From: Macrostomum lignano
Taxonomy: Eukaryota
Direction of reading: 5' to 3'
NCBI GenBank assembly: GCA_002269645.1
Contig: NIVC01000298.1
Coordinates: 124,001-188,000, forward strand
Length of the DNA stretch: 64,000 bases
The notes beneath the pieces were generated by a model. It was not told the origin of the DNA. It was given only the letters and a program-made list of their open reading frames with translations, and did no database searches. Every line of letters starts with the position of its first letter. The stretch's first letter is position 1. Of the stretch, positions 1 through 64,000 are shown one piece after another. The position numbers were made by a program, and so were the translations under genes.

Positions 1-1
1 T

Positions 2-304
2 TGCAATCTTTTGTAATTCTAGCTGGTGGGCTCTATCATTCCCAGCTTTAACAGCAGTTGCTACACCTCCAGCTACACCACCTGCGGCACTTACAGCGCC
101 TGCAATGATTGGGATAAGAGCTGCTAATGGTAGGATTCCTCCTGACTTTTCATCTGTGATGCTGTGTCTTTGCTCATTACACTGAACTATTTGCTGCACG
201 GGATCGATTTTTACTTTGGCACCTTTAATTGATATAAGACCTGGTTTCTTTGATTCAATAATTTTATTGAGTTTATTGATGGTTCTGGTTTCAATCTTTG
301 TCAT
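2..304 (-). CDS. Partial ORF (not in ORF track; open to the window edge) with an adenovirus pX/core-protein-like motif
   Basis: Manual translation from ATG at 304: MTKIETRTINKLNKIIESKKPGLISIKGAKVKIDPVQQIVQCNEQRHSITDEKSGGILPLAALIPIIAGAVSAAGGVAGGVATAVKAGNDRAHQLELQKIA. GGILPL..LIP.IA resembles the adenovirus pX C-terminal peptide (RGG|ILPLLIPLIAAAIG). Confidence 0.7.
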   Translation of the reverse strand, partial: MTKIETRTINKLNKIIESKKPGLISIKGAKVKIDPVQQIVQCNEQRHSITDEKSGGILPLAALIPIIAGAVSAAGGVAGGVATAVKAGNDRAHQLELQKIA

Positions 305-320
305 TTTTTATTTTAATATT

Positions 321-1359
321 TTAATTAATTTCTGTGTCAGCTGGTATCACTAGGAGTTCAGCTCTAGTGAATGACCGCGTGAGGGATTTAGGGTTAAACG
401 CCTGAGATAAAAAGTAATACTCTCCAGAGTCGGAGGTAAAATGTCTGTCTATTTTATGTACATCAAGGCTGAAGTATGGATCTGTAGCTCTTCTTTTGGT
501 GTATTTCTCTAGCTCTCCAGGTAGATATAAAAAGCGTAGAAACTCAGAGTTTGTGAGTATGTATGGCGATTCAACTCCTGGAAGCTTAGGGTAGTTCGAG
601 GTGTGTTTTGTGTTGTGTGTGTTGTGTGGGGTTGTCGTGTTATTGTCTGTTCTATGAGATGCCTTAAGTTCGACAGTGTCTTGTTTAATTGCATGGGACG
701 GTTTCAATCCAGTCATGCGTGTGACCTCATTGTTAAGTTGCTCAATAACAATGGGGAGTCTTTCTGTCCACTTGGTATAGTACTGCCCCGCACTCAGTTT
801 GAGTTCTTGCGCTGTCTGCTTAGTGAATAGTCTCTTGGCTAGAGTTAGATTGAATCTTTCCACAAAAGCCTGGTCTCTGTTGAGCTCAGTTCTTCCGTAG
901 CGAATCTTCGTATTTTTCTTTTCCATAAGGGATTTCACTGCACCCATGAATTCCTTACCCGGGTCGGTCATAAAGGTTTGGGGGTGTGTGAGCGGAGAGT
1001 TTTTATAAATATCTTGGAGGGCGGCTGCAACTGCTTCTGACTTCTTCGTCTTAAGCGGTCTCGCTTCCTTATATCTGGAGGCAATGTCTGTAATTGTGAG
1101 AGCATACTTGTAGCCTGAGTCATTGGGGAGAAACAGAAGATCTGCTTGGTGCGCCTCATTAGGTTTATAAATACTGAAATGGGGCCTTTCAAATTTTACT
1201 GGTGGGAAATAGACTTGAAAGACAGCCTGCTTAGAGAGCCATTTTTCTACTGTAGCTTTTGGTTCCTTACTCAGCTCCATGAGTTTACTAACAGCATTTT
1301 TGCCTACAAAGAATCCTTTGTCGCTGTAGTAGAGTTTTTTTAAGTTTCTGATCTGTCAT
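321..1359 (-). CDS. Polinton/Maverick retroviral-like (DDE) integrase; +1 frameshift in an A7 run near the N-terminus (track ORF 321-1280 is the intact part)
   Basis: Motifs HQADL, TITDIASRY, MTDPGKEF, FVERFNLTL, W..RLPIVIEQLNN and TGLKP. Upstream ATG at 1359 gives MTDQKLKK; removing one A from 1335-1341 continues LYYSDKGFFVGKNAVSKLMELSK in frame. Confidence 0.88.
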
Positions 1360-1389
1360 TTATTTAAAAAGAAAATTTAAAATAAAATA

Positions 1390-1839
1390 ATGCAGCGCTC
1401 TGGTGGTAAAATAGATTCACATGGACTGATAGAAAAGCTTCCTCGTCCAAACAAAGGCTGGACAGTTCCGGGGTACAAATATTGCGGGCCTTTGAATCCA
1501 CTTGAAATACAGCTGGATGGAAACAACAACCCAAATCCTGGACATGAGCCTGTGAACGAGCTAGACTCTGTCTGCATGTGGCACGATGTTAAATATAGAG
1601 ATTTTCCTGAGGAGAAGAATCGCTGGGACAAAGAAATGCTTAGGAGATTAGACAGTATGGGGATTTCAAGCGGATTTCGTGAGTCGATTGCTAGGAAATT
1701 AGTCAAGGCGGTTATTTTTGGTAAGACAAAATTGGGGTTGGGGGTTGGTTTGGGAGAAGGGGTGGGCTTTGTGTTGCACGCGCCAAATAAAAAATTAGGA
1801 AGACTGCTGAAAGAGCTGGGGGTTGGGAGAGCAGAATGA
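1390..1839 (+). CDS. Parvovirus VP1u-like phospholipase A2 domain protein, as found in adintoviruses/Polintons
   Basis: PGYKYCGPLN Ca-binding loop and PVNELDSVCMWHDVKY (HDxxY catalytic helix); C-terminal KLGLG motif. Confidence 0.88.
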   Translation: MQRSGGKIDSHGLIEKLPRPNKGWTVPGYKYCGPLNPLEIQLDGNNNPNPGHEPVNELDSVCMWHDVKYRDFPEEKNRWDKEMLRRLDSMGISSGFRESIARKLVKAVIFGKTKLGLGVGLGEGVGFVLHAPNKKLGRLLKELGVGRAE

Positions 1840-2750
1840 TTCAAGTGGCTCTAGCGGTTGAAAAGAAAGCTTGTAAAGGGCGGCTATATTTTCCTTATGA
1901 CATTTTGCCGCGTGGTGGGTGGGTGTTGAGCGGAACGGATATGGCAGCTGTTTCTTGTCAACCATTATACTATACTCAATGTGCCGCAGATACTGCAGTA
2001 TTCAATGTGAAAAGTATTCAATGTGAAAAGCAGCAGATACTGCAGTATTCAATGTGAAAAGTATTCAATGTGAAAAGCAGCGTGGCTAATACGTATTGCT
2101 CCACAAATGGGTAGCCCTGGACTCGGCAGTATAGAATCAGGCAGTGTGTGGAAGGGTTTTACAACTTGAGGCAAATGCCCGACTTCGGATTGGTCAGAAA
2201 AAACCAACGCGTTGGCTTTTTTCCCTATTGCAGAACACAAGAACTCACAGGTTATAGCTTATGGGCCATGGCTTTTTTATGCAAGTTTTTAGCGATTAAT
2301 TTGTTTTTTGGATCATTTGCCAACACGTCTATTTATAGTATAAACAAAAACATTAAACAAAATCTGTGGGTTTAAAAAAAAGATTTATCGATATTGAATT
2401 TTAATAAGTGAGAAGCTTGGTTCAATATTTTATTTCATGTTAATAAATAAAAACATTAATACAAAGTTGTTCAAAGTTACATATAATTAGTTAATTATAT
2501 AGCTTGCTTAGTTAACTCATCCAATTATTGTTACATTGAAAACTACTGAGTAGGCTTAGCTGCGAAAAAATTCTAAACACTTTCCTGGATCTCCAGGATT
2601 TTTTCCAGGATTTTTTTTCCTGGATTTTATCAATGTAAACTACTCATAGTAGTCTTCTAAACACTTTCATGGATCTACAGCATTTTTTAAACTCGTGCCA
2701 ATTCCTGACAATACAGGAATTCCTGACAATACAGGAAAGTCTTTTACTCT

Positions 2751-3566
2751 TCAGAAATGAAGATTTCGAAACGGCAAGTCATTGTTAAGAAGCTCATCCT
2801 CATCCTCTTCCATTTTCGTCACGTCAGATTGTCCTGAAGCACTTGCAACAGGTGATCGTCTTGGAGAAGTTGAAGCGTCTTGCACACCAGAGCCTCCACT
2901 AAATGTTGGAAGTGGATCTTCTTCAAGCAGGCTTGCAAAGTTGGCGTTCTCATCACAACGGCGCTCAATAGCCGACTTGAATTTCAAGATGGTATCCATG
3001 GAGTATGATGAGCAGAGTAGACCACGATATCGTGATGCGAACTTTGCAAAGTTGGCTAGACATTCGGTGTACTTGACGGCTATCTTGAGTTTGATGGCGA
3101 TGGCGGCTAGAGTAAGACCTCTCTTCTGTTGTAGATAGATGATCAGACGTCCTTGGGCAAAGTTGGCTAGACATTTGATGATATCCAAATCCTCAACTAG
3201 TTGAACTAAATCCTTAAACCGGGTCTGAATCTCAGAATCTTCCAAATCCTCGCTGTCATCAATCGGCCGAAGAAGATTCTCAAGTCCATCGAATCGTGTT
3301 TTAACAACATCATTGCGAAGATTCTCTTCTATTTTCGCTTGCAGCCGTTGAAGGAATCGGCGAACTTCCTCATTCTTGTCGAATTTTTTCTCTTCCTTCT
3401 TAGCTTTCTTCGTCTTTTCACTAACAGCTTGTTTCAGTTTCTCAAAAGATTTCAAAAGAGCTCGGCGTTCCTCATCAGATAGTTTAGTAAGTTCTATCGT
3501 TAAAGATCTTTGGTCTCGTTTTGATACTTCACTAAATAAGTTAGCAATTTCAATAGCGCTATCCAT
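2751..3566 (-). CDS. Hypothetical 271-aa protein with a charged/coiled-coil N-terminus, probably a Polinton accessory gene
   Basis: Long uninterrupted ORF with protein-like composition, AAAATG context and a short internal repeat CLANFA; no family recognised. Confidence 0.6.
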   Translation of the reverse strand: MDSAIEIANLFSEVSKRDQRSLTIELTKLSDEERRALLKSFEKLKQAVSEKTKKAKKEEKKFDKNEEVRRFLQRLQAKIEENLRNDVVKTRFDGLENLLRPIDDSEDLEDSEIQTRFKDLVQLVEDLDIIKCLANFAQGRLIIYLQQKRGLTLAAIAIKLKIAVKYTECLANFAKFASRYRGLLCSSYSMDTILKFKSAIERRCDENANFASLLEEDPLPTFSGGSGVQDASTSPRRSPVASASGQSDVTKMEEDEDELLNNDLPFRNLHF

Positions 3567-3942
3567 TTTGTAGTATAATCCTATGAGGCGAGGTTAGGGG
3601 CGGTGCAAGTCAAAAATAAGAAGTTGCTGGCGCGGCGAGGTTAGGCAAAGCAGGGCGAGGCGGAGCAGGTGGGGCGAGGGGCGGTGTGAATCGGCTGTAT
3701 ATATACCATTGGTGTGGGCTCGGGAATCCACGGATTCTCTTTTTGTTCTAGAATATTCTAGAATTCGAATTCTAGAAGGGGAACCTGCATATTTTCTATT
3801 TATAGGTATGATTTTCTATTAATGGTTGATTGGGGTTGCCAAAGCGGAAAGAGATTGGAAAGCATGTGTAAAACGCATGGCATGGGTTTTATTTTTAGAA
3901 TTTACGTCTACACTCTACAAGGTACAACCTCGTAGTTGGCAA

Positions 3943-4182
3943 CTACAATTGCTTAATGATTTCTGCAAATTTATAGTAGCTGTCGTAATCTTTTACGTAG
4001 GTTACTCCATACTTATGAAACCAGTGTCTTTGGAGAGCTAGATTAATATTAGGGACATTGATATCAATGCCGGGCCAATATTTTCTCATGTACTCGCTGC
4101 ATTCAAGTTTGCATCGGTACTTACTCTTGTAATTAGGCTCGTGCGCTTTGTAATAAGAACCTGGAGAGACAGCTGGAAACAT
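3943..4182 (-). CDS. Hypothetical 79-aa Tyr/Lys-rich protein within the Polinton end
   Basis: AAAAAAATG start context like the neighbouring element genes; no recognisable domain. Confidence 0.35.
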   Translation of the reverse strand: MFPAVSPGSYYKAHEPNYKSKYRCKLECSEYMRKYWPGIDINVPNINLALQRHWFHKYGVTYVKDYDSYYKFAEIIKQL

Positions 4183-4391
4183 TTTTTTAATGATAATTTA
4201 TTTTCTTTCAAAGGGTAAGGACCCTGCGCTGATAATTTAAAGTCTTTCGGATCTGGTTTCGCGTTGCAAATTGAAAGTGGGGAGAATAATGCAGATTATT
4301 TTCCGATTGTTTCGAAGATGCTATGGGTGGATGTCAGTGGATTATGTCAGTCTCAGTGAGCATAGCAGGTGTTAGTGGACACCTGTTATGC

Positions 4392-4605
4392 TCTGATTCT
4401 GTCAGGGATAATATGGATGGATTTAATGGGATTATGTTCGAAGTTTTCGGAGCAAGTGCGGCCCCTCTTTTTTTCTGATTCTGTCAGGGATAATATGGAT
4501 GGATTTAATGGGATTATGGAGGACGTTTTGTGAGCGAGTGCGACCCCCCTTTTTTCTGATCCTGTCAGGAATAATATGGATGGATTTAATGGGATTATGG
4601 AGGAA
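4392..4605. repeat. ~81-bp tandem repeat, 3 copies with the last partial (probable Polinton subterminal repeat)
   Basis: ctgattctgtcagggataatatggatggatttaatgggattatg recurs at about 4393, 4475 and 4556. Confidence 0.8.
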
Positions 4606-5505
4606 GTGAAAAAATTTGTCCCAGAAGCCCCCTCATGCCTTCTACTTTAACGTTTTAGTAGTAAGAGGCGCTTCATAATATTAGCTTATAGATATTTTGT
4701 TAAGATTTGTTTCGTACTATATTTAAACATTTTCGTCGAAAGATTGATATATTAAAGAAAAGAAATCAAACTAATTATATTGTTTCCTTCCTGTGCAGAT
4801 CATTTTGATTTGTCCCAGAGTATTCAGATACATAAACCATAAACCTAATAGAGAATCCTCATGAAATGCCAACCACGAGAAAAGCAGATCAGATGTTCAC
4901 AGGACGCTGACGTGACGGTCCTTTGGATTGGAAAACATAATTCAAAAGACCGCAACTCTGTATTTGTAAATAAACAAAATTAAATGAAGCAAAACTTAAC
5001 CGTTTCAAAAAATTATAAAATTTTAGGTTTAAAATCCCTTAAGATTTGCAAGGTAATTTTGTGTTTGTAAACAGAATGGCTATCACTAAAAGGGTATTTT
5101 TCTTGTCACTGAAATGACTCGCTTGTTGTAAGACTTGCACTTTGTCGAGACGTCAATCAAACGCGATTCAAACGCAATTCTGACTTTATACTTCGAGGTG
5201 CCAAGTCACTACCCCGCTTACAGTACCAACATCGGTCTGATGCTCGAGAGCTCTTTTTAAATTGGGGCGCACTTTCGGAAATTACAACAAAATACATTAT
5301 CGGTAATATACAATAACAATCCTAACTCCCAACTAAACAAAAATACATCCATACGAAATTCAATGATGAGATTTGCTACATTGTCACCAAAAATACTGTT
5401 CCACCGAAACGTCTTGTCACCGAAACGACTGTAATCCGTGTTGACGAGTTTACCTCGGTTTGCACAAAAGTTGGGAGCTCATTTTAGTCTATATATAGGC
5501 CACAC

Positions 5506-6681
5506 GGGAGTACAGATCTGCTAGCAGAAATCTGCTAGCCGAAGTTTGCTAGCGAGAAATTTGCTTGCCGAAATCTGCTAGCCGAAATCTGCTAGACGAA
5601 ATCTGCTAGCCGAAGTTTGCTAGCCGAAATCTGCTTGCAGGAATTTTGCTAGCAAGGATTTTGCTAGCTGCCTTGCTCTCGTAGCTGTTGTATGTTATTT
5701 GCTATCTTTTGATTCCGATTTGAGCTGCTTTGATTCGAACGAGTAAATATATAACTTATATACCATATACTGCCATTACCAGCCATTAAGACTGAAAGTT
5801 TATAGATAAGTTTAAATTTAACTACCTGAACTACAGCTGCCTGAGCTACCTGAAATACGGCCTTACAGCTGATAATGCAAAAACATTATCAAATGTCTAC
5901 GAGTAAAATAGGATAAAAAGTCTGACTTGTTTCCAGGCAATGGTATTGCATGGTTTTGGCTAAAAATAGTCAAGAGAAGTGGTTAAAAATCCCAAATCTT
6001 ATTATAACTAAAAACCATATCTGAAAAATAATTGCTGTAAAAAGCCAAAATGTCTACATTTTATGATTGCATTGTTGGGCACACTTATAATTTTATTTTA
6101 GCCCTCGGTCGGCCTTTCTAAACACTTAAAAAAAGAAAATCGGTAATTTATCTTGACCAAAGTAGCCACATTTTAAAAGGTGTTAAGAAAAATAGAATTA
6201 ACAAGCACATTTTGTATATAATTTACATTTAGATTCTTGTCATACGAGTGCTAGCTACAAAGAAGTTTCTGATTTAGTAATTTTTAACTGCATTATATTA
6301 CAATACAACAATGCAGGCGGCAATTATTATTATATATTGCAATTTGCAGACCTGCTAATAATAAGCACGATAAAGAGAGTCATTAGAGCGAAAAACGCAA
6401 ATTTATTTGTCCTGCATGATAAGTCCTGCAAAGTTTCTTGCGAAATTGGACAAGAAAAAATGTCTCTAGCAAATTACAACTTCATAAATTGCTGTTCGCC
6501 GGTTTTGGTTAGATTATCGCTAGCAGATTTCGGCTAGCACATTTCGGCTAGCAAACTTCGGCTAGCAGATTTCGGCTAGCACATTTTGGCTAGCAAACTT
6601 CGGCTAGCAGATTTCGGCAAGCAAATTTCTCGCTAGCAAACTTCGGCTAGCAGATTTCCTGCTAGCAAATTTCATAGACCC
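5506..6681. mobile_element. Non-autonomous Mutator-like (MULE) TIR element with 14-bp subterminal repeats
   Basis: Inverted arrays of ctgctagccgaaat-like units at 5518-5670 and 6529-6670; GGG...CCC ends; perfect 9-bp TSD aggccacac at 5497-5505 and 6682-6690. Confidence 0.85.
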
Positions 6682-7115
6682 AGGCCACACTCCGGATCAT
6701 GTAATATATGCCCAAAAATTCGGGCGTGCATTGGCCTTGCATGCCAAAATTAGGTGTGCACAGTTGGCGTGCATCACTCCTGAAAAAATACTAAATAGTA
6801 TGCGTGCACACCTCGTGTGCACTTAATAGAATCATGTGGATGTGTAAAAGTTATTTTAAAGTAGGCCTAGGAAAGAATGAAAAAAGGTATTTTTTTGAAA
6901 AAAAGAAAATGAAAAAAAGATAGCTTTCCACCTTTCCAGTTTTTAGCTTGTATAAATTCATTGTCATTTATTGTCACAAGTAAAAAAGGTCATTTATTGT
7001 CACAACACTGGCAAATTTTTGGAAATGGGCATGCACTAAATTTTTTTGATGTGCATCTGTAATTATTCCATTTTTGTTTGGGCATGCACCCAGCATGATC
7101 TGGACTATGGTCTAT
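6682..7115. mobile_element. Older TIR MITE whose left terminus was split by the MULE insertion
   Basis: Reconstructed left end tataggccacactccggatcatg matches the reverse complement of the right end (tatagaccatagtccagatcatg). Confidence 0.45.
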
Positions 7116-8349
7116 AGGCAATAGGCACAGCTAGTTTTTCATGCAATTAATGCATTAAAACTATTTTTAGGCCCAAGCTTAGCTGTTAAAAAGACTAAGG
7201 GCAAGGCCACTGGCCACAGTTCTATTATTTTTGCTTGAAAAAAGTTTAGAAGATTATTTAAAACTAGGTTTTATAGTCTTTTAGTATGTTTTTTTATTTA
7301 GGTAATAAAAATGATGATATAGAGCAAAATGGCTTATATTTAAGCATGTAAGATATTCAAAAATCACAAGGAAAAGATTTAAACTTGGCATAGTATATAT
7401 GGTAACAGGCCATTTTGGTAACAGCCACTTTGGTAACAAGTGAAAATAATATAATATGCATTAATTGCTATGCTCCGAAAAGATATGCAAACAAACTTTA
7501 AAGAAAATATGACAAAACATATGCGTACCTACATGATGCGTTTAACTTGTTTTAAAGTGTTTTAACCAATCTATTTTAATTTCCAGATGAGTCAAATTAC
7601 ATGCACCCGAGACATCCTGACCAAATTTTGTGACCGTGTACATTGGAATCTCTGATCTAGTTAGCAAATAATGACTTAAAATTACAGAATCTATTTTTTT
7701 CCTCATTAATTATTTAAATTTTTTTCAATTTTAATGAATGTCATGGGAGCTATTTAGCTCACTTTGCTTATTTTTCTTTACCTTTCAATGTTTTACTAAG
7801 TTACTGCGCAAGTTTAAACAAAGTATAATATATTTAGGCCTAACTAGAAAGTTTAACAATATGTGCAATAAGACATTTGAAATGTTAAATATTAAACTAA
7901 TTATTGCCAAACCTAATTATCAAAAAAATATAGTGTTGACAGTCATAAATCTGCTTTGTTACCAATGTGGAAGTTACCAAAGTATTCATTTTTTGGTACA
8001 AAAGTAGCTGTTACTGAAGTGGATTCTATTCATATATATAATATATTATTGAATAGAATTGAACATAGCTTATTTGAAGAATAACTATAACTCATATAAA
8101 GACCTATATAAAAAGAACTTGGATACTAATTGCAAATTATATAGGGGGCCTATATTTCAATATATAAGATAAGCATGAGAGGAAAAAATTTTAAAACCTA
8201 AAATGGTATATGGTAATATGGTATCTTGTAACACAACACAGTGACAATATCTAATTAGGACCAATAGGCCTACTCTAATATTGGTTGAAATCCCAGCAAG
8301 CCTTGAATCAAAACTGGCATATGCATAATAAATGCGCAAATAGAGAAAT

Positions 8350-9342
8350 GGTCTATGAAATTTGCTTGCAAGAAGTTTGCTTGCAGGAACTTTGCTTGCC
8401 AAAGTTTGCTTGCAAAAAAAATTGTTTGCTGAGGTTTGCCAGCAAAAGTTTTCTTGTGGAACCCTAATAAAGAACCTATTTTTAAGCTCTTGTATTTCTA
8501 ATTTTATTTTCTAAGTTTCTTGGAAATTGCCTACAGTGGTATGATTTTGTATGAGGATATATCAGATTTGAAAAGCCCTAATGCAGAAATGGTATAATTT
8601 AGTATCAAGCAGCAATAGCTTAGAACCCAACTTCTATATTATCACTTGTAAATGTTGCAAGGCTTCCTAAAGCCATAGGTGTTGCACTTCTAAGAGTTAT
8701 CCCTAAAGAGGATGATTCAAAAATTCCTCACACCACTTAAAGAATACCTAGGCCTATGCAGCCACAAAATCAGCATGAGCTTATAATTCTACTTAAGTTT
8801 TAGGTGCATGGAGATCAGCAATTTTTACTACACAATATAGGCCTTGCTGAAAATAGAATTTTAGCTTTTAGCATGCAGGCCAATCAATAGCAGGCTTTGC
8901 AAGATGCTTTGCACTTTTTCTTAGACAGTATATTTGATGTTGCACCAGCTTTGTTTGCCTAGTTAGTGACCATTCACATTGAGCAACATGACTTTATATT
9001 TATATGGCCACTTTTGTATACACTTCTACCTAATAAGCCATAGAATACTTATTGCCACTTCTTAACAATCCACTTGCAAAGCATTTATAATAAATAATAA
9101 TTGACTGACCAACTTCATAAGCAATCAAAATAAGCAAGCAAACAAGAAAATAATTTGGCAAGTTAAAATCCTAAAATTCAGCATGCAAACTTCAGCAAGC
9201 AAAAGTTCAGACAGCATAGTTTAGTAAGCAAAATTCTGCAAGCAAACTTTGGCAAGAAAAGTTCATCAAGCAAAATTCCACAAGCAAAGCTTGACAAGAA
9301 AAGTTTGGCAAGCAAATTTCCTACAAGCAAGCATTGTACCCC
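8350..9342. mobile_element. Decayed copy of the same MULE-like MITE family
   Basis: Starts ggtctatgaaatttgcttgc (reverse complement of the 6661-6680 end) and ends gtacccc; degenerate gcaagcaaa arrays; imperfect 9-bp TSD tagagaaat/aagagaagt. Confidence 0.65.
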
Positions 9343-10614
9343 CAAGAGAAGTTTAGGCAATAAAAACTCGAACAAAAAGTTCTTTATCTACATTTATCAA
9401 AAATAGACTTCTTTGTCAAAGATAGTGGCAACCAACATATGCTAAGTCACAATTTCTGTATCCTTGATAAACACTTGGAACATTTCCCATATAGGTAAGA
9501 CATCTGGCTGTCAAGATGTAGGCTCTATCTAGTTTATTTGTATCCATATTCCTAGTGCCAGATGACACTTTTGGTCTTTCATATCAACAATATTTCGACA
9601 TTGGAATATTGCTTAGCCAGTTCTTTTGGTAGATGCCTATATGTTTACTTTCTAGAATTCAGATTTTTATTGTAATTGTTATTTTTATTAATTAGTTTAT
9701 ATTAAATTTATTGTCATATATGATCACTTAGAATTAACATCTTTCTTCTTATGCATTTCAAGGAAAAGCAAATATCTTTGTTTGGTTTTTTCTAGGTTAT
9801 AGTTTGATCTACAATTAAAAAAGATATACTTTCTTGGCATTTTCATATTCTTACAAGAGTTGAAGGCTTATTACTTGCCCCAATACTTCTTAAGACGTGA
9901 TAGTTGCAATTGGAATAGCCATAGAAAACGAAGAAATTTTTTTAATGCAAATAACAAATTTAACAAATCAATGTTTGCATATGCCAGACTGCATAGTGCA
10001 AAATTATTAGAAATCTAAAGATAAAAGATAAACTTTTTTTAGGTTAAATATTACTATTTATATAGTAGTACTAGCCTACTAGGAACTTATTTGATTAATA
10101 AATAATACTAAATATGAAACATTGTTAGTTAAAGTTGTTTTTATAAGTAGCTATATTGCTATTCATAATCTCTATCATATATTTCTAGTAATTATTTAGT
10201 ACTATGCTATGAAATAAATTGATTGCTTCTATAATAAGGGTTTTGCTTCTGTCTTTACTTTAATCCCACTAAATGCTACCAAGTTGTAACAGGCCTATTT
10301 CCCCTATCTTTAGTATTTCTCATGAAGTCAGTTGTCACCATAGATCTTGTATTCCCTAGATAGGCCACTCTCAATGCATTCAATTGGAAAAGACTGACTA
10401 TGCAAATTGCAAGTAAAATTTAATTAAGCTGACAGCATTTCAGACAAATTTGAGGTCAATAGCTTAAAGATATATAGATATATTTTTGCCTAAATATTCA
10501 CAACAGACACAAAGTTCACTAGTCCTTGCTTCTTTGTGCTTCACTATCAAACAAATTGGTAAAATATCACTGAATTTGATGAGCTGCAGTTGTGTCCGGG
10601 GCTGCAGCACATAC

Positions 10615-10786
10615 ATGTGCAACCTTGGGAATCACCTGGCCATTTGTAATGGCAACACACACATGTGAGTCACTATTGGCTAAGAGCAGTCACGTGACTA
10701 CTATTCCGCCCAATAGCAATTTACATGCATGTGTTGCCAACAGAAAAGAAATGGCCAGGTGAATCCTTAGGTTGTGCCCAAGCATG
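10615..10786. mobile_element. ~170-bp palindromic MITE-like element, copy 1 (more decayed)
   Basis: Homologous to 11898-12069, with inverted arms around a central gtcacgtgac. Confidence 0.7.
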
Positions 10787-11897
10787 CTGCAGCACATATA
10801 CATGTAAATTGTCATTATAAAAAAGTGATGGAATCCAACATCTAGTTGCACAACTTGCTAAAACTTTTTGATGTTTATTGTTTCTTGTATTTCATTTACA
10901 TGTTTAACTGTTTTTTTAATAACGATTTTTCATTTGCTGCTTCAAGTGAATACACATAATTTGCAAGATAGTAGCTAAATATGCCTTTAAAAAAACTTGA
11001 TATGCGCACAAGCTACTGACCTGATACTGTGATTGCTAAATTTTTCAAGAAATACAAAGGCTTTATGGGTATGCTTGTAGTTACTGAGTGGCATATCTAG
11101 GTAATATGGTTGTCACCAAAGCTGTACTATAGTTTTCAATATATCAACTTGTCTTATAGAATTAATTTGTAATATTTTGTTTTCGTACATTTCTGGTAGT
11201 GTTCTATATATAGTCTGGTAGTGTCTTATTATAGTAGGGTCTAATTATATGAACTAAGCAGTCTTTACTGCTATATGTACTTTTCCAATCTAGGCATTAT
11301 TGGGATCAGAGGGGTCATGGCACAACTCTAGTATCTCTCTAAATCATTCCCCAATCCCTTCTCTTAGTAAGTTTCTCCAAACTGTCCTCAAATACTCTTA
11401 AAATGAATAACTCACAAAGCTCTAACATTGTTTATAGTTTAAAAACTGCTTGAGACTAATTGAATTGCTTGTGAGATAATTGATTTTATTTGTAGCAAAA
11501 CAGCTCAATTATAGTAATTTATCCTCTATACAATCAAAACAAAGACTAAACATTTAAACAAAACATTCAGTGCATTTAAACAAAATAGTATCCAATATTT
11601 TGTGTGAATTTAGTTTCTAAGAAATTGTACAATATTTGAGCATTATTACTACTTTGCTATTGTTTGTTAACCATTTCTTTTTAAACCAAGATCAAGCCAA
11701 ACTAATTTATATTAGCTATATACAAACCTTTGATTAGTTTGACATTGAAATCATTCATTTTTTATTATTATAACAAAATATAACAAAATAAAAAATAAGA
11801 GATTATAACAAAAAATAAATTTTGGTCAAATGGGTTTTATAACTTAAGTCAAAGTACTATTCACTATATTTATGAATAAATAATCATTAATAAATAC

Positions 11898-12069
11898 CAT
11901 ACATGCGCAACCTTGGGAATCACTCGGCCGTTTCTATTGGCAACACACACATGTAAGTCGCTATTGGCTGAGAGCTGTCACGTGACTACTATTCCGTCCA
12001 ATAGCGACTTACATGTGTGTGTTGCCTATAGAAACGGCCGGGTGAATCCCTAGGTTGCGCCCAAACATG
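11898..12069. mobile_element. ~170-bp palindromic MITE-like element, copy 2
   Basis: ~60-bp near-perfect inverted arms (caaccttgggaatcactcggccgtttctattggcaacacacacatgtaagtcgctattgg and its complement) around gtcacgtgac. Confidence 0.75.
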
Positions 12070-12344
12070 ATAAATACCATTAGCTATACTTATAGATACA
12101 GGCCATTGTATGTTTGCAAACCTTTTTATAATCAATATAATGTATCATTAAGTATAATGTACTCATACAAAAACATTTTTTGTTTATTATTTCTTTGTGT
12201 TGCAACCCCTAGAAAATGGTCACATGACCCCACTAGGGGTTGCAACCCACAGGTTAAGAACAAGGACAACTTAAATAGAAAGATGGGAAACCTCATTTTT
12301 GGAAACTTTTTAAAAGGCAGTTTTTTCCAAAAATACACTGACAA

Positions 12345-12865
12345 AGATAGTAACTTTTCATTTTTTTAGCACAAAAATTGTTATTGCATTTGATAGGAGG
12401 CAGATCCAGTGTTCATCTTTTGATATGTTGTGCATTTCTTATTGCTCTATTGATATTTATAAAGCTTTTTGTTCAGAAAATTTGGATTCTATGTTAATTT
12501 TTTATTCTACTTAAATTTGCACGTGTCTTATGCTTAAAAACTATTAAAAAAGCACAGCTTGGCTTTTTGTTTTTTGAGTCTATTTATCATTCTATTTACT
12601 GTGTAACAAGTATATGTCATAGAAATGATAAAATATATTCATAAAACCAAACATTAGAGCTGTGCAATGCATTTTTATGATTTTCAAATATACAATATGT
12701 ACATAGAATAAAAATTTAACATAGAATATTAGTTTTCTGAACAAAAAGCTTTATAAATATCAATAGAACAATAAGAATGGCACAACATATCAAAAGATGA
12801 ACACTGAATTTGCCTCCTATCAAAAGCAATAACAATTTTAGTGCTGAAAAAATTAAAAGTTAAAG
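12345..12865. mobile_element. Foldback/MITE with ~150-bp inverted arms
   Basis: About 12365-12480 (gataggaggcagatccagtgttcatcttttgatatgttgtgc...) is the reverse complement of about 12735-12850. Confidence 0.7.
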
Positions 12866-14439
12866 TAAGACACTTTTTAAATCAGTTTAAAAATCATTAA
12901 AACAGTAAGAGGGCTTAGAAAAGATTGGGGGGGGGGGAATAATGAGCAGTAGATGGTATTATAGAAAATGTATAGTATTTGTGCTTAGGGCAACAATGTG
13001 TATATTTTTGATAAGTAGTAAGACAATTTTTCTATTTTGCTTATTCACTTTTAATTAATACAAGCTATTTATTTAGTGAGGTTAATATACCATGTGTCTT
13101 CTCTACTATAAATAGTTTTTTAATACCCAATGTTATAAAATAGGTTAGATTTCATTTGTTATTCTAATATACTGTGTTGCTTTTATTAATAGACTATATT
13201 TCTAAAATCAAAATTCAAATTCATGCTATTCAGCTAATTGAAGCTGTTCCTATCCTGTCCTGCTGGTGACTGCTTTATTTAACAATATGTAAGTTGTCTT
13301 TGTTTTTCTGGGCTATTATAATTCATTTAGGCACAAAATAAGATTTGACAGTCTAATGACATTTGTAGTTGTAGGTAGTCACACACAGTGCAATGCTCAG
13401 TTTACATAACTTCATATTTCTTGTATTTCATTGCATCTAATGTTGTTAAAATAACAAACTTTACCAGTTTTGAAGTTTTAATAACATCTTAAGAAATTTT
13501 TTTAGCATTTAGCCTAACAAAAAAACAATTGTCTTAATTAATTTTCAGAATTCAATCTTAAATAACATTGAAACTTGGTAAAATTTGCATCACTACTTTT
13601 CTGTTGTTGATTGATTGTTTTGTTTGTTAAAAATAGTTTTGTGCACTTGCAGTAGCTATGTTTAGTAAATGTTTAATTTAACTGGGTATTTTATTCAGAC
13701 TAATAATAATGTGAATAAAGCAGGTGCCTAAAATTATATATATGCATGCTTATTTAGAATGCTAGAATGCAGGACATGCATGCCCAACCTCAAAATTTCA
13801 CCCGTCCAGTGCAACTTAGTTTTGTCCAGATTTGCGACCTACCTATGCACCACCACACTGAAAGACCGGGGGGGGGGGGGGTAGCACGCCTGGTGCGGGC
13901 TTGTGCTTATTGAAAAATGGAAGTACCTCATTTTTCTTCCCTTTCTCCTACCCTCACTCTCTTTACCGATTGATTTATCATTCACTTATTCACTTATGGA
14001 GTATTGCAGACTGCAGTACTAAACTGCATTGTAGCCTGTACCCTGTAAGCTACACTCTACATACTCTCTACTGTATGTCTGGCAAACTAACTTGTATATG
14101 TATACTCGTGCATACTTGTATGTATACTTGTATATGTATAAATATATATAGGTATACAAGCTGTTGAAACCCGCGGATTTTGAACCCGGGGAATTCCAAT
14201 CCCCGGAACTACTTTTGCATGTATTCTGAAATCTAAGGTCATACACAAACAAAAACTTGTCAATAGTTAGTAGGTGAGAGGTAGACATAAAGTGGACACA
14301 TTCGTGTAAAATTAGGATTTGAGGCAAACATTGATATTGTTGGCTGGGGTACTGCACAGAATGTCAGGCAATGTCTGTCTGACTCTAAAACATGTATTGG
14401 CAAACTCTGGCCTCTCCCTGACTCTCCCTATGTCCCTTG

Positions 14440-15243
14440 GATCCTTTAAAATTTCTATCGTCTCTTCTGTTTCCTCTCTTCTCTCTCGTCCCTTGTCTCT
14501 CCTCTCTCTTCTCTCCTGTCTCCTCTCTTCTCTCATATCTTCCCTCATCTCTCTTCTCTTTCATCTCTCTTATCTCTTGTCTCTTCTCTCTTCTCTCCTC
14601 TCTCCTGTCTCCTCTACTTTTCGTTTTCTCTCTCCTCTCCTCTCTCCTCTCTACTCTTTCGTTTTCTCTCTCCTCTCCTCTCTCCTATCTTCTTTCGTAT
14701 CTTCCCTCATCTCTCTTCTCTTTCATATCTCTTATCTCATCTCTTCCCTTTTCTTTTCTTTTCTCTCTCCTCTCCTCTCTCCTCTCTACTCTTTCGTTTT
14801 CTCTTTCCTCTCCTCTCTCCTATCTTCTTTCGTATCTTCCCTCATCTCTCTTCTCTTTCATATCTCTTATCTCATCTCTTCCCTTTTCTTTTCTCTCTCC
14901 TCTCCTCTCTCCTCTCTACTTTTTCGTTTTCTCTCTTCTCCTCTCTCTCCTCTCTCTCCCTCTTCTCTCGTCTCTTCCTTCTCCTCTCTATTCTTTTCTC
15001 TCTTCTCTTAACTCTCTCCTCTCTCCTCTTTCCTCTCTCTCTCCTCTCTCCCCTCTTCTCTCGTCTCTTCTCTCACCTCTTTCCTCTCTCTCTTTCCTCT
15101 CATCTCTTTTCTTGTTTTATCTCTTCTCTCTCCCCTCGTCACTCGTCTCTTCCCTCACCTCTCTTCTCTCTTGTCTGCGTTTTTATCTCTCCTTTCTCTT
15201 CTTTTATCTTTTCTCTCTTATCTCTTCTCGTTTCTCTCTGCTC

Positions 15244-15292
<49 letters not shown>

Positions 15293-16080
15293 CTCCTCTC
15301 CCATCTCTCTTCTCCTCTCTACTCTCTCCCCTCTTCATTCTCCTATTTCCTCTTCTCTCTCCCTGTCTCTCCTCTCTCCTCTAGTTTCTGTAATCTCTTT
15401 TCTCTTATCTCTCCTCTGTTCTCTCTACTCTCCCATCTCTCGTTTGTTCACCCTCATCTCTGCTCTCTCATCTGTCATCTTTACTCTCTAATACGTTCTC
15501 TCACTTATCTCCTCTGTACTCTTCTCTTTCACCTCTTCTGACTCCTCTCTTTCCTTACTCCTCTCTTCTTTTCTCTTCCCTCTTCTATACTCTCTCTCCT
15601 CTATTATCTTCTCTCGTCTCTCTGCACTCTCCTCTCACCTTTTTCATCTCTCATCTCTCCTTTCATTTGTCTCATCTCTACAATCTCATCTCTCCTTTCT
15701 CCCCTCTTCTTACACCCCTCTCTTATCTCTATCTCTTCTCTTCTCACTCCTCTCTCCCCCTCTTATCTCCTCTCTTCTCTATCCTTTCTACTCTCTCCTC
15801 TCCTCTTGACCCTCTGTCATCTTCTTTCTGCTCTCTCATCTCTGCTCTCTTCTCACTCTTCTTTACTCTCCTCTCATCGATCCTCTGTCTCATCTCTCCC
15901 CTCTTCTCACCTTTACTCTTTCCTCTCCCTCCTTTCTCCCCTCCTCTCGCTTCTTCCTCCCTTCTTCTCTGCTCTCTCCTCACCACTTGTCTCTCCTCTT
16001 ATCTTCCATGTTTTCTCTTATCCCCCTCTCGCCTCTCCTCTCTTCTAATAGTCTATTCCTTCTCCTTTCCTCTCTCATCT
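14440..16080. repeat. ~1.6-kb polypyrimidine (CT/TTC) low-complexity tract with internal ~120-bp duplications
   Basis: Almost purely C/T on the + strand; source of the S/L-rich and R/E-rich artefact ORFs. Confidence 0.95.
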
Positions 16081-16789
16081 GGCCCGCACATAAGCTGGAT
16101 TCTTTATCTGGCTTTTGAAGTAAAAGTCTGCCGATCCCTGCTTCGAAAGCCAGTTTGTGGGACGTACTACTCTCATCGTTATTCTCATGCTTTGATCACG
16201 TCATCTTTCTTGCCAATTTGCAAGCCCTGAAAGGAATTTGTGTATCTTCAGCTCCACTGCAGTCTGCACCAGTCTAACAACCAAGGAAATACGCATTTCT
16301 TAGGCCATTTAAATTTCAAAGTACTTTTAAGAGAAACTTAAAATTTCCATGGTGTGCCTAATTTAGTAGGGTTGTATTTCATTGCATCGCATCGCCTTTT
16401 CATAAATCTTTCGCTTTTACAAACCATGCTGGATTGCCTCGATTTGCCAATTGCCATCCAGTGTTAAACTGCTGCAGAGTTTGCCAATACAGAAGAGGGG
16501 AGGGCAGTGGTTAGAATTTCTCACTAAACTGTTATGGCTAAACGTAGCCTCTCCACTCTCGGGGTGCAGAGAAGGCTATAAATAAAGTTATTCCAAAACA
16601 CTGTACATTTGCTATGTACATTCAGTCCTATCGCCTGACCCTTCGTCTGGCTCTGGGGGAATGAGTGAGTGAGTGGCACAAACAACAGAAAAAGCAGACA
16701 AACTTCACATGCTTACAGTTTCCGTCCTGATTGAGATACAGAGTTGAGACTTTACATTTAGACAGAGAATAAGTTAATGAAGAATTGTG

Positions 16790-17380
16790 TCAAATTTGAA
16801 GTCAATCGCTTCACGTGGAGCAAAACTGTGGCAGCCGAAAGTTAGGCATTTTAAAACATGATTCACACCCTTTGCCCAGATCGGGAAAGAGGCAGGCGGG
16901 CGGAGGTTGGGGTGGCTCAGCCGTGGCTGCCTCGCTGAAAAAAACAGCCTAACTTTAAAAGTGCACAGCGGCTTTCAGGATTAACTTTGAGACTTGAAAT
17001 TTTACACGATTGTGTCAAAATAGTTGAAAATTGTCTGTGTCAAATTTGAAGAGAATCGGTAGAAGTGGAGCGGCGCTATGGAGGATTTAGTGAAAAAATC
17101 GCGCATTTTGAGCAGTTTTTTATACTTTTAGGTAGGAAGACTTGAGTCTAGGAAATTAAAAGGTAGCCTAAGACATTCTCCGTAGTGAGTTTAGGGTGGG
17201 TGTAAAGTTTGGTGTAATTTGGTTGAGTGGTTTGGGAGTCCATAGCGATCAAAATTGTCCACACACAGACAGACAGACACACACACACACACAGACAGAC
17301 ACACACACACACACACAGACAGACACACACACACACACACACACAGAGTTTTGATTTTTATATGTAGAGATAGGTACATT
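16790..17380. mobile_element. Helitron/Helentron-derived interspersed element (HINE-like) with an internal CA/CAGA microsatellite
   Basis: Duplicated tgtcaaatttgaag..aatcg motif, short hairpin cctttgcccagatcgggaaagagg, microsatellite 17259-17345 and end ttttatatgtagagat; no protein evidence. Confidence 0.45.
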
Positions 17381-17493
17381 CTTTGAGTCATTATATACTT
17401 CACTTAAAGATAGACCTGCACCTGACTATATGAGGGCTGAGCAATAAGTTTTCGGATGTGCCCAGACAGAAATAGTTAGAGAGAAAAAAACAG

Positions 17494-18915
17494 TTACATC
17501 TTTTCAAAGTACTTTCCAGCAGATTCGATGCAAATTTTCATGCGCTCAAACCACTTGCTGAAGCAGTTGGACCAATCTGAAGCAAGCACCTCCTCCACAT
17601 GCCGGATGAAGGCCTCCACTGCAGCTTTTGGTGATCCATAGCGGATTCCACGCACCCTGTGCTTGATTTGTGGAAACACAAAACAGTCGCAGGGGGCCAG
17701 GTCGGGGCTGTAGGGTGGATGACCGAGCTCTTGAATGCGCTCTCCGGCCAGGAACTCCGCCACCTGTCGAGCCTTGTGGGCCGGGGTGTTGTCGTGATGG
17801 AGAAGGATTCCCCAAGCTCGAGTCCTTGGGCGACGCCTGGAGAGAGCGCTCAGCACTTCTGGCAGGCAAACGTTGGCGTACCAGTCACCGGTGACTGTGC
17901 GCTGCTGCACGAGTGGAACTGTGGCCAGATGACCAGTTTTCGCCACAAAAATGGCCACCATCTGCTTTGCCACGCTGCACTCTCGCCGTAGCTTGGATGG
18001 TGGGGTGCCGCCAACTGGAGTCCACTGGGCCGACTGCTGCTAAGTCTCCGGGTCGAAACTATAGATCCAGTACTCGTCACCACTGACGATATCCCAGACC
18101 GAGTTTGAGCTGCCTCCGTTGAATCTGTCGAGCATGGTGCGGCACCAGGTCACCCGAGCCTCCTGCTCCGGAGTCAGCTGATGAGGCACCCAGCGTGCAG
18201 AAATCTTGCTCAGGTTGAGCTGTGAATGCAGGATCGTCCTGATGGATCCTGATGAGATGCCCACCTTTGCCTCTATCTGGACCACAGTCACTCGGGTATC
18301 ATCCTCAACCATGGCCTGGACAGCAGCAACATTAGCCTCACATCCAGCAGGCCTCCGAGCAGCTCCAGACACTGGCTAGACCCCATCGGGGCTGGCCGCC
18401 AGTGCTGGACTGTCAGGCGTGGGGTGGAAGGTCCGTTGGCCACGGACACGAAAGCTGGAATTCCGGCCCCTCTGCTGGGGTTGACCCTGGTGGACCTGGT
18501 GGCAGGCTCACCGACATGCCCTCTGCACACTCACGCGGCGACGCGGTGGTGCAAGGCCCCTGTCCTATGGTGAGCGGGGCAATGACGGCTGGCTGTGCCA
18601 TGTTGCAGTCAGACCGTTCCCGTAGGCCCATTGACCAGGTGACCCAGCGGGGCCGGCATCAACAACAACAACAACAACAACAACAGCAGCAACATTATCC
18701 TTAGTCGTTGCGGAGACAGACCGGCCGCTGCGCTCCTCATCATCCAGACTCTGCCTGCCGCGTCAAAATTTGGCAAACCAGTCAAAAACGGTGGATCTAG
18801 AAAGTGCTTCATCCCCAAAAGCTCATCGCAATCGCTCAAGACTTTCTTGCTGCCGCAAACCACTTTTAAAATCGTAATAAATCATTGCTCTAAAAGGACT
18901 CCTATTGAGCTCCAT
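17494..18915 (-). pseudogene. Mariner transposase pseudogene (frameshifts, stop, insertion)
   Basis: MELNRSPFRAMIYYDFKSG start; TVFDWFAKF*RGR; ARWVPHQL; IVSGDEYWIY; LHHDNTPAH; PPYSPDLAPCD; C-terminal GKYFEK. Confidence 0.93.
18335..18682 (+). mobile_element. Short retroposed (non-LTR/SINE-like) insertion inside the mariner transposase
   Basis: 15-bp direct repeat acagcagcaacatta at 18320-18334 and 18683-18697; (CAA)n tail at the 3' end; GC-rich body. Confidence 0.75.
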
Positions 18916-20139
18916 TGTGAATTTGATAGATAGAGTGGCTATGCTAGCTTGGTTTGGGTGCTGCACTGCTATATATGACCAGTGTTTCTGAAACTTTACA
19001 AACATTGTACTTATATTATAATGTACTTGACACCTATGGTGTCAGATTTTGTCAGCCGCCTCTCAACTATGCACATCCAGAAACTTATTGCTCAGCCCTC
19101 GTATACTGAATCCTGCATGTGAATGGGGTGAAAAAGGCCATGAAGACTATTCTATCAACCGGTACCCCCTTTCTGCAGCTGAACAGCGAAAGCCATTGCT
19201 CTTTACACGATGGAAACTTGGTCGTGTAACTCCTGGAGAAGTTAATGATTGTTCTGGTGCGCATTGGATATTAGATTTAAATTTCCCAGCAATCTTAAGT
19301 GCAGCCTGGGGATCAGGTGATGGTGCAGCTGCCGCACATTCAAGGGAACTAGAAGCACCACCATCCCAATGTTCAGCAAACTCACACAGAGAGGGACTGT
19401 TAATGGCAGTACAAATCCAGAGGTTGTGTTTCTAATAGAGATCTATCCGTGCAGAATGCAAAAAATTGAGATTCATGGCGCAGATGCAACAACCCACGCA
19501 TATTGCTCTTCTCAAATAATTTCAGCTGAAAGAGAAGCTGTTTTTGAAATGAATGAAGAAACTATAGACGTCTTGAGACAGAATTTGTACGACAGGGCAA
19601 TGCTCATGCTGAATCTATTGCTATAGAATCTTGCCCATCAACTGATGCTGATACTGAAGCGCAGATCCAACGACCACATACAGCCATTCATTTGGACTCA
19701 GATTCGGAGACTGAGACTGATGGCCAAAGAAGTGAGAGTCCTCCAAGAAAAAGATATATAGTTATACAAACAGTTACAAATAGTTACCTAATGATATATT
19801 TCCGGATGCTTGAGAAGAGCAAACCAATAATGTACTTCTATAGATTTAAGCAACTGTCAGTCACAGAAACAAGTCAAAGCATGATATGCTAAAATATTTA
19901 TTTACTCAAGATAGTATTGTGACAGTTGTTTTGCAAGACTATAGGGCATTACAACAGATAAAGCATCTGTGATGACAGGAAGTTGAGTTGGACTTACAAG
20001 TTTGCTAAAACCATGGGCAAGAAACAATTTCTTCCAACACCATTGTGCTGCACACAAATTGGAGCCTTCTATGTATAATGCCTTCGAAAATTTGCCATGT
20101 ATACAACGCCTAGATACCTACTGCAACACCTAGAGGACA

Positions 20140-20852
20140 GGCAAAAAATCTCCCGATTGCAACTTACGAGCGTATTTCCTCCCGATTGCGACTTACTTCC
20201 TCCTAATTGTGACTTAGTTCTTCCTGATTGCTACTTAGTTCCTCCCAATTGCGACTTAGTTCCTCCCGATTGCGACTTAGTTCCTTCCGATTGCGACTTA
20301 GTTCCTTCCGATTGCTACTTACGAGCTAGTTCCTCTTGATAGCGAATTAGTTTCTCCCGATTGCGACTTAGTTCCTCCTGATTGCGACTTAGTTCCTCCC
20401 GATTGCGACTTAGTTCCTTCCGATTGCGACTTAGTTCCTTCCGATTGCTACTTACGAGCTAGTTCCTCTTGATAGCGAATTAGTTTCTCCCGATTGCGAC
20501 TTAGTTCCTCCCGATTGCGACTTACTTCCTCCCAATTGCGACTTAGTTCCTCCCGATTGCGACTTAGTTCCTCTTGATTGCGACTTAGTTCCTCCCGATT
20601 GCGACTTAGTTCCTCCCGATTGCGACTTAGTTCCTCCCGATTGCGACTTAGTTCCTCCTGATTGCGACTTAGTCCCTCCCGATTGCGACTTAGTTCCTTC
20701 CGATCGCGACTTACGAGCTAGTTCCTCTTGATAGCGAATTAGTTCCTCCTGATTGCGACTTAGTTCCTCCCGATTGCGACTTAGTTTTTCTTCATTGCGA
20801 CTTAGTTCCTCTTGATTGCGACTTAGTTTTTCTTGATTGCGACTTAGTTCCT
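20140..20852. repeat. 21-bp minisatellite (cccgattgcgacttagttcct)n, continuing at 24187-24275 beyond the LTR element
   Basis: Tandem units visible directly; they produce the GGTKSQS / PDCDLVP artefact ORFs. Confidence 0.95.
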
Positions 20853-21066
20853 TGTTACATCCGACTTCCGTTACCAACTCGAAGTCCAGGTGAATTATGG
20901 TTAGAAATCTCAAGCTTAGTAGCGGGCTCTTGCCATGCCGTTGTTAACATTCATTTCCTTTATATTTGCTCTCCTTATATTAGCTTTAGAACGCAGGGTT
21001 AACAGGGGCAGTGTCTATGGCCAATGTGTGTGAAATGAAATATACTTTATATGCGCATATACCACA
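20853..21066 (-). repeat. 3' LTR
   Basis: tgttacatccg...ataccaca; three differences seen versus the other LTR. Confidence 0.92.
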
Positions 21067-21142
21067 TATGTCTCCCCTTAGAAAATTTGTTCGTCATTGT
21101 GCAAAGAGTAAGTTTTCCTTCTCAACAAAAATTTCCGTCACA

Positions 21143-22400
21143 TCAAGTTGCAGCTCGGGGTCTCAGTCTGGTCTGAGTTAGAGGCACATCCTCATGCTTG
21201 TAGCGATGCCTCCTGGCCTGGACAGTCTCCGCACATCTAGTCTTGGTTGTCGCTCCTCCGCCTGAGTTAACTGCCTGCGACTCGCTATTGCCTTTCCCGA
21301 TTAGCTGCTCCAGTAATTCATGGGACAAAGCGGCCTTGCTCTCCGTTTGAAGTCCTGTCGAAGTAATGTGGTCCACGTGCCGTTTCCAGACCATGCGGCC
21401 TACTTTCACCAGATATGAGAGTTGTGCACGGCGTTTAAGAATTTCTCCGACGGCCCATTTGTCCTCTCCTTGCTTCCTGAAGTCGAGCACGAGCACAGAT
21501 TCTCCAGGTTCAAACTCACGGGAGCGAGCGTTAATGCCCGCTCTTAACGCTCTTTTGGCGGTCTGAACCATTCGTTCGGCTAGTCCATTCGATCTTGGAT
21601 GCCCCACCGACGTCAGAATTTGTGTGATGCGGCAGCTTCGAAGGTAGTTTTTAAATTCCTCAGCAGTGAACTGCGACCCATTGTCAGAGAGGATTTGCCT
21701 CGGATAACCATATCTCGCGAAAGTTTCCTGCAGCTTGCTGATCGTGCCATGGGCAGTCGCCGACCTCATCGGGTAAATTTCAACCCATTTGGTTGTGGCA
21801 TCGACAACGACAAGCCACATGAACCCGTAGCATGGATCAAAAAAGTCCAATTGAAGTCGAGTCCATGCCTTTTCTGGCCAGAGCAACGGCTGCAGTGGCG
21901 CCTGTGGCGGCAGGTTCCTCTGCGCTTGGCAGCCCTTGCATTTGGTTAGAGCCGTCTCGATGTCTTTATCAATCCCTGGATACCATACATGCAGCCGTGC
22001 CAGGGACTTCATGCCCACAATGCCGGGGTGCCCTTCGTGTAGCAGTTGCAGTAGCTGCTGCTTCAGTGAAACAGGGATCAACATCCTGATGCCCCAAAAA
22101 ATGACTCCATCTTCAACACTCAGCTCGTTTCGCCTCGAGTGGTAGGGCTGAAGCTCTTGTTCGCTATGTTCTGGCCACCCAAAACGACAGTATCGCAGAA
22201 CACGGGACAGATTTTCGTCCATCGCTGTTGCTCTCTTTAACTCTCCATGGTCGATTGGTTGAGCCTCTATGCGATTCTGGAACACACCATCCTCCGTGGA
22301 CTTAGTATTCTCCAGCGGCAGTCTTGACAACGCGTCCGCATTTCCATGTTCGTCTGTCCGCCTGTATCGAATCTCGAACTGATAGGCTGACAGAATCACT
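21143..22400 (-). pseudogene. Gypsy pol remnant: end of RNase H plus integrase
   Basis: ILSAYQFEIRYR, NADALSRLP, HHCC finger (LHEGHPG...CKGC), core LQLDF / SDNGSQF / SNGLAERMV; no start and no RT. Confidence 0.9.
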
Positions 22401-22446
22401 GGCTGACAGAAACATTGGCGACGAGGATTCTTCAGAAGAAGACAAA

Positions 22447-23900
22447 ATGACCGCGCCAAATACTGCTTCGAAAATCAGCACATTTGATCCGGCACGACCT
22501 GAAAGGTGGACTGTATACGAGGAGCGTCTGGAACAATACTTCATCGCTAAATCCATCACCAAAGAGGAGATTAAGCGAGCCGAGCTCATCACAGTAATTG
22601 GTGAAGACTGCTATACGTTGCTCAGAGACTTACTGTCTCCAGACTCCCTGAAGGACAAATCCTACGATGATTTAATTGAAAAGTAACGAACGAATTTCAC
22701 CCCAACGCCGAAAAGAATCGTCGAGAGATACAACTTTCATCACCGAAGCCAGCAGGAAGGCGAATCCATTGCAGAGTACGTCGCGCAGCTACGGAAGTTG
22801 GCGGCGACCTGTTCGTTTGGAGGCTTTTTATCGGAGGCGATCAGAGACAGACTGGTTTGTGGACTACGAAGCAAGCTGACACAGCAAAGGCTGCTACAGG
22901 AGGACGATGTTTCACTGGACGACGCAGTTAAAATCTCGACAGCAATCGAAATCGCAGAGAAGGGTGCAATGCAGATCCACACTGGAAGAGACATTGTCGG
23001 CCTGGCTCAGGCCAATGCGGTATATGGAAGATCATCTGCTAAGGGATCGGGACCGACGAATCCGGCCAGTTCAGACGACCGGTGCTACAGGTGCCTCTCT
23101 TCTGGGCACTGGGCGAGAAGCTGTCCCAAAAGATCGCATGTCTGCAGTCGATGCAATAAACCAGGTCATGTTGAGAAGGCGTGCAGGACGAAGCAGAAGC
23201 AGTTCAGCGGAAACCAACCGCCGCACAGCAAGAAGAAGTTCGAACCCAAGCAGAGCTACAAAGGTAGGAAAATAAAGCATCTGAGCGCAAATGGAAGCCC
23301 CGGCAGTAGTGAGGAGTCGTACGATTTCTCTGATGTCAAGAACGTCGCTGTCAATTCAAATTACGAGGCTAAACGAATGAGCGCACAGAAGGCTCGGTTC
23401 AAGCCTTTCACAGAGACACTGCAAGTCAACGGGTCTCCGATTAAATTCGAAGTGGACACCGGCGCCGAGCGCACAATTGTAAACAAATCGACAGCGGAAC
23501 TAATCCGAGTTAAACCGCGCGGCACGACCTTGGTCCTCACATCTTATTCTAACGAACAGATTCCCCTACTTGGAGAGGCTGTGGTTCAGGTTGTAATTGG
23601 CGACATTGCGACGGAGCTGCAGGTCGTCGTCACTGACGGCACAAAGCAGAACCTGCTAGGTCGCGATTGGATAACGCAGCTTGATCCCCTGGCCCGGAAA
23701 TACGCGAGAGAAGCGTCAGCAGTGGGAATTCTTTCCCTCGATGCTGATCACGAGCTCAAGACGATTTTAGAAGAAAATTCGGAATTATTCTCAGATGGTC
23801 TTGGGAAGATAAAACATTATACAGCCAGACTGCATCTCAAGGAGAACACAACTCCAAAGTTCTGTAAAGCACGACCGGTACCATTTGCTCTTAAGCCAAA
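22447..23900 (+). pseudogene. Gypsy gag plus aspartic protease (frameshift near 22685), inverted relative to the LTRs and integrase
   Basis: MTAPNT...WTVYEERLEQYF; IRDRLVCG; two CCHC knuckles (CYRCLSSGHWARSC, CSRCNKPGHVEKAC); FEVDTGA protease; ends at FCKARPVPFAL. Confidence 0.9.
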
Positions 23901-23972
23901 GCAGAAAGGCACAAAGCAGAACCTGCTAGGTCGCGATTGGATAACGCAGCTTGATCCCATCCTCGTCGCCAA

Positions 23973-24186
23973 TGTTACATCCGACTTCCGTTACCAACTC
24001 GAAGTCCAGGTGAATTATGGTTAGAAATCTCAAGCTTGGTAGCGGACTCTTGCCATGCCGATGTTAACATTCATTTCCTTTATATTTGCTCTCCTTATAT
24101 TAGCTTTAGAACGCAGGGTTAACAGGGGCAGTGTCTATGGCCAATGTGTGTGAAATGAAATATACTTTATATGCGCATATACCACA
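23973..24186 (-). repeat. 5' LTR
   Basis: Direct repeat of 20853-21066, followed by TSD ttcct. Confidence 0.92.
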
Positions 24187-25048
24187 TTCCTCTGGATTGC
24201 GACTTAGTTCCTCTTGATTGCGACTTAGTTCATCCTAATTGCGACTTAGTTCCTCCTAATTGCGACTTAGTTCCTCCTTTCTCTTTTTCTCTCCTCTTTC
24301 TCTCTCTCTCTCTTCTTCCTCCTTTCTTTTCCTTTTCTCTTCCTCTCCTTTCTTCCCCCAATTTTTCGTTTTCCCATTTTCGATTTTGCGACTTACCTTG
24401 GCCGGCGGCCATTTCACCCGTCCGGTTCGGACGGGTGTTGGGCATGTATGCTGCAGAATATTCATATACTGATAACCTCTGCTTTATATACCTCAATTAT
24501 AACTTATTAATAAAAAATCAAATAATTTCCAAAAAATGTTTTGCACAAAAATGTGAATATTAACCTGTATGTAAGTGGGACTGTCACATTTTTACTGTGA
24601 CCATTTTGTGACACTCAAATGTGACAGTCAAATAGATCGTCCCTCATGTGACCATCAATGTGACCCTAGTGTGTTTGGTTAGTGTAAGTAAAGCAAAAGT
24701 CAATAAACTAACAACTTAGTAGAGAATTTCTTCCATCAAATTTTCAATCAAAAGGTGGTATCATTAGACATGCTAATTACGAGTTATTAATTTCCATGAT
24801 TATGGAGTCAATGTATTTCCACATCATATTTCTATACTAACCCAGCAACAATCCTGGTAATGACAATCCAATAGTCATTCACTATTTCACTGTCGTGGCA
24901 TCCCGCTTGGAGACCCTTTCATAAACCTAAATTTCTGTATTTAATAGCAGCTTCACTGTTGTCGCATGTCGAGGCTGATGAAGCTGATCTACGATGTTGA
25001 CGAATTTGAAAGTCTGCTTTGTTGAGTAGACCATTTGTCACTGCCTGT

Positions 25049-25183
25049 ACGACAATCCCGCAGGCTCGGATGTAGACAGCAGTAATGACAGCTCCGACTG
25101 TAGCGACAATACTGTTGCACAGGCGGTGGCTCAGACGAAGCTGTCGTTACTGCTGTCGGCGTCTGGGCCTGCAGGATTGTCGC
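25049..25183. repeat. ~135-bp hairpin with 45-bp imperfect inverted arms
   Basis: acgacaatcccgcaggctcggatgtagacagcagtaatgacagct pairs with agctgtcgttactgctgtcggcgtctgggcctgcaggattgtcgc. Confidence 0.75.
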
Positions 25184-28129
25184 TTTGACAAACAAGGTGT
25201 GCCTACCGGAATTTTAGGATCCATAGAGCTGAAAGTTTTTTTTGTTAAAAAAATTGAAAAGCCGCTTTCTGCCGTGATAACGCATCAAACCTTCAAAATC
25301 GTCATTTGCCATTGTCAGGCCCTGTCTGTATTTGGAATAGTTTATTTATATTTGTACGGGTAAACATTGATTGATAACAGCTAAAATATTTAGCCAGACA
25401 AAATAACTCATACTGCGAAATCATAATGATTTGGCCATCACAGTAGTTGCACTTGGCCACTTAATATGATTTTTTGTTTGCATTTGGTTTGCTGCTTTCT
25501 GTTGGTTGGCCAAAAATGTTTATGTTTTTAAATTGTTGATTAATTGCTGGCAAGGGATTTATTTCTGAATGAGATTTTATTTCCTTTGTTTTCCAACTCT
25601 AGGAGTCAGTGTTTCTTATTTAGTTGGCTTATAAAGACCCCCAGGAAAGGTACCTCCTGTGGTGCTCAAAGGTGTGGGGCTTATTAAGTAGGTGGTACAC
25701 CTGTTCCATGGTGCCTTCTGCAGGTAAGCTTAAAATTGCTGTGCACTTTAGTCTTAAAAAACCGTCGCCTATGGTTACCATGACTGCATAGATCACACCT
25801 TTGTTGCTTTTGCTTCTGTCCTCATTTTCTCCGTATTGCTTGTCTGTATTAGTTTGAAATTAAGTGCCTGTATTTGTTGTTATTTTTGTTGGTGATGCCG
25901 ACTACCTATTGTGTCTGCCTCCCCAGGATGGGATGGGATGGGGTGCTTTCACAAGCTCAAACTTTCACAACATCGAAAACTTAGTATAACATTAACCTGC
26001 AGTACTTTCGGCGTTGTGAAGTTTCAAGTTTGTGAAGCCCTCTTTCACAGATCAGCGGATTGGGCAGCATCGTCTCAGTGCTGTTTGTGGGACACGATGT
26101 CGCCAAAGGCGTTGCGCCAGGGGTGCTACGAGCGTAATAAGCCTTGAATATTTACATTTTGCAGTTTGTGCAACGTTCAAGGCGAAATTGGATCTTAGCT
26201 TCGTTATCTTCTTATTACGTATCATCAGTTCTAACATTCTTACCTTGTTACAAGCACACAAATTTTCATATTTATTGTTTTGCTACATTTTCTAATTTCC
26301 TTTTTTAGTAGTGTATGTCGAATATTTCGCTAACAAATATTTTATTACGTGATCGTAATCTATAGATATGTATGTATGCCATTGTAAAGTAAGCTGGTTT
26401 GTTTCTATTTCGACTTCATACAATAATACGCGATTTTGTAGCGCCAGATAAATTATATTTTTATGCTTGACCGGTACTGTTTCAAAGTTAACTGTCGTCG
26501 TTGTACCACTAGACTACAGAGACAAAAAAAATAAGTCACACAGTATTTGACTCATTTGCTCGCCACAATGGCATGTTATGAAAATCAATAAGTTTTATTT
26601 CCTAAAAATCATTTTTCAATTGGAAGCCTTCAATAGTTGCGTCGGTAGTTCTAGTTGCTACCACCAGTTCCTTCGGGTCTCAGTCTTCGGTAAGGTAAGA
26701 GTTCCGTTGGAACGAAAATAAACAAGACGAGCGAAATCGGCAATTCGTGCAGATTTACGACTCCAACGACTACTCAGCATATCCTGCCGGGCTCAGTAGG
26801 TGGTTGGGAGGGCGGTGTTAGCCTCAGGTCCGACTAAGAGATCTGGGTCACTTGGGACTAGCAATAGAACTAGAAAAATGAAAATCGAACTGGAAAACTA
26901 GACGAATTGAGGAAAAGACTCGTGAATCGTGCTGGAAACATGGCTTGAGGGGGTCCGTATTTATAGTTTGGGAAACCCCAATGGGTCTGTGTCAAAGAAA
27001 GATCATGTGACAAACTCACGTGGTATCTATTTTTAGCAACTGACGTCAATGCCTGCCTTGAATGGCAAGTGTGCCGGAGCACGTGAGCCCCGTCTTAAAC
27101 ACAGCCCAATAAGAGTAGTAAACATTTTTACGGCGCTTCGGCGTCCAAGAAAACAAGGCTCAAGGCTCAAACGCTTGTCACGTGACTGGCTCACACAAGG
27201 GAACAGCGTGCCACCAGTGACAGCTAGACGCAGAATGAACAAAGAGCAGGCCACAGGCAGAGGGGCATCAAAAAAAGAAAAATGGCAACTCCTTTCCATC
27301 AACAACCTGAAATATAACTCCGATAGTGTTAGCAACGCTCAACACTATTTCGATTTTCAACGCTCAACACTAGCTCCTTGCGGCGGCCATTGAAGCGCTG
27401 CCACCGGCGAAGGATGGCTGCAGTGCTCCGCGTCCCCCCATGGGCTGCCATCTTAGTAGCCGTACGCCCTGGTAGAGGGCGACCCCGTTAGCCTCTGGCC
27501 CGCGCTTAGGGGCCGGAGGAGGGCTCTAATCCTTCACTCCAGTTGGAATGAAAAATTAGATGCTAAAATATGCACTTAATGTTGTACGAGGGTTGTCGCT
27601 AAATACGACGTATCCTACCTAATAGCTACGTCTCGCGCAGATGGGTGGCGAGCAATAAGTTTATGCGCCTGCAGCAGCAATAGACTCACAACTGACTAAG
27701 TCTAACAGCTATTTCTTAGAATCTCGCACGAGTGCTGCGTCTGCACACTCACTCTTACTCTTATATTCGCGCCTGTGTCGCGAATAGACAAACAGCAGAA
27801 TGGCTTCAGCCAACTGGTTTCCTGATACCAAGACCTGCTCAGGAGCTTTGCTTCGCTGTTAACCGGCGCTAGAACTTGGAGATATCTCTCGACAAGTCCC
27901 TCAAGACGGTTCTGAGGATAAATTAGACAGACCGGCCTGCATTCATTGATATAGAACGCGGAGGGTGGAGCGTTTGGGCATTCCGTGGACTGACCATGGA
28001 ACGGCAGCCCGAAAAGTGTGGATAATGATGCACAACAGATATTGATCAAACATGGGGGGAGAGAGTAGCTTGTTCAAAGCGCCGACAGTCGCTTCAAGCC
28101 ACTAGTGAAATTAGCATGCCAAACTAGCA

Positions 28130-29220
28130 ATCTACGCCCCCCGTTGGGGAGCCAAATAAATGCAATACACGTTTTTTTAATAAGCTACATGTATCCTTGA
28201 AATCTTAAAAAATCTCCTGTCAAACCTTGTAAGCCTTGACATGTCAGTAATTCCCCCCCCCCACAAGCTTTGACATATCAACTTCCCCCCTTGACATCTC
28301 AGCAATGCCCCCAATAAGCCTTGGAAATCTAAAAATATCTGTCAACCTTCTAACCCTAGCCTAACCCTAACCCTAACCCTAGCCCTAACCCTAACCCTAA
28401 CCCTAACCTAACATTGAAATTTCAGTAATTCTCTCTAAGAGTCACTATAGCACTACTACAGCATTATAGCGATTTCCTGCAAGCCTCGACATCGTAGGGA
28501 TTCCCAAATGAATCTCTTAACTTCGACATGAAGCTTCTTTTATTTTTTACATTACGCTTTTTTATCAGCGATCCCTCCCCTGAGGAGGCATCAAATAATG
28601 TAATAAAAAGTTTTCAATAAACTACATGTAGCTTCTGACTTTAGCCTTGAAATCTCATTTATACCCCGTGAGCCTTGACATCTCAGCTATTCCCCCGTAA
28701 GCCTTAACATGTCAGCGATGGCCTCCATAAACCTTGAAATCTAAAAAATCCCCTGTTATTCTGTTAACCTTGAAACCCGATAAAATATAACCCTCAACCC
28801 ACACCTGACCTAAACCTAACTTTAACCCAACCTAAAGCCTTGAAATCTCAGCAATTCTTCTCCCCTAAGCCTTGACATTTTAGTGATTCCTTCTTTAAGA
28901 ATCACAGCACTATAACGATTTCCACCAAGCTTTGACATCGTAGCAATTCCCAAATGAATCTTTTAACTTGAACATGACTTTTCTTTTATGTATAGCTCGT
29001 ACATACGCTCGTAGTGCTACTTTTATTTTTTACATGACTCTTCTTCTATAAGCGCCTCCCGTGGCGAGCCAACAAAGAATGCAATAAAAAAATTGAGTAA
29101 AGTACATGAACTTTGAAGTAGCTTCTGACTTTTGCTTTGACATCTCAGAAACCCCCCCGTAATCTCAGCAGTTATTCTCTGAGAGCCTTTACGTCTCAGT
29201 TTTTCTCCCCAGCACAGCAT
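28130..29220. repeat. Degenerate repeat region (gccttgacatctcagc...cccc units), probably a non-autonomous element body
   Basis: Recurring ccttgacat/ccttgaaatct motifs. Confidence 0.55.
28354..28411. repeat. Interstitial telomere-like (TAACCC)n
   Basis: About 8 units of ccctaa with variants. Confidence 0.8.
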
Positions 29221-29254
29221 TATAGCTGCATTTAATTTTTGATTTTTATGATTT

Positions 29255-30220
29255 TCTATGATTTTTAAATGACGCTTCTACGATTTTTACATGACGCTTC
29301 TATGATTTTTTACATGACGCTTCTATGATTTTTTACATGACGCTTCTATGATTGTTTACATGACGCTTCTATGATTGTTTACATGACGCTTCTATGATTC
29401 TTTACGTGACGCTTTTATGATTTTCACATGACGCTTCTATGATTTTTTAAATGACGCATCTATGATTTTTATATGACGCTTCTATGATTTTTTTAAATGA
29501 CGCTTCTATGATTGTTTACATGATGCTTCTATGATTTTTTAAATGACGCATCTATGATTTTTTTACATGACGCTTCTATGATTCTTTACATGACGCTTCT
29601 ATGATTGTTTACATGACGCTACTATGATTTTTTTACATGATGCTTCTATGATTGTTTACATGATGCTTCTATGATTGTTTACATGACGCTACTATGATTT
29701 TTTTACATGATGCTTCTATGATTGTTTACATGACGCTTCTATGATTGTTTACATGACGCTTCTATGATTTTTTCATGACGCTTCTATGATTGTTTACATG
29801 ACGCTTCTATGATTTTTTACATGACGCTTCTATGATTTTTATATGACGCTTCTATGATTTTTTACATGACGCTTCTATGATTGTTTACATGACGCTTCCA
29901 TGATTTTTTAAATGACGCATCTATGATTTTTTTAAATGACGCTTCTACGATTTTTTACATGACGCTTCTATGATTGTTTACATGACGCTTCTATGATTTT
30001 TATATGATGCTTCTATGATTTTTTAAATGACGCTTCTATGATTGTTTACATGATGCTTCTATGGTTTTTTAAATGACGCATCTATGATTTTTATATGATG
30101 CTTCTATGATTTTTTAAATGACGCATCTATGATTTTTATATGACGCTTCTATAATTTTTTATATGACGCTTCTACGATTTTTTACATGACGCTACTATGA
30201 TTTTTACATGACGCTTCTTT
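29255..30220. repeat. ~24-bp minisatellite (tacatgacgcttctatgatt(t/g)ttt)n, roughly 40 copies
   Basis: Tandem units visible directly. Confidence 0.95.
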
Positions 30221-30439
30221 TTAAAAAGTCTTTTAGTTTTCCTGACGTTGAAAAGCTTTAATTAAAAAATTATACTCTATGAAAATTCGAACCATCGTCG
30301 CTGCATTTAGCAGTTCAGTCTGTTCACCTCTAGGCTAGTTCTCATCTTTTTGATAACATCAAATTTTGCACTTATATATATATATAATTCAACAGTTTAA
30401 AATCCAAGCATAGAGTAAATCACACGAAGCAGTTATGAC

Positions 30440-30875
30440 ATAATCAGTTTCTCAGTCAGTCAGTATCAGTTAACAATATGGTTACGCAATTTAAATCAAG
30501 TCTGGTGCTACGCTTCCACACTGCATTTTCAATTCAAGTCGGAGTTACAATTCAGTGATGATGCAATCTATTTCAGAACCAGAATTCAACCAGTCAGTTT
30601 TTTCTCTAGCATTCTTACAATGCATTTCAAGTCGAAAAGTTTGCTTGACCTTTGCAAAAAAGCATGTTTTTCGAATATTTAATGCCTTTAGCATCGAGCA
30701 ATTTCTTAGCCGCGATGCATGTACAGTCACGGGAAAATTTCTGATCGAACAGTGCAAGTTTGAACAAAATCGGTCCAGCCATTTTTTCTCTAATCGATCA
30801 CATAGATAGATAGATAGATAGATAGATAGACACAGACAGACCATTTTTAGTATTTAGTATATAGGATTTGGGCTT
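30440..30875. mobile_element. Second HINE-like interspersed element with (GATA)n
   Basis: gtgcaagtttgaacaaaatcgg motif, (gata)n microsatellite and end agtatttagtatatagg; structural call only. Confidence 0.35.
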
Positions 30876-31771
30876 GTGCGCACAAGGCTGCACAAAGGGA
30901 GGGTTCGGCTCGGGACACGGGGTCCGCGAAACCCTCAGTCTAAAAATAGAATGGCATGGGGAGAGGCTCGGACGGCGGAGGAACGAGAGAGCAGAAGGGG
31001 AGAGGGTCCAGCGAGCGCACAAGGAGAGGAGTGCAGCCAACTAGACTTGCGTACACTGAGCGATCGTACGCGGCAGGCAACAACAGTACAGGCAAGCGCC
31101 AAACCCCAGGCAGGCAGTCCCCACCAACTAACCCTAAGGCCAGGAAAACCTCCCAATATCCTATCCTATGTTAATGAGCCTCATTTATGATGTCTCGATT
31201 GCGCCATATTGTGCAACTTCTAGCTAAGCGCCAATGAAGGCTGCTCAGAGCGCAGTGAGGCCGCAGAACAGTTCCCACTCCAGCCACCAGCAGCGGACAG
31301 CAGTGCCCAAGATATGACTGCGGCCCCATGCCCGCAGCAGAAAGCCGCGGCCACATCACAATTAATAAATTGTCTATGGCCAAACTCAAAGCAAATTTGT
31401 CTATGGCAATAAATATAGCCAATTAAATAGAACTAGTAAGACAAGGATGCTAAAACTCGGTTTCATGTACGCAAAAAATAACTAAAGAGCTTCAACTATT
31501 TAGATAATTTCAACACACGTACATGTAGGCCAACTACAAGGAAGATTAGAACTTTGGCCTTTTGTATTTATTACTGGCATGAACAATGTACATGTTCGTC
31601 CTGGGGCCAGACTTGACTGCTAGCCATTTTATTGTCTGACATTTTTCTGCCAGTTATTTTACTGCCAGTTACTTTTTTGCTAGTCATTTTACAATTTACT
31701 GCAAGCTTTTTTGTAACCATAATTTATAAATAAATCAGTAATTTTTCGCCCCTTTTTAAATTTGCAGTTCT

Positions 31772-32876
31772 ATGCAGTGGTGTATTAAAATGGTCGTTTG
31801 GATTTGGAAATTGGTCGTTGCATGTACACTTGGTGGAACTGTCGCCGCTACCATTGCTCAGGCTCTATGCGAGCCTCCAACATATCGGAATGACGAGACA
31901 GGGCAGCAAGACACTTGCCTTAAGGCGTGTTACAATCCTAAACACGCTCACCTGCTGTCCGACCCAGCGTACTATGAGGCATGCTATGCGCTTTGGAAGA
32001 AAGGCTATTGTCGAATGGATCAACGATTTGCCACGGACTGTATCGACACTACCCTCAGTGTAACAGAAAGTTTAACAACTGCAGACAGAGTTTGTCCGCC
32101 CTGTCCAGAACCGACTCCAACGATTTATTCTGTTAATGAGCTAATAAACATGTATAATAATAATACAAAGTCTGCTTATAGTTGTGTGAAATCGTTGATT
32201 TCGTTAATTGTTTGTGTCTGCGTGATGCTACTACCAGCTGTGTACGGAGTAAAACACTTCTATCAGCACCATGGTCACAAGTTTGGAAAACGCGATATTG
32301 GTGGTAAGATTACAAAATTATGCAACTATATTTTAACCTATTTGCAAAAGGTTATACATTTATTAATTAAATCTATTGATGGTATCCGATTATCCGGGCA
32401 CTTCGTTTCTTAGAATGAATTTTAAAGGCTGACTTGCTTTACGCCGAAAAGTATACTATCATCTCTTTAAGACAACAATCGCTATAGTGTTTTTTATGAA
32501 AAGCAGATTGAATGCTGATCTCCTATCCTAACCCAAAGCAAGCCTACAAAGCTCTTCTTAAAGGAACGAGTTGTAAGCATCCTTAATCTTACCTTGATAG
32601 GAAAAGTCGCAATTATATTTACTGTTTTCATCCGGGATTTCTGTTAGAAATTGAGGTGCCTTGGGACTTAGAAGACTTCCTAATATAATAACTTCCTAAT
32701 ATGCTAAATTACCAGCTCCCGCAGAGCAGCGAGAGATGCAAAATTCGTCACCTGGTCCCGACGACTCGCAGGCAGATGAGAACGGTAAAGACGCAAAGCC
32801 AACAGACCCTCTGCGCGGAAACCGGGCTCCTTCGTCAACGCACGACTTTTCGTCCTGTTCAACCGTGAACAATTGA
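31772..32876 (+). CDS. TNFR-like single-Cys-domain receptor, array member 1 (delta N-domain). Predicted exons 31772-32303 and 32716-32876, 230 aa
   Basis: Acceptor tttgcag 4 nt before ATG; signal peptide; CEPPTY...C..C...C...C...C; TM SLISLIVCVCVMLLPAVYGV; phase-1 donor G|gtaag at 32304; phase-matched acceptor accag at 32715 giving an open tail APAEQREMQNSSPGPDD...STVNN*. Confidence 0.7.
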
Positions 32877-34104
32877 TTTTTTCTTGGACGTTTAAACTAG
32901 ATAATGCTGCACTGTTACTAGGGTGCGGTTTCTAGGCAAAGTTTATTAGTCGACATGGAGAGTTAGTAATTTGTAAACAAAAAGGCGCTAAATACTTGCG
33001 TCTCGGAAGCGATATCGTTCCACAAAAACAGCGCTTACGGCAATTCTGTCCATTCCGCTGACTCCTGAGCACATACAAGCGTGCCAATACTGTACGCAGG
33101 CGCGCATTCATGCACACGCTCACACAGGGTGTACAGCTGCCCTGACTCAGGCATCGTCAGGCATGTGCACTCTCTGTGCTTTGGGGTTGGCCCCATAGCT
33201 TGTGAATCGCACGGCAACCCGTTTGGGCCATTGTTTAGTGCACACAAGCCCCATCTAACCAACTAAGCGGCATCATGTTCAAACTTTGTTATAGTCATCA
33301 ATGTTTGCCTTATACAGTTATACGCAATGTTTTCCCACAGTTGCATATCGTACTTTTCAATTCTCATGTACTATATTTGTATTTATTACTTTTATATTGG
33401 TAAAAATAAAAAATATAACGCGAAATATTTATGAGCATCTGTCACTAGAGATAGGTTAGCACTTGGTTCTTTATTGAAAAGACAGACAAACATCGCGTCA
33501 GTTTTAGTATTAGTAGAGGCTTATTGAAAAGCCATAGACACAAACAAATTTCTAACGTCCTGAGTTGCTAAGCAGTCCTTGTACACATTTTCTTTCAAAA
33601 CTTTGTTTTGCTCCGCTTTTGCAGTGCTTTTGGCTTATACTTTGCTGCTCATAGTTGTGATAACAACTGCCAATTGTTTTATACGTACTAAGTTTTCAAC
33701 AAATTAATTTAGTGAAATAAATGAAGCACATGTGTGTTATTTTTATAAGTACGTATTTGATCTTGTCTTTTCATTTTTTGCCCCATAACTATAGATATCA
33801 AGCTATCATAAGTATGAAGTTTTTTTCCTAACAGAGCTACAATCTAAATACATTCGAGCTAGCTAGGATCCAAGTTAGAAGTCAGTTATAAATTGTTAAA
33901 GAACACAATTTATGAAGCAACCCCAAGTGTGGCCCAACCTGTCTTAGCTCTGTAGACTTTCAATTTTTCGTGTCCATTTTGTAAAATTGCATGACAATAG
34001 CCGAAATTAATATTTTGGTAATGTTTTACATGTCAAACTCCACTGCTTCTTTCAGCCCAGCGCAGCAAACCACAGAACAACCGCAACCTAAATCTGAGCT
34101 AAAA

Positions 34105-34911
34105 ATGCGTATCATAAGCTACGCATATGAATGCATTGTCGCTGCACAGTTGGTCGCCTTCTGCCAAGCCCGAGTGCCGACTGTTCCTACGTACTGGAAC
34201 AACAACGCTAAACAGAATAGTCACTGTCCACGCGTGTGCTTCGACTGCAGTCAAGCGCACCGATTGATGGAGAAATTTTGGGGCTGGAAGTGCCAACAAC
34301 TCTGGAATCAAGGCGTGTGTCGTCTTCCCAACTGTTCCACTTTGGCTGGCTCGCGAGATGCTGAGACGGCTTCATCATCTCATAATTCCAACAGTAGCGC
34401 CAAGCAGCCTGGCAATGCATCTCATGTGAACACTGGTGTCGCGTGTAACTGCAACTGTCCCTCAGATTCCCGGCAAAGAAGCAACACCTCATCACTAATT
34501 GGTAAATCAGTGACTGAGGCGCCAAATCTCGCTGAGAATGCGCCACGTAGCGGCTCCGACATCAGTGGTGTTGCTGTGAGCAATAAGCCTAGCTGTGGAG
34601 AATCTCTGCAACCCAATGCCACCACTGAAGGATCAAATATTGATGCGGCTGGAAAAGTAGATCCTTGGCCAATCGTCTGGGTTTTAGCTGTACTTTTATT
34701 GGTCTGCGTGATCGTCCTATCCTGTGTTATTTACAAACAGTGCAAAAATGCTCGCACTGCAGTTAAATCCAGTGCAGACAGGCAATGCAAGTTTAATAAA
34801 GGCGAAAGTTGTGTAAGCCAGTTGCTGACCAAGGACGAGCAGACAGCTGCCCATACAGATGCCGATGATTCCGCTGTCTTTATTGATGGCGAAGAATCTC
34901 AATCCAGCTAA
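34105..34911 (+). CDS. TNFR-like receptor, member 2 (delta N-domain + stalk A + stalk B + TM/tail type 1); likely start MRIISY
   Basis: PTYWNN...CPRVCFDC...CQQLWNQGVC domain; stalk shared with members 5 and 9; TM PWPIVWVLAVLLLVCVIVLSCVIY; acceptor ttctttcag near 34054. Confidence 0.8.
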   Translation: MRIISYAYECIVAAQLVAFCQARVPTVPTYWNNNAKQNSHCPRVCFDCSQAHRLMEKFWGWKCQQLWNQGVCRLPNCSTLAGSRDAETASSSHNSNSSAKQPGNASHVNTGVACNCNCPSDSRQRSNTSSLIGKSVTEAPNLAENAPRSGSDISGVAVSNKPSCGESLQPNATTEGSNIDAAGKVDPWPIVWVLAVLLLVCVIVLSCVIYKQCKNARTAVKSSADRQCKFNKGESCVSQLLTKDEQTAAHTDADDSAVFIDGEESQSS

Positions 34912-36644
34912 CTTTGATTGTGACAGCCTAACATTTTATCAATTACTTATTACTTCATCATAGTAATAAGTATTAAGTATAAATACTTATTATAATTATA
35001 CTTATAGTATATAGTATATATAGTATAGTATATATATAGTATATATAGTATATATACTTATTATAAATACATAGTAATAAGTATAAATTGGCAATGGAAG
35101 TAGTTGGCATTAGAAGTAATTTACCTTTATATTCGTTATTTTAACTATTGCTTGCTAATATATATATTTATGATTCTTTTTTAGCTATTATGGATTTTTT
35201 GTTTGCAATTTACCGATATTATTTCTGTTAGTAACATGGCAATGTTAATGATTATTGTTTTGCTTGCCCCGAATTTACATAAGCGTATTTCCTTACATTT
35301 TTACTATGAGTAGTGCAGTTAGTCATTTCAGTTATAATTTTCCTGCTTGAAGTTTTCTAATATAATTACTACTGTGAGTAAAGGAGAATTTTAAAATGTG
35401 GAATTTGTCATCATTTGCTCCGAATTTTCTGATGTTTGATTACTGTATAGCATTGTTATTTTTATGATCGCTTTTTGATACACTGGAACTAGCTAACGAA
35501 AATTTGCACATTGAAATTTGTAGCTCGTATTATAAAATGCATTCCCATAACTGGCATTTTAGTCTATGGCTTCTTACTGGCACTATTTTCATAACTCATT
35601 AAATCTTTTATTTATATTTTTGTGTGCTGCTTTAGTAGCTTTCAATACTGTAATAGATAAACTATTTGCTATATCCAGCTGAAGTTAGACAGTTGTCTTT
35701 CTTACCGACAGTTTACTACACAATATTACTCATTTTAACCTGCTTTGCAATCCGTGCGTTTGTGTGCCTTTGTTTTAAATAACTAGGCTTTCCAACTCGA
35801 TAAAGTCCAATTTGCTTTTGTTTTATTGCTTAGAAATATATCCTAATAGCACTTTTATTACATGATTTCAGCAAGAAGAAATTGCTTGATAGAATGGATT
35901 GCTAATATAATCTATTCCCTCAGATACTTTCAATTATATTTTTATTCTAAAACTATAAAGAGGTTGTCGTCTCTGCAATTCACTAGTACATGTAGTTATT
36001 TTTTAATTAGTACGGTATATAACCTCCTTTGTGTCTTTATTGTTTTTTTCTGCGTAAAATAAATGAAATAAAGTAGCATATTTAGTGAATAAGTAATACA
36101 TTTTAATCAAAATTCTTTCTAACAATTACCTACGATATTATTATTAAAGTTAAGCACTTCAAAGATTAAATAACTACGTTTTCTGTGTGCAACTGCCTTA
36201 TGATGTCATTCCCATTTTTTGACATACTGACACCAACGACTTTTTGTTTACTATTTTACAATTCATAGTGTTTTGAATAATTCTTACTCTGAAAACAAGT
36301 ATTGCAAAAAATGATACTTATCAATAATGAACAAATATATCTATCTAGTCCTGCATGAACAGCAACCATATTTTTCATTTACTATCATTCGTGATGTGTT
36401 TATTTATTAAATTCGACTGACCTTCAAATTTTAAATCAACTATATAGGAATTTGTGAAATCTTTAGTGCGAGCTACTCTACCAGAATTATATTTTGACAT
36501 TAGTGCAGGAAGCTGAAGATAATTCTTAGCGGGCGTGGAAAAAAGAAAGACAGACAAACAGACACGGACGGACGGACAGGCAGACACCGGAAGCAATCAT
36601 TGATAACATTCTCCATACAATTTCAGATATACGAGTAAAACGCC

Positions 36645-36821
36645 ATGCGGTTGGCAATATTAGTCACACTGGCGCTGGTGCTGCCGAGGCTGGCAGGTCC
36701 ACTGCCTGCCTGTCCGCCTGGCCACTACCGCGACAGAGAGGGCGCTATGGATTGCAAGAATTGCCCCAGTCCAGCGCAGTGCCAATGCCAGCACAATTGT
36801 AAGCATGTACACTGTCGATAG
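36645..36821 (+). pseudogene. Member 3: alpha-type gene truncated by a MULE insertion (58-aa remnant ORF, not in track)
   Basis: Manual translation: [58 protein letters not shown]; homology to member 4 ends after CPSPAQC. Confidence 0.75.
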
Positions 36822-36885
36822 ATACTGCGACTTAGATAAATAAGACAACCTCTGTCTCAGTCGCAGTTGGAGTGTTTGAAACGCA

Positions 36886-37458
36886 ATGGAGCCAATCGAA
36901 GGGAAAAGAATCGGCTCAGTAGGCTATACGCACGGCGTCTGCATTTATCAGAAAGATAGAGTTAGAAATGGGACAGTCAGCTATCGCTGCACTAACAAGA
37001 ACTGTCCGGGACGCGCCGTCGAGAAGGATGGTGTGCTGAGACTCATCGCGCACAACCACGACGGTGATTCAAAGGAGAAGGAAATACTTCGGCTACGAGC
37101 CAATTTGAAGCGGAAGGCCGGTGAGAGCAGTTCATCCCTTCGTGATCTGTTCGACCGAGAGACACAGGCCAGCTCCGTCGGCAATCGGATCGGATTTGCT
37201 GAAGTGGAGTCGTCGATGTATCGACAAAGAAGATGCCTGCTGCCACCTCTTCCAAAAGCAGCTGTCGACGCGTATGCAGCAATATGCGATGCTCCAGACC
37301 GCTTCAGGTGCGTCAACAGCGTCATCATTATTCAGGGTGGTGTATCATCTGCTGATGACGGCCATGGACTCATCTTTGCTCACCCTGACATGCTGAGTCG
37401 TCTGAGTCAGGCTACATTCAGAACCGTGCCTAATATCTTCTGGTCGAAAGGATTTTAA
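36886..37458 (+). pseudogene. MULE (Mutator) transposase N-terminal fragment with a FLYWCH/WRKY-GCM1-like zinc finger, copy 1
   Basis: YRCTNKNCPGRA...HNH; SMYRQRR..LPPLP; LIFA; the DGTF segment is deleted relative to copy 2. Followed by gcgcgcttgtgcc repeats at 37520-37740. Confidence 0.8.
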
Positions 37459-37951
37459 TTCGATTTCATTCGTACAAATACAATCGACTACTTTGTGACA
37501 GACGATGGAGCAACTTGACTGCGCGCTTTTGCAACACAGAGCCAGAAGTGCGCGCTTGTGCCAAACTCTGACAGCGCGCTTATGCCAGTGCGGTCTTGTG
37601 ATGGTGCGCGCTTATGCCAATGCTGAGCACTTTCTACCGCGCTCTTGTGCAAGTCAAAACGTGCGCGCTTATGCCTCTGCGCGCCTGTGCCAGACTTTGA
37701 CATAAAATACACAGGCGCGCTTGTGCCGGTGCGCGCTTATGATGGCGACTCACCGCGGCGACTCTGGCAAAGCCTGGGAAGCCAGGTGTGATAGGGCTTC
37801 CATTAAGTCTGCTTGCGCAGATTTTTGGAAAAATGAAGTTACGACTCAAAAAATGATGGAGCTGCATTGATAAAAAATTTATTTCTTGGACGATCGCTGG
37901 CGTTTTATTCCTGTTTGTTATGTTTAAAAACATTTAAGCATCAAAAACCGC

Positions 37952-38906
37952 TAATGGTCATTCTAAAAGTTCGTGCAATTAAGTTTTAACAAATTTCAGT
38001 AAAATCGCCCAGACAGACTAAATAATGTAAAAGAATTGAAGTGCTCGTGCGAGCCCAACTTGAAATTGCAAAACGCAGATTGGCTGTCCCGTATCTCCGC
38101 TGAGCCCCGCACCAGGCCTGTGGTGCTGAGGTGGAGCAGGGGTGAGGAGATGAGGTTAGTTGTCTGCTACTTGTTCACCATGTGCCTGATGGTCTGACTG
38201 TCAACTAACACTGCTACAGGTGCTTCATCATCCAGCATCTTCGCCCTGCACTGCTCAAAAAGCGCCAAAAGATCCTTGACGATGGCATTCTCCTTCTGCA
38301 CAACAATGCCAGCCCCCTCACCAGCAAGATTGTGCAGGAGTTGCAATTAATTAGGTCCTACCCAAGGAGGCAGGCAAAAGCTGCCCCACCCACCGTACTC
38401 ACCTGACATGATCGTCCCTGTGACTACGAACTTTTTCCGAAGATGTATACTTCTTCTGTGTCGCCACTTTTGAGAGTGCAGGTGTAAAGTCTCTCAATCT
38501 TTGCGAGTGACGCAAATCAGCTACGCCACGGCAGACTTGAGTTGAGGAATGAGTGGAGGAGCGGTGTGCGAGGGTTGGACGGATTAAAGCTACCCCGATC
38601 AGGTTTCTCGTATCTTTTATTTCAGAATAGTCCAAGAGAAACTGCTCACTGGAGCACATAGAGTGGCGACTTTTCAATGTTGCTGAGTATAGAATCGTCC
38701 TCGTTTTGACTGCTTAGACAAGCTGATTGCAGAGATAGTCCGTCTATTGAAACAACTTGGTGACTTTAGGGGCTATTAACGGAATTTAGAAGCTTCCAGA
38801 CCAATGGCAAAGTGTCATTGCATCCAGTGAATACTTTTGAAACACAAACTTTTCATTCACTTGTTAGCACTTAAATTCGATTGCACGAACTTTTGCAATG
38901 GCCCTA
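37952..38906 (+). mobile_element. Internally deleted mariner element, copy 1
   Basis: TIR taatggtcattctaaaagttcgtgcaat versus tagggccattgcaaaagttcgtgcaat; broken frames read DGILLLHNNA and PHPPYSPDM..CDYELFPKM. Confidence 0.75.
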
Positions 38907-39552
38907 AGACCAATATACAGCAATGAACTGTACAATTTTTTATATAAGTAATTAACAATTTACAACAGCAATTAAGCATTCTCCTAACAGTTATTATTTT
39001 TATTATTATTAGCTGTTAACAGTTATTTTAAGTAATTAATTAATTATTATAATTCAATTTGGCCTTTTTCCCATAGTTTATATTGTTCCCTTGCCAACAG
39101 TAGTATTTAATATATTTGATAATCACAATATACAAAATCCCTAAGATCCTCATTACTAACTGCAATACGTAGAGTAGACATTTTGGATATTTTGTTTTGA
39201 TACATTTTTATCGTATATTTTCCTACTTATTTATGTGCTTTAGTACTCGTATTTTTACTAGCTATTTTTAGATTCCAAGTAAACCCCTATGTGAATATGT
39301 GCGAGCGTAAATTGCCTCTTCTTTTAGTTATAGCTATTATTAACATCGTACTTTTACTCCTTCGTAATTTGTAAGTAAAACAGGTTTTATTCTATTAGAT
39401 AAATGCTATTTGAAACTTTTATTTATTTTTTAATTCTGATTTATTGCTTTCAAAGATAGAAGTTTCATCTGCTGATTGTAGGAAATGACAAACAAAATCA
39501 CAGATAACCAAATTCATTCCCTTAGATACAAATCAGAACAGAATGGATTGCT

Positions 39553-39644
39553 GACAGACAGACAGACAGACAGACAGACACTAAGAAGACAGACAGACAG
39601 ACAGACAGACAGACACTAAGAAGACAGACAGACAGACACTAAGA

Positions 39645-39697
<53 letters not shown>

Positions 39698-39726
39698 CTA
39701 AGAAGACAGACAGACAGACACTAAGA

Positions 39727-39771
<45 letters not shown>

Positions 39772-39800
39772 CTAAGAAGACAGACAGACAGACAATAAGA

Positions 39801-39837
<37 letters not shown>

Positions 39838-39866
39838 CTAAGAAGACAGACAGACAGACACTAAGA

Positions 39867-39951
<85 letters not shown>

Positions 39952-39980
39952 CTAAGAAGACAGACAGACAGACACTAAGA

Positions 39981-40021
<41 letters not shown>

Positions 40022-40050
40022 CTAAGAAGACAGACAGACAGACAATAAGA

Positions 40051-40083
<33 letters not shown>

Positions 40084-40112
40084 CTAAGAAGACAGACAGA
40101 CAGACAATAAGA

Positions 40113-40149
<37 letters not shown>

Positions 40150-40155
40150 CTAAGA

Positions 40156-40243
<88 letters not shown>

Positions 40244-40265
40244 GGAAAGACAGACAGACAGACAC
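39553..40265. repeat. Compound (CAGA)n microsatellite with cactaagaa/caataagaa interruptions
   Basis: Seen directly; ends about 40 bp before the acceptor of member 4. Confidence 0.97.
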
Positions 40266-40317
40266 AGGAAACAAGCATTCATAGACAGTCTCCATCAAAT
40301 TTTAGCCACCCACCGCA

Positions 40318-40950
40318 ATGCATCTGGCGCTTTCAACAACATTGGCGCTGGTGTCGCCCATGCTGGCGGCTCCCCTGCCTGCCTGCCCCCCTGGCCAGTA
40401 TCGGGACAGCGAGGGAGCCAGCAATTGCAAGGACTGCCCAAGTTTATCGAAGTGCCGCGGCGACTTTGGCAGAGCCTGGGCAGCCAGGTGCGACAGGCCG
40501 TTGATTAAGTCCGCTTGCTCAGATTATTGGTCGTCAGGTAGCAGCTCCGACATCAGTGATGTTGCTGTGAGCAGTAATTCTGGCTCTGCAGAAGCGGGCG
40601 AGTCTCTGCAAAGCATGAATGCCATCACTCGAGCTGCTGGGACGGCTTCCAACAGTAGCGCCAAACTAGCTGGCGATGCCTCTGATATGACTACGGGTGT
40701 CGCATGTGATTGCAACTGTGAAAATGTTCTGCCATATCAGATTGCCATCGCCATCCTTGCCATCATCGGGCCAGGGTTTTTATTGCACAAACTTTATAAA
40801 TATGTTCGCAATTGAATAAAGAACAGACAGAAATCTACGGCGAATAATGAAAATGGCAATTATGACGACGAGAATGGACTGCTTATGCAGGAGCGGCAGT
40901 CACCAAATTCTGCTAAAAGTGGTGGCACTCGAAGTGGTAAACGAAACAAA
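40318..40950 (+). CDS. TNFR-like receptor, member 4 (alpha N-domain + stalk B then A + TM type 2); TGA at 40813-40815 truncates the tail
   Basis: [41 protein letters not shown]...; the frame after TGA stays homologous to the member 12 tail up to donor AAA|gtaag at 40951. Confidence 0.78.
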
Positions 40951-41952
40951 GTAAGTGAAAAAAAATTCTTGATTAAAGCTGCCCTGAATGTCTTCTATAC
41001 ATGTAGTTGAAAACGTTTCTTCGCTAAAATTCTCAAGTTTTAAGGTATGCTAGCGAATCATTTATCCAAGTGTGGGATCTCCTTGTATGATTAATCTCTG
41101 CATGTGGGGTCTCTGTAGAGTGTGATTCTTAGGGTGTGGTATCTCCCTTTTTCAAGCTGTGAAAGTCTTTCTCCAGCACAGCATTGCGCACAAAAAAATT
41201 TTTTTTCAGCGTCGGAACTCGTAAAACGAATTAAAATAAAAAACCTTTTTTCAGCGTCGGAACTCGTAAAACGAATTAAAATAAAAAAACCGTTGAAGTT
41301 TGGATTGGATCGGCCAGCTGGTTGATCACCGATTCTACTTGACTCTGACAGTGACTATTTTTAATTGTGCTATAACTTTTTTTTAGTTATGTAACGTTCT
41401 GGCTTAGGCGCATTAGCGCTTGTATCAGCAGAGTCAGCGGAATGGGTAGAATTTCGCATTGCTTGATAATTGCATAACAATTTATCCATCCGTGCTGAGT
41501 TGTTACGTATATATTGGTAGCCAACTCATATTTTATTAGTTTGCGAATTCAATATTTTTTAGATTCTCCTTCCTGTCTTTCTGAAGCTTAAGAGCTCTGC
41601 CATTTTTGTGATATAATATTCAATACAGTACTATAGATTGGTTTCTTCAGTAGTATAACTCTGCGTATCTGGAATTTTATCTTTCTCAAATTTTGCAGAG
41701 TTATCTGCGATGCACACACAGCATGCTGTTTCAGAATTTTTAACTAATAATGGCAGAAAAACTATAATGCCAAAATTCTACCTACGCCTTTTATTTATTT
41801 TATTCTTTACATTCTCAAAGCAAATATGTCTTTGACAAGTCGTAATCGTTAAAACAAAACTTCTCTCTGATCGTTTTTATTAGTTATTGATTTTCTTTAG
41901 AAGAAAAATACCGCGTCTCATTTGGGGCATGCTGTGGTTAATACAGGCAACA

Positions 41953-42760
<808 letters not shown>

Positions 42761-43169
42761 TTCTTACTGACCTTCACCAAAGCTCATTCAATCGTTTATT
42801 CATATTTTTGTCTTACTTTAGTACTTTTAAAGTCTATCGATTAACTACTTGCTATATCCAGCTGAAGTTAGACAGTTGTCCTTCTTACCAACAGTTTGAT
42901 ACACATAATTACTCATTTTAACCTGTTTTTCAATCCGTGCGTTTGTGTGCCTTTGTTTTAAATAACTAAGCTTTCCAACTCGATAAAGTCCGATTTGTTT
43001 TTGTTTTATTGCTTAGAAATATAGCACATGATTTAGCAATAATAAAAACGTTTGATGGAGTGGATTGCTAATCTATTCCCTTTGATACAAAGCAGAATAG
43101 AATGGATTGCTAATCTATTCAATTCTACATATAATTTCAGTGACTTCACCAATCTTGCTACAGATCAAG

Positions 43170-43939
43170 ATGTCGTTAAAAATAATTCAGGCATGCCATG
43201 TCTCACTGCCGGGCTGCCGTCAAAAAACTGCCCACTGGGCACCTATCACAATAAGGGCGCTACTGACAACTGTGATAAATGCCCAACATGGCAGCAGTGC
43301 ATCGGAGAACATAAATTTTGGCGAGCTCAGTGCGAGCAGGAGATTATTAGAGCTGGCTGTCAGGAATTTTGGAACCAGTCTCGAGATGCTGAGACGGCTT
43401 CATCAGCTCATAATTTCAACAGTAGCGCCAAGCTGCCAGGCAATGCCTCTGATGTGAATACAGGTGCCGCATGTGATTGCAAGTGCAACTGTCCATCAGA
43501 TTCCTGGCGAAGAAGAAACGCCTCATCACTAATTGGTAAATCAGTGACTGAAGCGCCAAATCTCGCTGAGAATGCGCCAGGTAGCAGCTCGGACATTGGT
43601 GGTGTTGCTGTGAGCAATAATTCTAGCTCTGCAGAATCTCTGCAACCCAATACCACCGAAGGATCAAAGAATGGTGCAGCCTGCCAGGATAGCAGAGTAG
43701 ATCCTTGGACAATCGTTTTAGCTGTCCTTTTATTCATTTCCTTAATCGCTATTGCCGTCCTATCGTGTGTTATTTACAAACTGTGCAAAAATGCTCGAAC
43801 TGCAGTTGAATCCAGTGCAGACAAGCAATGCAAGTTTATTAAAGGCGAAAATTCTTTCAGCCAGTTACTGACGAAGGACGAGCAGACAGCTGGCCCCACA
43901 GATACCGATGGTGCTGACAAAGAATCTCTATCCAAATAA
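43170..43939 (+). pseudogene. TNFR-like receptor, member 5 (beta N-domain + A + B + TM/tail 1); signal peptide frameshifted by a ~19-nt deletion, with an in-frame ATG at 43193
   Basis: ATG at 43170 (MSLKIIQ) matches members 9 and 12 but lacks tcatttatagtgttgacag; the rest of the ORF (CPLGTYHNKG...DPWTIVLAVLLF) is intact. Confidence 0.72.
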
Positions 43940-45139
43940 CTTTGATTGTGACAGCCAAACTACTTAATAACTTGACCTAATATTCGATATCGTAGCTTGT
44001 GCTTGTTAATACATTTTATAATTGTTTTTAGCAAGTATGGATTTCGTGCTTACAAGTTTCCGATATATTATTACTGTTAGTAATATGGCAATATTTATTA
44101 TTGTTTGCTTGCCCCGAATTACAATAAGCTGAATTCCTTACATTTTTACTATAAGTAGTGCAGTTAGTCATTCTCTGTTACGAATTTCCCCTGTTTTTAC
44201 TTTTCTAATATTTGCTACTATTTTTAAAGAATACAACAGTAATTAAATAGTGGAATTTCTGTCATAATCTGCCTAGAGTTTTTTATCTATGTGCACTATT
44301 ATTTTATTGGACTTTGACACACTTACGCGCATACGTACACTATATTTTTTTGTATTATTTACTGCATTCTCTAACTGGCATTTTAACATATAGCTCTTTC
44401 TGGCGCTATTTTTTAGCTCATTCAATCTTGTATTAGTGTAGCTTTCAATCCTATCAAGATCAACAAATTATTTTATCCAGCTGAAATTTTATTACAATTT
44501 TTTTACTTGTTTTGCAATCTGCGAATTTGCGTGCGGGTGTTTCGGTGCCTTTGTTTTAATTAACTAAGCTTTCCAACTCTTGATGAAAACCGACTTGTTT
44601 TTGTTTTATTGATTAGAAACATATATCACATGATTTTAGCAATAAAATAAATTGCTTGATAGGGTGGATTGCTAATCTATTCCATAGATACTTTCAATCA
44701 ATTCTATATTTATTCTTAAAACTACAGAGGTTGTCGTACACAATTCACAAGTGCATGTAGTTATTATTTTTTATTAGTCCGATAAATAATGTCTTTTTGT
44801 GTCTTTATTGTTCTTTGGCGGCGGTAGACAACTGACTGACAACGTATTTTGTTGTTGTTGTTTACTAATATACCAGTAGCAGTACAAATGTACAAATATA
44901 TCTATTAAGTCCAGCAAATGCATATATAATCTTTTCATCATTCGTAATCTGAATATTTATGCGTTTATTATTCAACGTGATTGACCTTGGGAGTTTTAAA
45001 TTAGCCTATTTAAAACTTTAGAATTCGAATTTTTTATGAAATCTTTAGTGCAGGAATCTGTAAGACCCACGGTAAAATGTCCTCTTATTAAGGATAAGCG
45101 ATAGGGTGTGAGATCTCCTTGTAGGATTTAATCTCAGGA

Positions 45140-45680
45140 TGTAGGATCTCATCGGAGGATGAGTCTCATGGTGTGGGATCTCAATGGAGGATTCTCATGG
45201 TGTAGGATCTCAATGGAGGATTCTCATGGTGTGGGATCTCAATGGAAGAGGATTATCATGGTGTGGGATCTCAATGGAGGATTCTCATGGTGTGGGATCT
45301 CAATGGAGAAGAATTCTCATGGTGTGGGATCTCAATGGAGGAGGATTCTCATGGTGTGGGATCTCATCGGAGGGTGATTCTCATGGTGTTGGATCTCAAT
45401 GGAAGAGGATTCTCATTTCTCATGGTGTGGGATCTCAATTGAGGAGGATTCTCATGGTGTGGGATCTCAATGGAGGAGGATTCTCATTTCTCATGGTGTG
45501 GGATCTCAATGGAGGAGGATTCTCATTTCTCATGGTGTGGGATCTCAATGGAGGAGGATTCTCATTTCTCATGGTGTGGGATCTCAATGGAGGAGGATTC
45601 TCATGGTGTGGGATCTCAACGGAGGATGATTCTCATGGTGTGAGATCTCATCGGAGGATGATTCTCATGATGTTCTTTTT
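45140..45680. repeat. ~30-bp minisatellite (gaggattctcatggtgtgggatctcaatgga)n
   Basis: Tandem units seen; lies just upstream of member 6. Confidence 0.93.
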
Positions 45681-45807
45681 TGCTAAAAGAAAAATAATTT
45701 GTGTAGCTAGTGCATTTTGCGTCAAGCTTTTAGAGATGTTCCAAGAAACATCAGTTCACACTATAATGCAAGCATTTCTTCTTTGATTTGCATGCCAGCA
45801 AGCAAAT

Positions 45808-46872
45808 ATGAAAGCAGGTTTGCTTTCTCTGGCTGTGATTGTACCGTTGTGGTTTTCCATCAACCCAGAGGCCAGAACCATGGGCGATTGGCCTCCAAAA
45901 TGTGAGCCAGGCAGATACCCTGACATGAGCACCCATGACTGCAAACTGTGTCCTACTCTTGACCGGTGCCGCAGCAATCCCACAGTGAGGCACGAGTGCA
46001 GGCGGACCTTTGTCCGCAAATACTGCAAGTTCACCTTGGATGAGCTGCAGCCGCGGATGGCTGGAACCATCGAGGCCTCTGTTGAACCAGCTGAAGCCGC
46101 TGCTAATAAACCTATTGGTAGTACTGCGAAACCATCTGGTAGTATTGATAAATCTGCTAGTACTGCCGATAAATCTGCTGAGACTGCCGATAAATTTGCT
46201 GGAACTGCCGATAAATCTGCTGGTACTGCCGATAAATCTGCTGGAACTGCCGATAAATCTGCTGGCACTGCCGATAAATCTGCTGGTACTGCCGATAAAT
46301 CTGCTGGTACTGCCGATAAATCTGCTGGAACTGCCGATAAATCTGCTGGCACTGCCGATAAATCTGCTGGTACTGCCGATAAATCTGCTGGTACTGCCGA
46401 TAAATCTGCTGGTACTGCCGATAAATCTGCTGGTACTGCCGATAAATCTGCTGGCACTGCCGATAAATCTGCCATTCCGCTCTACGCAAAGATACTGATT
46501 GGTTTGATGGTACCAATAGTGATCCTTCTCACTGCCATCCTGATTGCTATCCTAGTCTTCTACTATCAATGGTGGAAGAACAATAAACAGAAGCAGAAAT
46601 TTCAACAGAAGCTGAAACAGGCTTCAAGTCTGTCTACCAACAGCCTGCAGCGCTCCTCTGGCAACCGTAAGAGAACTCCATCTTCCACTAGTGAGTTGCC
46701 GAAGAATGAGCTAGACAACTTGATGCCGTCTGATGATAATCAAAGGAATGGCGGTGATGAGTCATCTAACATGCTGTCATCTAATGATCTTCAAAGGAAT
46801 GGCGGCGATGAGTCATCTAACATAAAGTTACAACTGGATTCTGATGAAATCATGTTAAGTACCGAAGTGTAG
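45808..46872 (+). CDS. TNFR-like receptor, member 6 (gamma N-domain, ~15 x 7-aa TADKSAG stalk, TM, ~100-aa tail ending STEV)
   Basis: Signal peptide; WPPKCEPGRYPDMSTHDCKLCP..C...C...C; 21-bp VNTR in frame; TM ILIGLMVPIVILLTAILIAILVFYY; basic KNNKQK after the TM. Confidence 0.87.
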   Translation: MKAGLLSLAVIVPLWFSINPEARTMGDWPPKCEPGRYPDMSTHDCKLCPTLDRCRSNPTVRHECRRTFVRKYCKFTLDELQPRMAGTIEASVEPAEAAANKPIGSTAKPSGSIDKSASTADKSAETADKFAGTADKSAGTADKSAGTADKSAGTADKSAGTADKSAGTADKSAGTADKSAGTADKSAGTADKSAGTADKSAGTADKSAGTADKSAGTADKSAIPLYAKILIGLMVPIVILLTAILIAILVFYYQWWKNNKQKQKFQQKLKQASSLSTNSLQRSSGNRKRTPSSTSELPKNELDNLMPSDDNQRNGGDESSNMLSSNDLQRNGGDESSNIKLQLDSDEIMLSTEV

Positions 46873-47714
46873 ATTTATTAAAATAACGTTGACTTCTTTC
46901 ACATTCCATAACTTTACGACCATGAGAAACCCAACATGGCTTGTACCTTAAAAATTGTTTTCGATGTGCAAAAACAATATTTTCTTTTAGATAAAAAATT
47001 GTACACTTACGCTTACAGATTTACTAGTAGTAAATATTTTTGTTCCGATCTGTCTTTTACCGGTACGAGCGTATAATGTACTCGATTTTTTACAATGCAG
47101 TTTGCGCCGCTTCCTATAAAAATATTTTTTAACTTTAAAACTTTAATAGTGTAATTACTTTAACATGAAAATATTTTGAGTTGATTTTTTCTACAATCAC
47201 AAAGCTGAGTTGGTTGTGCACTCATTACGCAAGTACATTTAGTTATATTTTTTGATTTTATTTTATCACGTTTCTTTCTTTTTCTGCCTTTATTGTTTTT
47301 TCTGCATAAAATAGCTTATATATAGAGTCTCAAAATAAGTGAATAAAGTAATAAATGTTAATCAAAATTCTTCTATGAATTACCTACGATATTATTAAAG
47401 TTAAGCACTTTAAAGATCAAGTTACCTAAATTATGTAGACCACGTTATCCGTATGAAACTGCCTTAAGATGTCATTCCCTATTTTAACAAAACTGACACA
47501 AGCAACACTTTCCTCTTTTTACTGTTTTATTACTTCCAGTGTTTTAAACAACTCATAATCTGGAAAGTATTATCGCAAATTATTATTTTATACTTATCAA
47601 ATAATAAATAAATATATCTATCCAGTCGTGCATGAGCAGCAACCAAATTACTATCATTCGTGATGTGTTTATCGTGTTTATTAATTATTAATTTGAAGAA
47701 CATTGGAGTTTTGG

Positions 47715-48290
47715 TGTGAGATCTCATCGGTGGATGATTCTCATGGTGTGAGATCTCATTGGATGCTGATTCTCATGGTGTGAGATCTCATTGGATGCTG
47801 ATTCTCATTGTGTGAGATTTCATTGGATGCTGATTCTCATGGTGTGAGATCTCATTGAATGCTGATTCTCATGGTGTAAGATCTCTTCGGTAGATGATTC
47901 TCATGGTGTGAGATCTCATTGAATGCTGATTCTCATGGTGTAAGATCTCTTCGGTAGATGATTCTCATGGTGTGAGATCTCATTGGATGCTGATTCTCGT
48001 GGTGCGAGGTCTCATTGGATGTTGATTTTCATGGTGTGAGATCTCATTGGATGCTGATTCTCATGGTGTGAGATCTCATTGGATGCTGATTCTCGTGGTG
48101 CGAGGTCTCATTGGATGTTGATTTTCATGGTGTGAAATCTCGTTGGATGCTGATTCTCATGGTGTGAGATCTCACCGGAGAATGATTCTTATGGTGTGGG
48201 ATCTCACCGGAGAATGATTCTTATGGTGTGGGATCTCACCGGAGAATGATTCTTATGGTGTGAGATCTCATCGGAGGATGATTCTCATTG
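47715..48290. repeat. ~31-bp minisatellite (ctcatggtgtgagatctcattggatgctgatt)n, same family as 45140-45680
   Basis: Tandem units seen; lies upstream of member 7. Confidence 0.93.
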
Positions 48291-48537
48291 TGCAGGTAAA
48301 AATGCACACGATTTTTACTATTGCTAGTAATTGGTTAGCAAAATAGGTTTTAGTGACAATAAGACAGGCAAGTCATACCTGAAAGTGAAAATAGAAAGTG
48401 GTGCTATTTTTGCTGAAAGAAAAGGAATTTCTATAGCCAGTGTATTTTGCGCAAAGCTTTTAGGAATTTTTTCCAAGAAACATCACTTCAAACTAATGAA
48501 AGCATTTCTTCTTTTATTTGCATGCAAACAAACAAAC

Positions 48538-49425
48538 ATGAAGGCAATTTTGCTTTCTCTAGCTATGATTGTACTGTTATGGTTGTCCGTCAACCCAGAA
48601 GCCAGAACCATGGGTAATTGGCCTCCAAAGTGTCAGCCAGGCGAATACCCTGACATGAGCACCCATGACTGCAAGCGCTGTCCTAGCCTTGACCGGTGTC
48701 GCAGCAATCCCACTGTAGGACATGAGTGCAGACGGAGCCATGTTCGTGAATACTGCAAGTTCACCTTGGATGAGCTGCAGCCGCGGATGGCTGGCACCAG
48801 CGACGCCTCTGTTGAACCAACTAAAGAGGCTGCTATCCAATCCACGACAGAAATGCCTGGTTCTACTGATAGACCGGCTGGTTCTACTGATAGACCGGCT
48901 AGTTCTACTAATAGACCGGCTGGTTCTGCTGGTAGACCGGTTGGTTCTGCTGGTAGACCGGTTGGTTCTGCTGGTAGACCGGTTGGTTCTGCTGGTAGAC
49001 CGGTTGGTTCTGCTGGTAGACCGGTTGGTTCTGCTGGTAGACCGGTTGGTTGTACTGATAAGCCTGCTGGTTTTTCCTTTCCGGTCTACGAAAAGATAAA
49101 AATTGGTTTGGGCGTACTAATAATGATCCTTCTGATGCTCATCCTAATTTCTTTCCTCGCCTTCTTCTACAAATGGTCAAAGAACAATAAACAAAAGCAG
49201 AAGTTTCAACAGCAACTGAAACAGGCTTCAAATCTGTCTACCAAAAGACTACAGCGTTCCGCTGGAAACCGTAAGAGAACTCCATCCTCAAATAGTGAGT
49301 TGCCAAGCCATGAGCTAGAAAATTTGATGCCGTCTGATGATAATCAAACGAATGTCGGCTATGAGTCATCTAAGATTAAAGAACAACCGTATTCTAAGGA
49401 AGACATCCTGACAACTGCGTTGTAA
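48538..49425 (+). CDS. TNFR-like receptor, member 7 (gamma N-domain, ~10 x 7-aa STDRPAG/SAGRPVG stalk, tail ending TTAL); likely start MKAILLSLAM
   Basis: Close paralogue of member 6; the track ORF's extension from 48331 corresponds to non-coding sequence upstream of member 6. Confidence 0.87.
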   Translation: MKAILLSLAMIVLLWLSVNPEARTMGNWPPKCQPGEYPDMSTHDCKRCPSLDRCRSNPTVGHECRRSHVREYCKFTLDELQPRMAGTSDASVEPTKEAAIQSTTEMPGSTDRPAGSTDRPASSTNRPAGSAGRPVGSAGRPVGSAGRPVGSAGRPVGSAGRPVGSAGRPVGCTDKPAGFSFPVYEKIKIGLGVLIMILLMLILISFLAFFYKWSKNNKQKQKFQQQLKQASNLSTKRLQRSAGNRKRTPSSNSELPSHELENLMPSDDNQTNVGYESSKIKEQPYSKEDILTTAL

Positions 49426-50113
49426 CTGTAAATTTATTGAATAAGACCCCCGTCGAGGGCTAGAACTTGTTGACTGGTTCAATAACTTTGCAACCATGAG
49501 AAACCTATTGTGGTACCAACAGCATGGCTTGGACCTTAAATCAGAATTATTTTCTGGCGTCCCAATACAATTTTTTTAACAATCTTTTTGAAATAACAAC
49601 TTTTATACACTTATAGATTTGGTAGGTGGATATTTTTTGTTCTAATCTGTTTTTACCGGTTTAATAAAATAGAATTTTTGCAATACAATTCGCCACGCTT
49701 GCTAAAACAATCTTTTTAACAAAAAAAAATTTTTTTAATATTGTCTAAATATTTTACTTCAAAATCTCCACTTGTACCAAAATCGAAGGCTGTTAATCAT
49801 ATTTATTCCAAAATTCTAAAGTACACGTACTTGTCATTTTATTTTTTGGAATCACGTTTTATTGTGTCTTTAATGTTTTTCTCTGTGCAAAAAATCTTAT
49901 AGAATAGCTTAGTCGATTAGTTATTTGACTAGTTATTGCAACAATTGAGTTTTAAAATTTAGAAATTGGGTAATGAGTTTTAATCGAATTGTGTTCCTAT
50001 TTTATATAGTGTTATTATTAAGTTAACCACTTTAAAGATTAAATAAACTTCCTAGATAGGTACGTTTTCTGTGATAATGAACAAATATATCTATCAGGGT
50101 GCGCGAAGAAGGG

Positions 50114-50789
<676 letters not shown>

Positions 50790-50819
50790 TGAAACAAGAC
50801 AGATTTCATCAAATTTCAG

Positions 50820-51395
50820 ATGGTAAAGGCAATTCAGTTGCTCGCTATATTTATTCTGGTGCTGCCCATGCCGGCAGATCCCCTGCCTGCCTGTCCGCCT
50901 GGCAAATATCGCCACCCTGGAGCCAACGATTGCAGGCTCTGTCCGAGCCTTTCACTGTGCCGCTCTGACGAAGCCTGGGCAGCCAGGTGCGAGTGGCAGT
51001 CGATTAAGTCGGCTTGCTCGCAATTTTGGGGAAATAATCAGCCGCCTAATCCCGCTGAGAATGCGCCAGGTAACGGCTCTGACACCAGTGGCGTTGCTGT
51101 GAGCAATAGTTCTAGCGACTTCAGTGCTACTACTAAACCATCAAATGAAGGTGCGGCTGGCAAAGTAGATCCTTGGATTTTAGGTGTAATTTAATTCTTT
51201 TGCTCTATCGTTATTGCCGTCCTATCGTGCGTTATTGCCAAAATGCGCAGAAATTCTGGCACTGCAGATGAATCCGGTACAGAGAACCAAAGCAAATTTA
51301 TTGAAGGCGAAAATTCTGTAGGCCAGCTCCTGACCGGTGACAAGCAGACTGGTTCCACAGATGCCGAAGATGCCGCTGTCTTTATTGACAAATAA
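50820..51395 (+). CDS. TNFR-like gene, member 8 (alpha N-domain + stalk B); in-frame TAA at 51192-51194 before the TM gives a predicted soluble 124-aa product
   Basis: tttcag|ATG; [20 protein letters not shown]; after TAA the same frame continues [22 protein letters not shown]...AAVFIDK*. Confidence 0.78.
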
Positions 51396-52129
51396 TCTTA
51401 ATCCAACTAGCTTGATTGTGACAGCCAAACGGCTTATTAATTTAACCTATATTCGTTATTTTAGCTTGTGCTTGTTAATATATTTTATAATTGTTTTTTA
51501 GCAATTAGGGATTTTATGCTTGCAATTTTCCGATATTATTACTGTTAGTAATATGGCAATGTTAATTATTATTGTTTTGCTTGCCCCGAATTTACATATA
51601 CGTATTTCCTTTCATTTTTACTATAAGTAGTGCAGTTAGTTACTATCAGTTTAGGATTTTCTCTGCTTGTATTTTTTATATTTGCTACTTACAATATGGG
51701 AGAATAAAAATTTGGATTTTTTGTCATTATTTCCTGTGAGTGTGTGATCTGGACTTTGACACACTGGCGCACATACGTACACATAACTTTTTGTATTATC
51801 AACTGCATTCCCATAACTGGCTTTTGAGCCTATGTCTTCTTACTGCCTCTATTTTTGAGCTCATTCAGTCTTGTATTTATATAGCTTTCAATACCAGATA
51901 TTAACAAATTGGTTTATCCAGCTGAAACTAGACAGAACAGTCTTTCTTACCAAACTGTGTGCTGCACGTATTATACATATTTTTTACTTATTTTGCAATC
52001 TGTGCATTTGCGTGTTTTCGTGCATTTTGTTTTAATAAATAACTAAGCATTCCAGCTCTTGATGAAGTCCAATTTGTTTTTGTTTTATTGATTAGAAACA
52101 TAATAGCTCTTTTATCACATGATTTTAGC

Positions 52130-52416
52130 AATAAGAAGTTGTTTGATAAAGTGGATTGCTAATCTATTCCCTCAGATACAAAACAGAATAGAATGGATTG
52201 CTAATCTATTCCCTCAGATACAAAACAGAATAGAATGGATGGCTAATCTATTCCCTCAGATACAAAACAGAATGGAATGGATTGCTAATCTATTCCCTTT
52301 GATATAAGACAGAATAGAATAGACTGCTAATCTATTCCCTTAGATTCAAAACAGAATGGAATGGATTGCTAATCTATTCCCTTCGATACAAAACAGAATA
52401 GAATGGATTGCTAATG
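52130..52416. repeat. 42-bp tandem repeat (atggattgctaatctattccctcagatacaaaacagaataga), about 7 copies
   Basis: Tandem units seen; the same motif occurs in 1-2 copies upstream of many array members. Confidence 0.92.
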
Positions 52417-53370
52417 GAATGGGCGTGCACCGCGGTTTAGGCTACTGGTTTTACACTAAGGATTTTAAGTGGATGTACTGGTTTGAGATTGGTAGATTCG
52501 CTGCCACCAGGCTTCCTGCTTCCCTAATCCTATTATTTAGTGATAAAGGAATGACTCAGGAAAACGAAAATATTTAACAAAAAGAAAAGGTTATACAAAA
52601 AAATAGAACAGCAATGCAATGGTTATTGTGCACAAGAGTTTTAGGCATTGACTACCTGGTAGTGTACTGTCTTAGGCATTGACTACCGTCAACAGTTTTA
52701 CGTATTTTCCCAATATTTCCCCGCCTCTTACCTATTCTTACTTTGGAGACTTCACGCAAGTCAGTGAACATCTGCTTTTCCAAGCCTAAAAAAAACTAAA
52801 AATAAGTGCTTCCATTGCCTCAGCCATTGAGTAGGCTCTTACGCCACTAGTGATAAATAAAGTTCCAAGTTGGGAGTGTACTAATGTACACTGAAAGCTA
52901 AATTAGACTAAAGAGGACTGTACATCGAGCAAATGACAAATCAAAACCTACCCGGGGGACAGTGAGGGTTCGACGAACCAGTCAGGAAGCCCGTGCCCAA
53001 AAACCTGGTTAGTAAGCCCCTGTATATTAGGGTTGGTCCGAAGACCGAGAGCCGTGGCTATCAGGCTGGGGCCGACCACCCACCACCCCCGGGTACTCTT
53101 GCCAAAACAGTCTCTTATCTTTGAAGCGGCAGGAGGGCTAATCGCCGGGACTGTTTCACCCTTTGCTTCTCCAACCCGCCATTTCTATTAGGGACCGTGC
53201 CAACGGTCTCGTCCTGGTCAGACTCAGTCCTGGTTCTGGCACACTCCAGCTTTAATAGGGTCGCTGGCTGTTCGCTCAGAGGGCACTCCGAGGGGGACCG
53301 TCAGAGCACCAACTGGAATAGGTATAGGCCTGCCTTCCTATACAGCTACCCACAGCCTGTGGGTTCTGTA
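52417..53370. mobile_element. ~950-bp insertion interrupting the 42-bp repeat; unidentified interspersed repeat with a GC-rich distal half
   Basis: The repeat resumes at about 53375; the insert is absent from paralogous positions; no ORF. Confidence 0.45.
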
Positions 53371-53503
53371 CCTTAGATATAGAACAGAATAGAATGGATT
53401 GCTAATCTATTCCCTTAGACACAAAACAGAATAGAATGGATTGCTAATCTTTTCCTTACTATTTTTAATTTCAATTACTCAACCAATCATGCTACAGTTC
53501 CAG

Positions 53504-54235
53504 ATGTCAGCCCTAACAGTTATCCAGTCATTTATAGTGTTGACAGCAGTGCTTTGTCTCACCGCTGTGCTGCCGTTAATCAGCTGCCCAATGGGCACTT
53601 ATTTCAATAAGGGCTCTACAAACAACTGTGATAAGTGCCCAAATTGGCAGCAGTGCAACTCAGAAAATAAATTTTGGCGCGCGCAGTGCAAGCAGGAGAT
53701 TATTAGAGCTGGCTGTCAGGAATTTTGGAACCAGTCTCGAGATGCTGAGATGGCTTCATTGTCTCATAATTCCAACAGTAGCGTCAGGCAGGCTGGCAAT
53801 GCATCTCATGTGAACATCACCTGTAACTGCAAGTGCCCATCAGTGACTGAAGCGCCTAATCCCGCTAAGAATGCGCCACTTAACGGCTCCGACATCAGTG
53901 GTGTTGCTGCAAGCAATAAGTCTAGCCGTGGAGTATTTCTGCAGCCCAACGCCACCACTGAAGGATCAAAGAATGGTGCGGCTGGCAAAGTAGATCCTTG
54001 GCCAATCGTCTGGGTTTTAGGGGTATTTTCATTCGTTTGCTTAATCGTTATTGTCGTCCTATCGTGTGTTATTTACAAACTGCGCAGAAATTCTCAACCT
54101 GCAATTGAATCCAGTGCAGACAAGCACCGCAAATTTACTACAGGCGAAAGTTGTGTATTCCACTTGCTGACCAGACAGCAGACAGCTGGCCCCACAGATG
54201 CCGATGGTGCTGACAAAGAATCTCCATCCAAATAA
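53504..54235 (+). CDS. TNFR-like receptor, member 9 (beta N-domain + A + shortened B + TM/tail 1); likely start MSALTVIQ
   Basis: ttccag|ATG at 53504; signal peptide; CPMGTYFNKG..CDKCP..QQC..FWRAQC.QEII..GCQEFW; TM PWPIVWVLGVFSFVCLIVIVVLSCVIY. Confidence 0.87.
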   Translation: MSALTVIQSFIVLTAVLCLTAVLPLISCPMGTYFNKGSTNNCDKCPNWQQCNSENKFWRAQCKQEIIRAGCQEFWNQSRDAEMASLSHNSNSSVRQAGNASHVNITCNCKCPSVTEAPNPAKNAPLNGSDISGVAASNKSSRGVFLQPNATTEGSKNGAAGKVDPWPIVWVLGVFSFVCLIVIVVLSCVIYKLRRNSQPAIESSADKHRKFTTGESCVFHLLTRQQTAGPTDADGADKESPSK

Positions 54236-55756
54236 CTTTAATTCTGAAAGCCAAACAGCCAAACTATTTATTAATTTAACCTAATATTTTTATTTTAACT
54301 ATTGCTTCTTAATATATTTATAATAGTTTTTAGCAATTATAGATTCGGTGCTTACAAGTTTGCTTGCCCCGAATTTACAATAAGCTTATTTCCTTTCATT
54401 TTTACTATGAGTAGTGCAGTTAGTCATGTCAGTTATGATTTCCCCTGCTTAAAGTTTTCTGATATAATAATTACTACTGTTAGTAAAGGAGAATTTTAAA
54501 ATGTGGAATTTGTCATCATTTGCTCCGGATTTTCTGATGTCTGACTACTATATAGCATTGTTATTTTTATGATTGCTTTTTGATACACACATATTTGGAA
54601 CTAGCTAACAAAAATGTGCACATTGAAATTTGTAGCTCGTTTTTTAAAATGCATTCCCATAACTGGCATTTTAGTCTATGGCTTCTTACTGACGCTATTT
54701 TCAAAAGTCGTTGAATCTTTTATTTATATTTTTGTGTGCTGCTTTAGTAGCTTTCAATACTGTAATAGATAAACTATTTGTTATATCCAGCTGAAGTTAG
54801 ACAGTTGTCTTTCTTACCAACAGTTTACTACACAATATTACTCATTTTAACCTGCTTTGCAATCCGTACGTTTGTGTGCCTTTGTTTTAAATAACGAAGC
54901 TTTACAACTCTTGATAAAATCCGACTTGTTTTTGTTTTATTAATTAGAAATATAGCTCTTTTATCACATGATTTTAGCAATAAGAAATTGCTTGATAGAG
55001 TGGATTGCTAATCTACGAGCTATACCCTCAGATACTTTCAATTATATTTTTATTCTAAAACTATAAAGAAGTTGTCGTACCCTGAAATTCACTAGTACAT
55101 CTAGTTATTTTTAATTAGTACGGTATATAACCTTTGTGTGCTATTATTGTTTCTTCTGCATAAAATAAATGATATAAAGTAGCATATTTAGTGAATAAGT
55201 AATACATTTTAATCAAAATTCTTACTAACAATTACCTACGATATTATTATTAAAGTTGAGCACTTCAAAGATTAAATAACTACGTTTTCTGTGTGCAACT
55301 GCCTTATGATGTCATTCCCATTTTTCGACATAACTGACACCAACGACTGTTTGTTTACTGTTTTACAATTGATAGTGTTTTGAATAATTCATACTCTGAA
55401 AACAAGTATTGCAAAAAAATTATACTTATCAATAATGAACAAATATATCTATCCAGTCCTGCATGAACAGCAACCATATTTTTCATTTACTATCATTCGT
55501 GATGTGTTTATTTATTCAATTCGACTGACCTTCAAATTTTAAATCAACTATATAGGAATGTGGGAAATCTTTAGTGCGAGCTACTCTACCAGAATTATAT
55601 TTTGACATTAGTGCAGGAAGCTGAAGATAATTCTTAGCGGGCGTGGAAAAATGACAGACAGACAGACAGACAAACAGACACGGACGGACAGGCAGACACA
55701 GGAAGCAAGCATTGATAACATTCTCCATACAATTTCAGATATACGAGTAAAACGCC

Positions 55757-55933
55757 ATGCGGTTGGCAATATTAGTCACACTGGCGCTGGTGCTGCCGAG
55801 GCTGGCAGGTCCACTGCCTGCCTGTCCGCCTGGCCACTACCGCGACAAAGAGGGCGCTATGGATTGCAAGAATTGCCCCAGTCCAGCGCAGTGCCAATGC
55901 CAGCACAATTGTAAGCATGTACACTGTCGATAG
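55757..55933 (+). pseudogene. Member 10: duplicate of truncated member 3
   Basis: Same 58-aa frame with one visible R-to-K change (DREG to DKEG). Confidence 0.75.
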
Positions 55934-55997
55934 ATACTGCGACTTAGATAAATAAGACAACCTCTGTCTCAGTCGCAGTTGGAGTGTTTGAAACGCA

Positions 55998-56591
55998 ATG
56001 GAGCCAATCGAAGGGGAAAGAATCGGCTCAGTAGTCTATACGCACGGCGTCTGCATTTATCGGAAAGATAGAGTTAGAAATGGGACAGTCAGCTATCGCT
56101 GCACTAACAAGAACTGTCCGGGACGCGCCGTCGAGAAGGATGGTGTGCTGAGACTCATCGCGCACAACCACGACGGTGATTCAAAGGAGAAGGAAATACT
56201 TCGGCTATGAGCCAATTTGAAGCGGAAGGCCGGTGAGAGCAGTTCATCCCTTCGTGATCTGTTTGACCGAGAGACACAGGCCAGCTCCGTCGGCAATCGG
56301 ATCGGATTTGCTGAAGTGGAGTCGTCGATGTATCGACAAAGAAGACGCCTGCTGCCACCTCTTCGAAAAGCAGCTGTCGACGCGTATGCAGCAATATGCG
56401 ATGCTCCAGACCGCTTCAGGTGCGTCAACAGTGTCATCATTATTCAGGGTCGTGTATCATCTGCTGATGACGGCCATGGACTCATCTTTGCTCACCCTGA
56501 CATGCTGAGTCGTCTGAGTCAGGCTACATGCTGGCACATGGATGGCACATTCAGAACCGTGCCAAATATCTTCTGGTCGAAAGGATTTTAA
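55998..56591 (+). pseudogene. MULE transposase fragment, copy 2
   Basis: Same as 36886-37458 but with CGA-to-TGA at 56208-56210; retains CWHMDGTFRTVP, the first catalytic Asp region. Confidence 0.82.
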
Positions 56592-57123
56592 TTCGATTTA
56601 ATTCTTACAAATGCAATCGACTACTTTGTGACAGACGATGGAGCAACTTGACTGCTTTTATTTATTGCATTGCGCGCTTGTGCCAAACTTTGACTGCGCG
56701 CTTATGCCAGTGCGGTCTTGTGATGGTGCGCGCTTATGCCAATGCTGAGCACTTTCTACCGCGCTCTTGTGCAAGTCAAAACGTGCGCGCTTATGCCTCT
56801 GCGCGCCTGTGCCAGACTTTGACATAAAATACACAGGCGCGCTTGTGCCGGTGCGCGCCTGTGCCAGACTTTGACATAAAATACACAGGCGCGCTTGTGC
56901 CGGTGCGCGCTTATGATGGCGACCCGCCGCGGCGACTCTTGCAAAGCCTGGGAAGCCAGGTGTGATAGGGCTTCCATTAAGTCTGCTTGCGCAGATTTTT
57001 GGAAAATGAAGTTTCGACTCAAAAAATGATGGAGCTGCATTGATAAAAAATGTATTTCTTGGACGATCGCTGGCGTTTTATTCCTGTTTGTTATGTTTAA
57101 AAACATTTAAACATCAAGACCGC

Positions 57124-58114
57124 TAATGGTCATTCTAAAAGTTTGTGCAATCAAGTTTTAACAAATTTCAGTAAAATCGCCCAGACAGACTATATAATGT
57201 AAAAGAATTGAAGTGCTCGTGCGAGCCCAACTTGAAATTGCAAAATGCAGATTGGCTGTCCCGTAGCTCCGCTGAGCCCTGCACCAGACCTGTGGTGCTG
57301 AGGTGGAACAGGGGTGCGGAGATGAGGTTAGTTGTCTGCTACTTGTTCACCATGTGCCTGGATAGCCTGACTGTCAACTAACACTGCTACAGGTGCTTCA
57401 TCATCCAGCATCTTCGCCCTGCACTGCTCAAAAAGCGCCAAAAGATCCTTGACGATGGCATTCTCCTTCTGCACAACAATGCCAGCCCCCTCACCAGCAA
57501 GATTGTGCAGGAGTTGCAATTAATTAGGTCCTACCCAAGGAGGCAGGCAAAAGCTGCCCCACCCACCGTACTCACCTGACATGATCGTCCCTGTGACTAC
57601 GACCTTTTTCCGAAGATGTATACTCAGCAACATCGAAAAGTCGCCATCACAGAAGATTCCGTCTGTGGTCGCCACTTTTGAGAGTGCAGGTAAAGTCTCT
57701 CAATCTTTGCGAGTGACGCAACTCCAGCTACGCCACGGCAGACTTGAGTTGAGGAATGAGTGGAGGAGCGGTGTGCGAGGGTTGGATGGATTTAAGCTAC
57801 CCCGATCAGGTTTCTCGTATCTTTTATTTCAGAATAGTCCAAGAGAAACTGCTCACTGGAGCACATAGAGTGGCGACTTTTCAATGTTGCTGAGTATAGA
57901 ATCGTCCTCGTTTTGACTGCTTAGACAAGCTGATTGCAGAGATAGTCCGTCTATTGAAACAACTTGGTGACTTTAGGGGCTATTAACGGAATTTAGAAGC
58001 TTCCAGACCAATGGCAAAGTGTCATTGCATCCAGTGAATACTTTTAAAACACTGTAACTTTTCATTCACTTGTTTGCGCATAAATTCGATTGCACGAACC
58101 TTTGAAATGGCTCT
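57124..58114 (+). mobile_element. Internally deleted mariner element, copy 2
   Basis: Duplicate of 37952-38906 with matching TIR remnants. Confidence 0.72.
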
Positions 58115-58656
58115 GAGACCAATATACAGCAATGAACTGTATGATTTTTTATATAAGTAATTAACAATTTACAACAACAATTGAGAGTTTATATTGTCCC
58201 CTTGCCAACAGTAGTATTTAATATATTTGATAATCACAGTATACAAAATCCCTAAGATCTTCATTACTAACTGCAATACGTAGAGTAGACATTTTGGACA
58301 TTTTGTTTTGATACATTTTTATCGTATATTTTCCTACTTATTTATGTGCTTTAGTACTCGTATTTTTACTAGCTATTTTTAGATTCCAAGTAAACCCGCT
58401 GTGTGAATATGTGCGAACTTAAATTGCCTCTTCTTTTAGTTATATTATTAACATCGTACTTTTACTCCTTCGTAAATTGTAAGTAAAACAGGTTTTATTC
58501 TATTGGATAAATGCTATTTGAAACTTTTATTCTTTTTTTATTCTGATTTATTGCTTACAAAGATAGTTTCATCTGCTGATTGTAGAAAATGACAAACAAA
58601 ATCACAGACAACCAAATTCATTCCCTTAGATACAAATCAGAACAGAATGGATTGCT

Positions 58657-58722
<66 letters not shown>

Positions 58723-58873
58723 AACACAGACAGACAAACAGAAACACAAACAGAAACACAGACAGACACACAGACAGACAGACAAACAGAAACACAGACA
58801 GACACACAGACAGACAGACAGACAAACAGAAACACAGACAGACACACAGACAGACAGACAGACAAACAGAAAC

Positions 58874-58962
<89 letters not shown>

Positions 58963-59157
58963 AACACAGACAGACACACAGACAGACAGACAAACAGAAA
59001 CACAGACAGACACACAGACAGACAGACAGACAAACAGAAACACAGACAGACACACAGACAGACAGACAGACAAACAGAAACACAGACAGACACACAGACA
59101 GACAGACAAACAGAAACACAGACAGACACACAGACAGACAGACAGACAAACAGAAAC

Positions 59158-59202
<45 letters not shown>

Positions 59203-59281
59203 AACACAGACAGACACACAGACAGACAGACAAACAGAAACACAGACAGACACACAGACAGACAGACAGACAAACAGAAAC

Positions 59282-59318
<37 letters not shown>

Positions 59319-59321
59319 AAC

Positions 59322-59358
<37 letters not shown>

Positions 59359-59361
59359 AAC

Positions 59362-59398
<37 letters not shown>

Positions 59399-59477
59399 AA
59401 CACAGACAGACACACAGACAGACAGACAAACAGAAACACAGACAGACACACAGACAGACAGACAGACAAACAGAAAC

Positions 59478-59514
<37 letters not shown>

Positions 59515-59557
59515 AACACAGACAGACACACAGACAGACAGACAGACAAACAGAAAC

Positions 59558-59594
<37 letters not shown>

Positions 59595-59597
59595 AAC

Positions 59598-59638
<41 letters not shown>

Positions 59639-59713
59639 AACACAGACAGACACACAGACAGACAGACAGACAAACAGAAACACAGACAGACAGACAGACA
59701 GACAAACAGAAAC

Positions 59714-59758
<45 letters not shown>

Positions 59759-59801
59759 AACACAGACAGACACACAGACAGACAGACAGACAAACAGAAA
59801 C

Positions 59802-59838
<37 letters not shown>

Positions 59839-59881
59839 AACACAGACAGACACACAGACAGACAGACAGACAAACAGAAAA

Positions 59882-59918
<37 letters not shown>

Positions 59919-59957
59919 AACACAGACAGACACACAGACAGACAGACAAACAGAAAC

Positions 59958-59994
<37 letters not shown>

Positions 59995-60037
59995 AACACA
60001 GACAGACACACAGACAGACAGACAGACAAACAGAAAC

Positions 60038-60074
<37 letters not shown>

Positions 60075-60117
60075 AACACAGACAGACACACAGACAGACA
60101 GACAGACAAACAGAAAC

Positions 60118-60154
<37 letters not shown>

Positions 60155-60193
60155 AACACAGACAGACACACAGACAGACAGACAAACAGAAAC

Positions 60194-60234
<41 letters not shown>

Positions 60235-60237
60235 AAC

Positions 60238-60272
<35 letters not shown>

Positions 60273-60321
60273 CACAGACAGACAGACAGACACACAGACA
60301 GACAGACAGACAAACAGAAAC

Positions 60322-60354
<33 letters not shown>

Positions 60355-60417
60355 AACACAGACAGACAGATAGACAGACAGACAGACACACAGACAGACA
60401 GACAGACAAACAGAAAC

Positions 60418-60454
<37 letters not shown>

Positions 60455-60457
60455 AAC

Positions 60458-60494
<37 letters not shown>

Positions 60495-60557
60495 AACACA
60501 GACAGACACACAGACAGACAGACAGACACACAGACAGACAGACAGACAAACAGAAAC

Positions 60558-60588
<31 letters not shown>

Positions 60589-60713
60589 CACAGACAGACA
60601 GACAGACACACAGACAGACAGACAGACAAACAGAAACACAGACAGACAGACAGACAGACACACAGACAGACAGACAGACAGACACACAGACAGACAGACA
60701 GACAAACAGAAAC

Positions 60714-60750
<37 letters not shown>

Positions 60751-60873
60751 AACACAGACAGACACACAGACAGACAGACAGACAAACAGAAACACAGACA
60801 GACACACAGACAGACAGACAGACAAACAGAAACACAGACAGACACACAGACAGACAGACAGACAAACAGAAAC

Positions 60874-60918
<45 letters not shown>

Positions 60919-61026
60919 AACACAGACAGACACACAGACAGACAGACAGACAAACAGAAACACAGACAGACACACAGACAGACAGACAGACAAACAGAAA
61001 CACAGACAGACACACAGACAGACACA
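58657..61026. repeat. ~2.4-kb compound CAGA microsatellite
   Basis: Seen directly; source of the 594-810 aa artefact ORFs. Confidence 0.97.
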
Positions 61027-61065
61027 TGAAACAAGCATTCATATACATATTTCATCAAATTTCAG

Positions 61066-61587
61066 ATGGTAAAGGCAATTCAGTTGCTCGCTATATTTAT
61101 TCTGGTGCTGCCCATGCCGGCAGATCCCCTGCCTGCCTGTCCGCCTGGCAAATATCGCCACCCTGGAGCCAACGATTGCAGGCTCTGTCCGAGCCTTTCA
61201 CAGTGCCGCTCTGACGAAGCCTGGGCAGCCAGGTGCGAGTGGCAGTCGATTAAGTCGGCTTGCTCGCAATTTTGGGGAAATAATCAGCCGCCTAATCCCG
61301 CTGAGAATGCGCCAGGTAACGGCTCTGACACCAGTGGCGTTGCTGTGAGCAATAGTTCTAGCGACTTCAGTGCTACTACTAAACCATCAAATGAAGGTGC
61401 GGCTGGCAAAGTAGATCCTTGGCCAATTGTCTGGATTTTAGGTGTACTTTTATTGGTCTGCTTGATCGTTATTGTCGTGGTACCCTGTGTTATTAGAGGC
61501 GAAAACTCTGTATGCCAGCTGCTGACGGATGACAACCCGACTGGACCCACAGATGCCGAAGATGCTGTCTATAATGATGGGGATTAA
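61066..61587 (+). CDS. TNFR-like receptor, member 11 (ectodomain near-identical to member 8, intact TM, internally deleted tail)
   Basis: tttcag|ATG; one aa difference from member 8 in the ectodomain (SLSQC versus SLSLC); TM PIVWILGVLLLVCLIVIVVVPCVI. Confidence 0.85.
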   Translation: MVKAIQLLAIFILVLPMPADPLPACPPGKYRHPGANDCRLCPSLSQCRSDEAWAARCEWQSIKSACSQFWGNNQPPNPAENAPGNGSDTSGVAVSNSSSDFSATTKPSNEGAAGKVDPWPIVWILGVLLLVCLIVIVVVPCVIRGENSVCQLLTDDNPTGPTDAEDAVYNDGD

Positions 61588-62471
61588 TCTCCATCTAACT
61601 GACTTTGACTGCGACTGCCAAGCATTTTATCAATTGCTTATTATTCATGCAACTTAATACTCATTATTTAACTTGTGTATCCTAGTATATATTTATAATT
61701 GTTTTTTTGCAATTATGGATTCCATGCTTGCAATTTTCCGCTAGTTTCACTACTAGTATTATGGCTATTTTAGTTATTATTATTGCTTGAAATTTTCTGA
61801 TCTTTTTGTCACTGCTAGTAAAGGAAAATTTTTTAATTGTAGAATTTCTGTCATTATTTTTCACGGATGTTCTTATGCGTGACTACTATATAGCATTGTT
61901 GTTTCTCTGATTGTTTTTGACTCATTGGAACCAACAGATTCGTACACATAATGCATTCCATAAGGCATTTTTGCGTCTTATTGGCACTATTTTTGCGCTC
62001 ATTTAATCTTATATTTATATATTTGTATTTTTTAGTAGCTTTCAATACCAAGGACAACTTAAGTATTGTCCCCTTGCAATACAAATATATATATATTACC
62101 AGTAAGTAGTCCTTGTTTCAATATTGCTTGCACATCCACAATTTGTTATCCAGCTAAAGCTAGACAGCTGTCTTTCCTACAAAACTGTGGGCTACACATA
62201 ATTACTCATTTTAGCCTTTTTTGCAATTGTGCGTTTGTTTTAAATAACTAAGCTTTACAACTCTTGATAAATTCCGACTTGTATTTGATTTTATGATTAG
62301 AAAGATTTATCACAATTTTGCTTTTATCACAATATTTAGCGATAATAAAAAAACGTTTTGATAAAGTGGATTGTTAATCTATGCCCTTAGACACTAAGCA
62401 GAATAGAATGGATTGCTAATCTATACCCTCATAATTTTCAGTTACTTTTACCAATCATGCAAAAATTTCAG

Positions 62472-63599
62472 ATGTCGTCGATAAAAATTATCCAGTCATT
62501 TATAGTGTTGACAGGAGTGCCGTGTCTCACCGCCGCGCTGCCGTCAATCAGCTGCCCAATGGGCACCTATCATAACAAAGAGGCGACCGGTAAATGCGAT
62601 AAATGCCCAACCTGGCAGCAGTGCATCGGCACAGATAAAGTTTGGCGAGCTCAATGTGAGCAAGAGATTATTAAATCTGGCTGTCAGGAATACTGGGAGC
62701 AAACTCGAGATGCTGAGACAACTTTATCGTCTTATAATTTCAACAGTAGCGCCAAGCTGGCTGGCAATGGCTCTGATATGAACACAAGTGCTACCTATGA
62801 TTGTAACTGCGAACATGTTCTGTCATGTCAGATTGGCATAGCCATTCTTGCGCCGCTTGCCCTCATCGGGTTATTTGTTTCATTGCATAAAATTTATGAA
62901 TATGTTTGCAATACCGGTAGAATGAAGAACGAACCGAAAGCTACGTGTACGCCAAATATGGAAAATGGCAATCGTGACGACACAAAAGGGCTGGTCATGC
63001 AGGAGCTGCCGTCAGCAAATTCTGGTGAAAGTGGCGGCGCTCGACGTCGTAAAAAGAACAAGGTACGTAGATATTTGTTTGTTATATAAAGCCGTCTAGA
63101 TTAGTCTTCTATAGTTTAATTTACCATTCTCAGGTTGGAAGGTATGCTAGAGATTCATTCTCCGGGGTGGGATCTCCTTGTAGGATTAATCTCAGGGTGT
63201 GGCATCTCCTTGTAGGATTAATCTCAGGGTGTGGCATCTCCTTGTAGGATTAATCTCAGGGTGTGGGATCACCTTGTAGGATTAAACTCCGGGTGTGGGA
63301 TCTCCTTTTATGGTTAACCTTAGGCCGTGTGGGATTTCCTTGTAGGATTAATCTCAGGGTCCTGGATCTCTGGAGAGTGTGATTCTCAGGCAGTGGGATC
63401 TCTGCAAAGTTTGATTCTCAGGGTGTGGGACCTCTGGAGAGTGTGATTCTCAAGGTTTGGGATCTCTGCAATGTGGGGGTCTGCACTTCTCTGGGTTCTG
63501 TCAGGCTGTCCTATGTCAAGCTGTCAAAAGTCTCACTGCAGCTCAGCATTTCCCACTCACCCTGGAAATTTTTTTCAGCGTCCTTGGAAAACGACTTGA
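62472..63599 (+). CDS. TNFR-like receptor, member 12 (beta N-domain + stalk A + TM/tail type 2); exon 62472-63062, possible short last exon 63579-63599
   Basis: tttcag|ATG; MSSIKIIQSFIVLTGVPCLTAALPSISCPMGTYHNK; TM IGIAILAPLALIGLFVSL; phase-0 donor AAG|gtacgt; candidate exon RPWKTT* after ttttttcag. Confidence 0.8.
63165..63470. repeat. ~30-bp repeat (gggtgtgg(g/c)atctccttgtaggattaatctca), related to the gtgggatctc minisatellites; a shorter copy lies at about 41070-41150
   Basis: Tandem units seen in the presumed intron after member 12. Confidence 0.8.
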
Positions 63600-64000
63600 A
63601 TCCTTGGACAATTTAATAACCATTGAAATGTGGATTGGATCGGCCAGCTTGTTGAGTTATCGTAAATTTCTTCTAAGAAACTTCTGGTTAATGATTCCTC
63701 TCGACTTAAACAGCTGGTGACAAATTTATAAATTGTATTATTATTTATTTTTAATTATTTAACGTTCTAGCTTGGCGAACTCTGGTTCGATTCTTTGCGC
63801 GGCCCCGCATTCATTTGGGGTCGGTTATCGTGCGGTTCACAGCCATGAGGGCCGAGACCACAGATACTAGAATAACTAGGGTGGGCCACCCAGCGAATTT
63901 GCGTGTAAGCTACTTTCAGTTCAGTAGCAAGTTAAACTGAAGCATTTTAATGTATTTTTAAAGCCAAAACTCATCTTATTGACTCTTACCCCCCCCCTGC

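What the first reader, a model, noticed from the sequence alone, without database searches (positions are those of the whole stretch)
50820..61587. Paired soluble and membrane forms of the same ectodomain (m8 versus m11): possible decoy pair
The m8 and m11 ectodomains differ by one residue. m8 has lost 12 nt (PIVW, between tgg repeats) and has TAA (probably from TTA) at the start of the TM, giving a secreted 124-aa protein; its downstream frame is still open to 51395. m11 keeps the TM but has an in-frame deletion of the basic juxtamembrane segment. Soluble TNFR decoys (OPG, DcR3) are established; whether m8 is a decoy or a young pseudogene is unknown.
Basis: partly seen in the sequence, partly recalled or inferred. 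Interest (0 to 1): 0.7.

Follow-up and report, generated by a model that had tools for sequence, protein, structure and literature searches.

The report
Freshly truncated copy in flatworm receptor-like cluster
Two neighbouring flatworm (Macrostomum lignano) genes do encode the same outer domain, one with and one without a membrane anchor, but the anchorless one is most likely a very young recombinant copy hit by a single stop codon, not an evolved decoy receptor.

Summary
The ectodomains differ by one residue (L46/Q46). m8 lacks 12 nt (PIVW) and has TAA where relatives have TTA. Its frame stays open to 51395, and m11 lacks 66 nt of juxtamembrane coding sequence.

The window is Macrostomum lignano Mlig_3_7, contig NIVC01000298.1. 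The genes belong to a tandem family seen only in M. lignano. Its members are small type-I membrane proteins with one 6-Cys domain. That domain sits at or below threshold for Pfam Ephrin_rec_like and below threshold for TNFR_c6.

m8 is a chimera. From about 50745 to 51189 it matches m11 at 2 differences in 399 sites. After 51189 it differs at 40 of 146 sites and resembles the m9/m5/m1 tail type. The 12-nt deletion and the TAA sit at this junction.

Two other assembled copies of the locus carry one m11-type gene in this slot, with PIVW, TTA and a full TM. They have no m8-type tail, m9 or m10. At least seven copies in the family carry lesions.

Best reading: a recent gene-conversion or unequal-recombination product, newly truncated, probably a pseudogene in the making. 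A working decoy is not excluded. No expression evidence could be obtained for m8 or m11.

The parts
50114..50789 (.). GACA-type satellite array directly 5' of m8. The 5' end of the m8/m11 near-identity tract is lost inside it.
   Evidence: TRF periods 40/76/116. Identity to the m11 array is 82-100% per 50-nt bin and the register is ambiguous.
50790..50819 (+). Unique 5' flank of m8 ending in TTTCAG|ATG. It carries an m8-specific 8-9-bp deletion at about 50798 and one substitution at 50802.
   Evidence: m11, the sister-contig gene and m4 all keep the 8-9 bp.
50820..51194 (+). m8 ORF, 124 aa: signal peptide (about aa 1-20), 6-Cys domain (50892-51017), N-glycosylated Ser/Asn-rich stalk, then W-ILGVI and TAA at 51192-51194.
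50955..50957 (+). Codon 46, CTG (Leu) in m8 versus CAG (Gln) in m11. This is the only ectodomain difference and it is derived in m8.
   Evidence: The position is Q, K, R or H in the other family members examined.
51174..51189 (+). Recombination junction: the site of the 12-nt (PIVW) deletion between TGG repeats, followed by the last bases shared with m11.
   Evidence: Max chi-square breakpoint at 51189. Seven-sequence alignment.
51192..51194 (+). Premature TAA in the fifth codon of the former TM helix.
   Evidence: TTA in m11, m11', m11'', m5 and m1; TCA in m9.
51195..51395 (+). Relic of the m8 TM remainder and an m9/m5/m1-type cytoplasmic tail. It is in frame and open for 66 codons, with the original TAA at 51393-51395.
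   Evidence: About 27% divergent from m11 and 73-75% identical to the m1, m5 and m11 tail regions, 68% to the m9 region.
53504..54235 (+). m9, an intact family member with the other CRD subtype and the long tail. It lies between m8 and m11.
55757..57002 (+). m10, a family copy whose Cys-rich domain is split (55757-55927 and 56796-57002) by an insert carrying a FLYWCH zinc-finger ORF (55998-56210).
58657..61024 (.). 2.4-kb GACA-type satellite array directly 5' of m11.
61066..61587 (+). m11 ORF, 173 aa. Same signal peptide, Cys-rich domain and stalk as m8, a TM at about aa 120-143 (61423-61494), and a 30-aa acidic tail. The 66-nt juxtamembrane segment is missing after about 61494.
62472..63089 (+). 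m12, the next intact family member. It is fused with m11-like sequence in the UniProt gene model P0001.

Best explanation
m8 is a young chimeric paralogue in a fast-turnover tandem family that was seen only in M. lignano. Family members are small type-I membrane glycoproteins with a single TNFR-like / Ephrin_rec_like Cys-rich domain.

How it arose. Non-allelic recombination (gene conversion or unequal crossing-over) was probably seeded in or near the GACA satellite that precedes both genes. It pasted m11-type sequence (5' flank, signal peptide, Cys-rich domain, stalk) onto an older gene with an m9/m5/m1-type TM and tail. The 3' junction lies in the first codons of the TM helix.

What happened at the junction. 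m8 carries a 12-nt deletion between TGG repeats and, five codons later, a one-base change that makes a Leu (or Ser) codon into TAA. The stop removes the anchor and tail, so any product would be a secreted protein of about 104 aa.

What it most likely is. A copy that has just been disabled, a pseudogene in the making, rather than a selected decoy.

Shown: the chimeric structure, the junction, the derived state of three of the four m8-specific changes in the tract (the fourth is unpolarised), the absence of the truncated form in two sister copies, and frequent lesions in the family.

Inferred: the direction of transfer (m11 type into m8), and loss of function.
For: Source and family.
- The window is M. 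lignano Mlig_3_7 contig NIVC01000298.1.
- The only full-length relatives among 1.84 billion representatives are M. lignano proteins.

Chimera.
- 2/399 differences before 51189 against 40/146 after.
- The downstream part matches the m9/m5 type (GCCGTCCTATCGTG..., AKMRRNS...).
- It is roughly equidistant (68-75% identity) from the m1, m5, m9 and m11 tail regions, so it is an old lineage.

Derived changes. With m11' and m4 as outgroups, the 8-9-bp flank deletion, Q46L, the 12-nt deletion and TTA>TAA are all m8-specific. In the same tract m11 has no clearly derived change.

Not conserved. Contigs NIVC01000297.1 and NIVC01000040.1 each carry, after m7 and the satellite, one m11-type gene with PIVW, TTA and a full TM. 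Neither has an m8-type tail, m9 or m10.

Recency. The open, homologous frame after the stop means the stop is recent.

Decay is common.
- m1 has a degenerate domain and no signal peptide.
- m5 has lost its signal peptide.
- m2/m3 and m10 are split by a FLYWCH element.
- m4 has a stop just after the TM.
- m11' and m11'' share a tail frameshift, and m12'' has its TM deleted.

Weak constraint. Family pN/pS is 0.3-1.3.

Annotation. The transcript-based GenBank annotation calls m4-m7 on this contig but not m8 (method in PMC5730564).

Readthrough. TAA followed by T is a poor readthrough context (established knowledge).
Against: - The signal peptide, all six Cys and the stalk of m8 are intact, and the stop sits exactly where it yields a clean soluble ectodomain.
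- m8 keeps the same proximal 5' flank as m11 (TTTCAG|ATG), so if m11 is expressed m8 may be too.
- A second anchorless copy (m12'' in NIVC01000040.1) and two tail-less copies (m4; m11'/m11'') show that C-terminal truncation recurs. This could be a mode of diversification.
- m9, m11 and m12 also lack gene models, so the missing m8 annotation does not discriminate.
- One substitution is far too few for any selection test on m8.
- No reads or RNA data could be examined.
Confidence: 0.6

Rival explanations
1. m8 is a functional secreted antagonist (decoy) of m11. Homogenisation of the ectodomain keeps the two binding specificities matched, and the stop converts the copy into a soluble competitor.
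For: - The ectodomain is intact and all but identical to m11.
- The product has no TM.
- The 5' flank is shared with m11.
- A second anchorless copy, m12'', exists on another contig.
- M. lignano has several TNF-ligand homologues that could in principle be partners (PMC7519573).
- The fold model has a hairpin plus helices, and its weak best matches include single-CRD TNFRs: BCMA, Grindelwald and Fn14.
Against: - The pair is absent from both other assembled copies of the locus.
- The only ectodomain change is a radical, m8-derived Q46L next to a conserved Cys.
- The stop coincides with a recombination junction, which explains its position without selection.
- The frame downstream is still open, so the event is very young.
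- There is no expression evidence for either gene.
- TNFR membership is not established.
Confidence: 0.2
2. The TAA, or the m8/m11 near-identity itself, is an artefact of assembly or polishing, or represents only one of several subgenome copies. The real m8 would then be an ordinary membrane protein.
For: - Mlig_3_7 is a Canu PacBio assembly polished with Pilon using Illumina and RNA-seq reads (PMC5730564).
- Identity between the window's contig and NIVC01000297.1 switches abruptly at the satellite upstream of m8.
- No independent record contains m8's L46 or TAA. The independent gene model P0001 carries Q46 and is joined to m12-type sequence.
Against: - The TAA lies in the part of m8 that is about 27% different from every paralogue, so cross-mapping reads are unlikely to have changed it.
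- Substitution errors are rare in polished PacBio consensus (general knowledge).
- The chimeric junction would need reads spanning two loci that share no long overlap downstream.
Confidence: 0.1
3. Both m8 and m11, and perhaps the whole m8-m12 segment, are unexpressed relics. There is then no functional pair at all.
For: - None of m8, m9, m11 or m12 has a gene model in the transcript-based annotation, while m4-m7 do.
- The m11-type genes on both sister contigs have a frameshifted tail.
- pN/pS between m11 and m11' is 0.73.
Against: - m9, m11 and m12 keep complete ORFs with signal peptide, six Cys and a TM.
- Multi-mapping of reads among near-identical copies can suppress transcript assembly.
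- An independent annotation produced a model over m11/m12-type sequence (P0001).
Confidence: 0.1

Closest known systems
Single-CRD members of the TNF receptor superfamily (BCMA/TNFRSF17, Fn14/TNFRSF12A, Drosophila Grindelwald)
   Same: - Small type-I membrane proteins with one N-terminal Cys-rich domain, a short stalk, one TM and a short tail.
- The N-terminal CxxGxY...CxxC hairpin matches the start of the TNFR_c6 model.
- The AF2 model (hairpin plus three short helices, pLDDT 85) has these proteins among its weak best Foldseek matches, with TM-scores of 0.35-0.53.
   Different: - No match is significant (Foldseek E of 2.7 or more; TNFR_c6 14-17 bits against a cut-off of 29.4).
- The tails have no TRAF-binding motif and Pfam reports no death domain.
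- No ligand is known.
- A survey of flatworm TNFRs recognised a single NGFR-like receptor in all platyhelminths and did not include this family (PMC7519573).
Soluble decoy receptors OPG (TNFRSF11B) and DcR3 (TNFRSF6B)
   Same: The ectodomain has no membrane anchor and is encoded by its own gene, alongside an anchored relative.
   Different: OPG and DcR3 are old, conserved genes with several CRDs and demonstrated ligands (established knowledge). m8 is one nonsense mutation away from a membrane protein. It is absent from two sister copies of the locus and has no evidence of expression or binding.
Pfam Ephrin_rec_like (PF07699, GCC2/GCC3-type Cys-rich repeat)
   Same: This is the best Pfam match of the family: 22.7 bits for m12 and 23.2 bits for m13' (P0008), against a cut-off of 23.1. 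Distant profile hits are multi-repeat Ephrin_rec_like proteins.
   Different: Only the first half of the 48-position model aligns (positions 12-35). The C-terminal half of the flatworm domain is helical and specific to the family. Here the domain is single, not in arrays.
Duplicated pseudogenes and gene-conversion chimeras in tandem receptor clusters (general phenomenon)
   Same: - An abrupt switch from about 99.5% to about 73% identity within one gene.
- Repeat arrays at the tract border.
- Many lesioned copies.
- Copy-number differences between haplotypes or subgenomes.
   Different: Nothing essential. The unusual detail is that the disabling stop falls exactly at the start of the anchor, leaving a complete secretable ectodomain.

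Membership tests
TNF receptor superfamily | At least one Cys-rich domain recognised by the TNFR_c6 / TNFR-Cys models at curated threshold | tested here: not met
   m11 scores 14.1 bits (E 0.066) and m4 scores 17.3 bits, against a cut-off of 29.4. UniRef labels one relative (P0003) 'TNFR-Cys domain-containing'.
TNF receptor superfamily | Fold of the Cys-rich domain superposable on solved TNFR CRDs | tested here: inconclusive
   CRD-only AF2 model has pLDDT 84.8. Foldseek against PDB finds BCMA, Grindelwald, Fn14 and OX40 among the top hits, but at E 3-10, probability 0.15 or less, and TM-scores of 0.35-0.53.
TNF receptor superfamily | Cytoplasmic death domain or TRAF-binding motif | tested here: not met
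   Pfam finds no domain in the tails. There is no [PSAT]x[QE]E, PxQxxD or PxExx[aromatic/acidic] motif in the m11, m8-relic, m9 or m12 tails.
TNF receptor superfamily | Binds a TNF-family ligand | not testable with these tools
   M. lignano has TNF ligand homologues (PMC7519573). No binding data exist.
Ephrin_rec_like (PF07699) | Score at or above the gathering threshold over the whole model | tested here: inconclusive
   m12 scores 22.7 and P0008 scores 23.2, against 23.1. Only model positions 12-35 of 48 align.
Soluble decoy receptor | Signal peptide and ligand-binding ectodomain without TM or GPI signal | tested here: met
   The m8 product has an N-terminal hydrophobic segment only. Its C-terminus, WILGVI, is too short for an anchor.
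Soluble decoy receptor | Maintained as a distinct gene (conserved in related genomes or copies, under purifying selection) | tested here: not met
   Both sister contigs carry an anchored m11-type gene in this slot. m8 has one non-synonymous and no synonymous change against m11.
Soluble decoy receptor | Expressed and secreted; competes for the ligand of the anchored receptor | not testable with these tools
   There is no gene model for m8 or m11 in the GenBank annotation. No transcript or read data were reachable.
Duplicated (non-processed) pseudogene | Disabling lesion relative to intact paralogues, with recognisable remnant coding sequence | tested here: met
   TAA in TM codon 5, followed by 66 in-frame codons that align with paralogue TM and tails.
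Duplicated (non-processed) pseudogene | Neutral evolution or loss of expression | tested here: inconclusive
   There are too few substitutions since the event. Family-wide pN/pS is already 0.3-1.3.
Gene-conversion / unequal-recombination chimera | Statistically supported breakpoint between segments of different ancestry | tested here: met
   Max chi-square 108.7 at 51189, with 0 of 2000 permutations reaching it. The downstream part is of the m9/m5/m1 type.

The most novel reading that the evidence does not exclude
The family repeatedly makes secreted, domain-only variants from anchored paralogues by small C-terminal lesions. m8 would arise by a stop and m12'' on another subgenome by a TM deletion. 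Gene conversion would keep the ectodomain of the soluble copy matched to its anchored partner. This would be decoy birth caught in the act, in a neopolyploid flatworm with several TNF-like ligands.
Probability: 0.12. Interest if true: 0.6.

Novelty: new member of a known kind. Interest (0 to 1): 0.3.

Why it matters
If m8 is only a freshly disabled copy, the locus is a clean textbook example of satellite-flanked non-allelic recombination and birth-and-death turnover in a neopolyploid genome. It is useful for annotators of Mlig_3_7 but not surprising.

The family itself is uncharacterised. It consists of single TNFR-like Cys-rich domain membrane proteins, and in these searches full-length members were found only in M. 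lignano. It was not counted in the published survey of flatworm TNF receptors. Because M. lignano has several TNF-ligand homologues and is transgenesis-capable, testing whether these proteins bind them would be cheap.

If m8 turned out to be expressed and secreted, it would show how a decoy can arise from a receptor by one base change.

Tried and rejected
- Exact-sequence look-ups of m8, m11, m9, m12 and P0001 in the assembly index found nothing. This gave no independent confirmation of the TAA and no expression proxy.
- The protein databases hold no transcriptome-derived M. lignano proteins even for the annotated members, so absence of hits says nothing about expression.
- Foldseek of the full-length and CRD-only models against PDB gave no significant match. 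I do not claim TNFR membership.
- dN/dS on the tails and between contigs lacks power. The values (0.3-1.3) do not separate functional from decaying copies.
- I first read the sister contig NIVC01000297.1 as a simple 97% homeologue showing a deletion of m8-m10. That reading is too simple. m4, m5 and m7 are 99.7-100% identical between the contigs, yet m11' is 5% and m12' about 20% divergent. The relationship therefore changes at the satellite. I use m11' and m11'' only as close outgroups and as evidence that the slot holds an anchored gene.
- The 275-aa 'gene' annotated between m4' and m5' on the sister contig is a translation of the GACA satellite, not a family member.
- A MULE transposase next to the FLYWCH ORF was suspected but Pfam did not confirm it.
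- A GPI-anchor signal in m8 was rejected because the hydrophobic C-terminus is only 6 residues.
- Nuclear stop-codon reassignment was rejected because TAA terminates m8's relic, m11 and other members normally.
- The 12-nt deletion was considered as a disabling lesion and rejected. m5 and m1 have in-frame indels of 6 and 9 nt in the same helix and keep a TM.


Full report
**1. What the window is**

The region has eukaryotic character: long GACA-type satellite arrays, low G+C and transposon relics. Protein searches with m11 and m9 return only Macrostomum lignano entries.

An exact look-up places a window-encoded protein (P0002 = m5) on contig NIVC01000298.1 (206,970 bp) of assembly GCA_002269645.1 (Mlig_3_7). 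Locus L002 corresponds to window positions 33139-53936.

Mlig_3_7 is a Canu PacBio assembly polished with Pilon, and its annotation is transcript-based (PMC5730564). The species is a neopolyploid with three subgenomes (S, L1, L2) in the assembly. SNP divergence between them is about 2% and there are large indel differences (PMC10733133).

**2. The family**

All copies lie on the + strand between about 34 and 63 kb. There are at least twelve copies or fragments of one gene family.

Intact members (m6, m7, m9, m11, m12) have these parts:
- a signal peptide;
- one domain with six invariant Cys (C-x2-G-x-Y...C-x2-C-P...C...C...C);
- a Ser/Asn/Thr-rich stalk with N-glycosylation sequons;
- one TM helix;
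- a short tail.

Domains, stalks and tails are shuffled among members. For example, m4 has an m11-type domain with an m12-type stalk and TM.

Pfam matches are weak. TNFR_c6 scores 14.1 bits for m11 against a cut-off of 29.4. Ephrin_rec_like scores 22.7 bits for m12 and 23.2 for P0008 against 23.1, and covers only half of the model.

A profile of the domain was searched against 1.84 billion representative proteins. It finds five full-length matches, all from M. lignano contigs or records: P0001, P0002, P0005, P0006 and P0008. Every other hit is a multi-repeat Ephrin_rec_like protein that matches only the first 20-40 of the 49 profile positions.

AlphaFold models the domain as a β-hairpin followed by three short helices. 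pLDDT is 70-84 in the full-length model and 84.8 for the domain alone. Foldseek against PDB gives nothing significant. Single-CRD TNF receptors (BCMA, Grindelwald, Fn14) recur among the weak top hits, at E 3-10 and TM-scores of 0.35-0.53.

The tails have no TRAF-type motif and Pfam reports no death domain. A published survey reported a single NGFR-like TNFR in all platyhelminths plus several TNF-ligand homologues in M. lignano. This family was not part of that survey (PMC7519573).

So 'TNFR-like single Cys-rich domain protein' is a fair description. 'TNF receptor' is not established.

**3. The observation**

- m8 (50820-51194) and m11 (61066-61587) differ in the ectodomain at a single base: 50956, CTG Leu46 versus CAG Gln46.
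- m8 lacks 12 nt between TGG repeats (PIVW).
- Codon 125 of m8 is TAA where m11 has TTA.
- The frame then stays open for 66 codons, to 51395.
- m11 lacks 66 nt of juxtamembrane coding sequence that m8's relic, m9, m5 and m1 retain.

Only 2.4% of shuffles of the post-stop stretch stay open, and the translation aligns with paralogue tails. Hydropathy confirms that the 124-aa product has no anchor.

**4.

Identity between the two loci is 2 differences in 399 aligned sites from the unique 5' flank to 51189. It is then 40 in 146 (Fisher 8e-23; 0 of 2000 permutations reach the observed max chi-square).

Upstream, the tract runs into the GACA satellite that precedes both genes, and its border cannot be placed there.

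Downstream of the junction m8 is of the m9/m5/m1 type. It shares ...[14 protein letters not shown]... and the DNA string GCCGTCCTATCGTG. It is about equally distant (68-75% identity) from the m1, m5, m9 and m11 tail regions, so it is an old lineage.

The identical ectodomains are therefore the product of a recent gene conversion or unequal exchange. It overwrote the 5' half of an older gene with m11-type sequence. The 12-nt deletion (51174-51176 region) and the TAA (51192-51194) lie at this junction.

In-frame indels at the same spot occur in m5 (-6 nt) and m1 (-9 nt), and both keep a TM. The 12-nt deletion alone would therefore not remove the anchor. The only solubilising lesion is the single TAA.

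At that codon m11, m5, m1 and two m11-type genes on other contigs have TTA, and m9 has TCA.

**5. Polarity**

I used the m11-type gene of contig NIVC01000297.1 and m4 as outgroups. The 8-9-bp deletion 21 nt upstream of the ATG, Q46L, the 12-nt deletion and the nonsense change are all derived in m8. m11 has no clearly derived change in the tract.

Position 46 is Gln, Lys, Arg or His in the other members examined.

So three of the four differences inside the shared tract, and the nonsense change just past its 3' border, are on the m8 side; the fourth tract difference (50802) cannot be polarised. This is suggestive of relaxed constraint or of mutagenic repair at the exchange. It is not significant.

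**6. Other assembled copies of the locus**

I walked along two further contigs through annotated family proteins.

In NIVC01000297.1 (L001, L003, L004) the order is m1'-m2'/3'-m4'-m5'-m6'-m7'-satellite. One m11-type gene follows (L004 3442-3903). It has PIVW, TTA, a full TM, the 66-nt deletion and m11-type 3' flank. After it come a greatly expanded 42-bp repeat array, an m12-like gene and an m4-like gene (P0008).

In NIVC01000040.1 (L005) the same order is seen: satellite, m11'' (1131-1592), m12'', m13''.

Neither contig has an m8-type tail, an m9 or an m10 within the fetched stretch, about 10 kb past m13' (L004) and m13'' (L005) (tblastn).

Relationships are not simple homeology. m4 is 100% identical over 951 bp between the window and NIVC01000297.1. 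m5 and m7 differ by 1-2 nt. Yet m11' differs from m11 at 23 of 447 sites and m12' at about 20%. The switch happens at the satellite upstream of m8.

Whatever the exact history, two points stand:
- the anchorless configuration is private to the window's contig;
- the m8-m11 region is a hot spot of non-allelic recombination.

**7. Lesions are the rule in this family**

- m1: degenerate domain and no signal peptide.
- m5: signal peptide lost.
- m2/m3 and m10: Cys-rich domain split by an insert with a FLYWCH ORF.
- m4: stop eight residues after the TM, with the m12-type tail still readable downstream.
- m11' and m11'': the same 1-nt deletion frameshifting the tail.
- m12'': TM removed by a deletion with frameshift.

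N-terminal and C-terminal lesions are about equally frequent. Pairwise pN/pS across the family is 0.3-1.3. This is the picture of a birth-and-death family under weak constraint, in which a copy with a fresh nonsense codon is by default a new pseudogene.

**8. Expression**

The GenBank annotation calls m4, m5, m6 and m7 on this contig but nothing at m8. However, m9, m11 and m12 are not in the protein databases either, so this does not discriminate.

The only independent record touching the pair is UniProt model P0001. It comes from another gene set, carries Q46, and is spliced onto m12-type sequence. It supports the m11 sequence, not m8's L46 or TAA.

m8 keeps the TTTCAG|ATG context shared by m9 (TTCCAG), m11 and m12. 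Given widespread SL trans-splicing in this species (PMC5730564), this may be a trans-splice acceptor. That is an inference.

**9. Verdict**

- Observation: confirmed.
- Interpretation: the structural contrast (soluble versus anchored) is real at sequence level. The 'decoy pair' idea gains no support from conservation, selection or expression. The TNFR analogy rests on sub-threshold similarity.
- Most likely (about 0.6): m8 is a very recent recombination chimera that has just lost its anchor through one base change and is on its way to being a pseudogene.
- Functional secreted antagonist: possible (about 0.2).
- Assembly, polishing or single-subgenome allele issue: about 0.1.
- Whole segment silent: about 0.1.

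No step had to be referred. The organism is a free-living laboratory flatworm.

Noticed in passing
window 50114-50789, 58657-61024, about 39000-40260, 41880-42780; L003 8753-9703: GACA-type satellite arrays (0.7-2.4 kb) sit directly 5' of every m4/m8/m11/m13-type gene and mark the borders of the recombination tracts. On the sister contig one such array is annotated as a 275-aa protein-coding gene (a TDRQ repeat translation), which is an annotation artefact.
   Followed up: partly
window 55757-57002 and 36645-37837: Two family copies (m10 and m2/m3) have their Cys-rich domain split by the same insert, which carries a FLYWCH zinc-finger ORF (55998-56210; Pfam 23.9 bits against 23.6). The insertion predates the duplication of the 34.3-40.3 kb block into 53.7-59.4 kb (89-92% identity).
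   Followed up: partly
window 52152-52415, 53371-53455; L004 about 4690-6565; L005 about 2390-3170: A 42-bp tandem repeat (translating as IEWIANLFP...) lies upstream of m9/m12-type genes. It has about 6 copies in the window but about 45 on contig NIVC01000297.1.
   Followed up: partly
window 40318-40815 (m4); L003 7191-7688: m4 ends eight residues after its TM, with the m12-type tail still readable in frame downstream. Its DNA is 100% identical over 951 bp on the sister contig, and it has a gene model. It may be a stable tail-less variant.
   Followed up: partly
L005 3201-3605 (NIVC01000040.1): The m12-type gene on this contig has lost its TM through a deletion with frameshift, giving a 134-aa signal peptide + domain + stalk ORF. 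This is a second, independent anchorless copy in the family.
   Followed up: partly
L004 3442-3903 and L005 1131-1592: The m11-type genes on both other contigs share the same 1-nt deletion, which truncates the tail to RGENSVSSC*. The frameshift is therefore real and inherited, not a random long-read error.
   Followed up: partly
window 50814-50822, 53498-53506, 61060-61068, 62466-62474: The start codons of m8, m9, m11 and m12 are immediately preceded by TTTCAG (TTCCAG for m9), which looks like a splice acceptor, perhaps for spliced-leader trans-splicing. The upstream ATGs of m9 and m12 (MLQFQ-, MQKFQ-) are then probably not the true starts.
   Followed up: no
P0001 (UniRef A0A1I8JGC..., M. lignano): This database gene model joins m11-type sequence (up to ...SGVA, at a GTGAGC donor-like site) to m12-type sequence. 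UniRef names it 'Pacifastin domain-containing protein'. It is probably a mis-joined model across two neighbouring family genes.
   Followed up: partly
window about 50100-50800 versus L004 about 2400-3440: Identity between contigs NIVC01000298.1 and NIVC01000297.1 is 99.7-100% across m4-m7. It falls to about 95% (m11') and about 79% (m12') beyond the satellite upstream of m8. This is either a structural breakpoint between subgenome copies or a scaffold chimera.
   Followed up: partly
window 45808-46872 (m6), 48538-49425 (m7); window 14001-16000: m6 and m7 carry mucin-like stalks made of perfect 7-aa tandem repeats (DKSAGTA, GSAGRPV) whose copy number differs between contigs. Separately, window 14-16 kb has extreme strand skew (GC skew -0.69, AT skew -0.60), presumably another satellite. 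That stretch was not examined.
   Followed up: no
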